Below are positions 1-64,000 of a stretch of DNA of 64,000 nucleotides, piece after piece. Location of the stretch: positions 32,001-96,000 of IMG/VR virus record IMGVR_UViG_3300027861_002706, one strand, 5' to 3'. Within the stretch, counting starts at the first letter, position 1; every line of letters begins with the position of its first letter. Position numbers and translations under genes: made by a program. The stretch is from a virus. Under the pieces are notes generated by a model. That model was not told the DNA's origin and ran no database searches. It worked only from the letters and a program-made list of their open reading frames with translations.

Positions 1-1748
1 AGTGGAAAATCAGACAAAGTACTAACGTTAAATCCGCTAAGTGTTATTTGTTCTCCAACTATATTCATTTGACTACCATACCGGTTAAGCTTATATATGG
101 AATAGTCTGGTCTGGGGTCTGATATTGGATTTATATCTAGAGTTGGGAATAATCCCATAGATTGAGGCTTATAATCTATTGGATTAGCTACCGTTAACTT
201 AGTCTTTATCTCGCTACCCACGCCTCCGCCGGCGTATACCTCATACCCCGAGTTAATCGCTGCAGATTCACTTAATACAGTATATATGTTCTGAAAATCT
301 CCTCCGTTGAAGGAGATATAGGAGTTTTTAACTTGCCTAAGTATAACCTCTTCATTTATATTTCTATTCCACCCACCAAATCCCCTGAATAGTTGGGCAG
401 ATGCAAATACATTAGAATCTCCACTATCTATTCCTATTGGTAGCCCGTAAAAATCTATGCCTTTATGTGTTTCAGTTGAAATCAAGCCAGATGGAGCATG
501 TATATCTCTTGATTTATAGGCTCCATTCCTAAATTCTATAGTTCTTTTCCCAGGTATATCGCTTGATTTATTAGAAGGTACTACGAGCTGCCAATCGCCT
601 ATCTTGTTACTAGAAGAGTCAGCCAAGCAGACATAATAGTTTATGCTACATGCAGTAGGTATAGTTTCTGACGAAGTGAGGGACACTCTATTGATATTTC
701 TAGCGAGACCTTTAGGTTTTAACACCTTAGAGATATATTGTCCTTCAGTAGCGGTACCTAGTGAATAGAAGCCTACGTGCTTGAGGCCAAACATATAGAT
801 GAAGTTTCCATTTTGGTCTTCTTCATCGTATTCTTGTTTCGTTATAATAAACCTAACTTTTTCTACTTGAGTAGAAGGAAAATCCATATTATATGTCTTA
901 GATTCTTGCTCAATCGATACGGATTCCGGTGTCTGTGGAAATATTATATAGTTGATATCATCAACCGTGTATTGCATTTGAACCTGCATGGGCTTACCGG
1001 AGTGTGGTATCAGTTGCACTCTAGTGATACTAAATACGCTGTCGGAAATGGCTGATAGTGGGATATCAAATTGTATAGCGAGAGGGCCCGGAGTACTGGT
1101 AACAACATCGTATCTCCATGGAGAATAGATATCAGAGAATGCATTTCCAAATCCAGCAGCAGGTCCATGATTAGATGAAACCACATCTCTGGAAGCTATA
1201 ACTGGCCAGGAGTCTTTCTCATATAAATGATTTAGCTTTATCTTTGACCCAGCAAGGTTGCTATACGGCAAGGATAGGCATCCTTCACGGACATCGACTA
1301 TATCTTTTGTACTGAGGTTTAGATTTGTCTTGGCTGTGGACTGAAAATTATCAAAGACCCCAAAAAAGTTGCCGTTCGCGTTATCTATAATAAATAACAA
1401 ATTATCTAAATAATCAATTATCTCATTCATCTGCTGAGATTGAGCCCTATATGAAAGATCAAACGTATTCAGTTTCATTAGCGTATTTGCTACTATATCC
1501 GTGATTTCATCATAGGCAATATCTATGTCAAACTCGAATCTCTCAAAAAAGCTATTGTAATGATCTATATTAAATACTCGTTTTCTTTCTTGAGGCTTAT
1601 ATCTCAATGTAGGTAGCCCATAGCTATCGCCAAGGATCTCTCCTATCTTATTCTGAAGGGCGCTAGTATCTAACAGCTTACCATCTTGCATCTGCATTAA
1701 TGATAGGTCAGCTATTAGCTTAGTTATTTGTTTTTTAGATAATGACAT
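1..1748 (-). CDS. Baseplate/virion structural protein, 3'-truncated by the window edge (at least 582 aa); paralog of the 856-aa and 877-aa proteins
   Basis: Absent from the ORF track. Translated by hand from the ATG at 1748 (MSLSKKQITKLIADL...); no stop down to position 1. Shares the N-terminal motif PTLRYKPQERKRVFNIDHYNSFFERFEFDIDIAYDE and a later YMFGLKHVGFY segment with its two upstream neighbours. Confidence 0.85.
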   Translation of the reverse strand, partial: MSLSKKQITKLIADLSLMQMQDGKLLDTSALQNKIGEILGDSYGLPTLRYKPQERKRVFNIDHYNSFFERFEFDIDIAYDEITDIVANTLMKLNTFDLSYRAQSQQMNEIIDYLDNLLFIIDNANGNFFGVFDNFQSTAKTNLNLSTKDIVDVREGCLSLPYSNLAGSKIKLNHLYEKDSWPVIASRDVVSSNHGPAAGFGNAFSDIYSPWRYDVVTSTPGPLAIQFDIPLSAISDSVFSITRVQLIPHSGKPMQVQMQYTVDDINYIIFPQTPESVSIEQESKTYNMDFPSTQVEKVRFIITKQEYDEEDQNGNFIYMFGLKHVGFYSLGTATEGQYISKVLKPKGLARNINRVSLTSSETIPTACSINYYVCLADSSSNKIGDWQLVVPSNKSSDIPGKRTIEFRNGAYKSRDIHAPSGLISTETHKGIDFYGLPIGIDSGDSNVFASAQLFRGFGGWNRNINEEVILRQVKNSYISFNGGDFQNIYTVLSESAAINSGYEVYAGGGVGSEIKTKLTVANPIDYKPQSMGLFPTLDINPISDPRPDYSIYKLNRYGSQMNIVGEQITLSGFNVSTLSDFP

Positions 1749-1750
1749 GA

Positions 1751-4321
1751 TTAACCCCTAGATAGACTGGTCTTAGGGACTAGTTTTACGCGATATTTTT
1801 TGAGCACAGGTGTGTAATACTCGGGATTAGCTAACGACGGATCGTTTTTCATCACAGCCTTTAGTCTGACTTGTTTAGCAGGCATCTCTGTCGTAATAGC
1901 CTTTATAGTAGTAGATCCTCCAGGCCCTGAGGTTTCAAAATTCACAGTAAGTATCTCCGGGACTACATTACCCTCGTTAGAGTACAGAGTTGGATGTCCT
2001 GTAGGATTTATGCGGTGCCAATCTCCATCATTAAAGGAGATATAGTACTCTATGTATCTCCTTTCAGGACTAAACTCAGCTGGGATCTCTTCGACTACCT
2101 CTAGTTGAGCTTTTATAATCTCTTTAGGAGTAGAAAAGCTTTTGCTTACTAGTTCAGAAGTCGGAGAAAATTTATAGTTAAACACAGATAGTTCTCTAAC
2201 TCCTATAGCATATCTCACCTTATCATAGTTCACTTCTAGCCATTGTTTTGCAATACTCCAACCGCTATCATCATGTGTAGTAGTCGTTTTAACACTTGTT
2301 TTTGAACCAAATAGAGCAGAAAGAACCCCGGCGATTATAGCGACTGGAATGGCGACAGGAGCAAGAGCTGCGAATGGTATAGCAAGTGCAACAGATCCAC
2401 CACCGGCGACTGCGCTTGCTAGAAGAGATCCCCCTATTCCAGCTCCCCCTGTGCTAGACCCCGAGACGCCTGCAGAATGAGAACCTGCGGCTGATTCTGG
2501 ACTGAAATCATCTACTGTATTATTATTACTATATATAGCTATAGTCTGAAGATAGTTCAGCTTGACAACTCTAGATATAAGGGTTTTACTTTTAGTTGTT
2601 GTATTCGTGTCTTTAGTAGACCCGTACCACTTTTTTTTCCGTTTTCTTACATGTACTGTAGTGTCAATCTCTCTTACCATTTGAACCGAAAGTCGCTGAT
2701 AGAGTGCTGGTACAGGTACTTTTTGTATTATTTTGAGTCGTACGTACCTGGAGAATGTCATTGGAAAGCTAAATACGCCCTTACCTCGGAAAGAGTACCT
2801 ATCGGGAGCTAGCACTTGTACGGCAACATCTGCCTGTAGCTCCTCGTTGGCTTCATCTGTTAAAACATTAGCGAATCTATGCTTGTACATGCCTGGAATA
2901 GTTTTGAACCCCTCAGATTCTGTGCCTGCAGTAGACACATCAGTTATTTCCATCCAAGCTGTTTCACCAAAGTTGATAGGCTGAAGGCTTACCCAGCTAA
3001 CAGGCTTTACTTGACCTAGATCTATCGTAATCTGTATCTCAAAATCTTCATTATCTGTTTGAATAGCTAAATCTCTAAGCTCGTCTAAGGAAAACTCTTC
3101 TGTACCTGGAGTTTGCTCAATTTTCTTGACGTATTCAGCTTCCCAGAATGATGCACTGCTCTCATCAAACATTCTTCTTCTTACTGCATTTTTCTCTGCC
3201 TCGCTGGCACCTCTATCAAACAACAGTAGGTCTTGAGCGCGCATAGCAGTACCGGGGATGTAACCATCTTGCTGTGTGGGGTCGAAAGGCTCATTTGTTG
3301 TATTGATCGTTTGGGTTGAATTTAGTTGCTCATCAGATATCCTGAATGGCCTCTCATCAAGATGCCATTGGCCACCCTCTGGTCTAGCTTGACCCATGAA
3401 ATTGTAGAAATTACCCTCGTAATATCTATTAACATTATCTGTTCTTGGAATACCCCCGACTATTCCAATCGTAGGCGGCGCGGGCTGTGGCGCAGACGTT
3501 CCTCCAGGTACTGTTCCTACTCCAGGATCTACTCCTTGTTGGGAACCATACCAGGCTCCTCCGCCTCCGAGTCCGGCATTACCAGTCATTGAGGGAATCG
3601 TTGTTGGAGTACCTACTGCACCTCCAGCAACAGCCCCAGCAGCAGGCGCAGCAGTAGGCGCAGCAGTAGGCGCAGCAGTAGGCGCAGTAGCTGATTCATT
3701 TACATAGAATCCCCCATTATCTGTTAGTATACTTGAAGGAGCGAGAGGTTCACAAGTGACTTTAGTTCCACCACCAACTAGATTGACGGATTCAATTCTA
3801 TTTAAAGTAACAAGACCATCTGCTGTTCTGACATCTGCGCTTGGTGCGGATAGGGCGAAAGCACCATCTACCTTTTTAATACTTTGAAAATCATCACCAA
3901 CGACAAGTACCTCTTGACCAAGCTGACCTTGGAATAGCCTGACATCAGTTATCTTAGATAGCGCAACTTCGCTGCGGTTCTCTAATTCTTTACCCATCTG
4001 TTTGGCGGCGTTATAAGACCCTATCACAATCGGCTTTATCGCGTTAGTCTCATCGGTACATACGGACAAGTCCTCCATTGCATCTAATATGGTGTCATTG
4101 TATTTTTCAGCTACTACGACATCTCCTTTAGTCAAAGGAGAGAACTGGAATCTAGGAGATTTAGCTTTAGTAAAGAATCTTTTAAACTCTATGAATAAGT
4201 CTGTCAGTATATCGAATATACTCCCACGATCTCTTTCGGAGTTTCTCCTGACAATACGGTCAAATAGCGCCGCAATCTTATTCTTGGTTAGCCTAGAGCG
4301 GTTTGGGTTCTTGAATCTCAT
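1751..4321 (-). CDS. Baseplate/virion structural protein (856 aa) with a discoidin/F5-8C-like module, a Pro/Ala/Gly linker and a hydrophobic segment
   Basis: Long ORF, ATGA-coupled to the upstream gene. MFDESSASFW and ITIDLGQVKPVSWVSLQP resemble the coagulation-factor 5/8 type-C fold. Lies downstream of the baseplate genes. Confidence 0.6.
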   Translation of the reverse strand: MRFKNPNRSRLTKNKIAALFDRIVRRNSERDRGSIFDILTDLFIEFKRFFTKAKSPRFQFSPLTKGDVVVAEKYNDTILDAMEDLSVCTDETNAIKPIVIGSYNAAKQMGKELENRSEVALSKITDVRLFQGQLGQEVLVVGDDFQSIKKVDGAFALSAPSADVRTADGLVTLNRIESVNLVGGGTKVTCEPLAPSSILTDNGGFYVNESATAPTAAPTAAPTAAPAAGAVAGGAVGTPTTIPSMTGNAGLGGGGAWYGSQQGVDPGVGTVPGGTSAPQPAPPTIGIVGGIPRTDNVNRYYEGNFYNFMGQARPEGGQWHLDERPFRISDEQLNSTQTINTTNEPFDPTQQDGYIPGTAMRAQDLLLFDRGASEAEKNAVRRRMFDESSASFWEAEYVKKIEQTPGTEEFSLDELRDLAIQTDNEDFEIQITIDLGQVKPVSWVSLQPINFGETAWMEITDVSTAGTESEGFKTIPGMYKHRFANVLTDEANEELQADVAVQVLAPDRYSFRGKGVFSFPMTFSRYVRLKIIQKVPVPALYQRLSVQMVREIDTTVHVRKRKKKWYGSTKDTNTTTKSKTLISRVVKLNYLQTIAIYSNNNTVDDFSPESAAGSHSAGVSGSSTGGAGIGGSLLASAVAGGGSVALAIPFAALAPVAIPVAIIAGVLSALFGSKTSVKTTTTHDDSGWSIAKQWLEVNYDKVRYAIGVRELSVFNYKFSPTSELVSKSFSTPKEIIKAQLEVVEEIPAEFSPERRYIEYYISFNDGDWHRINPTGHPTLYSNEGNVVPEILTVNFETSGPGGSTTIKAITTEMPAKQVRLKAVMKNDPSLANPEYYTPVLKKYRVKLVPKTSLSRG
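3645..3687. repeat. 12-bp tandem repeat (GGCGCAGCAGTA x3 plus a partial copy) encoding APTA repeats
   Basis: Read directly: perfect copies at 3645-3656, 3657-3668 and 3669-3680. Confidence 0.95.
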
Positions 4322-6951
4322 AGCTTTGTATTCTTTATCTTTACTTTGATGTTATCTACTTTAGGGGTTATGTCTGTAACAATATTCACGTTACATCTCA
4401 TAGTTATATTGACCTTTACGTACTGTGTAAGCCACCTATAAAATACTTTTATATTACTTTGTTTAATTGGCTTACTAAAATATATGAATGGTCCTGCTTG
4501 GATATATTGATATTCGAGTCCAACAGCATTGTCGTCTACAAATGCGGGGTTCTCTAGTTTTTCAAAATCCGTGAGATTGAATGCTTTGACGTCATTGACA
4601 AACACTCGTGTCGGCTCATAGGTATTATCCTGAAAATAGAATCTTCGGCCATCGACATAGTAGGACTGGCCAGCTTGGTACTCAGTAGAGCTATTAGTAG
4701 ATCCCGCATAGTTGCTAGCCAGAGTCATGCTTGTGGCGTTTGTTATGGATTCTATCTGATATGTTTCAGTTTCATTTTTGACGCGGAAATAATTAGTTAC
4801 TCCGATAGATGTGTCTATGTTAGATGTAAAATCTGTTAGGTATCCAGTTACCGCGGTATCGCTGTTAGTAGTAGCGACTGTTCCAGCCATGTAGTTTGGT
4901 TTTGTAGGCTCGAATATCCATTTATCGGACTCTCCATCTAGCTTAGTCCAAGACGATGCATTATTTATTATCTCGTATTCGGTGTATGGGTAGTACGAAA
5001 GTCTTATCGCATTGTTTGTATTGGTTTCTGTGAATGTTTCACCATCACTAAACTCTTTTGAGTCAAACACTTTTAGTGCGTTGACTGTAACCGCAGATGG
5101 CAACACCCAGTAGTCGATAGTATATATAGCATTAGAATCAAAATTGTTTACAATAGTGAGTTTACCGAAGCTGCCCGATGTGTCGAATGTATACTCGGAT
5201 AGTAGGATTCGCATTCCGTTTTTTCGAATAACTACGGCAGAGCCCTGTAGGGGTTTAAATCTAGTGTAACCATACTCATCTGCTCTAGGAATTTTTAAGT
5301 ACTCATCCTTAACTTTATATCCAGAAATACCTTGTACGGTACTAATCCTAGGCGCGCTATCTGGTAATATAGGAATTCTTGTGTTGTCTGCAAATTCAAG
5401 TTCGTACTCTATGGAGGTTCTATTAAATTTAGTGTATCCATCATTAAATTCAGGATGAATCTCTGTAGCTTCTAGTTGGATCTCAGTGATAGTAGCATTC
5501 GAGTTGAATTTTGGTGATTCATAGTATGATACTGGCTGGTATCGTACATATGATATATCTATAGATCGTATCCCATATATATATTCAAATTTCTTTACTT
5601 CTATGGTTTCTGGAGTGTTAGGTTTATCCGGTTGATCAGATCCCATTAGCGATGCAATTGACTTACTTTTAGGAAGAGCTATCTTATGCAATATGCTAGT
5701 CATAGCATCAGTAAAATTTTGCATATTTTTATACTGATCTTTTTGTTTTACATCTTGAAAATGCATGTATCTTATCTCTTCAGATACCATATGGACTGCA
5801 TTTAGGAAGGCTAATTTTTCTGGCTCAGCTTTTATAACTCCATAATTCATATCGTCTAATTTAAAATCAAACATAGAATCGTCATATTCTGATTGAGCTA
5901 TCTGACTCCATAGCATTTGGTTATGGACTATGTTTGCTGGTAAATGATATATATTTTTATCATAGTTTTCTTGCTCAAGTACTATAATCAGATTAGACAT
6001 AGCGATTGGCCTGAATGATATCTCGTACCAATCGAGTGTAGGCTCCTTTACGGTAAACCCGGGCACAGTTCTGTATGTGCTCTCAGAAGGATTTTGCTTA
6101 TATGCAAGATCTACTATTCTTACAGGATAAGGAGCAAATGGGAGAATAGATATGTTATTTACTTTACTTGTTTTTGGGAACTGAATCTCTATCTCACCGA
6201 TCGCGCCATTGGAAGTATAGCTTGTGCCTAATCCGGCATCAGAGGTAGTTTGATAAGTATGTTTAACAACTTCATCTGTAAGAACCAGCTGGGCCCAAAA
6301 TGTTCTTGGATCATTATCGAGCATATTGTCGGTATCAAATGACTGATCTAAGTTATTAGTTATTCCACCGCCAAGATTCTTAATAGTTACTACAGTCTCA
6401 GATTCACCAGTTCTCTTGTCTTGGACTCTAGCTCTGCTGCGTTCACCTAGTTCTAATTTTCTTACATCAGTATCAACGATGGCTTTAGGTTGTCTTTTAG
6501 TAGCGTTTCTGGCATCAGAAAAATCTATGTATTTAAGGTCCTGATACTGGGGATTATCTTTTAAAAATTGGTACTTCTCTATCTCATTCAGGGACTTAAT
6601 GATTGATGCTTTAGACTGTGTAAAATCTGCTAAGTTGGATGCAAATGACGTACTTGCTATTTTATCTACCTGATTTAGCTCAGAATAGAGTGCAAACATG
6701 TCTACATACAGTTCTTTTTGTGTGTCGTTCCAGTCTTCTGAGCTAATTCTTTCACCAGGTATTGCTTCTCTGAACTTAGTTATAGGTTCAAGAGTCGATT
6801 TAGCTATCCTTTTGATCAGGGTAGCTAATAGCTCCTTGGCTTCACCGGAGTTACTTACCATACCCGCTTTAATCTCTGAGTTAATCAGGGACTTGAGCGC
6901 GGAACGTCTACCCTTAGATAGAACAGATGATATTTGTTGTAGTAGCTTCAT
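4318..6951 (-). CDS. Baseplate/virion structural protein (877 aa), paralog of the flanking proteins
   Basis: Long ORF with ATGA overlaps at both ends. DNMLDNDPRTFW and EIEIQFPKTSKVNNISILP are discoidin-like; FEYIYGIRSIDI matches segments in the neighbours. Confidence 0.6.
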   Translation of the reverse strand: MKLLQQISSVLSKGRRSALKSLINSEIKAGMVSNSGEAKELLATLIKRIAKSTLEPITKFREAIPGERISSEDWNDTQKELYVDMFALYSELNQVDKIASTSFASNLADFTQSKASIIKSLNEIEKYQFLKDNPQYQDLKYIDFSDARNATKRQPKAIVDTDVRKLELGERSRARVQDKRTGESETVVTIKNLGGGITNNLDQSFDTDNMLDNDPRTFWAQLVLTDEVVKHTYQTTSDAGLGTSYTSNGAIGEIEIQFPKTSKVNNISILPFAPYPVRIVDLAYKQNPSESTYRTVPGFTVKEPTLDWYEISFRPIAMSNLIIVLEQENYDKNIYHLPANIVHNQMLWSQIAQSEYDDSMFDFKLDDMNYGVIKAEPEKLAFLNAVHMVSEEIRYMHFQDVKQKDQYKNMQNFTDAMTSILHKIALPKSKSIASLMGSDQPDKPNTPETIEVKKFEYIYGIRSIDISYVRYQPVSYYESPKFNSNATITEIQLEATEIHPEFNDGYTKFNRTSIEYELEFADNTRIPILPDSAPRISTVQGISGYKVKDEYLKIPRADEYGYTRFKPLQGSAVVIRKNGMRILLSEYTFDTSGSFGKLTIVNNFDSNAIYTIDYWVLPSAVTVNALKVFDSKEFSDGETFTETNTNNAIRLSYYPYTEYEIINNASSWTKLDGESDKWIFEPTKPNYMAGTVATTNSDTAVTGYLTDFTSNIDTSIGVTNYFRVKNETETYQIESITNATSMTLASNYAGSTNSSTEYQAGQSYYVDGRRFYFQDNTYEPTRVFVNDVKAFNLTDFEKLENPAFVDDNAVGLEYQYIQAGPFIYFSKPIKQSNIKVFYRWLTQYVKVNITMRCNVNIVTDITPKVDNIKVKIKNTKL

Positions 6952-8210
6952 TCAAACTCCAACAGTGTGTCAACACCTAGAGTTACATGTTTGGATATTC
7001 GACGCTTGATCTCAGCTATTGTCATTACATCTTTAACTTCTTCTGGTATCTCTGCGATGATTACAGATGATCCTGGGTAAGGCACCCCGTCAGCAAATCC
7101 AACATCAGTAACAGAGTACATGTTTTTATTCTTTTGCAAGCTGCTACTGTACTCTGCATCTTTTATTCCACCACCTCTGGTACGTGTATCTAGTATATTT
7201 GTATCTTCTACGGTATTAGTCTGTCTGATATGGTATCCACCAAGGATAAGTATCGGCTCATTTTCAGCAGGCAAAGAAACTATCGCGTCTAATAGGTTGT
7301 TAGATATCTTATGATAGATAGACTTACCTCGAGATATCCCATCTGGATGAACCTCTGTTGGTTTCAAGTATATAAGTACATATCTGCCAGCTACGCCTGG
7401 GTTCTGTTCTATGGCCGGGTTCAGATTTATCTTATCATATACATACGAGATATCTTTATACGTATATTCTACAAAGACTTCAGAATTTTGAGGTAGCTCT
7501 TCTTTAAGATATATGAAGCCGTTTTGCTCGTCTACATCTTCTATCATGTCATATAAAGGTACACCGCCATCTACAGATATATCTATATTACTATCTCTAT
7601 AGTATAGTGGTTTATCTCTCAGTATTATTTTTTTTCTATCTGAGAATAGTCCTTTATCTGCACCTGGCTTATACGGGCGGCCATAGACAGGATGCCAGAG
7701 TTGGTTTTCATACTCCGGTACACTGAATATATAGTTTTTACCACCGTGAGATTTAGATATTGTTCCTATATCGATTCTTGGATACCATGGTGCGGTTCTA
7801 TCGCTGTCACTTACTCCGTCTATTCGTATTCTAGTTTCTTCTTCGTACCTAACTACATGTCTTTTTAGATCTATAAAGTAGCCACCCTCATAGTTGGGAG
7901 CAGAGGTGTTAGTCACCAGTTCACCAGTATCTAAATTTAGCGCCTCGTTCAAAGCTACTGCTTTAAATGGGAGGTTAGAGACATTGATATCTCTTTGAAA
8001 ATCCCTTATATTTTTATCAGTGTATATTATCTCTATTGTTTTAGCAGGAGACATTTGCTCCAAGACAACACTGGTGTCAGTTCCAGAAATACTAAAATCT
8101 GTACCAAAGGTACCAGAATTAGAATGATAGACGATAAGCCCTCGGGACTTATCTCTTTTCTCCACATAGTGGACTGGTATCTTTTGGTGCGGGTCTGAAA
8201 ATCTGGTCAT
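6948..8210 (-). CDS. Conserved-looking phage baseplate-region structural protein (420 aa)
   Basis: Long coupled ORF in the structural operon. Motifs PWYPRI, DTRTRGGGI and DGVPYPG recall, from memory, proteins of large phages with this tube family. Function not assigned. Confidence 0.45.
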   Translation of the reverse strand: MTRFSDPHQKIPVHYVEKRDKSRGLIVYHSNSGTFGTDFSISGTDTSVVLEQMSPAKTIEIIYTDKNIRDFQRDINVSNLPFKAVALNEALNLDTGELVTNTSAPNYEGGYFIDLKRHVVRYEEETRIRIDGVSDSDRTAPWYPRIDIGTISKSHGGKNYIFSVPEYENQLWHPVYGRPYKPGADKGLFSDRKKIILRDKPLYYRDSNIDISVDGGVPLYDMIEDVDEQNGFIYLKEELPQNSEVFVEYTYKDISYVYDKINLNPAIEQNPGVAGRYVLIYLKPTEVHPDGISRGKSIYHKISNNLLDAIVSLPAENEPILILGGYHIRQTNTVEDTNILDTRTRGGGIKDAEYSSSLQKNKNMYSVTDVGFADGVPYPGSSVIIAEIPEEVKDVMTIAEIKRRISKHVTLGVDTLLEFE

Positions 8211-8211
8211 G

Positions 8212-11200
8212 TTATCCTGTATTTACGTATAAATCGTATCTGCCTGCATTAGCGGTTAAAACTGTAAAGTAAGTATCTTGTCCAGCAGTCCCATACTGCA
8301 CTATGGGCTCTGGATTTATGACTTCTCTCTTTCCAGGTATCAACTTGTATGAATTCGCGCTATCTGATGCATTATATTCTACAAAGATAGACTTCCCTGA
8401 TAAAGATAAAAAGTGGCTATATATAACAACTGCGAAATTACCTGCAGGAAGATCATTATTATAGAAGTCCTTTGAAGATACTTCTATGTCGTAAGGGTAC
8501 TGGGCTATATCTAGCTCAGTACCATTTTCTGAGACTATCCTTATCTCAGGCTTTAGCACATCTAGATCTGATACTAAGATCCCGGATTTGTTGAGATAAT
8601 ACCTACCTCTGCCCACTAGATACTTATAGAATAAGGGGTACGGCGCTTCTAGATCTCTTCCAACAGCAGATCTATTAGATATTACTATATCCGTAGTGTC
8701 TATTTGTCCCCCATAATAGAGCTGTGTTCCAGCGATGTATTCAACTACTTGATTTTGGAGTGAGAACTTACCGCGGAGATGGTTAGAGATATTAGCCGAC
8801 TCCATATCTGAAAGATCTATAATTGATATATTATTATCTGCATCTAGATCAGGTGTATTTATCTTTGCTAAGTTCACACTACCATCAGGTACGGTAGGAG
8901 CTATCCTGAATGGAGACTTTGTCTCACACACAACAGCTGCTATTCCACTAGATATAATGGTCCTATCAAATGAATTTGTATACTTATATGGCCTATCGCT
9001 GGATATCTTATATGAACCAAAGTCTACATATAGATGAGTATCCCCTGCGGTTCCCTCAGGCATGACAGCGTAGGCCACTCGAGGACTAGTGGCTAGTACT
9101 CTTCCTGTATTCAATTTGGATCCCCCTACATATACGTCTAAGGGAGGATCTGATTTGATAGTATCTGTCTGACTCCAGTCAGAGAAGGTAGAGCTATCTA
9201 ATAGACCTTCTATCACAGTTAGTTCATCTATTGATCCGACACAGCTAGCAGCTATCTCTATTCCCGGTTTAGCTGCCCCTCCAACATTCATATAATTGCT
9301 GATGGTCTGGGGAACCAACTCAGTAAATTCTTCGTAAGTTCCTGCGACCCAGGTTCTAACTGAAGTAGTCGTAGGATCTATTGCGACACCACACGACCTA
9401 TATGTATTGGTTCCTGCGTATGCGGAAGTATGAGAGTGAGATAAACGAGGTGAAGCGTTACCGTTATACACATCTACATACAGGTAGCCACTGGTGTCAA
9501 TACCTATATCATAACCCTTGATAGAGGCACCCGTTGAAATGTATCTGACTATACTGGATTTTTGAATTGGATTTCTATATCCACCAAACTTGAAGAACAC
9601 AGACATCGGCTGATCGTTACCGCCAGCCATGCCAGCATCGTATGGCACAAGCATTCCGCCATATATCTCTGATCCATTATTTAAGAACGATCTAGCGAAG
9701 TGGGTAGCTGATCCTATGACGCCAGATTCACCTCTAATAGTAATCCTTCTTTTTGCATGAGGTATTATTGCTTCATTGTTAGTTCCGCCCCAGAACTCCA
9801 CATCGTCTACAATAGGACCAGCTGATTCATTGAAGTGAAGAAGTGTCTGTGTTTTCCAATCGCTAGCAGTCCCTGCTCCAGTATACGCTGGTATCTCGTA
9901 TATATTTCTGAAGAATGGATCTACTATACCGGCGGATTGTGCATAATTAGATAGACTGGCTGCGGAAGTTTCTATCCTTAATTCATCTATTCTCATATGT
10001 GTAGGATTATTATTAAGATTATCGGAACCTGCGAATATACCTCCGTCACTCAGATCCATATCACCTATACTGGCAGATCTAGTGAGTGCGTTTAACTCTC
10101 CGTCGATTGAGGCACTTAGGTAAGTACCTCTTTTTGATATACTTATCAAGCTATCCTTATTGAGAGGTACTGGCCAAGTTCCTGTCGCAGAGACAGAATT
10201 GGCCCGCAAAATAGGATAGCCCTTGTTATCTAAGGATAATTTTATTTCATTACTAGATCCTACAGCATAAAAAATTACTCCATTATTAGATAAGTTATAG
10301 GCTAATAGATTAGCATAAAAATCTATGGTCCAATCAGCAGCAGCAAAATTATAAGCATTAGTCGTAATTGCATAAAATGATCCTTTTGTTATATCATGTA
10401 ATCGTATATTTGATACGCTGAACTCTGTTTTATCTGGCGCGATATCCTGTGTGGATGTCCATGATATTTTGTTATTACCATCAACAAAATCCTCAATTAA
10501 GAGCTCAACTTCTTTTACGCCTTTATAGTCAAAGTTGGTGAAATAGGATGTATTCAATAATGAACCATTATCATGTACAACTTTAATTGCACCAAAAGCA
10601 ATATCTAAATGGAACTTGAGAAGCTTATCTCCATCAGAGCCAGTGATATTTGTTATTGCAAAACCATCAGATAGTCCAGTAGAATGAGCCTTAACTACTT
10701 GAGCGTTATATGGAGTACCGGTAAGATTGTCCGCTGCGATATCTAGGTAATGTGTGCCAGCGGAAAATTCTATGGTTTCATTAGAGTTAGCAATAATCTC
10801 TAGTCCGCTACCAATAAATCCAAAGGCCGTACCAACACCAGTGTCTCCGTTAGGATCCACATACCCCGTGACGTCTATAAACGTATCTAAAAATGATGTA
10901 GCATTAGTGGCCGACACTGCAGAAGTTCCAAGCTGAATTTGTTCATTAAAGACTCCCGCTATACCTGACTGGACTTCAAGTGTGGTCTGCCCTGTTATGT
11001 CATTTGTAGAGGAGTCCACTAGATCAGATCCACTATTAAAATGATATAAACCTACAGTGGTAGAGGATGGAATTCTTTCCGATCTTAGGTTATTAGTACT
11101 ATCCAATTGGATAGCTATTGTATTGCCGCCGTCTACTCCACCCCAGCTAGGCTCTAATATTATCTTAGATTTGTCCGAGGAAGATTTGAGTGTGATGCGA

Positions 11201-12288
11201 TCGACTCGCGGAGGTTCTGCAGTCCCATCTGTAGACGCTTGGCTTATATAGAATCTTAATTTATCTGTACCATCCCCTGCTGTAGGTATTCCATTGATTA
11301 GTATCTCTTGATTAGGTACGCTGGTGATAGTTGTGTACGATCCATAGTCTGTCCAATTGGCGGTCACGCTGCTCTTATACTGTGGCTTTATCTTAGTCAG
11401 TCCGTTGCCGGTCTCTATCTCGCTAACTACATAAATGGCGTTATACTTTGTAAGGCCAAGACTAGGAGCATATTCTGGAGTAATGGCGGTTTGTTCTCCA
11501 GTAGAGTATATGCCTGAAGCAATTGAATCTTCGTCAAGATACATTCCTGACGCGGATTGATATATATAATCAACTAATGTTTTACCTATAGTTTCTGGAG
11601 AAGTTGTATCGCTGCCAGTATCGAATGCACCTAGCTGTAATTTTTTTGATACGGTTGCTCCAGTAAACTTATCGATACCAGCGAAAGCACTACCGTCCTG
11701 TAGTAATACATAGTAGTCATCTTGTTTGAATCCAAATCTTAGTCTTTGTGGAGCAGCTTCTAGATCTATAGGTATGAAGTCTGTAGCGCCTCTAACTCCT
11801 ACACCTGAATCAACAAAATAAAATTCTATTCGTTGGGCACCATCATCGACTAGCATGCTATGGCCAAGCTTAGTAGACGATGTATCCGCTATAGGGACTT
11901 GGACTCTAGTTTCAATTGTGTATCCAGCAGTGTTACTCACAGAATTAAAGTATGAAGTTTCTGTTAGATGAAAATATTCAGAGGTAGCAGTAGTTTCAAA
12001 GTTTAGAAATGAGCCACCAACAGCAAACCTACTCGAAGAATGTCCACCTCCTGCAGATATATCGAATTGACTTTCTAACACACCTGGAGCAGGAGATATA
12101 TCATTTTGATTAGTCCATGTTGGAGTAATCCACGTGGTTCCGATATATCCCGTGTTAGACGCATTAGATAATAGTCTTAGCGTACTACCAACTATACCGA
12201 TTTGAGTAGAGTCACTTAGCGTGAATCCATCAGTCTCTGTATCCAGAAACTCTTCAGTAGATAGATGTGCACTAGGAGGAGTAAACAT
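8212..12288 (-). CDS. Large adhesin/tail-fibre-like protein (1358 aa) with several LamG/ConA-like lectin domains and an IPT/TIG-like domain
   Basis: LamG-type signatures VGLYHFNSGS, WTIDFY, IDELRIE, TLLHFNES and GSIDELTV. TIG-like halves EPSWGGVDGGNTIAI and VYVGG...AVMPEGTAGDTHLYV. Confidence 0.65.
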   Translation of the reverse strand: MFTPPSAHLSTEEFLDTETDGFTLSDSTQIGIVGSTLRLLSNASNTGYIGTTWITPTWTNQNDISPAPGVLESQFDISAGGGHSSSRFAVGGSFLNFETTATSEYFHLTETSYFNSVSNTAGYTIETRVQVPIADTSSTKLGHSMLVDDGAQRIEFYFVDSGVGVRGATDFIPIDLEAAPQRLRFGFKQDDYYVLLQDGSAFAGIDKFTGATVSKKLQLGAFDTGSDTTSPETIGKTLVDYIYQSASGMYLDEDSIASGIYSTGEQTAITPEYAPSLGLTKYNAIYVVSEIETGNGLTKIKPQYKSSVTANWTDYGSYTTITSVPNQEILINGIPTAGDGTDKLRFYISQASTDGTAEPPRVDRITLKSSSDKSKIILEPSWGGVDGGNTIAIQLDSTNNLRSERIPSSTTVGLYHFNSGSDLVDSSTNDITGQTTLEVQSGIAGVFNEQIQLGTSAVSATNATSFLDTFIDVTGYVDPNGDTGVGTAFGFIGSGLEIIANSNETIEFSAGTHYLDIAADNLTGTPYNAQVVKAHSTGLSDGFAITNITGSDGDKLLKFHLDIAFGAIKVVHDNGSLLNTSYFTNFDYKGVKEVELLIEDFVDGNNKISWTSTQDIAPDKTEFSVSNIRLHDITKGSFYAITTNAYNFAAADWTIDFYANLLAYNLSNNGVIFYAVGSSNEIKLSLDNKGYPILRANSVSATGTWPVPLNKDSLISISKRGTYLSASIDGELNALTRSASIGDMDLSDGGIFAGSDNLNNNPTHMRIDELRIETSAASLSNYAQSAGIVDPFFRNIYEIPAYTGAGTASDWKTQTLLHFNESAGPIVDDVEFWGGTNNEAIIPHAKRRITIRGESGVIGSATHFARSFLNNGSEIYGGMLVPYDAGMAGGNDQPMSVFFKFGGYRNPIQKSSIVRYISTGASIKGYDIGIDTSGYLYVDVYNGNASPRLSHSHTSAYAGTNTYRSCGVAIDPTTTSVRTWVAGTYEEFTELVPQTISNYMNVGGAAKPGIEIAASCVGSIDELTVIEGLLDSSTFSDWSQTDTIKSDPPLDVYVGGSKLNTGRVLATSPRVAYAVMPEGTAGDTHLYVDFGSYKISSDRPYKYTNSFDRTIISSGIAAVVCETKSPFRIAPTVPDGSVNLAKINTPDLDADNNISIIDLSDMESANISNHLRGKFSLQNQVVEYIAGTQLYYGGQIDTTDIVISNRSAVGRDLEAPYPLFYKYLVGRGRYYLNKSGILVSDLDVLKPEIRIVSENGTELDIAQYPYDIEVSSKDFYNNDLPAGNFAVVIYSHFLSLSGKSIFVEYNASDSANSYKLIPGKREVINPEPIVQYGTAGQDTYFTVLTANAGRYDLYVNTG

Positions 12289-13039
12289 CGTTTGGTGCTT
12301 TCACTGTTGTCCAATCACTATACTGTGAGACCTCGTCATATATAGTTCGATAGGCTACTCTAAAGCCATACTCAACGCCAGAATTAATAGTCCTTGTTAT
12401 AACACCATGCTTTCTGTCTAGTATATGTCCTGGAGAAGAGATACTACCGAACCTTGCCCAGCCAAACATTGTGCTAACGTTACCAGTATTCTCATGGTAC
12501 ATTTCAATCTTATAGTGATCTATGTATGGTATCAGACTTTTCCCAGATATAGAACTAAATGGTATACCTAGTTCTACGTAGTAGTAATTATTCTCCTTCA
12601 AAACAACCTTGCTAATGGGATGAGGTTTAGTATACATAAGGGAATTAACATCTATGCTACTAGTATTTCCATTTGCATCTACAAATGAGAATGAGAATGT
12701 GGATATATCTCCACTACTTATTATAGAAGTGTCGATCGTTAGATCGTAAACATAGTTAGTAGTCGCTGGACAAAATACTCCTATATCTGTACTAGATCCA
12801 ACAATTATATTAGGTGTGCCTATACATTCAATAGCGCATGTACATTCTTGCGGGAATAAACTTTCCTCGAAAGTGACCCTGATACCACCACCTTCATCGA
12901 ATCCTGTAAGAGAGAATGGTGGTGGAGTGTATCCTTTTTGAAAATTATAGATAGATCCATTGATACACTCCTCAGAGCATTCATCTAAGGGGAGCGGTAT
13001 TATTGGCATGTTTGTAGCACCGATATAAAAATCTGTCAT
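12272..13039 (-). CDS. Cys-rich structural protein (255 aa) with a C-terminal fibronectin-III-like domain
   Basis: ATGA-coupled start. EYGFRVAYRTIYDEVSQYSDW resembles the FN3 C-terminal motif. The N-terminal part has ECSEEC and ECTCAIEC. Confidence 0.5.
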   Translation of the reverse strand: MTDFYIGATNMPIIPLPLDECSEECINGSIYNFQKGYTPPPFSLTGFDEGGGIRVTFEESLFPQECTCAIECIGTPNIIVGSSTDIGVFCPATTNYVYDLTIDTSIISSGDISTFSFSFVDANGNTSSIDVNSLMYTKPHPISKVVLKENNYYYVELGIPFSSISGKSLIPYIDHYKIEMYHENTGNVSTMFGWARFGSISSPGHILDRKHGVITRTINSGVEYGFRVAYRTIYDEVSQYSDWTTVKAPNDVYSS

Positions 13040-16000
13040 AGTCCTAGAATCTCCGCATCAGTACAATCGGGTGTAAAGTTTCCGTCTGGACCTATAATAC
13101 CCACTCTGAACACTATTTTGAACATAATCGACTGAGTGGAGAAGAATGACGAAAAGTGATTGCACATATCAGCTACATAGTTGTAGGTCCCGGGGATAGC
13201 AAAATCTCCATCTCCACTATGCTGAGTATCGGTTTTAAGTGGCACTAGTTCATGCCAGGATCCATCGGTTCCGTTAGTAGTATCTATGGAGAACGAGCAC
13301 AGATCGTAAAAGACTTGGTATCGTTTACCAGAGGGTGCAGTTGTAGGATTGCCTAGCGCATCGCACACGTATATATTTGTAGTTATATCTATCAGACAAG
13401 GGTTTGAAGGTCGCTGACATATCTGTACCGTCTCAACTTTCCATTCATTAGTTGGACAGACTACGCATTCTCCATCTCCAGGCGTGGGAACGTCTGTAGG
13501 GGGAGGTGGTGGAAGTCCTCCTGAGTCTCCGGGATCCGGCATATTCTCTGGTGGCTCATCTCCTGCCGGTATGATATCGCCATTCATGTTAGGTGGAGCA
13601 AGAGGGCAATGGAACACAGGCAGGCTAGGTAGAGTATAAGTGCTCACTGGTAACAACGCATTTGAGTCTAGGCTAAGATTCCCTGTGACAATAACATCGT
13701 TATACTGGCCTGCAGCACCTTGTGCATAGACAGTGATTCCGTCGCCTGGAAGACTATCAAACCCTAGATACGGAGTATCTCCTGCAACCACTTGATTTAT
13801 TTGTCCAGCAACACCTGTTTCATATCCACTGACAACAGGAAGTAACATATATCCGTCATGGTTTGTACTAACCATGGTATTGTAGTCATTCCTGTTGTTG
13901 TTAAGAACTACTAATCCATTGATAATAGGAGTCTGTATCGCTCCGCCCATATATCCAGACCCGTTAGCTATTCCGCTAAAAGTGAGGTCTGTTGGATGTG
14001 CTAAATTGCTTCCTACTATAGTATATGCATAAGCACAATGGACCTTGTCTTCTACATCGGTTACTTGTATGTCTATATCTGCCCCAAGTGTAGTTGAATA
14101 TTGGAGATAGCAATTATGTGCGCCAGGGAATATTTCTACTCCGTCTATAGCAAATCTACTGGAGGAAACTCCAGTAGAAGACCCATCTGTGACCGTGAGT
14201 TTAGTCTTAAGTCCTCTGCTCGAAGCTATCTGAGGTATCTTCACTACGAAGTCTACTGTATCTGCAGTAGCGACTAGCCTACGTTTTTCACCTGGTCTCG
14301 GGTATATTCTTGTAGCGTATCTCCATGCAGGATTATTCGTAAGGTCTGCCAGGCTACCTGGTAAGAATGGCGACTGTGAAGTGTATCCTTCTACAGTGTA
14401 TCCATCCGGAGCAATAACTACTGACTCATCAGATGAGACAAGCAGCTTATTATTCGAGCTAAATACCATTCCAATAACCCTAGCTGCTCCAGGGGCTAGT
14501 CCAGGCGGAATGATCGCATTCATAAATGAGTATGATGATGGACGAATGTTAATCTTATTATGGGCAAACCACCTAAAGGATTGATCTGAAGTTAAGATAC
14601 CTAATATGACCAAGCACCCGTGCTCTGTACGATGCTTGGATCTATTCACGATCCCAAGACTAGCTGGTGTGACTAGGTTGGTATCAACGATAGATGAATC
14701 GTTCACAGTAGTATAGGCCTTTAGCGCTACACTTTTATTTACTATATCGAATATGCCATTAAGTACTTCTTCGGACTCAAAGTTCAGGAAGGGCCCTACC
14801 CCATAGAAAACTCCTGCACCACCGTTATATATAACATTAGAGTCACCGACTGTATTGAAATCTCCAGAGACTGGTATCTCGTAGTCCTGGTTAGCATTAG
14901 TCGGAGATAGCGGCTCGGTAGATCTTCTGAAAAAGTTCTTTGTTTTGAACTTGTCGGAACTAACAAGTCTATTGACTAAGAATAGCTCCATAGCAGATGT
15001 GGGAGATGATGATGCAATTCCGTCTTTTGAGCTGGCTGGCTTCAGAAGCCTGCCGTGGACATCTGTCTTGACCGGTGCCTTGACGGCATGTTTGGCCAGT
15101 AACTCTATTATATTTTTACCTGGAGTTTTATAGGTATATGCATCTAAGTTTAATGAGCCCGCCCCAGACAATTCACTTGCGTTAAGCAGAGTATATGTGG
15201 GGTTAGCTTTTCCATCAGTTGTTATTAAAGATGAGCCTAGTGCTCTGCTCGCTACTTTTGTTGTCAGATATTCAGTTCTAGATCCGACTATATCGCTAAA
15301 GGCTCCTTGCTTGAATATTTGATTCGAAAGTACGGTTGTTGTTCCAGGCTGATTTGGGGTATTCTCGATAGCTGACCGAGTGACCATTCCTGGTAGATTA
15401 AGCAGCCCTCCAGCCAGGGAAGCACGGCCTCTTTCCGCTTCCCTGTACTCTGCTATCCTGGTTAATGGCTTCTTAGAGGACAGAATGTCTCGTGAATTTG
15501 GATTTATTCCACTAGGTCTTCTCTTATCTCCCTGAGATGGACCTTTCTCTGGTTTGAATTTGGTATTCATTCGGGTTTTTCGTGCGTATCTGGCTCCGGG
15601 TACTGCACTATTCGGTGGCATATCTGCCGCAGGAGTATCGGTTGAACTATCCGACCCTCCTGGGATAGAAGAATCGTTACCTTCATCCGCAGTGCCTCCA
15701 GAGGAGCTTGGGGGCCCTCCAGACTCAGCGGACGAGTCTGCCTCTGTACCAGCCCCACCTCCCGCTGCAGAGTCTCCACCGCCTCCTGGGGCAGTCACCG
15801 GAGGAGGAGGAGGCCAAGTAGTGTTAGCAGGCAGCTCGTTCTCAGCGGTGTTAGGCATATCAAAAGGTATACCCATAAGGGATATACAGTAGTTAAAGTT
15901 GTTCAATAGAAATGCGCTTTGATCAGCTGAAGCTTGATCGCCAGCAGTCATTGTCTCATGGGTAAATGGTCCAATAATATCAACTCCGTAGTCCCAAGCA

Positions 16001-16494
16001 ATTCCTACCGTTATTTGTTCATTCTCAGGTAAGACTAGTGGAAATACGCTATTGATATCTACCATTGTCATTAAGCCAGTTTCGCCCTGTCCAGGTAAGT
16101 ATGGCAGATTATGGGTATATGTAAAACTTGTGTTTTGCATATCCCATATTCCTGGGCAGGTCATTAACAATTCGAATATGATTACATTTCTGGTTGTGAG
16201 CCAGTAAGTAAAGTCTCCGACAGGGGTATAGTCTGATTCTATATAAGTTAATGCTGTAGCAAGAAAAATCTCAAGATCGGCTGGATTTAACCACACCCAA
16301 TCGCCTGTTCCTGTAGTTCCATCAGGATTATTTGCTGGTAAAGATGCTGTACCTGATGGCATTTCTGGCCAATGCACATGCATAGCGGGGTATGATACGC
16401 CTTCAACAGTATGCCATCCTATAGGCAATCCCTCTTGAAACTGGAGGCAAGCATTGACTACTTGAACGCAGGGGACAGCAATTCCGTCTGGCAT
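13036..16494 (-). CDS. Large mosaic hypothetical virion protein (1152 aa) with Pro/Gly/Ser linkers and a Cys-rich C-terminus
   Basis: Long ORF with SD GGAG upstream of the ATG. Two low-complexity linkers. No family recognised. Confidence 0.75.
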   Translation of the reverse strand: MPDGIAVPCVQVVNACLQFQEGLPIGWHTVEGVSYPAMHVHWPEMPSGTASLPANNPDGTTGTGDWVWLNPADLEIFLATALTYIESDYTPVGDFTYWLTTRNVIIFELLMTCPGIWDMQNTSFTYTHNLPYLPGQGETGLMTMVDINSVFPLVLPENEQITVGIAWDYGVDIIGPFTHETMTAGDQASADQSAFLLNNFNYCISLMGIPFDMPNTAENELPANTTWPPPPPVTAPGGGGDSAAGGGAGTEADSSAESGGPPSSSGGTADEGNDSSIPGGSDSSTDTPAADMPPNSAVPGARYARKTRMNTKFKPEKGPSQGDKRRPSGINPNSRDILSSKKPLTRIAEYREAERGRASLAGGLLNLPGMVTRSAIENTPNQPGTTTVLSNQIFKQGAFSDIVGSRTEYLTTKVASRALGSSLITTDGKANPTYTLLNASELSGAGSLNLDAYTYKTPGKNIIELLAKHAVKAPVKTDVHGRLLKPASSKDGIASSSPTSAMELFLVNRLVSSDKFKTKNFFRRSTEPLSPTNANQDYEIPVSGDFNTVGDSNVIYNGGAGVFYGVGPFLNFESEEVLNGIFDIVNKSVALKAYTTVNDSSIVDTNLVTPASLGIVNRSKHRTEHGCLVILGILTSDQSFRWFAHNKINIRPSSYSFMNAIIPPGLAPGAARVIGMVFSSNNKLLVSSDESVVIAPDGYTVEGYTSQSPFLPGSLADLTNNPAWRYATRIYPRPGEKRRLVATADTVDFVVKIPQIASSRGLKTKLTVTDGSSTGVSSSRFAIDGVEIFPGAHNCYLQYSTTLGADIDIQVTDVEDKVHCAYAYTIVGSNLAHPTDLTFSGIANGSGYMGGAIQTPIINGLVVLNNNRNDYNTMVSTNHDGYMLLPVVSGYETGVAGQINQVVAGDTPYLGFDSLPGDGITVYAQGAAGQYNDVIVTGNLSLDSNALLPVSTYTLPSLPVFHCPLAPPNMNGDIIPAGDEPPENMPDPGDSGGLPPPPPTDVPTPGDGECVVCPTNEWKVETVQICQRPSNPCLIDITTNIYVCDALGNPTTAPSGKRYQVFYDLCSFSIDTTNGTDGSWHELVPLKTDTQHSGDGDFAIPGTYNYVADMCNHFSSFFSTQSIMFKIVFRVGIIGPDGNFTPDCTDAEILGL

Positions 16495-16509
16495 ACTACT
16501 CTCCTGCTA

Positions 16510-19500
16510 TTAAACCAATGACCACGCCACTGTGTTCTTGAATGGGTTATGGGCTACTACCTTCATTGATAAATGTTTGGCCTGTATGCCGGCGACTCTA
16601 TCTGGTGCAGCAGCTGTTATTTTTAAGTCTATTTCTGCGTCGTAATCAACTATTATATCTCCAGTTATCTGATCAAGCACCGTTTTATCTATATTGATAG
16701 CATAGTGTTGATCAACTGTGACCCAGGCTAATCTTCTATTATACGTGACTTCTATTGGTTGATCCTGATTCCCCGAGATAAGGATCTGACCTTTTGTATC
16801 ATCATATATAAATTCGCCATGTCCAGGTTTGTCTTGATAGCTTAAAGCTAGTACTCTGTCAAAGACTGACCCAGTAGACATTTTACACACGATGCTGCCT
16901 ATCACCGCATAGTCTCCTACATCGTATTTTGTAATACCATTAATAACTGAGAGAGGCGCAATTGTTCGTGTATAATTGCTAGAAGACTCTAGGCTATATA
17001 CAGTGAGATTCTGGTCTCTTACTACTATATTGCCATGATTGATATTAGCTATTTTATAGTCTACAGGTAGTTTGCCAAAGGTCTTGTCCATAGCAGTTCC
17101 TGAGGGGAACGTGGTTGTCTGAGACGCTAGAGGTTTATTCCCCCTGTATTGTATATCTGAAATACTAGGGGCTTCTGTAAAAAAGTTAACCGTTCCATTC
17201 GCGTCAGATTCCACCTCTATCAGCTGCCCATACTTATCTGGGAAGCCTAGCTCTCTATGTAGCAGTGAACCCGGGTATAGTCCTTTTGGTTCTATTAGCT
17301 CAAGGAATATTCGTTTAAACGCATATGGATTATTCTTATCATCTAGGATACGGATGCTAACAAACTCTGGTCCACTACCTTGGACGCAGAGTTGTGCACT
17401 AGACGGAGCCTCTATCTTAGTTGGTCCAGGAACATCAAGATCCCATGTGATATGATTATCGATATACGTTCCTGAGCTATGGTAATGAGTTGTCTTAGAG
17501 AACTTATTTTTACCAGAAGTTTTAGCCCATGGGAGATATTTGATTCTTCCCGCTTGCCAAAACCAGTCAGTTAGTATAGTAGAGTTATACGGTGCTGCGG
17601 CATCAAAATCTGAAGCAGGAACTGGTCCAATCTGGAGGAATCCATTTGTTGAAGAATTTCTGAGAGGGGAGAGTGTGAGATCCTTGACTTCATAGAAGCC
17701 AGAGTTTGTAGACTCATACTCCACAGTCATATCAGACATGTTTGGTATACGGTTATATCGAGTAGGCTCAATTCCCTTTTCAAACTGTAGACAGTCTACT
17801 CCCATAGGATTACCGGTTTCAGAGTATATCCTGAATTGTATTTTTCTTGTATTAGTATCTATCGGTATTAGATCTGTATCTATCTTTGACAATGTAGTAG
17901 TATCTGTTGGTGCAGTAGTCACATAAGATGCTACCGGATATGATTCTCCTGAGTTCCCTATTCCTATACCAAGCCTTTGCCATGGAGAGGCAGTAGACGC
18001 AAGCGACATATCTGAAGAAATCTCATATGAGTATCCACTATTATGCTTGAGCAGAACATCATTTCCATCATATGTCAAGAAATCGAAGTACATCTTTCCC
18101 GTCTCATTGGGTGCTGCAGTATACAGTGAGAAGAAATAGTTCTGGTCAGGATCTATATCGACTACTTCTTGAGCGACATAATGGTCCGAGTAGTTACCTG
18201 TTGGAACATCGAAGACCAGCATGTTCTCACCCATCAAAGGTCTCAACGCGCTGAACCCACTGACCTGGACCATTGACCTGGAAGATATTCTTCCATCTGT
18301 TTTAAGCATATAGTCGAACGGAACTTCCGCTCCAACATGCATAAAGGTCGTAGCTCCCAAAGTTCTTGCAACAAACTGTTCAGTTATATTCAAGTTAATA
18401 GGGTCATTAACTGTAGTAGAGTATACCCCGCCATTAGACTGATGTGCATAGGCTGGATCATCTTGAACAGTAGAGAACGGATTAGCGACGTATACAAAAT
18501 CTGATGTATCAATGTTATAATCAACTATAAGATCGGATACTATATTGCCGTATTCGAACTGTGGATTAAGCGCGAGGTTAGAGTCCTGATGAAAGTTTAG
18601 CTTTACACCTTCGGGAGACATTGCAGTGTTAAATTCATAAGGAAGTAGACTATTAGAATCTAATAATCTAATTGTATCATCGGTTATAACGATAGGCGCA
18701 GCATCCTTAGGATTTTCTGGGAAGATGTATCGTTTTATACCGTCCCTGATCCTGAATCTATACATAACATCTCGTAGCGTAAATTTCTCATGGTCACTAG
18801 ACCAGAGTCTAACTTTGCCATGTATCGCTATAACGTCAGCTTCCGATGTTATATCTAGGCCTTTATGTTTGAGTACAAATTTATCCCCAAAAATCTCAAA
18901 TGAACTACTAGTTAATACTTGCTTGCCGGAGACGTACAGTACGGGAGAACGTATCTCTCTAGGCATAGTGAATACAGTCTGCCTAATGGCATCCAGAGTA
19001 TATGCTTTCTTGTCAGCATAGAGGTAGTATGGTTTTTCTCTTATAAAGAAGAACCCAGACTTTACTTCTGGCATCCAACAGCTGACGGAAGATTGATACT
19101 GTTCTGTGACAGCATCTATGTGAGAAAGAACTCCACCGATCACACATTCTACATTATCTATATTCTGTAGATCGGGGTCACTTTCCACAGTCGCACCAAA
19201 GAAACCTCCCGCTACGGCCATTTCATTGGCTCCAATAGTAGGTGCAGATCCACGAGAGTTGCCTAATACATCTGAGCAGAGAAGAGAGTCATCTATATAA
19301 TCATCTAGCTCGCTAGCGGGATCTCCACATACCTCCTTACCCATAGCTATGCAGGGTGAAGAGGCAAGCATGTTCAAGTCTATGCTCGAATTAGCTATGT
19401 CAGTGTTTTGTACTATGAATACAGGGTCTTGCGAGATAGAGTAGCTATCGCTATCTACGTTATTGCTTGTTACATTTCTCCAGTCAGTCAGAGTTTCTAC

Positions 19501-20286
19501 CAGAGTAACCGCAATTGAACCATCCGATAGCTCTTCTCTGATCTTAGCTACGTTACCGTTAAGCGAATATAGGTCATTAAAGTTTGACTGCAGATTAGTC
19601 AGGTCCCGCTGATTTATCATCAGTGTGTTCCCTGCAATAGTAAACAATAAGTTATTGAATAAGGTAGCCTTGCCGTGATCAAGAACACCTTGGCCCTGAT
19701 CCTTTTGTAGCTCGATATAGACACAAGTATCTGTGCTAGAAGAGGCCTGCTGGTCGTTGAACACCGTATTATACACGAGTGCTACATCTTTGACTAGAGT
19801 AGTTACTATACCATACTTAGCGTTAAAGACTATATTGTTTAGGATCTGTGCTTGGTCAGATTGATAAATCCATATGCCTACATTCTCACTATCTAGGACT
19901 ATATTTTTTTCTATGATTAGATTGTGGCAATTAGGTCCAGTAGAAATACCTTTTTGGAATCCGCGGAAGTACATCCTTCTAATAGTCACATAGCTGGTAC
20001 CTGATCCGATAGAACATCCATTAATAAATGATCCAGTAATAGCTTGAGTTTTTAGTGCATCAATAATTGGCAGGATGTTATTAGCTGCGCCTATAACTAA
20101 TCTATTGATAGCTGTTGGCTTAAGTATATTCTCTGGTATAAAAAATCCAGCGTATATTCCATCTTCTGAAATAATAATGTTATGTTCTTCAGTAAATTCA
20201 ACGGATCCTTGGTCAAAGATTAATTGACTGATGGCATCTTGGACTTCTGTATATAGCTGATTCGGTCCTACAAAATAATTGGCCAT
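16510..20286 (-). CDS. Multi-domain fibre/baseplate protein (1258 aa): N-terminal parallel beta-helix, CBM-like domain, Big_1-like Ig domain
   Basis: Pectin-lyase-type repeats (LIIEKNIVLDS, QILNNIVFN, ALVYNTVFN) followed by a DPVF...SSPCIAMG...DVLGNSR...TIGANE cap. DCLQFEKGIEPTRY is CBM-like. ILDDKNNP...ESDANGTV is Big_1-like. Confidence 0.6.
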   Translation of the reverse strand: MANYFVGPNQLYTEVQDAISQLIFDQGSVEFTEEHNIIISEDGIYAGFFIPENILKPTAINRLVIGAANNILPIIDALKTQAITGSFINGCSIGSGTSYVTIRRMYFRGFQKGISTGPNCHNLIIEKNIVLDSENVGIWIYQSDQAQILNNIVFNAKYGIVTTLVKDVALVYNTVFNDQQASSSTDTCVYIELQKDQGQGVLDHGKATLFNNLLFTIAGNTLMINQRDLTNLQSNFNDLYSLNGNVAKIREELSDGSIAVTLVETLTDWRNVTSNNVDSDSYSISQDPVFIVQNTDIANSSIDLNMLASSPCIAMGKEVCGDPASELDDYIDDSLLCSDVLGNSRGSAPTIGANEMAVAGGFFGATVESDPDLQNIDNVECVIGGVLSHIDAVTEQYQSSVSCWMPEVKSGFFFIREKPYYLYADKKAYTLDAIRQTVFTMPREIRSPVLYVSGKQVLTSSSFEIFGDKFVLKHKGLDITSEADVIAIHGKVRLWSSDHEKFTLRDVMYRFRIRDGIKRYIFPENPKDAAPIVITDDTIRLLDSNSLLPYEFNTAMSPEGVKLNFHQDSNLALNPQFEYGNIVSDLIVDYNIDTSDFVYVANPFSTVQDDPAYAHQSNGGVYSTTVNDPINLNITEQFVARTLGATTFMHVGAEVPFDYMLKTDGRISSRSMVQVSGFSALRPLMGENMLVFDVPTGNYSDHYVAQEVVDIDPDQNYFFSLYTAAPNETGKMYFDFLTYDGNDVLLKHNSGYSYEISSDMSLASTASPWQRLGIGIGNSGESYPVASYVTTAPTDTTTLSKIDTDLIPIDTNTRKIQFRIYSETGNPMGVDCLQFEKGIEPTRYNRIPNMSDMTVEYESTNSGFYEVKDLTLSPLRNSSTNGFLQIGPVPASDFDAAAPYNSTILTDWFWQAGRIKYLPWAKTSGKNKFSKTTHYHSSGTYIDNHITWDLDVPGPTKIEAPSSAQLCVQGSGPEFVSIRILDDKNNPYAFKRIFLELIEPKGLYPGSLLHRELGFPDKYGQLIEVESDANGTVNFFTEAPSISDIQYRGNKPLASQTTTFPSGTAMDKTFGKLPVDYKIANINHGNIVVRDQNLTVYSLESSSNYTRTIAPLSVINGITKYDVGDYAVIGSIVCKMSTGSVFDRVLALSYQDKPGHGEFIYDDTKGQILISGNQDQPIEVTYNRRLAWVTVDQHYAINIDKTVLDQITGDIIVDYDAEIDLKITAAAPDRVAGIQAKHLSMKVVAHNPFKNTVAWSLV

Positions 20287-22388
20287 TAGTCTGTCACAAT
20301 TCCAGCAGTGTTCCCACCTGCGCTAGAAGAAGGAGCACTAGAGGCAGTCTGGGAAATGATTCGGGTAGTTTGAAGCGGGGCTGTCACTGGGATAACTCGA
20401 GTAGACTTTTCTCTAACAGTCACGAGCAAGTCCGTGTTCGCACCTATGCCGCTTTTGAGCTGATCTGGATCTACTCCAATGTAGTTGAGCTCTGAGCCGT
20501 CAATAATGTTAGAGTAGTTATAGGCGTATGCTTCGTTGCTGCTTAGTGGAGTTATAAACCCAGAGTTCTGTTGAGCCCAATATCCATACGTAAAGTCGTA
20601 GTTCGTTGGAAGAGATGTTCTACCGATCGCTTCATTCTTGTCTGTTTGCCATACACTTCTATCTGCTACTGCAAGGCCCCACTGTATTTTGAACTTGGCA
20701 GATAGGTTATCTGCATAGGTGTTTATCTTAGTGCCAAAGTAATTGTTGTGCTGGTTGACATACTGGCCGTAGAAGCCTTCATCTTGAAGTGCTTCTATAT
20801 TACAGTTAGCCCATTTAATAGGCAATCCAGTCACTTCATTCCCACCATTGTCTAAGTAGTATCTATCACTAGCAGTAGTGGGAGGCATCTTCTGCAGATA
20901 GTCTATTGGAGATCCGGTATCAACAGTAGATCCTGTTGTTACGGAGAATAGAAGTGTGTTATTTATCGCCATATTTGTTATAAAATCAGCAGCATCTTTA
21001 AATGTTTTTCCTTTTTTAGCTAGAGACTCTGCATATGAATATGATATGAATACAGGGTTTTCTAGTAGAGAGTTATTTTTAAAGTGTATCTTGTCTTTTG
21101 TAGAGTACCAATTATTCTTATTTGGTATTTCATTACCTACAGGGGATTCTACTCTTATAACAGCCGAGGTAGGTGTCTTTTTTAATTCAATAGTCCAATC
21201 AAATGGATCTATCTTGTGCCGCTCGTGTTTTACATAGAACAAATTACAAAAGATCTGTAACTTGTCGGAAGATATAGCTATGTTAGCTATGCTGTTTGGA
21301 TGATCTTTGGCAAAGTTTGCGTGCGGAATCAAAGTTAACGCCGCATCATCAAAGACAATATCCAGCTCCCTTATCACAGAGTTGAGTAATGGGAGATAGT
21401 TTGTACCTCCCCTATGCTTATAAACATCGAAAAGTCTACGCTTGTAATTTATATTGTCTTCTTTTGGTATTCTTTCTAGTCCCAGCAAGTAGCCAAATTT
21501 ATCGAATACATTATAAAATTGATGATATCTTTGTTCGGACGTGTTTATATCTATATGTATTATTTTATATCTGGAATAGGTTCCTTTCTTATCTATTGCT
21601 CTGACTAATAGCTTTTCTTTTATGTTATGGATTGGTACTTCCGCGGACCATGCGGTAGAACTAAGTATAGTCGTATTTCTAGTGGACCCATTTATCTCTA
21701 TACTAGAGATATCTGGAGCTTTGCTACCAGCGATCGTAGTTGTTATACCATTGACCTTTTGATCGTATCTATCTATGCTCCATGAATAATCGAATATGAT
21801 TGTCTTTGGTTCAAAGAACTGTACCTGAGAAGGGAATCCTCTAGATCCATTCTCCGCTACAGGTATGACTCGCCATAGATATTTATGATATTCGGCATTA
21901 ACTAGTTCAATCATATCTATAAGATCTATAGTATATGAGAGCTTTTGCTTTAGTGGCGTTTCGTAGTCTATATCAGATACAACGTTAGATCCTACAACGA
22001 GATTAGTAAACTGCTTCAAGAGAGGATTCGACTTGACCTGCTGGTCAAGTATAAATGGCTCAAAGTTATCATCTAAATTTTCTTTGCCGAGATCTGGAGT
22101 TATCTCAAGTATATAACTAGATGGCATTTCTGCCTCGATAGGAACACCTTCATATCCAGTAAGATCAACTGCTCCAGTGTAGACAACTCCAGTAGTAGTC
22201 TCTATCATATCGGCAAATGAACTTTGCCAGTAATATGTTAAGTCGCTATAGGATCTTGTTGCTGAGTTATAGTCGGCTGGAACTTCTGGTCTAGGTAGCA
22301 CTTGGCTACCAACGCCAACATTGATGGCACCGAAAGGCTGAGTGAATCCGTCAAAAGGGGCTCCTTCTGGTACTCCGGTATGTGCCAT
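20286..22388 (-). CDS. Baseplate wedge protein (P2 gpI / T4 gp7-like motif) with N-terminal FN3/Ig-like domains (700 aa)
   Basis: FDKFGYLLGLERIPKEDNINYKRRL is the typical LD..G...G..R...E.D..YR.RL wedge motif. YLWRVIPVAENG is FN3-like. Confidence 0.6.
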   Translation of the reverse strand: MAHTGVPEGAPFDGFTQPFGAINVGVGSQVLPRPEVPADYNSATRSYSDLTYYWQSSFADMIETTTGVVYTGAVDLTGYEGVPIEAEMPSSYILEITPDLGKENLDDNFEPFILDQQVKSNPLLKQFTNLVVGSNVVSDIDYETPLKQKLSYTIDLIDMIELVNAEYHKYLWRVIPVAENGSRGFPSQVQFFEPKTIIFDYSWSIDRYDQKVNGITTTIAGSKAPDISSIEINGSTRNTTILSSTAWSAEVPIHNIKEKLLVRAIDKKGTYSRYKIIHIDINTSEQRYHQFYNVFDKFGYLLGLERIPKEDNINYKRRLFDVYKHRGGTNYLPLLNSVIRELDIVFDDAALTLIPHANFAKDHPNSIANIAISSDKLQIFCNLFYVKHERHKIDPFDWTIELKKTPTSAVIRVESPVGNEIPNKNNWYSTKDKIHFKNNSLLENPVFISYSYAESLAKKGKTFKDAADFITNMAINNTLLFSVTTGSTVDTGSPIDYLQKMPPTTASDRYYLDNGGNEVTGLPIKWANCNIEALQDEGFYGQYVNQHNNYFGTKINTYADNLSAKFKIQWGLAVADRSVWQTDKNEAIGRTSLPTNYDFTYGYWAQQNSGFITPLSSNEAYAYNYSNIIDGSELNYIGVDPDQLKSGIGANTDLLVTVREKSTRVIPVTAPLQTTRIISQTASSAPSSSAGGNTAGIVTD

Positions 22389-22389
22389 C

Positions 22390-24516
22390 CTAAACCTCTA
22401 TTTTAATACGGACCCAGGTGTCTGTACTAGGTACTTCGATAACAGCTGTTTTTCTATCTATGGGGGAGATAGCACCAGTGGTTATCTGAGTCACAGCTCC
22501 AGGGCCATCGGCACTAGTACCGGCTGTATGGATAGTTACCTTGTAGTCCTGAGCTCTAAAGTCTCCGCCTAAATTATGATATATAGTAGGAGTAGTCGAG
22601 GCAAACTTCCTCCACGTAGAGTCATACTTACCGGCTGGCCTATAGGTAGTGAGTTGATCAAAAGTACTGCCGCCGTTATGCTCCGCTTCTGCAACTAGAA
22701 TACTTTGGTCACTAGGAACTCCATAGTCGGATCCATACCATACTCCGTCAGATTCTAGTCCCGCAGATGCAACACTGTTCTCATTGGCTAGAGATAAGTA
22801 CTTAGTACCAGCATCAGCCGAATTGACAGAAGCAGTATCGGCATTAACATTAGACTTTACTATACCTCTGACATCGGCTACTACTGGGTTAGTAGTGCTA
22901 GCAGTAATATCAAAATCATTGCCATTGAGTGCGACAAAATCAGGATTACAGAAATATGGGTTATATATCCTATAGGACATACCAGATGCAGGCAGGGAGC
23001 TGAGTGTCCTTGACAACTGCCAGCTAGTAGTCGCACTGTTGTATGCAGCTATGGGAATCTTTTCTCCTGCGCTTGGCCCACTGCGGATATCAAATATCCA
23101 TGTGCCATCGTTGAATCTATCTGTATAGTATAGGCCACCTCCGGCAATATTAACGAGTAAAGCGTTACTGGATATCGTAGTATCTACGACTAGATCACCT
23201 GTAGTAGAGTCTTGAGTGGCAGTGCTAGCCGCCCCTCCGGTTAAAGTTCCATCCTCTGCCATTTGACCAATAGAACATATATTGACAGTATCGCCGCACC
23301 AGTCAGGTCCAGCAGGACGCATATACTTATGCCTATTGGCAATGTATGATGGATCTAATCCATCTACCAAGGAGGGGGTTGTTCCGCCATGGTTATTCAA
23401 AATAATATCTCTATTAATAGTTACATCATGCTCAGTAGTACTACCAACCTGATCTATTCTACCGCTAACTGTTAAATCTCCAGCGATATAAACTTTATCC
23501 GCAGATCCGTTGCCGAGATATGCATCACCGTTTACTTGAAGATCTTCTTGGAAGGTATTCACTTGAATTTCAGCTTGCGAATTTATGACAGTATGACCAC
23601 CTAAAGTGAATAAGTTACCTGCGATATAGGTATTACCATAAACCCTCAAAGCGTCATGGACTCCTTGATCCCTACCGGAATCATCAAGGAACAAAGCAGA
23701 GGTTACTGCCGCATCGGTAATTCCGGTAGATCTTGTAGTGCCCGTAGGAGACATACTTACGAGACCTATCATATTAAGGATATCGCCAGTATGGTCTGTT
23801 ATAGTGCCAGTCATAGGGTCAAGAGCACTACCACCCTCGAATGAGCCACAGTATACCTTGAACTCATTCGCGTTAATCTCAACTACATCATTAGAATTCC
23901 CTAAAGTGATAGTATGGCCTGGCTGCCCATCTAGAGATTTAAAAGAGATGTCTTCAGCTAATCCCTGAACATGTATTCTCTTGGGAAGTTTACTATCGAT
24001 CTTAGCATTTGTGCTCTTGACTAGTACCTCTGCGGATCTTACACCTTCATTCTTTGTAGATCCTGCGCCCGCCCATATCTCTAGCTTATGCAATACATCT
24101 TGCATCTGACTTAGATATTCACCATAGTATTTATCAGGATCAGCAAGATAAGTTAGAGTAAAGTCGCTAGCAGGGAGAGCACTAAAATACACTACCCCAT
24201 GATTATAATCAGTGAGCCCCGTATCGAGTGTACCAAAGGTAGATTCTACTGTGCTTCCTAGTCGAGGCTTATGGTTCATATACAGAGCGTTATTGTTAGA
24301 TACATCTATGTCGCCGGTTAGATGCTTCTCGTCGCTAACAGATACAGAAACTTGCTGATCGTCTGTCTTATTGACAAAGACATCATAATATGTAGGCCAG
24401 AGTATGTTTGGCGCAGCAGGATGATATGGATTATTCTGTACTAGCCTATTCAGGCTAGTATTGATAAAAGAAGTGTTCTTATCAGGCGAACTATCTGAAT
24501 GAGTTGTATATGCCAT
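22390..24516 (-). CDS. Tail fibre-like protein (708 aa)
   Basis: Triple-beta-helix-like repeats ALRVYGNTYIAGNL and DLQVNGDAYLG...IAGDLTVSGRI. Thr/Ser/Gly-rich. Located downstream of the wedge genes. Confidence 0.5.
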   Translation of the reverse strand: MAYTTHSDSSPDKNTSFINTSLNRLVQNNPYHPAAPNILWPTYYDVFVNKTDDQQVSVSVSDEKHLTGDIDVSNNNALYMNHKPRLGSTVESTFGTLDTGLTDYNHGVVYFSALPASDFTLTYLADPDKYYGEYLSQMQDVLHKLEIWAGAGSTKNEGVRSAEVLVKSTNAKIDSKLPKRIHVQGLAEDISFKSLDGQPGHTITLGNSNDVVEINANEFKVYCGSFEGGSALDPMTGTITDHTGDILNMIGLVSMSPTGTTRSTGITDAAVTSALFLDDSGRDQGVHDALRVYGNTYIAGNLFTLGGHTVINSQAEIQVNTFQEDLQVNGDAYLGNGSADKVYIAGDLTVSGRIDQVGSTTEHDVTINRDIILNNHGGTTPSLVDGLDPSYIANRHKYMRPAGPDWCGDTVNICSIGQMAEDGTLTGGAASTATQDSTTGDLVVDTTISSNALLVNIAGGGLYYTDRFNDGTWIFDIRSGPSAGEKIPIAAYNSATTSWQLSRTLSSLPASGMSYRIYNPYFCNPDFVALNGNDFDITASTTNPVVADVRGIVKSNVNADTASVNSADAGTKYLSLANENSVASAGLESDGVWYGSDYGVPSDQSILVAEAEHNGGSTFDQLTTYRPAGKYDSTWRKFASTTPTIYHNLGGDFRAQDYKVTIHTAGTSADGPGAVTQITTGAISPIDRKTAVIEVPSTDTWVRIKIEV

Positions 24517-24523
24517 TTTTATC

Positions 24524-26347
24524 CTATGTCACGCAAATTTGATCGTATTTCTCTCTGGTAAAGAACTGCCCGTCGTCAGCATCTATGTAGTAGTCATACG
24601 CAAAATCGGTTTCATACTTAATTACTCCGTCATTTGTTTCTACGACAAACTTAGATCTGCTTCCATCGACTTTGCCCATCTGGCTGAACAAAACGCTCCC
24701 TGTCTCAACTCCGGTATTGAATAAGCTAGCAGTTGCATCTGGAACCTTAAAGTCTTGAATACACTCAAGATAGGTTCCCTGAAATCCCCTTTTCGAGGAT
24801 ATAAACTTAAATGTATAGTATACTCTAGCACCTAGAGACTCTCTACAAAAAGCTACTAAATAGTCATGATCAATGGTGAGGGCTCGTATCGCTAAAGTAT
24901 AAGTCTCTGATCCAGAATTCATGTGATCTTTTATAACAGTATACTTATTTGTATTGTCTCCGAAATAGTCTCTTTCAGCTATCGCAAAAGATCCATAGTC
25001 ATCATTGAATTGCAGAGAGCTCTTTTTTATCTTAGAGGAGTCATGCGGGTCAATACTCCATTTCATAGTAGAAGATGCTCTCTCATACTGATTTGTAGCC
25101 AGACCCATAGTATTCACAGATATGGCCGACTCTGTTGAGGGGGCTACGCTTCGCAATCTAGTTGGTATCGCATCATTGTAAAATGTATTTTCATCAGTAA
25201 CTTTGAAGATCCTAGTTTTAGGCCGTATATTATAGTATGAAGTATTTGAGTTTAAGACGACTGAAGTCTGAGTATAGTCAGAAGTATTATTGGAGTATAC
25301 ATTATATGTTTCATCAGAATAAACCATAGACAGTTTTGCCCAGGGTACTGTTTCTCCATCTCTTCTTGTCCATCTCGTTGGTATTTTTCCTATTTCTAAT
25401 TGAAAGCAATCGATATAAAATGAATAGTCGCTAGTATTATACCTATAGTCAGATTTAATATTGCATTTTATATAAGCAGAAGGTTTAGCCAAAGATATAG
25501 TAGTATGCACCTTTTCCCAATAAGCGATCTGACCGGTTGAGTTATCTGAGAGTATCCCTTCTTCCGTGGTGGAGGTAGGTATATCAACATATGATTGCCC
25601 AATTGATCCATCCACATACAGTACGTCAAGTTGTAGTTGATTGCTATCAATTATATTTGTATCTATTCTACCAGAATGGTTTGGGACCATGACCATTGCG
25701 GATAGCACTAGGTCTTGACCTTTAGGCATGCTTATAGCATACGACTGATACGCTGATGCGTACTCTCCAGATTCAACAGAAATAGCTAATGCGTTACCGG
25801 CGCTTAAACTATATTCGGAGTCTGCTTTGACTATAGCTCCAGTAGATTTATCTATTGCCCATCGACATGGTGTGTCTGGTATGGCTCTTCCTGGTATCGA
25901 GAGGTCAGAGTTGTATATAACATTCGGACTTACTTGTTCAGCTAGATCCTGACCTACCTTGGGATAGTCTTGTATAAACCCGGAATAAGCTAAATCAGAT
26001 TCTACAGTATCTAGGTATTTATTTTTCTTCCCGGCAAAATGTTGTTCGGATAAATACTCAGCGCTCATAGCAAAGCCATTTATAAGTTGCTGGTAATTAC
26101 TCGTATCGTTAAATCTACCTGCGTGCCAAAATGGTAAATCGTTACAGATCATTTGAGTATGGTCGGACCAATGTCCTGCTAGTTTATTAAATGAATTGCC
26201 AGTAGACGCATCAAAACTATAGCTTATATCTAATTCATTGGTCTGGACAGGTACCGGCAGATAGCTATACCTTAAAGTGAGCTCATTATACTCTACTCTG
26301 TTGTAGGCATACGTAACCTTTAGGGTTTTATAATCTGAATCTGCCAT
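24524..26347 (-). CDS. Structural protein with a carbohydrate-binding (galactose-binding-like) domain (607 aa)
   Basis: NVIYNSDLS...FYIDCFQLEIGKIPTRW matches the N..F...QLE.G..PT.W pattern of phage CBM-like domains. Confidence 0.5.
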   Translation of the reverse strand: MADSDYKTLKVTYAYNRVEYNELTLRYSYLPVPVQTNELDISYSFDASTGNSFNKLAGHWSDHTQMICNDLPFWHAGRFNDTSNYQQLINGFAMSAEYLSEQHFAGKKNKYLDTVESDLAYSGFIQDYPKVGQDLAEQVSPNVIYNSDLSIPGRAIPDTPCRWAIDKSTGAIVKADSEYSLSAGNALAISVESGEYASAYQSYAISMPKGQDLVLSAMVMVPNHSGRIDTNIIDSNQLQLDVLYVDGSIGQSYVDIPTSTTEEGILSDNSTGQIAYWEKVHTTISLAKPSAYIKCNIKSDYRYNTSDYSFYIDCFQLEIGKIPTRWTRRDGETVPWAKLSMVYSDETYNVYSNNTSDYTQTSVVLNSNTSYYNIRPKTRIFKVTDENTFYNDAIPTRLRSVAPSTESAISVNTMGLATNQYERASSTMKWSIDPHDSSKIKKSSLQFNDDYGSFAIAERDYFGDNTNKYTVIKDHMNSGSETYTLAIRALTIDHDYLVAFCRESLGARVYYTFKFISSKRGFQGTYLECIQDFKVPDATASLFNTGVETGSVLFSQMGKVDGSRSKFVVETNDGVIKYETDFAYDYYIDADDGQFFTREKYDQICVT

Positions 26348-26351
26348 TCAA

Positions 26352-26828
26352 CTAGACTTCCCCAATGATGCCTATTGTAGTAGACGCGCCAACCTCTGAA
26401 GGAAGGTTAGCTGGAATAGATTGCTTGATCCAAATATGAAAATCGCCCCCAATACCAAGGCTGGCTGTGACTTCAACTGCATTTGCAAGTCCGATAGGTT
26501 CAACAAAGGTTGCGCCACTGGGCAAAGTTGTTGGCGTGCTGATTAAGTTAGATCCATCTAGAGCTATTTGAATCTGTCCAGGGTGTTTGACATTGTTTAG
26601 AAATATTTTTACGTTTTTGATTGGAGTACCCGACGTGTTCTCTACCCAAATCTTTTGATACCTTACCCGAGCATCTTGACCAATATAATCGCTAACTCCT
26701 TCTGGAAAAACATCACTAAGTGTAGCTCCTATTAGCGTACTTGTTGCTGCACCACCAACGGTATTATTGTCTGGAGGACTACTTATATTCCAACTCGCAG
26801 ACTGGTAAAAAGTTACATCAAGTGCCAT
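26352..26828 (-). CDS. Small beta-sandwich baseplate-associated protein (158 aa)
   Basis: GGAATSTLI...DVFP...RYQKIWVENTSG pattern seen in phage structural proteins. TAATG-coupled to the baseplate-J-like gene. Confidence 0.45.
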   Translation of the reverse strand: MALDVTFYQSASWNISSPPDNNTVGGAATSTLIGATLSDVFPEGVSDYIGQDARVRYQKIWVENTSGTPIKNVKIFLNNVKHPGQIQIALDGSNLISTPTTLPSGATFVEPIGLANAVEVTASLGIGGDFHIWIKQSIPANLPSEVGASTTIGIIGEV

Positions 26829-27967
26829 TATTGCCTCACCATTATCGGGTTAATCTCATCTTCGTCAGGAACGAAGAGCTCGTCCTCTTCTAGTCTTAGA
26901 TCTCTTATCGCCTGAACTCTCTTATTTATACAGAGAAATACAACTTCTGCACTTGAGATCGAACTATCTGCGCTAAGAACTGCCGATACAATCCGGCTCA
27001 TGCTAAGATCATCTCCTGGTCGCATGGCGCCTATTGCCGCCTCCACCTTGAACTCAGCCTGCCTAATGATAGTTTCTTTCAATGAATCATTAACTCGATT
27101 TGAAAAAGATATTTTAACTTCTATTTTTACTGGTATATAATCATATTCTCTTATATTAAAAGATATACCAAATCCTGTTGAACTTGCTAAGCTCTCGCGG
27201 ACCATAGCTAATGTTGATTGAGATACTCTATTGCCTGTGGGGAGTAGATATACATCATAGGACCCTGATCCTGAGACGCCTAACCTTAAGTCTACGCTGG
27301 CAACATCTTGAAACCTCATTAAGCCAGATATAATATTAGAAGAATTTGCACCTTCTGATGCAACTGCGGCATTCGATATTCGAGATCTAAACGAGCTATC
27401 TAACTCTCTCCCCTTGGAATAGTTTATTGCATTAGTGTTAGTTACATAAACATCAGGATTGCCTAAATCATGGACTGTAAATTCTCCGGGTCCAATGTTA
27501 AGCAGCCCATCACTAGATGTAGATACTGAAACAAATACGAATGTATCTGTATCATTAAAAGAAGTTGAGTTTGATGTTGTTAGGGAGGTTCCATCATCGA
27601 ACCGAGATATCTTTATTCCGGCAGGTATCACATTGCTGCCTAGCACGCGCTTTAATGTATTTACTCCAGTTACATAAAACTTTATAAGCTTATCACCAGC
27701 CGTCGCTTTAAAATTGCTTAAGTCTAATCTTGATACTCCAAAAATAGATCCGATGAGATCAAGGTAGTAACCAGAAGCTGTATCCAGATACGCCATACTG
27801 GAAGAGTCTGCTATCTCTCCAGATAATCTAGCCATCTGAGTATTCATAATATCAGTTATACTTCTTACGGAGCTTCCTACACCTAGGTTAGTGAACGGTG
27901 TATTCAATGCGATAAATCTTAAACTCTCGTCTTGAAATTGACTAAATGACTTTCTCTTTTTAGGCAT
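26828..27967 (-). CDS. Baseplate wedge protein, gpJ/gp6-like (379 aa)
   Basis: YLDTASGYYLDLIGSIFGVSR, GRELDSSFRSRI and GSYDVYL, plus C-terminal GDDLSMSRI. Directly follows the gp25-like gene. Confidence 0.9.
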   Translation of the reverse strand: MPKKRKSFSQFQDESLRFIALNTPFTNLGVGSSVRSITDIMNTQMARLSGEIADSSSMAYLDTASGYYLDLIGSIFGVSRLDLSNFKATAGDKLIKFYVTGVNTLKRVLGSNVIPAGIKISRFDDGTSLTTSNSTSFNDTDTFVFVSVSTSSDGLLNIGPGEFTVHDLGNPDVYVTNTNAINYSKGRELDSSFRSRISNAAVASEGANSSNIISGLMRFQDVASVDLRLGVSGSGSYDVYLLPTGNRVSQSTLAMVRESLASSTGFGISFNIREYDYIPVKIEVKISFSNRVNDSLKETIIRQAEFKVEAAIGAMRPGDDLSMSRIVSAVLSADSSISSAEVVFLCINKRVQAIRDLRLEEDELFVPDEDEINPIMVRQ

Positions 27968-28395
27968 TATGCTACTGCTTCCAGTGTGCCATTATTAAAG
28001 TCATACTTGTATGCTAGAATTATATCTTCCGAACTAATACTTGTAATAAGCTCCATTATGGGCTCCTTGATCTTAAGTATTATAGCAATCTCATGATTAC
28101 CAACAGAGACTACTTCTAGGCTATGGTTAGACCAGTTAAGAATCCCTTGATCATTTAAACGTTGACTGATATGGAGTTTTATCATATTTCTTGTATGTCC
28201 GTCATTGGGTCTCCCAATAAAACGATCTGGACTTGCTCCAAAGTTTTTATGCGGATTATAGTCAGAGTATTCTGTCAGTAAGCAAAAATTAATAGCTCTT
28301 ACGAGCGACACCGCCGAACTAGACCCCTGTAGATCGCCCGCAAATACGGACAGATCTCCATCTACTGTAGTATGTATGTCTGTCTCTGCGTACAT
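27967..28395 (-). CDS. Sheath initiator / gp25-like baseplate protein (142 aa)
   Basis: DGDL...LVRAINFCLLTEYSDY..H.NFGAS...FIGRPN fits the gp25/gp46 family. Canonical position before gpJ. Confidence 0.75.
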   Translation of the reverse strand: MYAETDIHTTVDGDLSVFAGDLQGSSSAVSLVRAINFCLLTEYSDYNPHKNFGASPDRFIGRPNDGHTRNMIKLHISQRLNDQGILNWSNHSLEVVSVGNHEIAIILKIKEPIMELITSISSEDIILAYKYDFNNGTLEAVA

Positions 28396-28401
28396 TTGAT
28401 C

Positions 28402-28836
28402 CTACTCCGGTAGAAACGAATCGTAATCGATCACTTCGTAAATATACTTAATTTCCCTCTTGTATTCATCTCTATCTAGCTCCTCTAAACCTTTTATTAT
28501 CTCAGATCCTAGTGTTAATAGAAACAAGAATTCGCTGTTATCTGGCCCTAATATAGAAAAGGGGGTTAATGGAGTAGAGGGGATCTCTGATGCCCTATTA
28601 TCTATGGCATTTCCACCAAGTATAGTATTTTCTGGAGCTGCTTCACTTCTAAGAGTATCTGAATCTAGTTCAATTTCGTCCCTATTGGCAGTGATTCCAC
28701 CTGCTCCTTCATCTAGCCCAGGAGTGATCTTGACTTCCCCTCTATGGGGATTCCATGTTATCGGGCCAAGATTGATGTCACCATTATTCAGAAACACCTT
28801 AGGAACTTGTATTCTCTCGGGATCTAGAGTAGACAT
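28402..28836 (-). CDS. Small baseplate protein (144 aa), possible spike-associated subunit
   Basis: SD GAGGA. Short beta-strand-rich N-terminal half. Sits between hub and gp25-like genes. Function is inferred from position only. Confidence 0.35.
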   Translation of the reverse strand: MSTLDPERIQVPKVFLNNGDINLGPITWNPHRGEVKITPGLDEGAGGITANRDEIELDSDTLRSEAAPENTILGGNAIDNRASEIPSTPLTPFSILGPDNSEFLFLLTLGSEIIKGLEELDRDEYKREIKYIYEVIDYDSFLPE

Positions 28837-28847
28837 TTATTCCTCTT

Positions 28848-29585
28848 TTAACTACTTCGATTATTCATTGCTGGTCTTTTAACTACTTGGATAACACCTT
28901 TATCACATCCATCGTTCAATATTGCTTGCATACCATTTTGTAAATTTTTTCCTAAGGAGTTACTATTGCTGACATCTGCCGACTTAATTTGCTCAGATAC
29001 TCCGATAGGAACTATACTCGTATGTCTAATATCTCCTGGATTTTTCCATGATATATCTAGTATAGTTATATGTGAAACATCGCTAGGTGCTCCAGTTCTT
29101 GCATTAGAAATCTCTAATTTGATAATAGGACTGTTTATAGGATTAGTAAAATCTATGTGGACATCACCAAAATAGCCCTTAGGCATTTTCCTTGTATAAG
29201 CACTAGCCCAATTAGCTATATATAAACCAATAGCCCGATCAGTAGTCTCGTCAGAAGTTTCAATAGCATCTATCTCTGTCTGAGTGAGGAAGCCAGACTT
29301 AACGTCTGACTTTAAAAATTCTATCTGATCGTTGATGCTACCCGATAGGCTATTTAGTTTATCCATTACCTTATTATATCGAGATCGCTCCATTATGACC
29401 ACATACTGTTGTGTTCCAGTAGTTATCTCGCCTTTTATATTAATGATATCTCCTATTACGGGAGTACTTGTATCAAGATAAGGACCCCTGTAAACAATAG
29501 CGTGCTCTATAAAGCTGCTATTATGCATACTGGGGTGATTTTTGGCATACTCAACTAGTTTGTTGCCCGGTGTACTTCTCGCCAT
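28848..29585 (-). CDS. Hypothetical baseplate protein (245 aa), candidate spike component
   Basis: ORF immediately after the hub gene. No motif recognised with confidence. Confidence 0.3.
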   Translation of the reverse strand: MARSTPGNKLVEYAKNHPSMHNSSFIEHAIVYRGPYLDTSTPVIGDIINIKGEITTGTQQYVVIMERSRYNKVMDKLNSLSGSINDQIEFLKSDVKSGFLTQTEIDAIETSDETTDRAIGLYIANWASAYTRKMPKGYFGDVHIDFTNPINSPIIKLEISNARTGAPSDVSHITILDISWKNPGDIRHTSIVPIGVSEQIKSADVSNSNSLGKNLQNGMQAILNDGCDKGVIQVVKRPAMNNRSS

Positions 29586-29594
29586 CAGATTCGC

Positions 29595-32500
29595 CTACCC
29601 TTCTTCAAATTGATCGAGTATATCCGGGGCTTCTCCTTGAGAAGCGATAAAGTCAGCCCAGAGGTATCGCGCCTGCTCCATTATGTTATCTATGCCATGA
29701 GGATTGCTACTTGCGACATCGATTGCACGGAGCCCGGCAGAGAACACTGTATTATTATATCTTAAAAGTTTTATCTTGGCCGGGAGGTATACTGGTATAC
29801 TCCCATCAATACGGTGAGCGCCGGCAGAGAACACGTCTCCTTCATTTGCATCTATAACCGTTTGCTGAGATATAACTGGATTCAAGTACTCATCCATAAC
29901 ACTACTTCCACCTCGAAGCATCAATCGCCCATACACAACATTCAACCATATAGCTCTTGCTCCAGCGGTGATTCCTGCTCCAGCGATAGAGCCTATCGCA
30001 GCGTTTCTAGCAGATATCGCTGCGGTGTATGCCGCCGTCTCAGCAGCAGTAGCAGTAGCAGGAAGAGCCCCAGCGGCTATCAGCCTTATCTGCTCTCGTG
30101 TTAACATTGCCTCAGCTCTGGCTCCCAGGTGGCCAAAAAGGCCTGCGCCGAGGCCTTGGCTAGAGGAGGTGCCTCCACCAAATATAGCTCTACCTGCACT
30201 TATCAGTGGATCGCTAAGGCTATAAGGTGCATAGCCACTCTCTCCTGGCTGTAATGCCATTTTTTTAAGCGGTGCTCGAGCAACACCCTCTGCGAGGCGT
30301 CTGTTTGCTCTGTTTATACGTACATTTTGTCCGTATCTGTAGCCTCTTCTAAGAACGTTTCTGAATCCGGTTGTTGCCCAATTCCGCCAAACTGCTCGTT
30401 GTGCGACTCTTGCTCCAACAACGACTCCTGCTCCAGCGAGTCGAGCGCCGCTCGTAAGTATCGTTTTAAGTGTGAACCAGACACCTGATGTTATGCCACC
30501 GGTGAATATCGAGCCAAATAACGCTGCAACAGTTATTGTGTCCATTACGCCCATAAAGGTTTTACCGTTAGCAAAAGAATACATCCATCTCTCGGCCTGG
30601 CCTGCATTATACGTTCCCAAAAAGCTATTCACTCGGGTTAGACCTACTGGAACTACAGTAGTCGTCCATCCGCTAGTAGAACTGTAGTTTTGTATAACAC
30701 GTTCAGCCATTATTTCTCCATGGATATTATTGACATTATCTACAATCCTAACTGAGTCATAAGGTTTAATATTTCTACCAATCATGATTAAATTACCACG
30801 ATACATCTTTGATAAACCTTGTGCTAATCTGAAGTTATTAACTTGTAGAGCTAGATTAGGAGTAGTCGCATTTATCTCTGTAAAAGTTTCAAGGATATCT
30901 TCTGGACCAGCATATAATCCTGCATAATTCATGCCCACCGAATTTTTCCTGGGCCATATCCCAAACTCTTGGTCAGAATCTATCTGAAAAACCCCTGCTG
31001 ACTTATTGATTCCACCTTCTTCTATGCCATAGTTAGTTGGCCCCCAATCACCCCACCCCGCTGTTTCATTAACAGTATTAATGGGTACTCTCAAGGAAAC
31101 TGCACTCCACATATCGGACTGTGTCGCAACTACATTATTTGCTATTAGGTCATGATCAGAAGAGACTACATGGTGATCCCTAAATAGTTTATGAGTAAAC
31201 GGTAGCATCTCGCTAGTATCGTCTTTGCTATTCATTATATCTTGCAGGACATCATTGTCTCTTTCTTCGCCATCTAATCCGATAGGGTTGAGTAGCTTGG
31301 TTGCCAGCTGAAGAGCTTGTTTGTATTCCATCAATGTTTTTACTATATAATCAACTGCAAGACTGTTGCCTGCTGCGGGATTCCTTGCAAAAGAAGTAGA
31401 GAGCTCTTCTCTCTTCGACATAAGATTTTTAAAGATCGAGATTTTCCTATCGGTACGAGAAGTATCCATAAATGTTGATGTCAGGAAGGGAACAATAGCT
31501 ATTTGTTCCGTAGAGTTGACTTGCCAACTAGCATCGAGGTTTACCTCGACGGCAGCTCCTTCCTCTTTGCTCGTTGACTTAAATAATCCAAAGTCCGACT
31601 CGTTGCTAATCAACAATGGCCAAAAATCTAATCTCTGCCCCGCGTGGTGGACTGCATTTCCGCTAATCGTAGTACTATTAACTTCGAGAGTGTTATTCAA
31701 TAAAGCACTAAGGCTAATGCTAGTATATAGCGGATTAGGCTTAAATGAATTTCCTCCAAAATTATATAAGGAGTTCCAGTTGGTTGTATTAAGTACATTC
31801 TTGCTGTTTAATCTGATCTTAGCTATAGCCTTAGAAGCTGTAGCTAGTTTGGTAAAGTCTGCTTCAGTTAATTTGCTCGTGTCTAAATTAAGGAATATAG
31901 CGAGCAAATTAGCATGCACGTCATCAGAAAGGTAAGGTTCATCAGAGATGGGCCTGAAGAGTGTATTCACCACTAGGTCTTCTAATTCCTTAAAGCCTCC
32001 ATCTGCTTGGGAGAATGGGGCGGTCGGATGTACAGTAACTTCTGCTCCTGCGTTATAGCTAGCTCCGTATAGCTGGTATGCGTTTGTGTGAATATCAGAT
32101 TTTTCAACAGCGGCGATTTCACCAAGCTTAATTCTATTATATCTAGTTATTCTTTTACTTATCTTATCACTTATGTGATTAATCCGATGAGCAAGAATCC
32201 TATATTTTCCTAGTTTTCTAAAATCATTCGCTTGGGTTTTTAGAGAAGTTTGAGCATTGTAACGGGCGACATATTCGCTCTCTTCTTTTGTGGCCTCTCT
32301 GTACTGATATGGACCACAGGGATCACCAACGAATAGCGTGGCGTCTCCTTCGTAAGGAACAACGGTGGCTATAAAATTAGGCATATATCTTACAACTTCT
32401 CTTATCCCATCTATCGCCGGAGCATTGGTAATAAGCCACTCGTTTGCTACCTCGGTACTAGTTATTTCAGCATAATTTCCTACACAGTTATACACATTTC

Positions 32501-35500
32501 TAGATAAGTCAAACCCTTGCCAACCAAAATAGTTAGATTCCATAAATGCATCGCCCCAGCTAGCATTGTCTCCTTCGATCTCAGATATGAAACCTACAGT
32601 AGTTTCTGAACCGAGTATCCTTTGTATATTACTATTCTCTTGTTCGTATGAGAATATGACATTTTCAGCGCTACCAGGTCCACCAGGTCTATATGGATTC
32701 ACCCGAATTTTTTTGCCTAAGTGATATGGACCAGACACAGGGCTGTCTGTTGGATCATTGTCGATACCAAGCAATATGTAATTTATTATACTGATAAAAC
32801 CAACATGCTTATCGTAGCCTCCATACGCGAATTCTGGCCACCAATGTTTCATCATGTCCAAGAAGTCCTCTTCTATAAATCCTCCGAAATCAGTTTGTAG
32901 TTCAGACTGAAATCCCTGAGCAATAATTTCTACTATTTGTCCTGCTTTAACCTCTGCGATTGTTCCAGTAAATACTGTTTTTAGCGCGGCCAGATTATTC
33001 CCATATCCCATCTTGACTACTATATGAATACCTGGTCTAAGCATAAGCGTCTTAATAAATTTTTCGCCTGAGTCATCATCTACTAATTTAGGATCCGAAT
33101 TATTATAGAAAGAGGTGCTAGATAAAGTCCCACCAAAATTAGCTAGCTTCATTGTACATATATCATTATCATATATATGTGAAGAGATTGAGCACTCGAG
33201 TATCTCCTTATAGCCATGATAGTCGTCTTTTTGGTAATCCCGTTTTCGATCTTCTTCAACAAAGTACAGTCTTGCAGTAGGAAATGACTTCAACAAAGAT
33301 TCTGTTAAATCAGGCATATGGGATAATTGCTGCTCGCCCATCTTTGAATACTGATTTTCTCCATTAATGGGTACACTTATTCCGCTACCAGGTTGATAGT
33401 ATGTGGGAGTTTGAACATACTCCATTTTACTACCTTCATAGGCGTTCTTTTCTGGATTAAAGATTAGGCGGAGAGCCACTCGACCTGGATCGCTATTGTT
33501 ACCAGTCATAATAAACTCTATAACTGGATATTTATTTTTAACTGCTCCATAAAGCTGTTTTGCAAACTCAGCATGCGCTCTCTCATCAGTCCCTAGAATC
33601 AGCGATAATTCATTCACTACGTCCCCATTCTCGAGTATAACACTGGAACCCTCGGAGTTTAGTGATTCTTGATCAACTAGAGCCGCGCCAGCGGCCATTT
33701 CCGCTGGGTTTTTTATTGCGTTAAATAATTTCCCCAATGTCTCCTTACTGAAGGTATCTGTCTCCGGTCCATCACCAGTCTGTCCTGGCTCTTCATTGAT
33801 ATTTTTTAGTATCGTTAGTCCGTTTAGAGGGAGAGTTATAACTCCTGCGCCTGTTTTATGTCGTGGAGCAATCCCGTAGCCTTCATTTCGTGCTTCATAG
33901 TTTTGATAATCACTGATCATCAACATCTTATCTCTATTTCTATGATAAAAGATGTCGGGGTCTATATAGCTACTAGCTCGCGCAGATACGGTACTGGCTA
34001 TATCCTGTGTAGTCATCTTCATTAAATCAACAAATGGAATAGATGGGGTGATCCCATAGTCGCCACACTTTGGTGCGAATGCTTCCATTAAAGCATTAAA
34101 TATAACTTCAGCTTTTTCGGGACTTTCTGCTTTGCTTATCTCGGAAGAAAACAATTCGCTATAAGTAGGTAGATACATATCTGAATATAAGTCTATCTCT
34201 TTAGTATTAAACTGCTCAACTTCCTCTTCTATCATTTCGATGTCAGACATATTTATTTCTGCCTTATTGGCGATACCATATATCTTTGAGCCTGCTTCAT
34301 CTCTAAGGTAATTAAATTGCCATAGCCCTTTAAATTTTGCGACTAATTCTATCAATATGCTAAGAGAATTCTGCATGGACTCTCTGCTAGCGAATACGCG
34401 CCCTTGCTTTCCTAGAGTATATTTGTTATTTATTATACATTGAAAAATAGCATCCCATAGATCTTTGGGAATCATCTTGCCGCGCTTATGGAAAATATCT
34501 AATATACTATTTATATCATTAAGGTCTTCAGGAAGCTTTACTGACCAGAGGGTATCTCCGGTGTCCGGAAATTCTGTGTCGAGATTGTCAAAGAGTACCC
34601 CTTCTCTTACTCCATAATATGAATGCCCTTTAGGCCCCGACTCTATATCAACATCATGCCTCTCCATAGGATTTTTGACATGTGTGACTGGTGATTCCTG
34701 GTCTTTTCCCAGGGAGAGTATTCCCGCAAGCCAATTCACCTGGAAAACTCCTTGTTGGTGGCTTGGACCTGCTTTACTTCCACCCCCCCTCTTATACGCA
34801 TTGTCTATCTCAAACCATCGACGAAACTCTTCTGAGTTCCCCTCCTGCTCTCTGAGTGGATCTCCTGTCTCGATCTCTGTCCATTTCAATCCAAATACTG
34901 AAGCATAATTCGATTCTTTGTCAGCGCGCAATGCTCCATGGACTAACCTAAGCAGACTTTTATATACTTCCTTATGGGTACTAAGACCAGAGTCTATCAA
35001 TACTAATTCCTCTAGATCCCGATATATATCACCGGTAAGGAGTCGACCGGTTCTTTTCAGGGCGTACTGATAGATTATGCCCATAAAAATAGGCTGATAA
35101 TATGTATCAGCTGCATTCGCTGACTCTGGGGCTAACACTGTACTGAATTTACCTAGGTCATCTGTTAGACCTAAAACGCGCATTAAGCTATCTAGCCTGT
35201 CCATATCATTTGCAGTTACCTTATCCCTGATTGAACTCGAAGACTCGTCCCCATTCTCACCTGGTCCAGTGTTGCGCTCCCACCATACTTTGTATAGCTT
35301 ATAGAAATATTCCCAGACTGCTTCAAGAGGTTTGGTAGATACTGCCCCTTTCTCAAGGACTAGTTTCTCCGTATCATGGCTTTGTGTATTTTCCACTAAT
35401 GTGAGTATAAGCCGATACAGATCAGGAGAGTCTGGATCGGATTCTATTGTTACAGATTGCGGCGAGATTTTATTCACACCAAGAGAATTTATAAGCTGAT

Positions 35501-37037
35501 TTTCTATCCATCCGAAAGAGTTAAATACTGTTTGAGAAGCTTCAGCAGATACTAGCTTCGCTTTCATCGCCATGAAGTCAGCAATAATTTTTTTATTTCT
35601 GACTGCGAAGATAAGTTGGAACGAGTTTGAGTTTAAACCCATATACTGAATCATAGGAAATTTTGAGCCCATTAAAGGAATGTCAATTGATCTTGTATTA
35701 AATGTACCAGAGATCTTTTCTAGAACCAATGGACTACCTTCGTAGCCATTGGTGTATCTCGGGTTAGTAGTATCAAAGTCTATGATTCCACCGAATATAT
35801 CCCAATATGTTATTCTTAGATCATTGCTACCTATGGGAGTTATATTACCAGATTTACTTCGTTCTCCTGCTAAGGCTGCTATGGTTACATCTATCTCTTT
35901 TTTAATTCTATTGGACGCCTGGCTAACATATTCCATGCCCCAGTGACACTCGCTAGGATCGAGTGTAGGGCTGCCTTCTTTGTCCCGGTATAGAATAGTG
36001 CCAAAAGGGAACGCTGGAGAGCTCATTATCCCAAAACTAAATCGACCCAGTATGGCCCCTGGCATATCATGCATTGTCTGCATGCTTGCGCTTTTAAAAC
36101 AGACCGGGACAGGAAATTTAGGACCACCATTGTCTTGTCCGCCTGAATCTAGGTCTTTGAGAAGATTTGTATTATTCTCAGTCGACTTATTATCATTAAG
36201 TATATTCTTCATATGTTTTACTCCCTGAACAACTTCAGGGTGATTTTCAGTGAATAGGCCCAGGATATCATCGTAGGTATTATCGAGATCAAGAGCCTCG
36301 AGCATCCGATCAAATCTATTTTTCTCAGTATCGCCTTTACCTCCAATTACTTTTAATGCTGCTACGTCTCCGATCATATCGTATAAAGCAGGGTAGGCGT
36401 ACTGGGAGACAAAAGCCATGCATAAGGCAGAAGAATATATAGAGTTCATTGGCATAAACTTAAACATATTATATAGATTTATAAAGCTGGGATAATCTCT
36501 TTCTGTAGATGAGAACACCTCGAAATTGGGGAATATAATATCTATAGAGACCGTATGCTTTGACTTGCTATTTGCCATCATTCCCGATGACTTGGATCTT
36601 GCGACCGGCACAGGTGTATTTAATAAGTGCTCTTGTATATTGATAGAGCTTGGAATGATATAAGGAGAAGAAGACATCCCAGAAGACTCAATTATTTTAT
36701 AGAATCCTATTTGAGTAATATCTTCATTCTGGAAACGCAGGTCATCAAAAATTTGTCGCTTAGTGGCTAGTATGCCTTTAAGTATCTTCTGTCCTGTTTC
36801 TGGCAAAGGCGTGGGCGCGCTTGGATTCTCTAACTGCCAGTTAAAAAGTTTCGACTTGTATTTTGCTTTCTGATCCTCTGGTATCGTCTTACTGATATCT
36901 ATATCTTTTAGCGCGCCGAATAATATTTCATTATGCTTATCGAGATCTATAATACTTGTACTCATGAATTCGATTGGACTTCTACCGACCGATTCTAATA
37001 CTGTTTCGAGGGTTAGTATATCGCTAGTGGTAGGCAT
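29595..37037 (-). CDS. Giant baseplate hub protein (~2480 aa) with a gp27/gpD-like core, two N-terminal tube-fold-like modules and a hydrophobic/basic C-terminus
   Basis: PTARLYFVEED...ICTMKLAN...LRPGIHIVVKMGYGNN...VFTGTIAEV...IIAQG is gp27/gpD-like. Start placed at ATG 37037, just after the upstream stop, rather than 37103. Confidence 0.7.
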   Translation of the reverse strand: MPTTSDILTLETVLESVGRSPIEFMSTSIIDLDKHNEILFGALKDIDISKTIPEDQKAKYKSKLFNWQLENPSAPTPLPETGQKILKGILATKRQIFDDLRFQNEDITQIGFYKIIESSGMSSSPYIIPSSINIQEHLLNTPVPVARSKSSGMMANSKSKHTVSIDIIFPNFEVFSSTERDYPSFINLYNMFKFMPMNSIYSSALCMAFVSQYAYPALYDMIGDVAALKVIGGKGDTEKNRFDRMLEALDLDNTYDDILGLFTENHPEVVQGVKHMKNILNDNKSTENNTNLLKDLDSGGQDNGGPKFPVPVCFKSASMQTMHDMPGAILGRFSFGIMSSPAFPFGTILYRDKEGSPTLDPSECHWGMEYVSQASNRIKKEIDVTIAALAGERSKSGNITPIGSNDLRITYWDIFGGIIDFDTTNPRYTNGYEGSPLVLEKISGTFNTRSIDIPLMGSKFPMIQYMGLNSNSFQLIFAVRNKKIIADFMAMKAKLVSAEASQTVFNSFGWIENQLINSLGVNKISPQSVTIESDPDSPDLYRLILTLVENTQSHDTEKLVLEKGAVSTKPLEAVWEYFYKLYKVWWERNTGPGENGDESSSSIRDKVTANDMDRLDSLMRVLGLTDDLGKFSTVLAPESANAADTYYQPIFMGIIYQYALKRTGRLLTGDIYRDLEELVLIDSGLSTHKEVYKSLLRLVHGALRADKESNYASVFGLKWTEIETGDPLREQEGNSEEFRRWFEIDNAYKRGGGSKAGPSHQQGVFQVNWLAGILSLGKDQESPVTHVKNPMERHDVDIESGPKGHSYYGVREGVLFDNLDTEFPDTGDTLWSVKLPEDLNDINSILDIFHKRGKMIPKDLWDAIFQCIINNKYTLGKQGRVFASRESMQNSLSILIELVAKFKGLWQFNYLRDEAGSKIYGIANKAEINMSDIEMIEEEVEQFNTKEIDLYSDMYLPTYSELFSSEISKAESPEKAEVIFNALMEAFAPKCGDYGITPSIPFVDLMKMTTQDIASTVSARASSYIDPDIFYHRNRDKMLMISDYQNYEARNEGYGIAPRHKTGAGVITLPLNGLTILKNINEEPGQTGDGPETDTFSKETLGKLFNAIKNPAEMAAGAALVDQESLNSEGSSVILENGDVVNELSLILGTDERAHAEFAKQLYGAVKNKYPVIEFIMTGNNSDPGRVALRLIFNPEKNAYEGSKMEYVQTPTYYQPGSGISVPINGENQYSKMGEQQLSHMPDLTESLLKSFPTARLYFVEEDRKRDYQKDDYHGYKEILECSISSHIYDNDICTMKLANFGGTLSSTSFYNNSDPKLVDDDSGEKFIKTLMLRPGIHIVVKMGYGNNLAALKTVFTGTIAEVKAGQIVEIIAQGFQSELQTDFGGFIEEDFLDMMKHWWPEFAYGGYDKHVGFISIINYILLGIDNDPTDSPVSGPYHLGKKIRVNPYRPGGPGSAENVIFSYEQENSNIQRILGSETTVGFISEIEGDNASWGDAFMESNYFGWQGFDLSRNVYNCVGNYAEITSTEVANEWLITNAPAIDGIREVVRYMPNFIATVVPYEGDATLFVGDPCGPYQYREATKEESEYVARYNAQTSLKTQANDFRKLGKYRILAHRINHISDKISKRITRYNRIKLGEIAAVEKSDIHTNAYQLYGASYNAGAEVTVHPTAPFSQADGGFKELEDLVVNTLFRPISDEPYLSDDVHANLLAIFLNLDTSKLTEADFTKLATASKAIAKIRLNSKNVLNTTNWNSLYNFGGNSFKPNPLYTSISLSALLNNTLEVNSTTISGNAVHHAGQRLDFWPLLISNESDFGLFKSTSKEEGAAVEVNLDASWQVNSTEQIAIVPFLTSTFMDTSRTDRKISIFKNLMSKREELSTSFARNPAAGNSLAVDYIVKTLMEYKQALQLATKLLNPIGLDGEERDNDVLQDIMNSKDDTSEMLPFTHKLFRDHHVVSSDHDLIANNVVATQSDMWSAVSLRVPINTVNETAGWGDWGPTNYGIEEGGINKSAGVFQIDSDQEFGIWPRKNSVGMNYAGLYAGPEDILETFTEINATTPNLALQVNNFRLAQGLSKMYRGNLIMIGRNIKPYDSVRIVDNVNNIHGEIMAERVIQNYSSTSGWTTTVVPVGLTRVNSFLGTYNAGQAERWMYSFANGKTFMGVMDTITVAALFGSIFTGGITSGVWFTLKTILTSGARLAGAGVVVGARVAQRAVWRNWATTGFRNVLRRGYRYGQNVRINRANRRLAEGVARAPLKKMALQPGESGYAPYSLSDPLISAGRAIFGGGTSSSQGLGAGLFGHLGARAEAMLTREQIRLIAAGALPATATAAETAAYTAAISARNAAIGSIAGAGITAGARAIWLNVVYGRLMLRGGSSVMDEYLNPVISQQTVIDANEGDVFSAGAHRIDGSIPVYLPAKIKLLRYNNTVFSAGLRAIDVASSNPHGIDNIMEQARYLWADFIASQGEAPDILDQFEEG

Positions 37038-37038
37038 A

Positions 37039-40000
37039 TTAGAATACCGAGTCCATTCTATCTCTGAGGTCTGTGGCGATTTCGCTTCGAGCCATTGTAC
37101 CATTTAACTCAGATCTAAATGAACCCTGAATCTTTGGAACGTACCCATTATGAAGCGCATATTGGTTCGTCATGCCTCTAAAATCTGCTGGCGCATTCAT
37201 CTTACCCGATACATTGAGTCTGCTTCTTTTCCCTTCGGATCTAGTGATACGAGCTATTCTGGTATTAGGCATTGCATTCGGATTAAATGTCGGGTCATTT
37301 GGAGTTGACATCACTGGAACTGGAGGTAATGTTCCCGAAGAGTTATACATAGATACCGGTACATTGCCGGGTGAGAATCTATCTAACGTAGATCGGACCG
37401 CCTCTATCCCTGCGAGGCCTCCTATTACCGCAGCAGCAGGCTTAAAGAACTTTGTTCTACTTATATTCTGGAAGAATTCGCCGCTCAACATACCAGACCT
37501 AGACGCGTTCGAGCTGACGCTTGCTCCACCTACCCTAGCATTGTCTGGGCCGTAGTCGGCTATATTCACATTATTCTGCCGCATCCTAGTCATTGTTTCA
37601 TGAAACTCAGCAGATAGAACTTCGTTGAGGCCTGCGCCACTTGTATCCATCGCTGCTAATCCTTGGAAGTCGGCCATAGTCAATGAAGCAATACCAGACG
37701 CGCCAAAGACATTATCGTTAACTAGTCCGCCTATTACTGAACTAAGGTTTCTGACTACACCCTCGAATGGCATTCCTAGTCCGGTTCCCCTGGTCCCTAC
37801 TTGTAACTCTTGGGCCATCACTTCTATAAACATCATTCGTTTTGCAAGATTGTGTGCAAGTTGTCTCATCTGTTCGTCATTACCGGAGCCACTCAGCTTT
37901 TGTAATATACTTAATGTTTGTGGCTCCATTTCATGGAGCTTTCGGAACAAACCATCTGTCCCGGGTTCTATGATCTCTGCTGCCCTTAACAAGTTATTAG
38001 ATACTTGATCGATAAGATCCCCAGCTTTAGTCCCACTCCTGCCTTCTATCAGGTCATACATGAACCCCATGCTGCCGTGGTCCATATCAGATCTGGCCTG
38101 AGAGGAACCCGCCTTCAATGCGTTAAGGATAAGCTCTGCTGGTTCCTGCCCAGAAACACCGTGTGCAGCCTTTTTGAGGAACATATACTTTATCAAGTTC
38201 CGCGCATCTGTATAATGATATGTTGAAGCAGTACGAGTAGGCCCACCTGCCCCGGCCACGCTCTCTGTAAAGATGCCGCTAGCCTTACCTAAAAATTTAC
38301 CCAGGCGATCTATTCCCGCATCGTCTAACCTGGCTTCAAGGTTAGTCCTTAACAGACTTTGACCCTCACCGCTAGCCTGCAAGTCTATTAACTGTGTAAC
38401 CATATAGTCGACATAAGATCTAGCTCTGAAGTGCCCCTCGACAATAGGAGTAGAATGCCCATGGCCAGCTATTTTTATCAATGACTCGAAGGTATGCTGT
38501 CTTACAGTTGCCTCTGACGTCATATCTGCGGTCTGAGATATAAGCTTATTGACATCTCCATAATTAAAACTAGTCTGCCCAGCTAGGCCTAAGCTCCTCG
38601 CCATTTCATTATCTGGACTACCTTTAAGATTACTAAGTATGCCATCCATCATTTCTATTTGTCCTTGATGGATACCCCTCATAGTGGAATCGTCCATACT
38701 AGCTAGTCTAAATAGATTGATAGCATCTTTGTCAAGGTCGCCTTCAGCTGCAAACTCAATCAGCATATTATTAAGATATGCTGTATGCTTGAACTCAAAA
38801 TCATCGACTATATCTGCAGAAGCGAAAGCTGTATCCTTCAGCAATACAGTCTGAAGCGCAAACATTTGGCGTCCGCCTGCAGCAGGTTCTCTTACTCCAG
38901 TAGTATAGTGCTTCCCAGCCCATGCCTTTTCGACTAGCTTGTCTAGTGCACCATCATCCATTCCTGGCGTAAAGTGCATGGACCTGAATGCTTTTTCGGT
39001 CATACCAACCTGGAATTTGCCAAGACTGCTATGAGTCTGTAGCCGCATTCTTGCGCCAGATTGTATCCCTGCAGCACCTATCTCTGATGAATAGAATAAG
39101 CCTTGTTTGGCCATTGTATTAGCGGCCATTACTTGATAAAGCTTATCTAGTTTTTTTCCTATATCGGATGTTTCAGCAAGCCGGTTATCTGCTGAGCTAT
39201 CCCTGAGTGTCTCCACGCTTTCTAATATATCCAGATACATTGATTGAGCTTCTACCTTGGCGCTTTGTCCAGAGCCTAGCTTGGCAGCCGCATCATCGGC
39301 TAGCTTCTCAAATTGCCTCCCTCCTTGTGAGACTCTTACAAAGCCTTGCTCTTCAATGAATTGCATAGTTTTTGCGGAGGGGACAAGCATTGGCCCATGT
39401 TCACCTTGGATCAAGAATGCTTGATCTGAGATTTTGGCCACACCACCCTCACTGGAAACTAGTCCGAGCAGGCTTTTGCCAATATCTTCAAGGTTCACTT
39501 TACCAGAGGCACCACGTTTTCTCAGTTGATTGATACCATACTCGGATTCAATACCTCCAGCTGCAAGTTTTGGCCTAAATCGCTTAGGCCCTATCTCTCC
39601 ACTCCCGTAAGCCTCCCCCTCTCCTTTAAATTTAAGCCGAGATACATCTCCAGTTTTGAGATCTCCATCAGCGCCTATCTTTCTCAGAGCCTCAAATCCG
39701 AAGCTCGTCTCTTTGAAGTGCCTCATCTGCTGATAGATAAGACTCATCTCATGATCTTTGGCGAATATTGCTGGATTCGCTTCGCTCAGAGCGTTAAAGA
39801 TTAGTCCCTTTTTCTCACTAATCTGCTTCTGATGGAATCGCTGATTAGAATAAGGCTGGTTAGTGTCGGGATTTATATATTTTCCATCACGTTTTTTGAG
39901 AAGCTCGCCAGTTTTGGGATCTCTATCTGGATGCATTCTTTGCCCGTGAGCAAAGTCAACAGACTCTGCAAGCATCATTAGATCTCTTTGTTTTATACTG

Positions 40001-42696
40001 AGTGCATTCCTGCCGAAAGAACCCATAGGTTCTTCCGCTCTTGTTCCTACCTCCGCTGCGAGAGATGCCATCATATATTGCTTACCTACATCGAGATTTT
40101 TAGTACCGATAACCCCCATTCTTGCGAGTGTCTGATTAAGCGAGCCTGCTTGTTCCCTTAATGCAGCCTCGGCTTGTTCTTGCGTATGAGCTGGTAACTG
40201 TTTTAATATCTCGTGGACATCAACTTCATGGAATGTCTTTTCTATTAGTTCCTTGAATAGAAGAGAATCTTTTCCTCCGGCGGCCTCATGTAGGTGCTTC
40301 ATGAACTGCTCGTTGGTTACACGTTCTAACTTGCTCCCCAGGCCGTGGATCTGTGTAGTTATCCCACTACCTATTATCTCTTGGTTAGAAGTTCCGCCCA
40401 TTACGTTTACTAATCGCTGAGTAGCAACTTCGCTCCCAGTCTCTGTGATAATATGTGCAAGGTTCCTGAGCAGTGTTTCGTTAAAGCCGAAGTCAAATCC
40501 CTCTGCAACTCCCTTCATTGCGTCTGAACTCCACCGGCCAGAACCGGTTTTCGTCCTATCCATATCCTTAATTCCCTTAACGGAAATTCCTAGATCTCCC
40601 ATTACAAAATGTTGTCCCCCAGATGAATCTATTCCTGTGAGCTGTCCTACGATAGCTTGCACTGCGGTAGGTCCAACAACCTGAGATGTACTAACCCTCT
40701 GGCTACCTACCATATGTCCTGCACTAACACTAGTACGTGCGGGTGCCCTTGTAGTCCTATGCGGCCCTTCCGCCATGATTAGTTCCAGCTGCCCAGTTCC
40801 AGGAATTAATCTATATCCGGTGACATATGTATGATCCGGATCCATTCCTCGCTGCTTAACAATATTCATCATATCGTTAGCATGCCTGAGGTCTTTCACC
40901 ATCACATCTTCAGATCGAGCCACCCCTTGTCCAATTACTGCTTTATCTATACCAGCAGGTTGTACGTCGAACCCTACCGCGGAAATAGATCTTCTAACTT
41001 TACGGTCTGCTGTAACCTGCAAGTCATATTCAAGAGCTTTTAGCTGGATCGGACTACCAAAATTTACCTTTTGATCGCCTGCGACTTTGCTGGTCATCGA
41101 CTGTTGATGCTGTCCAATTGCATCGACTAAATCATTACGCAGGAATCCTAAAAATTCTTGAGTCCCATCCTCTAAAATCTGGAGCTCTTTGAGATTGATT
41201 TTATGGGATACGGTACGTCTAGACATACCAGTCATAGGATCAAGATCTAGCTGCTTCACTAGCTCGCTAGACATCACTACACCAGAGTCGCCAAAAATTG
41301 CTTTGTTTAATACGGGGTCTGCAAACTGTAGTCCTAACGCCCTTATTCCAAAAGCTACGTCGTCAGAGATGCTCGCACCCCCACGTGCACTTCTGATTTC
41401 GTGCTTTAATAATTCGTTAGTCTCACTACTGAAACCCATTATCTCTGCTACAGCTGTAGGCAATTCTTTAATATCTCTTAGGACAATCGGGGCCCTGGAC
41501 AGATGAAATTGCCTGCCTTTTTCGAACGTTTCCTGTCCGGGTAATACAGTAAGGTTTTTAACATCCTCAATAGTTCCTTTGATATATACTCTCTGCTTAC
41601 CCCTACTACCATCTGCGAGGTTGGGCCTGAATGCAGATTCTGCGCTTTGTGGAGTCCATGCAAAATTGAAATTCTTGAGTCTTTCACTAAGAGGATCAAT
41701 ACCTAGCGCAGATGATCCTTCGGGGACTCCACGTTTAGTAATCCTCTCTATATGATCTGTTACGGCTTGTTGCGCAGTATTCAGCTCTCTGCGCATTTCT
41801 CCCGAATTAAATCTTTCTGCATGGGTATGAGGATCATATCCAGTAATCAGTATCTGCCTTAGTCTGTCTTCCTCTAGCATGAGTTTGAACAGGTCGGAAT
41901 CCTGACTCACTTCTAGCATTATTTGGTTTCTGGCCCCGAGAAGATGCCTACCTAGCTTAGGCTGGCCAGAGTACGACATGGGGTCAATCATTCCTGCGCT
42001 ATTTTTAGTACGCATCTCGAACGGGAGTCTATTGTCGAATAAGTCCTCTGTAGCCCCAATCACTTGATTTATAGTCTTATTTAATTTGCTAAAATCAGAC
42101 TGATCCTTCATTACTGTATTGATTTCTCGATATACTGTTTCAGAAAAACTTGTAGGTTTTGTCAGACGATCGTTTCCTCCGATAGTTCCAACACCAGCAG
42201 GAACGCTATATGTACTACCTCCTTTGAACATATACTCATTCGCGCTCTGGCTAACTCTCCCAGGAAAATCCGGATTCATATCATCTGCGAATAGAGGTAT
42301 GTGCACAGCCTTTTTACCTTGGCCATGAGGAGTAAACACAAGTGAGCCACCCCTGTGAACTAGCGTGCCTTCATTGCTACCTGCTATACCTGTTATTAAC
42401 TGGCTAAGTCCCTCGCTCTGGGAGCCAGTCTTATATACATCTGGTAAATTATCTATACTACTAATTGTTTTCCCAGGTAGACTCAACTTGACCTTGGAGA
42501 ACAGATCTTCTTGAGTGGTGCCTGTCGAGGCTCCTATGGCCAGTGCTGCTGCTAGGTTTGCTTTAGCGGTGTGGCTAATTCCACCACGCAGAGGAGGGGT
42601 TTCACCGAAATGAATATCGACTACATCTCTTTGAAATACCTTTATTGCATCTTGTCCCTCACTTGAGGCGGATCCAGGTGTGGGGGTGCTGGCCAT
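37039..42696 (-). CDS. Putative single-chain two-barrel (beta+beta'-like) RNA polymerase or RNAP-derived virion protein (1885 aa)
   Basis: Collinear motifs: FGDSGVVMSSELV (aa ~470, beta FEDS-like); AGHMVGSQRV (~660); ALSIKQRDLMML (~900, like GQRFGEMEVWAL); AKQGLF (~1197, like GKQGRF); GVREP (~1269, like NRAP); GDLDKDAINLF (D1320/D1322/D1324, like ADFDGD). Confidence 0.6.
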   Translation of the reverse strand: MASTPTPGSASSEGQDAIKVFQRDVVDIHFGETPPLRGGISHTAKANLAAALAIGASTGTTQEDLFSKVKLSLPGKTISSIDNLPDVYKTGSQSEGLSQLITGIAGSNEGTLVHRGGSLVFTPHGQGKKAVHIPLFADDMNPDFPGRVSQSANEYMFKGGSTYSVPAGVGTIGGNDRLTKPTSFSETVYREINTVMKDQSDFSKLNKTINQVIGATEDLFDNRLPFEMRTKNSAGMIDPMSYSGQPKLGRHLLGARNQIMLEVSQDSDLFKLMLEEDRLRQILITGYDPHTHAERFNSGEMRRELNTAQQAVTDHIERITKRGVPEGSSALGIDPLSERLKNFNFAWTPQSAESAFRPNLADGSRGKQRVYIKGTIEDVKNLTVLPGQETFEKGRQFHLSRAPIVLRDIKELPTAVAEIMGFSSETNELLKHEIRSARGGASISDDVAFGIRALGLQFADPVLNKAIFGDSGVVMSSELVKQLDLDPMTGMSRRTVSHKINLKELQILEDGTQEFLGFLRNDLVDAIGQHQQSMTSKVAGDQKVNFGSPIQLKALEYDLQVTADRKVRRSISAVGFDVQPAGIDKAVIGQGVARSEDVMVKDLRHANDMMNIVKQRGMDPDHTYVTGYRLIPGTGQLELIMAEGPHRTTRAPARTSVSAGHMVGSQRVSTSQVVGPTAVQAIVGQLTGIDSSGGQHFVMGDLGISVKGIKDMDRTKTGSGRWSSDAMKGVAEGFDFGFNETLLRNLAHIITETGSEVATQRLVNVMGGTSNQEIIGSGITTQIHGLGSKLERVTNEQFMKHLHEAAGGKDSLLFKELIEKTFHEVDVHEILKQLPAHTQEQAEAALREQAGSLNQTLARMGVIGTKNLDVGKQYMMASLAAEVGTRAEEPMGSFGRNALSIKQRDLMMLAESVDFAHGQRMHPDRDPKTGELLKKRDGKYINPDTNQPYSNQRFHQKQISEKKGLIFNALSEANPAIFAKDHEMSLIYQQMRHFKETSFGFEALRKIGADGDLKTGDVSRLKFKGEGEAYGSGEIGPKRFRPKLAAGGIESEYGINQLRKRGASGKVNLEDIGKSLLGLVSSEGGVAKISDQAFLIQGEHGPMLVPSAKTMQFIEEQGFVRVSQGGRQFEKLADDAAAKLGSGQSAKVEAQSMYLDILESVETLRDSSADNRLAETSDIGKKLDKLYQVMAANTMAKQGLFYSSEIGAAGIQSGARMRLQTHSSLGKFQVGMTEKAFRSMHFTPGMDDGALDKLVEKAWAGKHYTTGVREPAAGGRQMFALQTVLLKDTAFASADIVDDFEFKHTAYLNNMLIEFAAEGDLDKDAINLFRLASMDDSTMRGIHQGQIEMMDGILSNLKGSPDNEMARSLGLAGQTSFNYGDVNKLISQTADMTSEATVRQHTFESLIKIAGHGHSTPIVEGHFRARSYVDYMVTQLIDLQASGEGQSLLRTNLEARLDDAGIDRLGKFLGKASGIFTESVAGAGGPTRTASTYHYTDARNLIKYMFLKKAAHGVSGQEPAELILNALKAGSSQARSDMDHGSMGFMYDLIEGRSGTKAGDLIDQVSNNLLRAAEIIEPGTDGLFRKLHEMEPQTLSILQKLSGSGNDEQMRQLAHNLAKRMMFIEVMAQELQVGTRGTGLGMPFEGVVRNLSSVIGGLVNDNVFGASGIASLTMADFQGLAAMDTSGAGLNEVLSAEFHETMTRMRQNNVNIADYGPDNARVGGASVSSNASRSGMLSGEFFQNISRTKFFKPAAAVIGGLAGIEAVRSTLDRFSPGNVPVSMYNSSGTLPPVPVMSTPNDPTFNPNAMPNTRIARITRSEGKRSRLNVSGKMNAPADFRGMTNQYALHNGYVPKIQGSFRSELNGTMARSEIATDLRDRMDSVF
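41379..41423. repeat. 45-bp exact direct repeat, copy 1 (inside the 1885-aa gene)
   Basis: CCCCACGTGCACTTCTGATTTCGTGCTTTAATAATTCGTTAGTCT is identical to 49339-49383. The flanking bases differ on both sides. Confidence 0.95.
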
Positions 42697-42697
42697 C

Positions 42698-45600
42698 TTA
42701 GCTCCTTAGTATTTCTGATGCTATTCTAAAGTAATCGTCAAGTTCTTTTCTCGAAGTCATATCATAGTTGACTATATTTTCTAGCCCGGATCCGAGATCC
42801 TCGTTTATGTCGTAATCAGTTATACCTGATTGCATTAACTCTGCTTCCAACTGCTGTCTAGCTGCAGCATCTAGTCCAGATCTGGTATAAAAGTGATAGA
42901 TATCTAGATCTGGTTCTGGGAATTCTGTTCTTAACCTATTTGCAGTTCTTGCAAACACCCCCGACCTGTGAGCATCATTAGAGACTGACCCCCAAACAGA
43001 ATCCATTGTTCTGATTCGAACAGCATTCATTGGAACATCTGGATGGAACCCAGCCCAATCTGCTCCTGGCATTCCATGTGCCATCATGCTTTGTGCAGCT
43101 CTGGCATCGGGGTGTCTTCTTATATTGCTATAGTCAAATGAAGTATCTCCTTGCTTTGCCCAGGCTGCCTGATATACCGGTTTTAAGTACTCAGGAACAT
43201 ACTGCAATACTTCTTTACGTTTAGACGTAGTGAAGTCGAGGGACCTCATGAACAGCTGCTTTTCCCTTGTTGGCAAAGCGATTAGGGAGTCTCGCACAAA
43301 CTGCTTAGCCCCTAAAGAATAGTCCAGTGATGCTACTGTCCGTTTTTTAAGATCTATAAAGTGCGCTGCTACTTTATGTAGTCCTTCTACCTTCGCCTTT
43401 TTCTCTAGACGCCGTAGCTTTATGTATTCTAGTGAATCAAAATATTCATCCATTCTTCTTCTATCGGTGACATACTCGGGGACGTAGCCTCCAGCTAGCT
43501 GACCAGTATTCATCGCCCGTATAGACGAACTACCCCCAAAGTGAATCGCTCCGGCAGTGGACATCACTATACGAGAGATGGGATTCGCACCCATGAGAAC
43601 TCCGGTAGTGAACCCACCGATAGTTGCAGTAAACGGATCTGTTGCTTTGAGCTGCTCTGCCATTGGTCTTAGCATAGTAGTATATGGCTTAGTCCAATCA
43701 TACTCATCTGTATCGTATACTTCTCTTTTAATATATGCGTCAAGCTCGTCTCTAACTGGCAGCATCTTGTTCGACAACATTGGACCGAGTATAGGTATTG
43801 TTATACCCAATCTAGCTACTATGTCATGCGAGAACACTTCCCATGCAGCACCAACTGCTTGCTCCGGAATAGTGTAATAGGCGTCTATGCCCTCTTGGTT
43901 TTCTTCATTGGTTTTTTGCTCGACTAGTCCGGAGAATTGTTCTCCTATCGAAGTAAATTTTCTAGAATATGTAGCGTACCTGTTTAACTTCTGCTTAACG
44001 CCTTCTTTTGTTTTTACTAACTTATCTGTCCAATATTCATCTACTGTTCCAGACTTAAGCATAGAGTCTACAAGTATACTGTAATGCTTATAGGATTCAG
44101 AATGGGGAGCAACATCCGCTAACACCATGAATCTATCTACAGCGTCATATATCCCAGGAGATCCACTATGCAGTCTAAAGGCAATTTCTTTAGCTGTGCC
44201 AGGCAACCTTAGTTCGCCATGGGGTATCTTTGAGTATGGGTCACCCGTACTGAAATCTATGTGGTAGTTTGTGTCTCCCGGGAAAACCCCCATTGCTGTA
44301 TTCCCAGTAAAGCTGGATCTGGATCCAGGTAACCAGGATGGCATCGTATTAGGAATAGTATTTGTAGCTTGTCGCTGTGCTTGAAGATAATCAGACATGA
44401 CAAATCTACGAAGAAGCTCAGTGTGCCCCATCAGGCCACCAACGCTTTCATCATAGAAAGCTCTAGTCGTAGAATTCATAAACCCAGCATCTGCTAGCTG
44501 AGGCGCAGATGGATTAGTGGACTTAAATGGCATGTCCCATAGTCCGAATTTATAGATACCAGAAAGCTCACTCATATGAGCGATGCTAGTAGACAAAGTC
44601 GCGCTCTTTTTAGCAGGAGATAATTCCGCCCTTGCGGGATACGGATCCATTCCCATCTCTACTACTGACTCACCTGGAGTTTGGTATGCTCTTAACCCAG
44701 TTGCGTTACCTCCCGGTACGCCCATGCTTCCTATGGTCCTATTCGATAATTTTTCTATAGAAAACGCAGTAGGGTAGGGTCTATCAAATCTATGTTTCTC
44801 TGCTAGATATTCATCTCCGGTAGGATCGAACATAGCTCCGACTAGAGGCATGTGCTCTAGAAGAGATCCAACGGCAGGAATATCAGTCAGTGGGTTTAAT
44901 ATATTTCCCGCAAGCTCTGGTACTCTAAACAGATTGCTTGGGGTCGGTAGAAAACTTACGCTTCTAAAATATTCTGCCTGGGAGCCATATAGTGTATCGG
45001 TATACTTGTACTCAGATCGCATCCTGGCAAACATGCCAGGAGCAAAATAACTTATTTTTCCACCACTAAAAGGTTGCTTACCAAGCATCCAATATCTACC
45101 GGACCTCATAGGAACCGGTTGCTCACCAGATAATATATCTCTAGTTTCCTTAGGGGTTTCTGTTATGCCTGGGAACGGAAGTTCTCCGATAGCTGCAGAT
45201 ATTCCTCCGGCTATGAGTAGGCCACTTTTGTTTGGTAGCATTTTTAGCGCGATTGCAAACGGTGCTATTGTCCGTATAAAATCTGAGGCTGAACTTTCCA
45301 CAGATCCTGGCATCAAGTCTTCCATATATCTCGCTGCAGGAGATACACCAGTAAACTCTCTCAAGAACTGTGCAGAGATTTTAGCTACACTATAGGCATC
45401 TAACAGTAAGTTAGAGGCCTTGTACCCACCAGTAGGAATACCAGATAAATAATCTGCATATTTTACCCCCTCTAGAGCTAAAGCTCCTCCCGCTGCCATA
45501 CCAAATATTTTTGCCGTGTTTCCTACAAAGCCAAACATTCCTGGAGTAGCTCTGAAGCCAAGACCTGTAGTCGCTCCAATCAAGTCATTGAGCCTAGTAG

Positions 45601-47320
45601 TCATAAAGTTAGCTACATCTGCTAGCCTACTAGAGATGTCGGACTTGAATGCGAATGAATCTAGGGGGCGAGTTTGTCTTCTCTCGAATCCACCAACTGG
45701 TCCGGCAGATACATTCTCGATGGCAGTAGCAGGGCGTACGCCGTAATCAGATTGGCTAACACCCTTTACTGGCTTGACTACTTTCTTGAGTATTCCACTT
45801 CTTTGTTCTCTCTGCACATACTCAATAGAAGTTTCATCTCCTAATGCAGCAAGTACATCTCGCTTAGTCTCCTCGAAGTATCCACGATCCCTGGGGTCTG
45901 GCCTAGATTGCCTCTGTACTCTCTGCCTAGATTGATCAATTAAGTCTAACTTAGATCCATCAACCTCAGAAGTTCCAGTCCTTCTTGCTACTTCTTTCGC
46001 CGTCTCATCTATTCGAGTAGTTTCTTTTACTACAGGTGTTCCCTTAGTCCTCCTTTTAACAAGATCGGTTGTAGCTCTTTTAAGGAAAGACTCTTGTGTC
46101 GCATACTTCCTTCCTATTCCTATGTCGTCTAATAGCGCATTAAACCATTTTAGTACAGGATTCCTAGATGTAGATTCTATTTCCTCAGAGGACATTCGAG
46201 TCTGGCTTTTAAGTTGCCCCCTGCTGGCAAGTACTGCTTCACCTATCTTGTTCTTTCCGCTTGCTCTATATCCGGAATCAACAAATTCAAGCTTAGCAGC
46301 AGTACTACCGTCTCCTCTGGGGGCTATTTTGAATAAGTCTTCACCTATTACGAGCCTGTGTGCAGCAGGATCAGATACCTCAGGCGCACGAACTATTGCG
46401 GAAGCTTCACCTTTACCGAAGAGGTGCCTAATGGGCCCAGCAAAAATATCACTAACACGCAGATTCGCAAACGGTAACTGAATTTCATCTGTCAGTCTTT
46501 TTAGTATACCACCGACATGTTGGCCACTTAATATTCTTGTGTCTATGACCTTTTTTGTAGCTGTATCTAAGAATATTCTTTCATCTATTCTTTGATCACC
46601 CGCAAGCAATCCCCATCTTTTCGCATCCACTAAGCCATCTATCTGATCTTTACCAAACAGATCAACAATTTGTTTATGCTGGATACTGTCTGTAGACATA
46701 GCGATAAGTTTATCGACGGTAAGATCTTCTACGCCTTCAGCTGAATTAAACTGTCGGGTATACCTTTCTCTAATCGACTCACGCATTCTAGTGACAATAT
46801 CTTGGGCGTCCTGAGATATTGATCTTGTTCCTTCAACACCGCTAAAGAACGTGCCATGAATGTCTGCCTGATGCAATGTATCAAGATTTCTCTTCGTATC
46901 TTCTAGTATTTGAAGATGTGATATTAGAGGTGTACCTTCGGCTGTCATCCTGAGATTGGCAGCCGCTGCTTCATCAATCTTACCGGACAATCCTCCGGCG
47001 GTAGCAGCAATATTTAGATAAGTTTTAGATGCCGCCCGCTGGCCCCTATTAAGCATACTGGTGAGCTTACCAGCCACCTCCATACCTAGGTTGCCTAACG
47101 GTCTTTTAGATATTAAATTTACTGCTGCACCAATTAATGCTATCTTTGATATATTGCTAGAAAGCGCATAGTTCTCTCTTAGTATACGCTCTTCGTTAAA
47201 GGCGGGCTCGTCATCTCTAGATGATGCAATTCTATCTCTAAGCCGCTCAGGATCTTGGATAAGATCCCTATGGAAACTATAATCTCTAGGTAGGTTGGAC
47301 TTATTTCTTTCTGATGGCAT
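42698..47320 (-). CDS. Tape measure-like protein (1540 aa)
   Basis: Follows the tube paralogs and chaperones. Ala/Gly-rich helical sequence with hydrophobic stretches (GMFGFVGNTAKIFGMAAGGALAL). SD GGAG. Confidence 0.65.
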   Translation of the reverse strand: MPSERNKSNLPRDYSFHRDLIQDPERLRDRIASSRDDEPAFNEERILRENYALSSNISKIALIGAAVNLISKRPLGNLGMEVAGKLTSMLNRGQRAASKTYLNIAATAGGLSGKIDEAAAANLRMTAEGTPLISHLQILEDTKRNLDTLHQADIHGTFFSGVEGTRSISQDAQDIVTRMRESIRERYTRQFNSAEGVEDLTVDKLIAMSTDSIQHKQIVDLFGKDQIDGLVDAKRWGLLAGDQRIDERIFLDTATKKVIDTRILSGQHVGGILKRLTDEIQLPFANLRVSDIFAGPIRHLFGKGEASAIVRAPEVSDPAAHRLVIGEDLFKIAPRGDGSTAAKLEFVDSGYRASGKNKIGEAVLASRGQLKSQTRMSSEEIESTSRNPVLKWFNALLDDIGIGRKYATQESFLKRATTDLVKRRTKGTPVVKETTRIDETAKEVARRTGTSEVDGSKLDLIDQSRQRVQRQSRPDPRDRGYFEETKRDVLAALGDETSIEYVQREQRSGILKKVVKPVKGVSQSDYGVRPATAIENVSAGPVGGFERRQTRPLDSFAFKSDISSRLADVANFMTTRLNDLIGATTGLGFRATPGMFGFVGNTAKIFGMAAGGALALEGVKYADYLSGIPTGGYKASNLLLDAYSVAKISAQFLREFTGVSPAARYMEDLMPGSVESSASDFIRTIAPFAIALKMLPNKSGLLIAGGISAAIGELPFPGITETPKETRDILSGEQPVPMRSGRYWMLGKQPFSGGKISYFAPGMFARMRSEYKYTDTLYGSQAEYFRSVSFLPTPSNLFRVPELAGNILNPLTDIPAVGSLLEHMPLVGAMFDPTGDEYLAEKHRFDRPYPTAFSIEKLSNRTIGSMGVPGGNATGLRAYQTPGESVVEMGMDPYPARAELSPAKKSATLSTSIAHMSELSGIYKFGLWDMPFKSTNPSAPQLADAGFMNSTTRAFYDESVGGLMGHTELLRRFVMSDYLQAQRQATNTIPNTMPSWLPGSRSSFTGNTAMGVFPGDTNYHIDFSTGDPYSKIPHGELRLPGTAKEIAFRLHSGSPGIYDAVDRFMVLADVAPHSESYKHYSILVDSMLKSGTVDEYWTDKLVKTKEGVKQKLNRYATYSRKFTSIGEQFSGLVEQKTNEENQEGIDAYYTIPEQAVGAAWEVFSHDIVARLGITIPILGPMLSNKMLPVRDELDAYIKREVYDTDEYDWTKPYTTMLRPMAEQLKATDPFTATIGGFTTGVLMGANPISRIVMSTAGAIHFGGSSSIRAMNTGQLAGGYVPEYVTDRRRMDEYFDSLEYIKLRRLEKKAKVEGLHKVAAHFIDLKKRTVASLDYSLGAKQFVRDSLIALPTREKQLFMRSLDFTTSKRKEVLQYVPEYLKPVYQAAWAKQGDTSFDYSNIRRHPDARAAQSMMAHGMPGADWAGFHPDVPMNAVRIRTMDSVWGSVSNDAHRSGVFARTANRLRTEFPEPDLDIYHFYTRSGLDAAARQQLEAELMQSGITDYDINEDLGSGLENIVNYDMTSRKELDDYFRIASEILRS

Positions 47321-47323
47321 TGT

Positions 47324-47998
47324 CTACTCCGTAGATTGTGCTGAATTCCAACCTTCAGGGGATTGCGGTACTCGGTAGGAATCCGGCATCATTTTGCCCG
47401 GTAACCCCCTATGCATCTGCTTTTTCTGTTTTCTTACTTCTTTAGCAACTTGTTTTTGAGCATACTCTTCATCTAGAAACATTCTTAAATCTATCGGCTG
47501 TTCTAATGAAGTTTCTGCAATCGCAAAAAGCTTAGTCAATTCGGCTAATGTCATGTCCTCTAGCTCACATGGTTTAATCGCATGAAAATGCCGGGTTATG
47601 ACAGTCATCATCACTGAATCTAACGAGTTAATTGCTACTCTAGCCTCATTGAAATAGTCCGCTATCCCCTCATTGGAGCTAAATCCAGATATATCTATTA
47701 TACATTTACTTAGCATCTCAAAACACATACATGGTAAATCGTATAGCGGATTCTTATCTATATTAATCCAGTTAAATTCTGGCCAGATTATACAAGATTG
47801 CAGTATCTGCTCTGTAGGATCACATCCTAAATCGATGTCTTGCTGCAGAAATAAAAACTCCTGGCGAGTCATAGGTCTAATCAATATATTAGACACCTTA
47901 GACTCGCCAGGCTGACCAGAGAGATCAATTAGGAAGATTTCTTTGCAGGCTCTCCTTAGCCTAGGTATCTCTTCTTTAAGTCGTGGATCGAGAAACAC
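47324..47998 (-). CDS. Tail assembly chaperone paralog 2 (224 aa)
   Basis: IRPMTRQEF and LSKCIIDISGF parallel IRSLNRREY and LHDSILAISGY of the upstream ORF. Located directly before the TMP. GTG start with TAAGG upstream. Confidence 0.65.
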   Translation of the reverse strand: MFLDPRLKEEIPRLRRACKEIFLIDLSGQPGESKVSNILIRPMTRQEFLFLQQDIDLGCDPTEQILQSCIIWPEFNWINIDKNPLYDLPCMCFEMLSKCIIDISGFSSNEGIADYFNEARVAINSLDSVMMTVITRHFHAIKPCELEDMTLAELTKLFAIAETSLEQPIDLRMFLDEEYAQKQVAKEVRKQKKQMHRGLPGKMMPDSYRVPQSPEGWNSAQSTE

Positions 47999-48001
47999 AT
48001 C

Positions 48002-48481
48002 CTAAACCTTAATTGGAGTAGGTGCACTTTGGTATCCTGAAATCGCAAGAATGGAATCATGAAGCGTAGTAGCTACACCTGAGGCCTTGCTCCTTAATTC
48101 ATCTAGTCCTAGCGGAGGATGAACAGTGCCCTGGGCAGCAATAGCTTCTTCACTCATCATGTTGAGTGTAGCTCTAACTCCTTCAGGATTCGCAGAATCT
48201 GCAGAAGCTTCAACTTCTTTAGCCATGGCCTCTGCCTGTGTTTGGACCAAGTTACGGTACTCTCGGCGGTTTAAGCTTCTAATGATGAACCATTCATCAG
48301 CACAATTAACAACATTGACATTGCTGAATTGTTTTTTGGCGGCTTGGATGATCGAGATAAACTCTTCATCCCATTCAAGCTCCTTAGCTTGCTGCCACGT
48401 AATCTCTAACCCTGGAATTTTGTCTTCCATATTTTTGAGCTTGGGTTCAGCCTTACTCTTTTTCTCTACTACAGTTTCCAA
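48002..48481 (-). CDS. Tail assembly chaperone paralog 1 (159 aa)
   Basis: TTG start with SD AGGAG. Acidic and helical. Lies between the tube paralogs and the TMP. Confidence 0.65.
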   Translation of the reverse strand: METVVEKKSKAEPKLKNMEDKIPGLEITWQQAKELEWDEEFISIIQAAKKQFSNVNVVNCADEWFIIRSLNRREYRNLVQTQAEAMAKEVEASADSANPEGVRATLNMMSEEAIAAQGTVHPPLGLDELRSKASGVATTLHDSILAISGYQSAPTPIKV

Positions 48482-48495
48482 TGTCTCTCCTTAAT

Positions 48496-49296
48496 CTAAC
48501 CACCTGAGACACTATTGCTCAGTGTGTTATTTGCTTGATGGCCATCAGCCATTCTACGTGCTGGAGCATTCCTTTCAACTATTTCTTTTGCGAAAAAGCT
48601 ATAAATCTCATAAATAGGAGATCCAGAAGAAGATACATCTCCACCACCAGTGGCTGAAGCAGATATTACTTGAGATTGACCAACTATATACGCATCTTTT
48701 ATAATAGTTTCTATATGATCTTCAGACGTTATACTACCATATGCTACGAGTATATCAAATGTACGTTTTTGTTTATATGCTTCGTTAGTTGATCTTCTAA
48801 GGTATTCAACAGCCGCCATTGCTTCGGGGGTTCTAGATAAAGCTCCGGAACTGAAGTTACCAAGCATACTGCGTAGAGAATTTAATCGCGATCTAGAACT
48901 GCCTGGTCTGTTATCTGCATCAAAACCCTTTAGTATGTCATCCCCATAATCTTTGGCAGCTATTTGAGCTAGCCATTTTACTCTTTCAGTAGAATCTTTA
49001 GAAAAGAATTCTTCCGCATCATTAACTGCTTGTCTATGCTCCTTAAGATCTGTTTGGCCTTGTTTAGTGAACTCTGCTATTGCAGTGGCTAGATATCCTG
49101 GATGTCTATAATTTATGACTAACCTCCCCGTAATTATCTTTCTGCCATTACTAACTGCAGAGAAGGTATCATCAGCCCATCCATATAGTGGAGTCTTGGA
49201 ATCCCTTGCATCCCAGTCAACTCTAAATGCATCGGATAGCCTATACCCTCCGATATAGATACCGACGTTACATGGAGTGTAGTATCTATCTGGCAT
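48496..49296 (-). CDS. Tail tube-fold paralog (tube initiator, gp48/gp54-like role; 266 aa)
   Basis: KTPLYGWADDTFSAVSNGRKIITGRLVINY and FDILVAYG...IIKDAYIVGQSQ parallel the major tube protein. Confidence 0.7.
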   Translation of the reverse strand: MPDRYYTPCNVGIYIGGYRLSDAFRVDWDARDSKTPLYGWADDTFSAVSNGRKIITGRLVINYRHPGYLATAIAEFTKQGQTDLKEHRQAVNDAEEFFSKDSTERVKWLAQIAAKDYGDDILKGFDADNRPGSSRSRLNSLRSMLGNFSSGALSRTPEAMAAVEYLRRSTNEAYKQKRTFDILVAYGSITSEDHIETIIKDAYIVGQSQVISASATGGGDVSSSGSPIYEIYSFFAKEIVERNAPARRMADGHQANNTLSNSVSGG

Positions 49297-49338
49297 TTAA
49301 TAGAATCCTTTAAGCATAATTGTTCCCGCCGTATCTAG

Positions 49339-49383
49339 CCCCACGTGCACTTCTGATTTCGTGCTTTAATAATTCGTTAGTCT
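49339..49383. repeat. 45-bp exact direct repeat, copy 2 (spans the stop codon of the 262-aa tube paralog)
   Basis: Identical to 41379-41423. Covers exactly 15 codons of the 262-aa reading frame, including its TAA. Confidence 0.95.
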
Positions 49384-50154
49384 TCCCTGAAATCTAAGAT
49401 TCGTCTCTAGCCAGGCTGGATCATACCCCTTCTCAAACAACGATGCAATATCGGTGTCATTCTCCTGACCATAAAATTTCATTATCTCTTTTCTTAATCT
49501 GTCTTTATCGCTTTCCCAGCCTGCGGCAGATAATGGGAAATACTGCTCAGCTACATATGTGTAAGTAGACTCTGTATATATATCGTCTATAGAGAAAGTG
49601 GTGCCGAAATTAGTCAGTGTAATATTATGTAAAATCGCACTTGATGTACCTCCAAGTTCATTGGAGGCCTGAAACACCATACTAAATTTAGGTATCTGAT
49701 CAACAAATATAGTAGGCTCTCTTATCGGTTCTCCATCCGAATAAGACTTAGAAAGCATGTTAACAAATGCATCTCTGAGGCCTGCCGTAAATACCATTGA
49801 TCCAGCTATAGTCCTAGACCCACGAGCATAAGCAACAGGATTTGTTTCTCCTAATCTCCTGACCGGCATAACGCTTCTAGCAGATGAGACTGTGACAGTC
49901 TGTAGCTTATTCTCAATTTCTGAAAATCCTGGATCATCCGTAGTTTCATTATGAAGAGCTGGAATAGTTATTAAGCATAGAATATCAGACCCAGCATAAG
50001 ACAGAACATCTCTTTGGACAACTGGAGCTGTCCCCATCAAATCTACATTTGATGCAGCCTGAGCTAAGCGCTTTACACGCTTAGCTTCATCTACTTGAAT
50101 CTTCTCATGTTGAGAAATTGCATATGCACGCATGTTACTTAAAATATCAGTCAT
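49366..50154 (-). CDS. Tail tube-fold paralog (262 aa)
   Basis: SYAGSDI, PVRRLGETNPVAYARGSRTIAGSMVF, DQIPKFS, SNELG and SIDDIYTE align by eye with the major tube protein. Confidence 0.8.
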   Translation of the reverse strand: MTDILSNMRAYAISQHEKIQVDEAKRVKRLAQAASNVDLMGTAPVVQRDVLSYAGSDILCLITIPALHNETTDDPGFSEIENKLQTVTVSSARSVMPVRRLGETNPVAYARGSRTIAGSMVFTAGLRDAFVNMLSKSYSDGEPIREPTIFVDQIPKFSMVFQASNELGGTSSAILHNITLTNFGTTFSIDDIYTESTYTYVAEQYFPLSAAGWESDKDRLRKEIMKFYGQENDTDIASLFEKGYDPAWLETNLRFQGRLTNY

Positions 50155-50159
50155 GGCTA

Positions 50160-50195
50160 AGAATTAGGGAGAGGTCGGATTAACCAACCTCTCCC
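50160..50195 (-). terminator. Stem-loop after the major tube gene (intrinsic-terminator-like, weak U tract)
   Basis: Minus strand GGGAGAGGTTGG-TTAAT-CCGACCTCTCCC gives a 12-bp stem with one G-U pair, followed by TAATTCTT. Lies in the largest truly non-coding gap. Confidence 0.6.
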
Positions 50196-50218
50196 CCACC
50201 TCTCAATTCTAAAGCTAG

Positions 50219-50890
50219 TTAACCAGTAGGATTATCTTTATTTGCAATCGGTACATTGAACCGAAGATTGGCCTGGGCGTTCCAAGGTTCGACTTCCGTA
50301 GCAACGAAGGTACAGCTTTCGTCTGTAGTAATATCGTCGATAGACATACCACTACCAGCGTTCATTATCTCAACATTTTTAATCTGCATCCTGCATACAT
50401 GTCCATATTCGTTAGCAGCAGATATGGTAATGTTGAACGGCGGTAATTGGTCATGATATGTCGCGCCAACAGATTCTAATCCTAGGAATTCCCTGAGGGC
50501 AACTACATCATTAGGATTATTTCCTGTTGTTGATCCGAGCACCGGGTCTGTTATGTTAGCTGTACCAACCCGAGATTGAGAACCCATTTGGGATTTAGTC
50601 AGCTCAGTCTTCTTCATTATGACTCTAGACTCACCAGTTATATCTTGCCGAGAAACATCGAGCAAAGCCGACCTATCAAAGACCAAGAAGATTAGCGATC
50701 CTGCGATACCTCGCTTGCCCCTAGAGAAGGAGCGCGGGTTTGCGGATCCCATTGTGTAAAGCGGCGCTTTCTCCCTTGTAACCGTGTAAGAGACTCCTTG
50801 AACCTCTCCTACGGTCACATTTCCGAATGTGACAATCATGTCAACACCGCTAAATGAATTGTATGTTTGTGTTACTGCTGATCCTGGCAT
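50219..50890 (-). CDS. Major tail tube protein (223 aa)
   Basis: Directly after the sheath gene (TAATG). FSGVDM, REKAPLYTMGSANPRSFSRGKRGIAGSLIF, DQLPPFNITI and SIDD motifs. Confidence 0.88.
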   Translation of the reverse strand: MPGSAVTQTYNSFSGVDMIVTFGNVTVGEVQGVSYTVTREKAPLYTMGSANPRSFSRGKRGIAGSLIFLVFDRSALLDVSRQDITGESRVIMKKTELTKSQMGSQSRVGTANITDPVLGSTTGNNPNDVVALREFLGLESVGATYHDQLPPFNITISAANEYGHVCRMQIKNVEIMNAGSGMSIDDITTDESCTFVATEVEPWNAQANLRFNVPIANKDNPTG

Positions 50891-52446
50891 TAGCCTATCC
50901 CCTCTCCCTTAGCTAGAGATATCGTAGTATTAATCGTAACCAACTCGAATGCAGGTACCATGCTCAAGTCAATCGTCACTTCTCCTAGAACCTGCTGATC
51001 TGGAGTAGATGATATTGCAAAGTCATAAGACTTTATTGCACCCTTCTTTAGTGCTCTCTGAAGATTTGTATCTATCGCACTTTCCAGTGCCGCGAGGAAC
51101 GGTCCGCTAATCGGTTTGCCGATAAACGCCTCACCGGCATCTCTTATTATTTCACCCATTGCTTGAGTGGTTCTTATCGTAGTCACTCTAGTATAATCGG
51201 ATCTCGAGTTGATTCCAGCATTAAATGCTCCAGTTATCCCAGAAGTAATTACATAGCCAGCTGCTTTTTGAAGTAGTGCTACTATTCTATGTTGAAGCAG
51301 AGACCTAGCCTGAACTCCGCTGAGAGTTCTAGCTTGCCCAAGACCAGCAAGAGGCCTATTCGTTACACCGATATGGGGCTGAACTACAGTAAGCATTGCA
51401 GCGTACGAAGCAGCACCATTGCTGTTAACATAAGAAACAGTACCAGCGCCTTTTGCTACAGCAAACTTCTTCGCCTCAGTACCAAATGCTCTTGCTGTAC
51501 CTCCGACTACACTAACATATGCACCAGCGTCTATTTTGTTTCCATCACCATCAGTAGCAGCAGTACCATCGGTATCATTCGGCTGCATTAAGCCTATGTA
51601 GTCTGTACTAGGCGCAGATGCATCAGTGGAGTTTAGAACTGATCCCTTAAGATACTTCACCCAACTAGATCCAGTGAATGATTCACCAGTATAGCTGGCA
51701 TTAGAAGCTCCTCCGTATACTGAAGTATCGCCGGCATCCTGTGTAAGATATTTTACATATTCATTAACAAGAGTAAGACTAGGCGTCATGAACCAGGCAC
51801 CTGTAGTTGAAGTGAAGTCTGAGACAGCGGTAGCGCCGGCGTCTTTCCACGTGAGCTGTTTGGCCACATGTCCTATTGGAGTAACACCGATAACGCCGAA
51901 TGCGCTATTGCTCTCTTTTGTCAACTGATAGCAAAACTCTCCAAGTTGAGCAACAAAACTATTACCAACAAGACTATCGGTAGCTGCAGCATCAGTTGTA
52001 CCAGAGAAAGCTCCATCGGCATATGCTCCAGCGACATATACTATATCTACTTCATGATGCTGTAGCTTAGAATAGGTAGATGCTAGCTTGGTATACAGCC
52101 CAGACATGTGGTCACCTACATCTGTACCGGAGTAGGGTGTAATGACACCAGTGTCGGTTACTACTACTTCGATATTAGTAGTGCCGGCAGCTATTGCCTC
52201 TTCTATCGCAAGAGTGATTTCAGATGGCGAACCATCGGTTTGATTCCTCAAATTGCGCATAGCCACGCCAACATTATCTATCAGCAACGGCTCGTTCATC
52301 GGGATTATTCCCGGAGTTGCACCTTCGAAACCACCAATAATAGTTAACTTGGGTCCAGGATTAGGCGGAGCAATCCTGAGTCCAAAATCATTGATAGTAA
52401 CATTGACAGTTGGTAGACTGTCAGTATTCGTAATTCCACTTACCAT
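50890..52446 (-). CDS. Contractile tail sheath protein (518 aa)
   Basis: C-terminal YTRVTTIRT...FIGKP...AIDTNL...GAIKSYDF...EVTIDLSMVPAFELVTI is the sheath C-terminal domain. SD GGAGG. Confidence 0.92.
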   Translation of the reverse strand: MVSGITNTDSLPTVNVTINDFGLRIAPPNPGPKLTIIGGFEGATPGIIPMNEPLLIDNVGVAMRNLRNQTDGSPSEITLAIEEAIAAGTTNIEVVVTDTGVITPYSGTDVGDHMSGLYTKLASTYSKLQHHEVDIVYVAGAYADGAFSGTTDAAATDSLVGNSFVAQLGEFCYQLTKESNSAFGVIGVTPIGHVAKQLTWKDAGATAVSDFTSTTGAWFMTPSLTLVNEYVKYLTQDAGDTSVYGGASNASYTGESFTGSSWVKYLKGSVLNSTDASAPSTDYIGLMQPNDTDGTAATDGDGNKIDAGAYVSVVGGTARAFGTEAKKFAVAKGAGTVSYVNSNGAASYAAMLTVVQPHIGVTNRPLAGLGQARTLSGVQARSLLQHRIVALLQKAAGYVITSGITGAFNAGINSRSDYTRVTTIRTTQAMGEIIRDAGEAFIGKPISGPFLAALESAIDTNLQRALKKGAIKSYDFAISSTPDQQVLGEVTIDLSMVPAFELVTINTTISLAKGEGIG

Positions 52447-52461
52447 TTTTTCTTACCTCCA

Positions 52462-53631
52462 TTAACCTGTATCTGTAAATCTCTGGTCTATTACGCTGTA
52501 GTCTCCATACAAGTAATTTCCACTTGCGTCATGAAAAGCATCAAAAATTGTTGCAAACCTATCTCCGAATGGCCCCATCACGCTACCTGCTGTTTCTGGA
52601 CTTTGGCCAGTAGGAGGACTAACTGCACTGTCGCTCCAAGCTATTCTGCTCGACAAATTTATAGAAGTTACATTATGAATGACTTCTACTGTATGTTCTT
52701 CGGTTCTAAAATACCACTCTACGGTGTATCCTATTATGTCGTCTCGCCACACCTTAACTTTTTGGTCTGCTCGTCTCTGCCAATACAGTAGCTCTTGAAC
52801 ACCATTCTTTTTCAGAACCCAAGCATACTTATATAAGAAATCGTTAAACCAAGTTATTAGCTTTTCGGCACCAAAATGAGTGCTACTGTAACAAGTAAAT
52901 CTTAATATATTATCGTACCATTGTCCACGTACCTGGATCGAGTAGTTTTGTGGGTCATCGGGATGCTTGTAAATTTCTCTAACTCTAGGCTTAATTTCTT
53001 TCATCATGTCAAATGGTCTCTTGCCTACAGTCCCAGGCTCTTGCCGTATAAGCTCTACCGATATCGTTGGAGTAAACGGCTCCGCCTGAGAGACCCCTAT
53101 GTCTCCCGAGCTATCTGACATGTCTGTGCCAGGCGTGTCTGGGTAAGCATGTAAGAACTTTACAAGTTTAGTAGTTTCCGCCCCTATCCCATCTGGGTTG
53201 ATAAACTCTAGCTTATCACTACCCTTTGGCCCAGTAATCCCTGTCTCGAGAAGGACTGCTCCATAGAACCTATTGTCTGGCGTTTTGGGTACATATTTAA
53301 CTGTGTATATTTCTGATGTATTTATATTTCGTATCTTATCCCCAAATTTAGGCTCTACTATCATGAATGGGAATACAATTAAAAATGGATTTTTCTTAGA
53401 AACAGTAAAATACATCTGATATTTAGGCAGCAATTTACCTATCATATCATATATATCTTGCACATTTGCAGATCTGTCAGCCATAGACCTAGGCGGTCTA
53501 AGGAAGTCTTCTTTCTCAGTAATACCAAGTATTATATTTCTTGCTATAGGGGAAGTATTAAAATACTGTAGTGTTAGTTCGTCAAAATCCTCAAGGATAG
53601 GATCGCCGGACTTATCATTTCTAATTGACAT
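52462..53631 (-). CDS. Tail terminator / tail completion protein (~389 aa)
   Basis: Immediately precedes the sheath gene. PTISVELIRQEPG, KPRVRE and GQWYDNILRFTCYS...AEKLITWF. Start placed at ATG 53631 (MSIRND). Confidence 0.65.
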   Translation of the reverse strand: MSIRNDKSGDPILEDFDELTLQYFNTSPIARNIILGITEKEDFLRPPRSMADRSANVQDIYDMIGKLLPKYQMYFTVSKKNPFLIVFPFMIVEPKFGDKIRNINTSEIYTVKYVPKTPDNRFYGAVLLETGITGPKGSDKLEFINPDGIGAETTKLVKFLHAYPDTPGTDMSDSSGDIGVSQAEPFTPTISVELIRQEPGTVGKRPFDMMKEIKPRVREIYKHPDDPQNYSIQVRGQWYDNILRFTCYSSTHFGAEKLITWFNDFLYKYAWVLKKNGVQELLYWQRRADQKVKVWRDDIIGYTVEWYFRTEEHTVEVIHNVTSINLSSRIAWSDSAVSPPTGQSPETAGSVMGPFGDRFATIFDAFHDASGNYLYGDYSVIDQRFTDTG

Positions 53632-54088
53632 TCCACACACTCTCTTCACATAAACACCTGTAGTATATTATTTTACCATTAATTCCACGCTGCTCGCTCA
53701 CATCCTGTATGTCGTAGTACTTAGTTATCTTGAAGGGCTTTATCGGCTCTAATGTAGCTTCGTCTATAGCTAGTTCCACTATCCAATCTAGCTCCCTCGG
53801 ATTCATACTATACCTAAGATAAAAGATATACTTGGGTACAGTTATTAATCCTATTGGAGTTCCTAGCTCATCAGATCCACCTGACATTCCTACAGGACTC
53901 TTCCTGGCCTTAGTAATGTGATCTGTATATGTATGTCCAGACGTGGTCGTATCTGGTGCAGCAGTCAAGCCTTCACCAGTGGGACTATCTACGTTGGGAG
54001 AGCTAGGACTAAGCAGCACTTTTCTAAGCGCGATCCAGTACCCATTCTCTTTTACAAACTTCTCAAACTCTAATCTCATTTGAGTCAT
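53621..54088 (-). CDS. Head closure / neck protein (~155 aa)
   Basis: Small beta-rich protein directly before the terminator gene (YIFYLRYSMNPRELDWIVEL). Start placed at ATG 54088, 2 nt after the upstream stop. Confidence 0.55.
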   Translation of the reverse strand: MTQMRLEFEKFVKENGYWIALRKVLLSPSSPNVDSPTGEGLTAAPDTTTSGHTYTDHITKARKSPVGMSGGSDELGTPIGLITVPKYIFYLRYSMNPRELDWIVELAIDEATLEPIKPFKITKYYDIQDVSEQRGINGKIIYYRCLCEESVWNVN

Positions 54089-54090
54089 GA

Positions 54091-57000
54091 TTATCCATCT
54101 CCCCATAGATTATCGCTAGCATGCGTACCACCTATTTTATCAGACGCTGGCCTAGATATCTGTGTGTCGGTTGCCGATATCCTGGGATCTTTGTCGGATA
54201 TAGCACCTTGAGGTATACTGTCTTTTAGCGCAGGAACTAGTCTGACTATTACATCTAGACTTGAACTGATAGCAGAATCCAGGAAGATACGAGCACTATT
54301 AGTAAAGTCTAGGGATATTGCTGCGCTGGATAGCGCGCTAGACACCACATTGCCAACAATGGGAACTATCAGTCTGGCAGAAGTAACTCCTTCCGAAGAA
54401 ACCGATCCAGATATAAGTATAACTTTCTCTGCTCCAGCTATGATTATAGTCTCACTAGAAATTTGTCCAGATAGATCACTACTGAGTGATAGAGAAGCTG
54501 AAGTTACACTAGAGCCTGCAGTCTCTGCAGATAGAACCTTATCTCCTGTTTTAGACAGGCTTGAAGTAACAACACATTCTCCAACAGTAGTTCCGGAAAC
54601 ACTTGATACAGTAGAAATAGTAGCAGTGCTAATTGCACTTCCTGTTGCAGTCGCAGATACACCGTGGATCAGGAGTGTACCGGCCTCGACTATAGCCTCA
54701 CTTGATATAGCTGATTCTAATCCTACACCTAGCTGCTGTTCTGAAGTAGCTACTGACTCACTCGAAATAGATCCGGAAACATAAGTCGCTACGCTAGTAG
54801 AACTAGTAGAAACAGATACACTTACTATTGAAGCAGCAATAGCGTATGTAACGCTAACGTTACCAACAGATACTGCAGTACCTCTGATAGACCCTACGCT
54901 TTCAGAAGTAGGTAATGCTGCTGAAACTACTGCCAAACCTGAAGAAGATGCACTCAAGTCAGCGACGAGGTTGAGCACACCTGTAACAACGCTAGTCGAA
55001 GTAACAGTCGCAGTGAGAGCCGTATCCACGAGTGTGGCACTTATCGCAGTTCCCTCTGTGACTATGGAGCCCCTCAGATCGGTGACCACGCTAAGAGTAC
55101 TGGCGGTAACGCTAGTGGAGCTGACAGCTGCGACAAGAGTTGTGTCCACTAGTGTGGCGCTTACTGTGGTTCCCTCTGTGATTATCGAACCTCTGAGGTC
55201 GGTAACCACGCTTATACTACTGCTAGAACTAGAAGATCCGATAGTACTGGCAACGACGAAAGCATCTGCTGTTACAGCAGAAGTAGCAACTGTCAGTCCT
55301 GTAATATCAGCAACTACAACATAATCTACGACTGTAGCCAGCTGAGTAACTGTAGTTCCTATGGCGGACCCAGAAAACTCTGCTACTCCTGATTCTGTTA
55401 GTGCTGCTGAAATATCACATATTCCTACAGATTCAGCTACGCAGCTATACCCCATAGTTAGCGTAGATGTAGCAACAGCTGTACCTGCAGATGCTCCAAC
55501 AGAAGAGTAGGAGGCAACAGCGCTGCCAGTAGCAGTAGCTTCTCCAGAAGCAGTGGCAGCCAGGTCGGTAACTATACTAAGGGCACTGGTAGTAACAGCG
55601 GTAGAGGTTGTAGTTGCAGTAAGAGCTGTGACCACGCTGAGTGCACTAGCGGTAACGCTGGTAGAACTAACAGCTGCGACAAGAGTTGTGTCTACCAGTG
55701 TGGCACTCACTGTGGTGCCCTCTGTGATTATGGAGCCTCTGAGGTCGGTAACCACGCTGAGTGCGCTGGTAATAACAGAGGTGGAGGATGTGGTTGCAAC
55801 GAGGTCAGTAACCAGCAGCGTGGCACTCACTGTGGTGCCCTCTGTGATTATGGAGCCTCTGAGGTCGGTGACCACGCTGAGTGCGCTGGTAACAACAGAG
55901 GTGGAGGATGTGGTTGCAACGAGGTCAGTAACTACGCTGAGTGCGCTGGTAACAACAGAGGTGGAGGATGTGGTTGCAGCAACATACGTTATAACTTCTA
56001 TCGCAGAAGATATACTCACAGATCCGATAGTAGATCCAGTAAGTTGCCTGTCCATAGCTTTAGTGAAGTTAGATGAAATTATTGTCCTACTGATAAGCTC
56101 AGCTGCAAGATCAGTAACAACACTAATACTACTTTCAGCAACAGAGGTAGAACTAATAGACGCAATAAGATCAGTGACTACCAGTGTAGCACTTACCGTG
56201 GTTCCCTCAGTTACGATGGAGCCTCGAAGGTCGGTGACTACGCTGAGCGCACTGGTGGTGACAGAGGTAGAAGTTGTGGTTGCAACAAGAGTTGTGTCTA
56301 CCAGTGTGGCACTCACTGTGGTTCCCTCAGTGACTATCGAGCCTCTGAGATCGGTAACCACGCTGAGTGCGCTAGTGGTAACGCTGGTGGAAGTTGTGGT
56401 TGCAACGAGGTCAGTGACCACACTGAGTGCGCTGGTGGTGACGCTAGTAGAGGTAGTGGTTGCAACAAGGTCGGTAACCACGCTGAGGGTGCTGGTCGTA
56501 ACGCTCGTGGAGGTCGTGGTTGCGACAAGATCGGTAACCACGCTAAGGCTACTAGTGGTAACACCTGTAGCAGAGATTGAAGCAGCGAGATCGGTGATAA
56601 CCGAGATGCTGCTTTCTGTAACCGCCGGCAGAGAAATTGAAGCTCTTAGATCCGTAACAACAGATATATTGCTTGCAGCAATACCTTCAATGACTATGGA
56701 AGCAGCTAGCTGTCTGGCAACCTGAACATCGCTGGAGGCAACCGTATCTGACTGAATCGCCCCTATTACATCTGTAACTACTCCAGCATTACTGGATATA
56801 ACACTATCGGAAACTACCGATCCTCTTACATCTGTAACAACACTAATGACTCCCTGGCTGTCAGCTACACCAATGATAGTGCCTGTAGCAAGATGGTCGA
56901 CGCCAGCAGCAGCAGAGACTGCCTTTTCCCATCTCGCCTTTAATGGACCTATGTTCCAGTCGCCGTCCTTGCCAGCAGCAAAAATCCTAAATTGATATGT

Positions 57001-57468
57001 TCTACCTTCGACCGCATTATCTACAGATATAGACCATCCACCTTCAGAATGATTATCTCTAATCTCTGCAGAAACATTTTGCTGGCCATTCCCTTCTTCA
57101 AATTGCAACAATCCTGGCGTATAGTTTTGATCAGTACTCGCTTGGTTAATTCTAGGATTGATAGAATTGCTATGGACAAAGCTTGCATCAACTGCTCCCG
57201 TTAAATATAGCTCATGGGCGCTATTGGCCTGAAGGATAGTATAGCTGCCCGGTGAATTAACATCCTTCCATTCAAGATAGTGATTATTACCAGCACGTAT
57301 TCTCTCACTTTCGTCTAGTATATTTGTAAATAGAATAAAATTATCTGACCCAGTATATGTATATATACCTGACTCTGTCGCTGTAGATCCTGGGCCAGCG
57401 AGGAAGGGAGTTACAGCATCTGCTGTACTAAATCCAGTAGTTAGTACTGTACCTATCTCACTTGCCAC
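54091..57468 (-). CDS. Ser/Thr/Val/Ala-rich repeat protein (1125 aa), probable fibre or stalk
   Basis: Many 20-aa units (SVVTDLVATTTSTSVTTSAL and SVVTDLRGSIVTEGTTVSAT) behind an N-terminal globular region. Confidence 0.75.
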   Translation of the reverse strand: MASEIGTVLTTGFSTADAVTPFLAGPGSTATESGIYTYTGSDNFILFTNILDESERIRAGNNHYLEWKDVNSPGSYTILQANSAHELYLTGAVDASFVHSNSINPRINQASTDQNYTPGLLQFEEGNGQQNVSAEIRDNHSEGGWSISVDNAVEGRTYQFRIFAAGKDGDWNIGPLKARWEKAVSAAAGVDHLATGTIIGVADSQGVISVVTDVRGSVVSDSVISSNAGVVTDVIGAIQSDTVASSDVQVARQLAASIVIEGIAASNISVVTDLRASISLPAVTESSISVITDLAASISATGVTTSSLSVVTDLVATTTSTSVTTSTLSVVTDLVATTTSTSVTTSALSVVTDLVATTTSTSVTTSALSVVTDLRGSIVTEGTTVSATLVDTTLVATTTSTSVTTSALSVVTDLRGSIVTEGTTVSATLVVTDLIASISSTSVAESSISVVTDLAAELISRTIISSNFTKAMDRQLTGSTIGSVSISSAIEVITYVAATTSSTSVVTSALSVVTDLVATTSSTSVVTSALSVVTDLRGSIITEGTTVSATLLVTDLVATTSSTSVITSALSVVTDLRGSIITEGTTVSATLVDTTLVAAVSSTSVTASALSVVTALTATTTSTAVTTSALSIVTDLAATASGEATATGSAVASYSSVGASAGTAVATSTLTMGYSCVAESVGICDISAALTESGVAEFSGSAIGTTVTQLATVVDYVVVADITGLTVATSAVTADAFVVASTIGSSSSSSSISVVTDLRGSIITEGTTVSATLVDTTLVAAVSSTSVTASTLSVVTDLRGSIVTEGTAISATLVDTALTATVTSTSVVTGVLNLVADLSASSSGLAVVSAALPTSESVGSIRGTAVSVGNVSVTYAIAASIVSVSVSTSSTSVATYVSGSISSESVATSEQQLGVGLESAISSEAIVEAGTLLIHGVSATATGSAISTATISTVSSVSGTTVGECVVTSSLSKTGDKVLSAETAGSSVTSASLSLSSDLSGQISSETIIIAGAEKVILISGSVSSEGVTSARLIVPIVGNVVSSALSSAAISLDFTNSARIFLDSAISSSLDVIVRLVPALKDSIPQGAISDKDPRISATDTQISRPASDKIGGTHASDNLWGDG
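55000..56640. repeat. Imperfect 60-bp / 120-bp coding tandem repeat array (boundaries approximate)
   Basis: Near-identical units recur 120 nt apart (55744 and 55864) and 60 nt apart (55864 and 55924). Confidence 0.9.
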
Positions 57469-57477
57469 TTAACTCCC

Positions 57478-58986
57478 CTAAGCCTGGTCTAAGTCAACTC
57501 CGAAAAAGATTTTTCCAGTTTCGTGTTGTACGATATGGTGAGGTCCATTTGGTGGAGATGCATAATACTGAATAGTACCACCCTCTAAAGCTTCAGCATT
57601 CATTAACCAATATCTTGAGTAAACTACATCTTTGTCAGCGTTACATACAAAGCCAGTTAAGCTAATATACCAATCAGCGACCCCTTCGGTATCTGCTGAT
57701 ACATATCCTGTTCCAGGCAGTAGGTAAGTTAAACCATTATAGTAATCTTCTACTGCAAATCTAAAGCCCATGCCATCGCCCAGGAGTCCCTCTAGCGAGA
57801 AATTCGTCAGCTGCTCTACATCTCTGCCAGCAGTGAATAGTTTATCCCGATATACAGGATTTCCATCCATGTCTACACCAAACTCTTCACCATAGAATTG
57901 ATAAGTTCTCGACATTCCGGCTATAGTCGCACTGACTTTATGATCTGTTGGGCCTGAAGGACCCTGGCCTACTATATCATATGGATAACCTGAATCAGGA
58001 GAGGTACTACTTATATTAGAAACAGCGGATTCAAAGGTTCCATTAAGCACTCCTACATCTTCGTAGTCGGCTACTGAGAGACTGGCGCCAGTTTCATTCA
58101 ATCTAAAACAATGAACTAAGTCAGACTGTTGATCTCCATCGACAGGTACAGTCTTAAGACTCTCTAGCTTTCCGTAGTTTATAACAGAAGCCATATCTGA
58201 CTTCCAAAATCTATGCTCGCAGTGTCCGCCAGGCCAACTCCTATTTAGTTTGCTAGAAGCGCTATTATTCTGTTGCGTACCGAAGAATCCAGCAAGACCT
58301 GAAGTACCTAACATAGAATTATCATTATTATCTAGCTGTCTGTGTATAAATACCAAGATTGGCCCATTCGCTGGATCAGTTTCACTCCTGATCATTCTAA
58401 AATACTTACCAGGCGTATGAGTAGTATCACCCTCCTGTGGACCCCAAAAAGTACCATTAAGATTATCTACTGTTCCACCTGCATCAGTCCCATCAGAATT
58501 TTTACCCAATCTGCCGACTAGCCATTCCCACTGACTATCTGTACTGTTGTACCTAAGAACAGAGTGATACCACTCATCTGGACTCATCCAGTCATCTGCG
58601 TTGGCTGTCTCCAGGGCTACATTACCGGACCAGCCGTTAGTGCCAGTATTTCCCCGAACATATCCAAATCTTACCCTTAGTGCGTTGGTATTTCTTAGCC
58701 GTAACTGATATCCGCAGATTTTAGAATTCGACTGTTGCCTTATATCTACAGCAAACTGGTAATTCGTACCTGAATTATCAAAACGTGAAATATAAAAAAA
58801 TGTTTCTATACATGTAACACCGATTTTGCTAGCCCACATACCGTCTAACTCTGACTGCGTTTGAGGGAATAGCCCATGAGCCTGGTGACTCTCTAGCCAC
58901 CAGCCAAGATACGCACCTGCACCCCGAGTTGCGGTAGTATGCTCCGTGTCTCCGAGATGATATGGATCATATGAGCCTGTAGGCAT
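57478..58986 (-). CDS. LamG/ConA-like domain protein (502 aa)
   Basis: DEWYHSVLRYNS, GGHCEHRFW and LVHCFRLNE resemble LamG-type lectin folds. TAATG-coupled start. Confidence 0.5.
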   Translation of the reverse strand: MPTGSYDPYHLGDTEHTTATRGAGAYLGWWLESHQAHGLFPQTQSELDGMWASKIGVTCIETFFYISRFDNSGTNYQFAVDIRQQSNSKICGYQLRLRNTNALRVRFGYVRGNTGTNGWSGNVALETANADDWMSPDEWYHSVLRYNSTDSQWEWLVGRLGKNSDGTDAGGTVDNLNGTFWGPQEGDTTHTPGKYFRMIRSETDPANGPILVFIHRQLDNNDNSMLGTSGLAGFFGTQQNNSASSKLNRSWPGGHCEHRFWKSDMASVINYGKLESLKTVPVDGDQQSDLVHCFRLNETGASLSVADYEDVGVLNGTFESAVSNISSTSPDSGYPYDIVGQGPSGPTDHKVSATIAGMSRTYQFYGEEFGVDMDGNPVYRDKLFTAGRDVEQLTNFSLEGLLGDGMGFRFAVEDYYNGLTYLLPGTGYVSADTEGVADWYISLTGFVCNADKDVVYSRYWLMNAEALEGGTIQYYASPPNGPHHIVQHETGKIFFGVDLDQA

Positions 58987-59612
58987 TATATCTTCCTGTC
59001 AGTCTTGGTATCTTTTCTTCTAGCATTTTTTCTTATATTAATAGCGGAGCCATTGCTATAAGGATTAGATACCGATGCTACGCTATTAGCACTAGCCCAG
59101 AATTCACATGTGATCTGTACTGAACTAGTGATAGTAGATCCTGCAGTAACAATTAATCTTAGTCTAGTCATAGTTGCACCCTGCAACTGCAGAATCCTAT
59201 CTTTTATATCAAATATAGTTATTCCGCCGTCCAAACCCTCCTTAATCACATCCTCTTGATCACCCTGAAGATAGGCACTGGACCATACAGCTCCAGTAAC
59301 AGAATCATCATCCTCTAGATCCTGTCCAGTGGGAGCAACACTGGCTGTCCACTCGACATATCCATCGATATCTAATGAGCTGTCTATGCCGCTATCAGAA
59401 TTAAATATTCTATAAAACGTATCCTCAAAGTAAGAGACAGGTTGCGGCGAAAAATATCCAGTAAAAGGAAGGGTTATCCCACTAGATAAAACGATACTCT
59501 CACTACTCACAGGTACTTCAGAAGACAGATATGCACCATTATTCCTGGGCATACCTATATGAGAGTTAGGAGTTCCCATGACAGAAATAGAGGTTAATAC
59601 TCTTCTGGCCAT
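58986..59612 (-). CDS. Hypothetical protein (208 aa)
   Basis: ORF with SD GGAG in a coupled run. No family recognised. Confidence 0.7.
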   Translation of the reverse strand: MARRVLTSISVMGTPNSHIGMPRNNGAYLSSEVPVSSESIVLSSGITLPFTGYFSPQPVSYFEDTFYRIFNSDSGIDSSLDIDGYVEWTASVAPTGQDLEDDDSVTGAVWSSAYLQGDQEDVIKEGLDGGITIFDIKDRILQLQGATMTRLRLIVTAGSTITSSVQITCEFWASANSVASVSNPYSNGSAINIRKNARRKDTKTDRKI

Positions 59613-59621
59613 AGTACTCTC

Positions 59622-60200
59622 CTATAGTATGTAGAATGCTTGCCCACTAGCAGGAGTGGTATGTATCTGGCTTATTGTTAGCGTGTTTGCTGCTCCTGTG
59701 ACGTAGTCTTCTATGAAGGCGATTCTTCCATCTAGATTTCCACCGTGGAAAAGAACTGTTCTATCAACCCATTGATCATTTAGACCGGTTAAATCGCTAC
59801 AGACAACAGTAGTTAAAGAGCCTGCGGCAGTCGTAGTAAAACTCTTTGCAAGAGTTGGGAAGTCCATATCCATTTGGTGTTGGGCACTGGCGTGGCCATA
59901 GGTTTCTATAGCTATATGGCTATCCATAAATACTTTTGTGGCGGTAGCATCTTCTATTTTTAGATCTATATGAGCACCCGACATTTCAGCAGCGGTCAGA
60001 CTTAACTTATACACTCCGACAAAACTATTGTTCCATTTAGTAGGCTGATTAGTTGTATTAGCTGGAGCTCCAGCGTCTATTGATATTAGTGTGTCTCCGG
60101 ACGGCAAACTAGTTACATGATAGAGTTCATCTCCAGCTGTGTTATATACAGGAATGAATATATCTGTAGCTACACCATATTTTCTCTGAATAGGATTCAT
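59622..60200 (-). CDS. Hypothetical structural protein (192 aa)
   Basis: Coupled ORF, beta-rich (GVYKLSLTAAEM, DQWVDRTVLFHGG). Function unknown. Confidence 0.6.
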   Translation of the reverse strand: MNPIQRKYGVATDIFIPVYNTAGDELYHVTSLPSGDTLISIDAGAPANTTNQPTKWNNSFVGVYKLSLTAAEMSGAHIDLKIEDATATKVFMDSHIAIETYGHASAQHQMDMDFPTLAKSFTTTAAGSLTTVVCSDLTGLNDQWVDRTVLFHGGNLDGRIAFIEDYVTGAANTLTISQIHTTPASGQAFYIL

Positions 60201-60850
60201 CCTACTCTCCTAACTCTACATCTCGCGCCTTGCCAATCAAAAAAGGATGCCGTGATAGAAGACCATTCTTCATCATCTCTATCCACTGATCCTGAACCAC
60301 TATGCGACCCTTTGCCGGAAGTGATCTTATACCCAGCCCACAGGGAACATGCATTCCCTACTGTAGTTAACTGAGTATACCCACTTGGAGTAGTCCAGTC
60401 CGGAGAATTAGTATGACAGGCGGCTAATACTATTAGTCTTCCAGAAAGCTCAGGAGAGATAGATGGAAAAGTAATTGTCTCACCCGAGCTACTACTGCTA
60501 CTTGAACTAGCCTTATCCGCAACTAACCTAGATCTAGTCCCAGAAAATTCCGACACAAATACATTATATTGTTGTCTGTCACCAAAAGTAACCGTGAATG
60601 ATGTAGATTCAGTACCATCGGCAACTTTATACCACAGCACAGATCTAGCATCTGATCCGTTCGATACAGTTGCTATCTCTGTCCACGATCCGTTAGATGT
60701 ACTTGATGGATCCTCGCTAGAACCTAGTCTACCCATGAGCCCCAGGACTAGTAAGTTACCTTTAGTAGGAGAGGAGGCCAGGGTTGCTGTTATAGAAGTA
60801 GTCCCGCTGCCTGAAGTAGAACCAGACTGGACATGGGCTATAATAGCCAT
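60197..60850 (-). CDS. Ser/Thr-rich beta-sandwich protein (217 aa), fibre/adhesin-tip-like
   Basis: Two related halves (GNLLVL...WTEIA...LWYKVA and GRLIVL...YTQLT...WAGYKI). Coupled at both ends. Confidence 0.5.
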   Translation of the reverse strand: MAIIAHVQSGSTSGSGTTSITATLASSPTKGNLLVLGLMGRLGSSEDPSSTSNGSWTEIATVSNGSDARSVLWYKVADGTESTSFTVTFGDRQQYNVFVSEFSGTRSRLVADKASSSSSSSSGETITFPSISPELSGRLIVLAACHTNSPDWTTPSGYTQLTTVGNACSLWAGYKITSGKGSHSGSGSVDRDDEEWSSITASFFDWQGARCRVRRVG

Positions 60851-61173
60851 CAGTAGGTTAATTCTATATCTATTATTCCCGCCTGATCAGAACTACTTAT
60901 GACTATATCCATAATTCCCCCAGTAGCAAAATCCAGATCAACAGAATGGTCTACTACTGAAGTAGTTATGTCTATCGCGGTGGCGTACATATTCACCTTA
61001 TTCTTCTGCATCATTATCGTGGAGTCTGTACCCCCAACTCTGGACACTCTGATACTGCTAATGGATATACCATCAAGTACCGAAGTAACCACCGACGCTG
61101 GTAAAGAAAGCGGCGGATCAGTTACTGGGTCATTCGACCCAGTAGGATCCGCCACAAAGGTCATTATTGCCAC
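60850..61173 (-). CDS. Hypothetical protein (107 aa)
   Basis: ORF whose stop overlaps the next start (ATGA). No family recognised. Confidence 0.65.
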   Translation of the reverse strand: MAIMTFVADPTGSNDPVTDPPLSLPASVVTSVLDGISISSIRVSRVGGTDSTIMMQKNKVNMYATAIDITTSVVDHSVDLDFATGGIMDIVISSSDQAGIIDIELTY

Positions 61174-61192
61174 GATTAACCTAAACTAGTTG

Positions 61193-61663
61193 TTAACGCT
61201 CTTCTATTGTTAAATTATTAGCCGTTATCCTAACTGAATCTCCATCTGCCACGCTCTTTGGAGTATCAAAAATACCATAGTAGTATGTACCAGTTTCAGC
61301 TATTACACTACTGGTAGCAATGATAAATCCAGTTACAGTGCCCCATGATGCAACAGTAGACGTGCCAAAATTAATCTCATTGCCGTTATCAATAGTTGTT
61401 GCAAAGGGATCGCCGGCCGCAGTGGACGCAGCATTCATAGAAGCTGCAGTAAGTCGTACTCTACTATAACCAGCCGAGGCAGCAACTTCATGGGTGCTAT
61501 GCCAGGCTGATGCCGCGTTATCATTTACAGCAGGATCGCCTGTAACTAGCCCAATGTAAAGATCAGTATTCTCTGTGCCAGCCATCGGCGCAGCACCATC
61601 ATCAAACAAATAATTTAGAAGTATTCTTTCAAATTCAGCAGTTTTTGCTCCAGTAGTTGCCAT
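61193..61663 (-). CDS. Small phage fibre-associated protein (156 aa)
   Basis: ERILLNYLF...LYIGL.T.DP...EV..S.GYSRV...NGNEINFG..T.ASWGTVTGF.I....G....D.PKSV.DGDSVRI is a widespread small phage structural pattern often found near Ser/Thr/Ala-repeat genes. Confidence 0.7.
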   Translation of the reverse strand: MATTGAKTAEFERILLNYLFDDGAAPMAGTENTDLYIGLVTGDPAVNDNAASAWHSTHEVAASAGYSRVRLTAASMNAASTAAGDPFATTIDNGNEINFGTSTVASWGTVTGFIIATSSVIAETGTYYYGIFDTPKSVADGDSVRITANNLTIEER

Positions 61664-61872
61664 TACTTAGACTCCTTTTTTGCTTCTTTGCCGAAGTCTG
61701 CTAAGCCTTGGCCTCCGAGGTAAGCAATTGTAAGATACAATGTATCTTTCATAGCTTCTTCCGATAAACCAAAAAGCTTGCCTGTTACGATAAGGATCGC
61801 GGCCAATACAAAGGCCTGCGATTTCTTAGATTCTGCTCCACTAAATGGAAGCAACGAAGTTAAAAATTTCAT
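61663..61872 (-). CDS. Holin-like two-TM protein (69 aa)
   Basis: KKSQAFVLAAILIVTG and LYLTIAYLGGQGLADFGKE form two hydrophobic helices with a charged C-terminal tail. Confidence 0.7.
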   Translation of the reverse strand: MKFLTSLLPFSGAESKKSQAFVLAAILIVTGKLFGLSEEAMKDTLYLTIAYLGGQGLADFGKEAKKESK

Positions 61873-62174
61873 AGATTAGTCCCCTTCAAAGAGATCTCGA
61901 GCTCTTCTTTTCTTTTTCTAGTATACCAGCCTGCTAAAATGCCTACCACCCCAACAGCTAGAGTACCCCACTGAGCGAGAAATGGTGCAGCCAGTGGGGC
62001 TATTTTTTCAGCACTTGCCAGTTCTCCGGTTTCGACTACTACAGCGTCTGTTCCCTCGCCAACGATATCTAGCGGCCTAACAAACGCATCTGTTTCAAGT
62101 TCCGATGCTGGCTGGCCAAAAATTGCACAACCGGATATTGCTAAACATAACAAAGAGATACTAACTATTTTCAT
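61869..62174 (-). CDS. Lipoprotein with a C-terminal TM helix (101 aa), unimolecular-spanin-like architecture
   Basis: ATG 62174 with strong SD GAGGAGG. Signal MKIVSISLLCLAISG|C with lipobox ISGC. C-terminal WGTLAVGVVGILAGWY followed by RKRK. Confidence 0.6.
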   Translation of the reverse strand: MKIVSISLLCLAISGCAIFGQPASELETDAFVRPLDIVGEGTDAVVVETGELASAEKIAPLAAPFLAQWGTLAVGVVGILAGWYTRKRKEELEISLKGTNL

Positions 62175-62299
62175 TCTTCCTCCTCGTAAGGCTCGTACTG
62201 TGGATAAATCCAATGTACCCAATGGTTCATTATCACTCTAGGATTATTGCACCCTATTAAGCAGATTATACTTAATCCTAGTATAGATAGAAACATCAT
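62171..62299 (-). CDS. Small lipoprotein (42 aa), o-spanin/Rz1-like candidate; not in the ORF track
   Basis: Hand translation: MMFLSILGLSIICLIGCNNPRVIMNHWVHWIYPQYEPYEEEE*, lipobox LIGC. The start overlaps the upstream stop (TAATG) and the stop overlaps the downstream start (ATGA). Confidence 0.75.
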   Translation of the reverse strand: MMFLSILGLSIICLIGCNNPRVIMNHWVHWIYPQYEPYEEEE

Positions 62300-62634
62300 T
62301 ACTGAGACTTTCTTACTTCCAGAGAAGACAACTTTCTGCCTAACTCATTGAGCGAAACTCTCATGTTATCTATCTCTTTTTGTATATTCTTTATATCACC
62401 CTTTAGCAACAACTCCAAGGCCTCAGGATGTCCATCATTTACATGATCTTGAAGTCTTTCTTCAAGTTTTTGTAAATCATTTAACATAATTTCCTGGTTA
62501 ATCCTTATTGGAGCAATCTGTCTCTGTAGACTTAACTCCTGCTGGTTAAGCAGCCCCCACATACCTCCGATTAAAGCTATTACGGCAGCCAGGCTACCGA
62601 AAGCTCTGGCCCCTGATTCTCCATTATTAGCCAC
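62299..62634 (-). CDS. N-terminal TM plus coiled-coil protein (111 aa), i-spanin/Rz-like or holin-like
   Basis: FGSLAAVIALIGGMWGLL followed by a heptad-rich region. GTG start with SD AGGAG. Confidence 0.5.
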   Translation of the reverse strand: MANNGESGARAFGSLAAVIALIGGMWGLLNQQELSLQRQIAPIRINQEIMLNDLQKLEERLQDHVNDGHPEALELLLKGDIKNIQKEIDNMRVSLNELGRKLSSLEVRKSQ

Positions 62635-62638
62635 GCTC

Positions 62639-64000
62639 CTACTCCGTATCTATAATACCGGGTATTAAGCTATTTCTTTCTCTGGCGGTATTCGCTGCCG
62701 GTATTGGGTCAGATACATAGAGGTTCCTTTGTGGATTAAACAGGAAGGGTCCCCTGACCTGTCTAGATCCACGTTTGACTACCGACCCTACATCTCTCGT
62801 GGCGGATCTTGGCCTGTTCATATAGCCGACCAGGGCCGCCATAGCGGTGTTCATTCTTGTTTGTAGTGCTCGCTCTTTTTGAGTAGCTATATCTGCACCA
62901 GCAGGGAAATATGATATTCTAAAGTCACCTAGTTCTTTACTGGTTCCAGCGGCTAGATCCTTAGTTCCTCTCACATCATGAAGTATATCCATTGCAGTCT
63001 TGCACTTTACATATTCACGAAATGATCTATTCTTAGAAAATTTAGTTATATTTATATTTGCGCCCAAACTCTCATATACATCTATAGTGTTAGCCCATGC
63101 TCTAAGTCCGATATAATCATCTAAGTATGTATTAGGAATCATCGTTCCCAGTTCATTCTTAACTACTCTGACTCCGACTAGATTAGGATAGGGCTCAGTA
63201 TGGAACGTAATCTTTTGCGCAGATCCTAGGGTATTGCCACCCGTATCTGCTACGGCTGCAGCAATATGCACCTCTACTGTCATATTATTAGGCCAGTCTC
63301 TAGCAGCATCTGGTGTAATAGTTATTACCTTACCTGCTGTGCCTAGAGTCCCTATCGATAGATCTGAATAATTGCCACCGGTATTATTAGCATAGAATAT
63401 ACTGCCGGTTGCTAGCAGATGTTCTTCATCCAGGAATGCGTACTGTACTACCTGCACATTATCATTGGTTACAGTAGTTGAATCGATGTCTGCTGAAAAA
63501 GTCAGCTTTATCGTGTCCGTAGTGATGTCGACGCCGAAGGCATGATTGGTAGGAAGACTAGACGCCAATGTGAGAGAAGTCGAAGTTAAGTTAACATCTC
63601 CTGGAAGATTAAGGTCTCCACCAAGTGTAATCTCCTCTGCGGTTCTAGCAACAGAGGTTGTATCTAACTGGCTTCCTGTTTGAAAGGAAAGGACGCTAGT
63701 CGTGACTAGACTATGGCTAGTGCCGGATTTTATAGCCCCAGTAGAAAGAGCCAGGTCGCTTCCTATTAAAGTCAGCCTATATATGGAGTTAGATATAAGT
63801 AAGGTATATGGAACTATTGTTATTTTAGTGCCGGAAACACTAAGAGTAGCATCAACAACAGTATCCAGAGCCACAGATCTAAGTACCACTGTAGCCCCGG
63901 ACACTGAAGTAGCATCTAAGCTAGTATTAAAAGTTACCTCTAATTTTTGATTGAGGTATACGTTGGTAGCACCATCTGCAGGGGTAGACGCGGAAAAGAC
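62639..64000 (-). CDS. Neck/head-tail adaptor-like protein with two SbsA-type (Big_5) Ig domains; 5'-truncated by the window edge
   Basis: The frame is open to position 64000 (VFSASTPADGATNVYLNQKLEVTFNTSLDATSV, a typical Big_5 start). A second Ig unit begins SSLPTNHAFGVDITTDTIKLTFS. The C-terminal KELGDFRISY region is adaptor-like. Confidence 0.6.
   Translation of the reverse strand, partial: VFSASTPADGATNVYLNQKLEVTFNTSLDATSVSGATVVLRSVALDTVVDATLSVSGTKITIVPYTLLISNSIYRLTLIGSDLALSTGAIKSGTSHSLVTTSVLSFQTGSQLDTTSVARTAEEITLGGDLNLPGDVNLTSTSLTLASSLPTNHAFGVDITTDTIKLTFSADIDSTTVTNDNVQVVQYAFLDEEHLLATGSIFYANNTGGNYSDLSIGTLGTAGKVITITPDAARDWPNNMTVEVHIAAAVADTGGNTLGSAQKITFHTEPYPNLVGVRVVKNELGTMIPNTYLDDYIGLRAWANTIDVYESLGANINITKFSKNRSFREYVKCKTAMDILHDVRGTKDLAAGTSKELGDFRISYFPAGADIATQKERALQTRMNTAMAALVGYMNRPRSATRDVGSVVKRGSRQVRGPFLFNPQRNLYVSDPIPAANTARERNSLIPGIIDTE

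Follow-up and report, generated by a model that had tools for sequence, protein, structure and literature searches.

A probable single-chain two-barrel RNA polymerase in the tape-measure slot of the contractile-tail operon of an uncultured phage

The contractile-tail operon of an uncultured 118-kb phage contains three giant genes, and the second of them raises the question of whether a protein that occupies the position of a tail tape measure can be an RNA polymerase (RNAP). An earlier note, made from the letters of the DNA, had proposed that this gene encodes a diverged RNAP in which beta-like and beta'-like barrels are joined in one chain. Here we examine this proposal in the window, i.e. 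the whole analysed stretch of 64,000 nucleotides, by gene order, conservation, profile searches and structure prediction. We conclude that the 1885-aa product (P0001) very probably includes the core of the cellular RNA polymerase in a strongly diverged, one-chain form. The protein as a whole is probably a single-chain two-barrel RNAP occupying the tape-measure slot, and we infer that it is packaged and ejected. The genes surrounding it are the following.

47324..52446, minus strand: upstream tail genes (sheath, two tube-like genes and three small genes in chaperone position)
50890-52446, minus strand: sheath gene
50219-50890 and 49366-50154, minus strand: the two tube-like genes
42698..47320, minus strand: giant gene upstream of P0001 (1540 aa), homologous to 0305phi8-36 ORF145 and to ME3_35 'virion structural protein'
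37039..42696, minus strand: P0001, whole gene, 1885 aa, ORF intact
29595..37103, minus strand: giant gene downstream of P0001 (2502 aa), which includes an endolysin-like stretch; by position it corresponds to 0305phi8-36 ORF147 and to ME3_37 'baseplate hub protein'
26828-27967: baseplate wedge gene

The frame of P0001, read on the minus strand, opens with the ATG at 42696 and closes with the stop codon at 37039-37041, without interruption. Its start codon overlaps the stop of the 1540-aa gene, and its last 65 nt are shared with the beginning of the 2502-aa gene. As the second of the three giants, it has the sheath, tube and chaperone-position genes on one side and the baseplate on the other, in the order sheath, tube, chaperone-position genes, ORF145-like gene, P0001, hub. 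All nine related contigs (9/9) show the three giant genes in synteny, and the 1540-aa protein retains 57-70% identity among relatives. The three giants were compared with one another and no paralogy was found. The phage also encodes its own primase-helicase, no DNA polymerase was recognised in the scanned parts of the genome, and the record, whose ends may be missing, holds 11 intergenic gaps of at least 60 nt in total.

Judged by the sequences of its terminase and 1540-aa protein, this phage is a member of the 0305phi8-36 lineage, together with ME3 and Moorella MTATph1. In Bacillus phage 0305phi8-36 the same slot carries the annotation 'hypothetical tape measure protein', and its product gp146 has been identified in virions by mass spectrometry; for the slot protein of WH1, gp095, the annotation is virion structural protein. 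The earlier note had located P0001 between the tape-measure and hub genes. Its placement inside the contractile-tail module holds, but the 1540-aa gene is not supported as the tape measure, since by synteny with 0305phi8-36 it is the slot of P0001 itself that bears that annotation. Similarly, the description of a stand-alone gene in a myophage tail operon is right as to the operon; the gene is better regarded as the occupant of the tape-measure slot, which is nearer to the situation of gp96 in Thermus phage P23-45. Gene order and the 0305phi8-36 annotation both put the polymerase-like core within a protein of tape-measure position, as in the gp96 type.

Within P0001, the following regions and sites can be delimited.

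41368..42696, minus strand: N-terminal region, aa 1-443, kept within the family, without a recognised fold
40597..41367, minus strand: candidate barrel of beta type (DPBB-B), aa ~444-700, containing an insertion that modelled poorly; from QDE-1 alignments and secondary structure
39115..40596, minus strand: long inter-barrel connector, aa ~701-1194, ~500 residues
38632..39114, minus strand: beta'-like catalytic barrel (DPBB-A), aa ~1195-1355, predicted from Foldseek and VIA matches of two models to beta'/Rpb1-type barrels
38884..38892, minus strand: R1269-E-P1271, putative counterpart of E. coli beta' N-R425-A-P427; R and P invariant
38725..38742, minus strand: G1319-D-L-D-K-D1324, loop predicted to bind metal; invariant at G, at all three Asp and at the Lys in fourth position; between strands in both models
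38362..38463, minus strand: tentative bridge-helix counterpart, aa ~1412-1445, weak (pLDDT <50); invariant R1426-S-Y1428-x-D1430 against beta' S793-G-Y795-L-T-R-R-L
37462..38361, minus strand: C-terminal helical region, aa ~1446-1745, low-confidence model
37387..37449, minus strand: conserved Gly/Ala-rich hydrophobic segment FKPAAA(I/V)xGGLAG, aa ~1750-1770
37042..37371, minus strand: Pro-rich linker followed by a C-terminal domain of high conservation, aa ~1776-1885, with SGKM, DFRG, NGY..IQGSF and a terminal F

The six segments quoted in the earlier note as following the order of a beta-to-beta' fusion are all present, and in that order: NKAIFGDSG (aa 464); EDVMVKD (596), TYVTGYRL (623), LELIMA (637) and SAGHMVGSQRVS (658); ALSIKQRDLMML (898); MAKQGLF (1195), SGARMRL (1213) and SLGKFQVGMTEK (1224); GVREP (1267); and GDLDKD (1319). 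The spacing from K-Q-G to S-G is 16 residues in both P0001 and E. coli beta', and Q-x-G follows with an offset of one residue. The DLDKD stretch (D1320-D1324) maps exactly to 38725-38739, where the earlier note had placed it, and 20 sequences of 30-45% identity all retain D1320, D1322 and D1324. A bare DxDxD is not rare, being expected by chance about 0.3 times per 1885 aa and occurring in six other ORFs of this genome; it is therefore the conservation of the motif, not its presence, that exceeds chance. A second polymerase elsewhere in the genome was also sought through DxDxD, and only unconvincing chance motifs were found. Among 16-20 homologues at 30-45% identity, the invariant residues are G1319, D1320, D1322, K1323, D1324, R1269, P1271, K1197, G1199, L1219 and G1231, so that every homologue keeps the three Asp and the Arg before them. 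The fourth residue of the loop is Lys, not Gly. Further invariant positions are F468, D470, S476, R629, G660 and R667 in the candidate DPBB-B, the block SDQ..GP.GPM.(I/V)PS(A/P)K (aa 1090-1109) in the connector, which also includes a long helical hairpin (aa ~1127-1204), and the block Y..R....YM.LKK (aa 1495-1509) in the C-terminal helical region. A true transmembrane helix at the C-terminus was considered and rejected, the hydropathy lying below the standard threshold (Kyte-Doolittle maximum 1.14).

Structure prediction points in the same direction. Two separate template-free AlphaFold models were built on the family alignment of 20 sequences, model 1 covering aa 440-1440 (pLDDT 63.9) and model 2 covering aa 1080-1730 (pLDDT 53.9, the helical C-terminal third being predicted with low confidence); at the Asp loop pLDDT is <50. 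The top 50 PDB matches of model 1 in Foldseek are all RNAP largest subunits, the best being that of the AR9 nvRNAP (E 6.9e-5). E. coli beta' 343-497 superposes on model residues 765-918 (aa 1204-1357) with an rmsd of 4.0 over 124 residues, and the structural offset and the motif alignment both put D1320, D1322 and D1324 on E. coli beta' D460, D462 and D464. Indeed, over 150 residues the offset to E. coli beta' derived from motifs differs from that derived from structure by no more than 2 residues. The top Foldseek matches of model 2 are again beta'. The top 8 of its VIA-wide comparison come from all domains of life (Rpb1, A190, PEP beta', NRPD1, Mtb beta', Rpo147 and archaeal A') and all fall on aa 1208-1355, with an rmsd of 2.9-3.9 over 106-117 residues (2.9 over 106 residues for human Pol I). 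A designed double-psi beta-barrel (DPBB) protein and the CDC48 N domain are also among the structural matches. A DPBB fold around the Asp loop, as the earlier note had predicted, is thus present in two independent models by Foldseek and VIA, and the loop lies between beta strands in both, not in a coiled coil. Some beta'/Rpb1 alignments reach the helix at aa ~1412-1445; that of 6byu_D stops at model residue 993 against beta' 797, inside GARKGL..SGYLTRRL (778-800); no trigger loop was recognised.

The beta-like barrel is a candidate, from the superposition of QDE-1 on a medium-confidence model. QDE-1 672-676 to 1032-1109 aligns onto residues 3-982 of model 1 with an rmsd of 6-9 A, the alignments beginning at model residue 3-5. 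The two barrels of QDE-1, the first beginning at 676 and the second ending at 1032, together cover aa 444-1351 of P0001; in QDE-1 the first barrel precedes a connector at 793-919. R629 and R667 may be the two basic residues that a barrel of beta type supplies. Among viral structures in BFVD, the best matches are the ME3 protein, a 'Minor tail protein' and RNAP subunits of phages, NCLDV and nudiviruses. None of the structural matches listed is a gp66, gp96, gp64 or PolD chain; gp96 was not matched in sequence either.

Sequence libraries returned little. Searches of P0001 and both giant neighbours against Pfam and PHROGs gave no named family for P0001, nor any recognised tape-measure domain (e.g. 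PF10145, PF20155) on it; the sole matches were a sub-threshold RQC match and the endolysin-like stretch of the 2502-aa protein. PDB sequences gave no link to P0001 by phmmer or profile hmmsearch and nothing useful when searched with profiles of the two neighbouring families (1540 aa and 2502 aa), and tblastn of P0001 against 50,697 phage records gave nothing. The family HMMER profile, run against 1.84 billion representatives, recovered 11 matches, all from its own family, and no distant relatives. ESM Atlas neighbours are weak (<=0.82) and unnamed or tape-measure-like, those with PF10145 standing at 0.78. The profile checks suggested in the earlier note did not bear it out: PF00623 (RNA_pol_Rpb1_2) and PF00562 (RNA_pol_Rpb2_6), searched in this genome alone, gave no match at E <= 10 while controls matched in 14/14 genomes, so that P0001 is not filed in these sequence families, and hhalign of the family against gp66 gave a probability of 0.06. 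PF00940 gave nothing in the phage genome, with an uninformative control. By hhalign, the family showed no significant match to 0305phi8-36 ORF146, ME3_36 or Edson, nor did the beta-like region to rpoB. The N-terminal, helical and C-terminal regions likewise had no significant match to same-slot proteins, several best local matches falling in equivalent C-terminal places. With the barrel profile of the family, the best local match within the 1407 residues of E. coli beta' was 333-372, the KQG..SGR..QCG stretch, and Bacillus phage KLEB27-3 gp034, which carries NRYPT...ADYDGD, aligned colinearly (E 8e-4).

Same-slot proteins of cultured phages are annotated merely as hypothetical or structural. 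The set comprises GAKEdson_0920 of Edson, gp095 of vB_BceM_WH1 and gp034 of KLEB27-3 (Bacillus phages), together with ME3_36 of Acinetobacter phage vB_AbaM_ME3. These phages share with P0001 the order chaperones, ORF145-like gene, slot gene, hub, and the C-terminal succession of hydrophobic segment, Pro-rich linker and small domain. The linker and C-terminal domain resemble those of 0305phi8-36, Edson, KLEB27-3 and ME3 in architecture alone, the resemblance being statistically not significant. However, BLAST detects no similarity to P0001, and the KLEB27-3 match is the only one by hhalign. Members of the Edson, WH1, KLEB27-3 and ME3 group carry NRYPT...ADHDGD or ADYDGD, or SREPAQG...GDHDQD. 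The same-slot proteins of 0305phi8-36 (ORF146) and Moorella MTATph1 are without DxDxD, and the slot is therefore not always a polymerase; 0305phi8-36 encodes a YonO-like RNAP elsewhere in its genome (PMC7824862).

Comparison with known polymerases helps to place P0001. In Thermus phage P23-45, and also in P74-26, G20c and TSP4, the virion protein gp96 combines a two-barrel RNAP and the tail tape measure in one chain (PMC10770324). Like gp96, P0001 would have a single-chain two-barrel core, predicted in its case, inside a giant protein of tape-measure position; similarity to other RNAPs is confined to the neighbourhood of DxDxD, and injection through the tail followed by transcription of the first phage genes is presumed. 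In contrast, gp96 belongs to phages with a long non-contractile tail, has the loop DFDGD, and begins with the RNAP; the ~3800 residues after it are tape measure and include metallopeptidase and transmembrane domains. P0001 lies in a contractile-tail operon of the 0305phi8-36 lineage, has DLDKD, is flanked by two further giant virion genes, and has ~440 residues before the core, ~450 after it and ~500 between the barrels. A second relative in kind is gp66 of the crAss-like phage phi14:2 (PDB 6VR4; bioRxiv 10.1101/2020.03.07.982082), a 2180-aa single-chain two-barrel virion RNAP encoded in a block of giant virion genes, whose closest solved relative is QDE-1, the best whole-core structural match of P0001 as well. 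The local pattern R-x-P..G...G-x-D-x-D-x-D is alike in both, and the fourth loop residue is non-Gly in both (DFDID in gp66), although gp66 comes from a podovirus-like crassvirus and has a connector of only ~140 residues. In gp66 this residue leads to a crystal conformation unable to bind Mg2+ (bioRxiv 10.1101/2020.03.07.982082). Neurospora QDE-1 and the eukaryotic RNAi polymerases (PDB 2J7N, 7Y7P) are cellular enzymes with DYDGD; QDE-1 shares 10% identity with P0001 at the rmsd given above, and P0001 has far larger insertions and virion-related termini. Finally, the phiKZ/AR9 jumbo-phage RNAPs are also virion-carried two-barrel polymerases of large myophages, and their beta'-N subunits are the top Foldseek matches to P0001, but they consist of 4-5 polypeptides, show clear cellular beta/beta' kinship, lie outside the tail module and are recognisable by sequence profiles.

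From these elements a mode of action can be proposed. The beta-like barrel (aa ~444-700) and the beta'-like barrel (aa ~1195-1355), joined by the connector of ~500 residues, would form the core; the G-D1320-L-D1322-K-D1324 loop would bind the catalytic Mg2+, and R1269 and K1197 would be the counterparts of beta' R425 and K334. The helical C-terminal third, leading to the hydrophobic segment and the small C-terminal domain, may tie the protein into the tail or virion, where it would be built into the particle with its 1540-aa and 2502-aa neighbours. At infection it would exit through the tail and transcribe the first phage genes without the host polymerase, as has been shown for crAss-like gp66 (bioRxiv 10.1101/2020.03.07.982082) and P23-45 gp96 (PMC10770324).

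Three other explanations have to be weighed against this one. P0001 could be structural, a tape-measure or ejection protein in which the polymerase-like core survives as an inactive relic, its fold kept for assembly or passage through the tail. The tape-measure annotation in 0305phi8-36, the lack of DxDxD in the slot proteins of that phage and of Moorella MTATph1, the Lys in place of Gly and a C-terminus that is tape-measure-like in its helical third, hydrophobic segment and conserved domain all fit such a protein. We consider it unlikely, since the three Asp, Arg-x-Pro and KQG/QxG are strictly invariant while the remainder has drifted to 30% identity, a pattern typical of a working active site, and since gp66 is active despite its own non-Gly residue. 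The matches to RNAPs might, on the other hand, be an artefact of modelling and searching on a shallow alignment, P0001 not being a polymerase and DxDKD being an unrelated metal-dependent or structural site; support from sequence libraries is nil, no more than 20 sequences are aligned, and the models have low pLDDT at the loop. This is the least likely of the three. Two separately built models put the same family on top in Foldseek and in the exhaustive aligner, the motif and structure offsets to E. coli beta' coincide, the best hhalign local match picks the right 40 residues of beta', and textbook NRYPT...ADYDGD motifs occur in same-slot proteins of cultured relatives.

A genuine two-barrel polymerase could also serve another role, such as RNA-dependent RNA synthesis, priming or PolD-like DNA synthesis, or be made after infection and not packaged. 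QDE-1, which has RNA- and DNA-templated activity, is the best whole-core structural match, and the failure to recognise a DNA polymerase in the scanned parts of the genome would suit such a role. It is nevertheless more improbable than an inactive relic, if not quite as improbable as an artefact: the gene is translationally coupled in a tail operon with virion genes on both sides, the phage has its own primase-helicase, and the known phage members of the two-barrel superfamily are DNA-dependent RNAPs. The absence of PolD chains among the structural matches listed argues weakly in the same direction.

To our knowledge, virion-delivered two-barrel RNAPs have been experimentally shown in few phage groups, namely the phiKZ/AR9-type jumbo phages, crAss-like gp66 and P23-45 gp96. 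If P0001 is a packaged polymerase of this kind, 'hypothetical' or 'tape measure' giants of contractile-tail operons would represent a further, independent-looking branch of the superfamily, missed by every sequence profile, and their strongly diverged sequences, among them a catalytic loop with Lys for the near-universal Gly, would help in reconstructing how the RNAP core evolved. The size of genes in tape-measure position would then not be a measure of tail length. Since the cultured relatives ME3, Edson, WH1 and KLEB27-3 have the same slot protein, testable material is at hand. As a tentative extension, it is conceivable that a whole lineage of contractile-tailed phages (the ~118-kb uncultured phages, ME3, Edson, WH1 and KLEB27-3) keeps its early-transcription enzyme as the tape-measure-slot protein. 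The enzyme would enter the cell with the earliest molecules, be held at the envelope by its C-terminal hydrophobic module, and transcribe, and perhaps help pull in, the incoming DNA. The principle of the polymerase in the tape measure known from P23-45 would thereby extend from one group of thermophilic siphophages to myophages, with Lys or Gln as an unusual residue of the catalytic loop, and host-independent early transcription in large myophages would be commoner than annotated.

P0001, a protein of 1885 aa, is encoded by an intact ORF of a linear IMG/VR virus record (G000; 117.6 kb, judged 91% complete), whose bases 32001-96000 form the window. A greedy non-overlapping ORF pick gives about 83 genes in G000, with 11 intergenic gaps of at least 60 nt, and the large genes of the window all lie on the minus strand. 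The P0001 gene is the middle member of three giant, translationally coupled genes, the last of which starts 65 nt inside the P0001 gene end. Its placement in a contractile-tail module, as proposed in the earlier note, is upheld by the sheath, tube-like and chaperone-position genes upstream and the baseplate genes downstream.

Tail-module genes around P0001 (window positions)
50890-52446: sheath gene, upstream of the giant genes
50219-50890 and 49366-50154, minus strand: two tube-like genes, upstream of the giant genes
chaperone position: three small genes, upstream of the giant genes
42698-47320, minus strand: giant gene (ORF), 1540 aa, upstream of P0001
37039-42696, minus strand: P0001, 1885 aa, intact ORF
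29595-37103, minus strand: giant gene (ORF), 2502 aa, downstream of P0001
26828-27967: baseplate wedge subunit, among the baseplate genes downstream of the giant genes

The two tube-position genes match phrog_9206, labelled 'major head protein', a label repeated in the record of Moorella phage MTATph1. This looks like a misnomer, since the counterparts in Bacillus phage 0305phi8-36 carry the annotations tail tube and tube paralogue. A 45-bp stretch occurs as an exact direct repeat, similarity stopping abruptly at both edges, at 41379-41423 (within P0001, codons ~425-440, just ahead of the first of its two putative barrels) and at 49339-49383 (running over the 3' end of tube-like gene 49366-50154 into the sequence directly downstream); a regulatory element and a recombination scar are both possibilities. 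Other genes of G000 encode a primase-helicase and a ribonucleotide reductase, and there is a large operon for glycan synthesis. When 20 large ORFs beyond the window were scanned with Pfam, none was recognised as a DNA polymerase, the ORFs of 2025 and 1496 aa outside the window were without Pfam match, and no RNA polymerase (RNAP) besides P0001 is evident in G000.

The only cultured relatives of the terminase and the 1540-aa protein fall into five groups: Moorella phage MTATph1, Bacillus phage 0305phi8-36, Bacillus phages Edson and WH1, Bacillus phage KLEB27-3, and Acinetobacter phage vB_AbaM_ME3. In 0305phi8-36, sheath, tube, tube paralogue and two 'tail chaperonins' are followed by ORF145, a homologue of the 1540-aa protein, ORF146 (2537 aa), detected in virions by mass spectrometry and carrying the annotation 'hypothetical tape measure protein', and ORF147, a 'baseplate hub protein' with peptidoglycan-degrading domains. 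The earlier note had set the P0001 gene between tape measure and hub; by this gene order, it instead sits in the slot that itself carries the tape-measure annotation. The 2502-aa protein, which matches the 'endolysin' PHROG phrog_20474 around aa 1348-1402, is the positional counterpart of the 0305phi8-36 and ME3 'baseplate hub protein with proteoglycan degrading domains'. All nine related metagenomic contigs keep the giant-gene trio in synteny, and among them the 1540-aa protein is much better conserved than P0001 (57-70% vs 30-45% identity). Of the three giants, it alone has homologues in cultured phages that BLAST detects (0305phi8-36 ORF145, ME3_35, Moorella CDS0026 and Edson 0930); searches assigned it neither a family nor a fold.

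P0001 belongs to a small, isolated and fast-evolving family. It is unrecognised by Pfam and PHROGs, has no match among PDB sequences by phmmer or family profile, and none in 50,697 phage genomes; PF00623 and PF00562, searched against G000 alone, gave no match either. A 1051-position profile of the P0001 core, run with HMMER over the full set of 1.84 billion representatives, found only 11 proteins, every one a member of this family. Such isolation agrees with the single-chain virion RNAPs gp66 (crAss-like phage phi14:2) and gp96 (fused to the tape measure of Thermus phage P23-45), whose likeness to other RNAPs is restricted to the DxDxD region (bioRxiv 10.1101/2020.03.07.982082; PMC10770324). 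With hhalign, the best local match of the family's barrel profile to the 1407-residue E. coli beta' is residues 333-372, the stretch expected, at a pairwise E of only 0.051; for the putative beta-like barrel, hhalign gives no support at the sequence level.

The polymerase-like segments quoted in the earlier note were all found, in the beta-to-beta' order described, and the Asp triad at 38725-38739 corresponds to P0001 D1320-D1324. A bare DxDxD is unremarkable, being present in six other ORFs of G000; judged from the alignments, it is the conservation of the motif residues that is remarkable. Sixteen full-length homologues were obtained from 5.8 billion proteins, and two further representatives from a later profile scan; the alignments hold 20 sequences, two of them locus-derived, at 30-45% identity. 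G1319, D1320, D1322, K1323 and D1324 of the Asp loop are invariant, as are R1269, P1271, K1197, G1199, L1219 and G1231. Spacing agrees with E. coli beta' (MG1655 record) as well: K-Q-G and S-G are 16 residues apart in both proteins, and the next motif, the Q-x-G of 'HQCGLP', is offset by one residue. R-x-P lies 51 residues ahead of the Asp loop in P0001 and 35 ahead of it in beta'.

Template-free AlphaFold models point to the double-psi beta-barrel RNAP fold that the earlier note predicted. Model 1 (aa 440-1440, 20-sequence alignment) has a mean pLDDT of 63.9, a pTM of 0.55 and pLDDT of at least 70 at 443 residues. Its best 50 Foldseek matches in the PDB are all RNAP largest subunits, including AR9 nvRNAP (E 6.9e-5), phiKZ nvRNAP, plastid PEP, Pol I A190, and E. 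coli, Thermus and Mycobacterium beta'. Model residues 765-918 align with E. coli beta' 343-497 (rmsd 4.0 A over 124 residues, 16% identity), and the structural offset of -421/-422 sets D1320/1322/1324 on beta' D460/462/464, within two residues of the independent motif alignment K1197=K334. Model 2 (aa 1080-1730), built separately, is poorer (pLDDT 53.9) but reproduces the barrel, and its best Foldseek matches are again almost all beta' types. The best eight by an exhaustive aligner (Rpb1, A190, PEP beta', NRPD1, Mtb beta', S. pombe A190, Rpo147 and archaeal A') all cover aa ~1208-1355, e.g. human Pol I with rmsd 2.9 A over 106 residues. In both models the Asp loop, although of low pLDDT, lies between strands and not in the helical context that would have spoken against a polymerase. 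A bridge helix may tentatively be placed at aa ~1412-1445, where an invariant R-S-Y-x-D is comparable to beta' S-G-Y-L-T-R-R-L at 793; the placement is suggested by alignments that stop at beta' 797, where model confidence is low.

In BFVD, model 1 matches the second half of ME3_36 (E 3e-4) and phage, nudivirus and giant-virus RNAP subunits. Two giants, A0A7R7G2L5_2 (E 2.5e-10) and A0A8S5SD80_1 (E 3.8e-7), align over more than 1100 columns on the 1001-residue core model; one of them, from a Siphoviridae contig, is named 'Minor tail protein', and both are likely to be further tail-associated single-chain polymerases.

Two-barrel catalytic motifs also occur in same-slot proteins of cultured relatives annotated merely as hypothetical or structural.

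Same-slot proteins with catalytic motifs (positions on the respective phage loci)
L022:15172-22719: Bacillus phage Edson, 'NRYPT...KADHDGD'
L023:2-7303: KLEB27-3 gp034, 'NRYPT...KADYDGD', the form of QDE-1, the Neurospora RNAi polymerase
L020:16409-21220: Acinetobacter phage ME3_36, 'SREPAQG...GGDHDQD'

The P0001 barrel profile aligns colinearly with the KLEB27-3 protein by hhalign (99 columns, E 8e-4), pairing 'agRfRLQT' with 'SGRFRIQG' and 'REP' with 'NRYP'. DxDxD is absent from 0305phi8-36 ORF146 (L019:24002-31615) and Moorella MTATph1 CDS0027 (L021:15468-19397), so part of the lineage appears, from sequence, to lack the polymerase core or to have lost it. 0305phi8-36 is reported to encode a YonO-like RNAP elsewhere (PMC7824862). 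A transposase gene lies directly downstream of CDS0027. At its C-terminus every same-slot protein has a hydrophobic segment rich in Gly and Ala, then a Pro-rich linker and a small conserved domain, a likeness that is architectural and statistically not significant.

The best-supported interpretation is that P0001 is a single-chain two-barrel RNA polymerase occupying the tape-measure slot. It would comprise a beta-like barrel (aa ~444-700), a connector that is unusually long at ~500 residues and a beta'-like barrel (aa ~1195-1355), flanked by N- and C-terminal parts that may be virion-related. P0001 might otherwise be an inactive polymerase relic within a structural protein, or a polymerase with another role, or its polymerase likeness might be a modelling artefact; all three are less likely, mainly because the catalytic residues are invariant and independent lines of evidence agree.

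If P0001 is such a polymerase, it would, by analogy with gp66 and gp96, be packaged in the virion, ejected through the tail and transcribe the earliest genes. The fourth Asp-loop residue, an invariant Lys in the P0001 family and Gln in ME3, is non-Gly. A non-Gly residue here puts the loop of gp66 into an autoinhibited conformation in the crystal, although the enzyme is active (bioRxiv 10.1101/2020.03.07.982082), which makes it plausible that P0001 is activated in a step that follows ejection. In the literature searched, we found no RNAP described for this slot, either in the 0305phi8-36 lineage or in myophages generally. The principle as such has precedents in P23-45 and the crAss-like phages.
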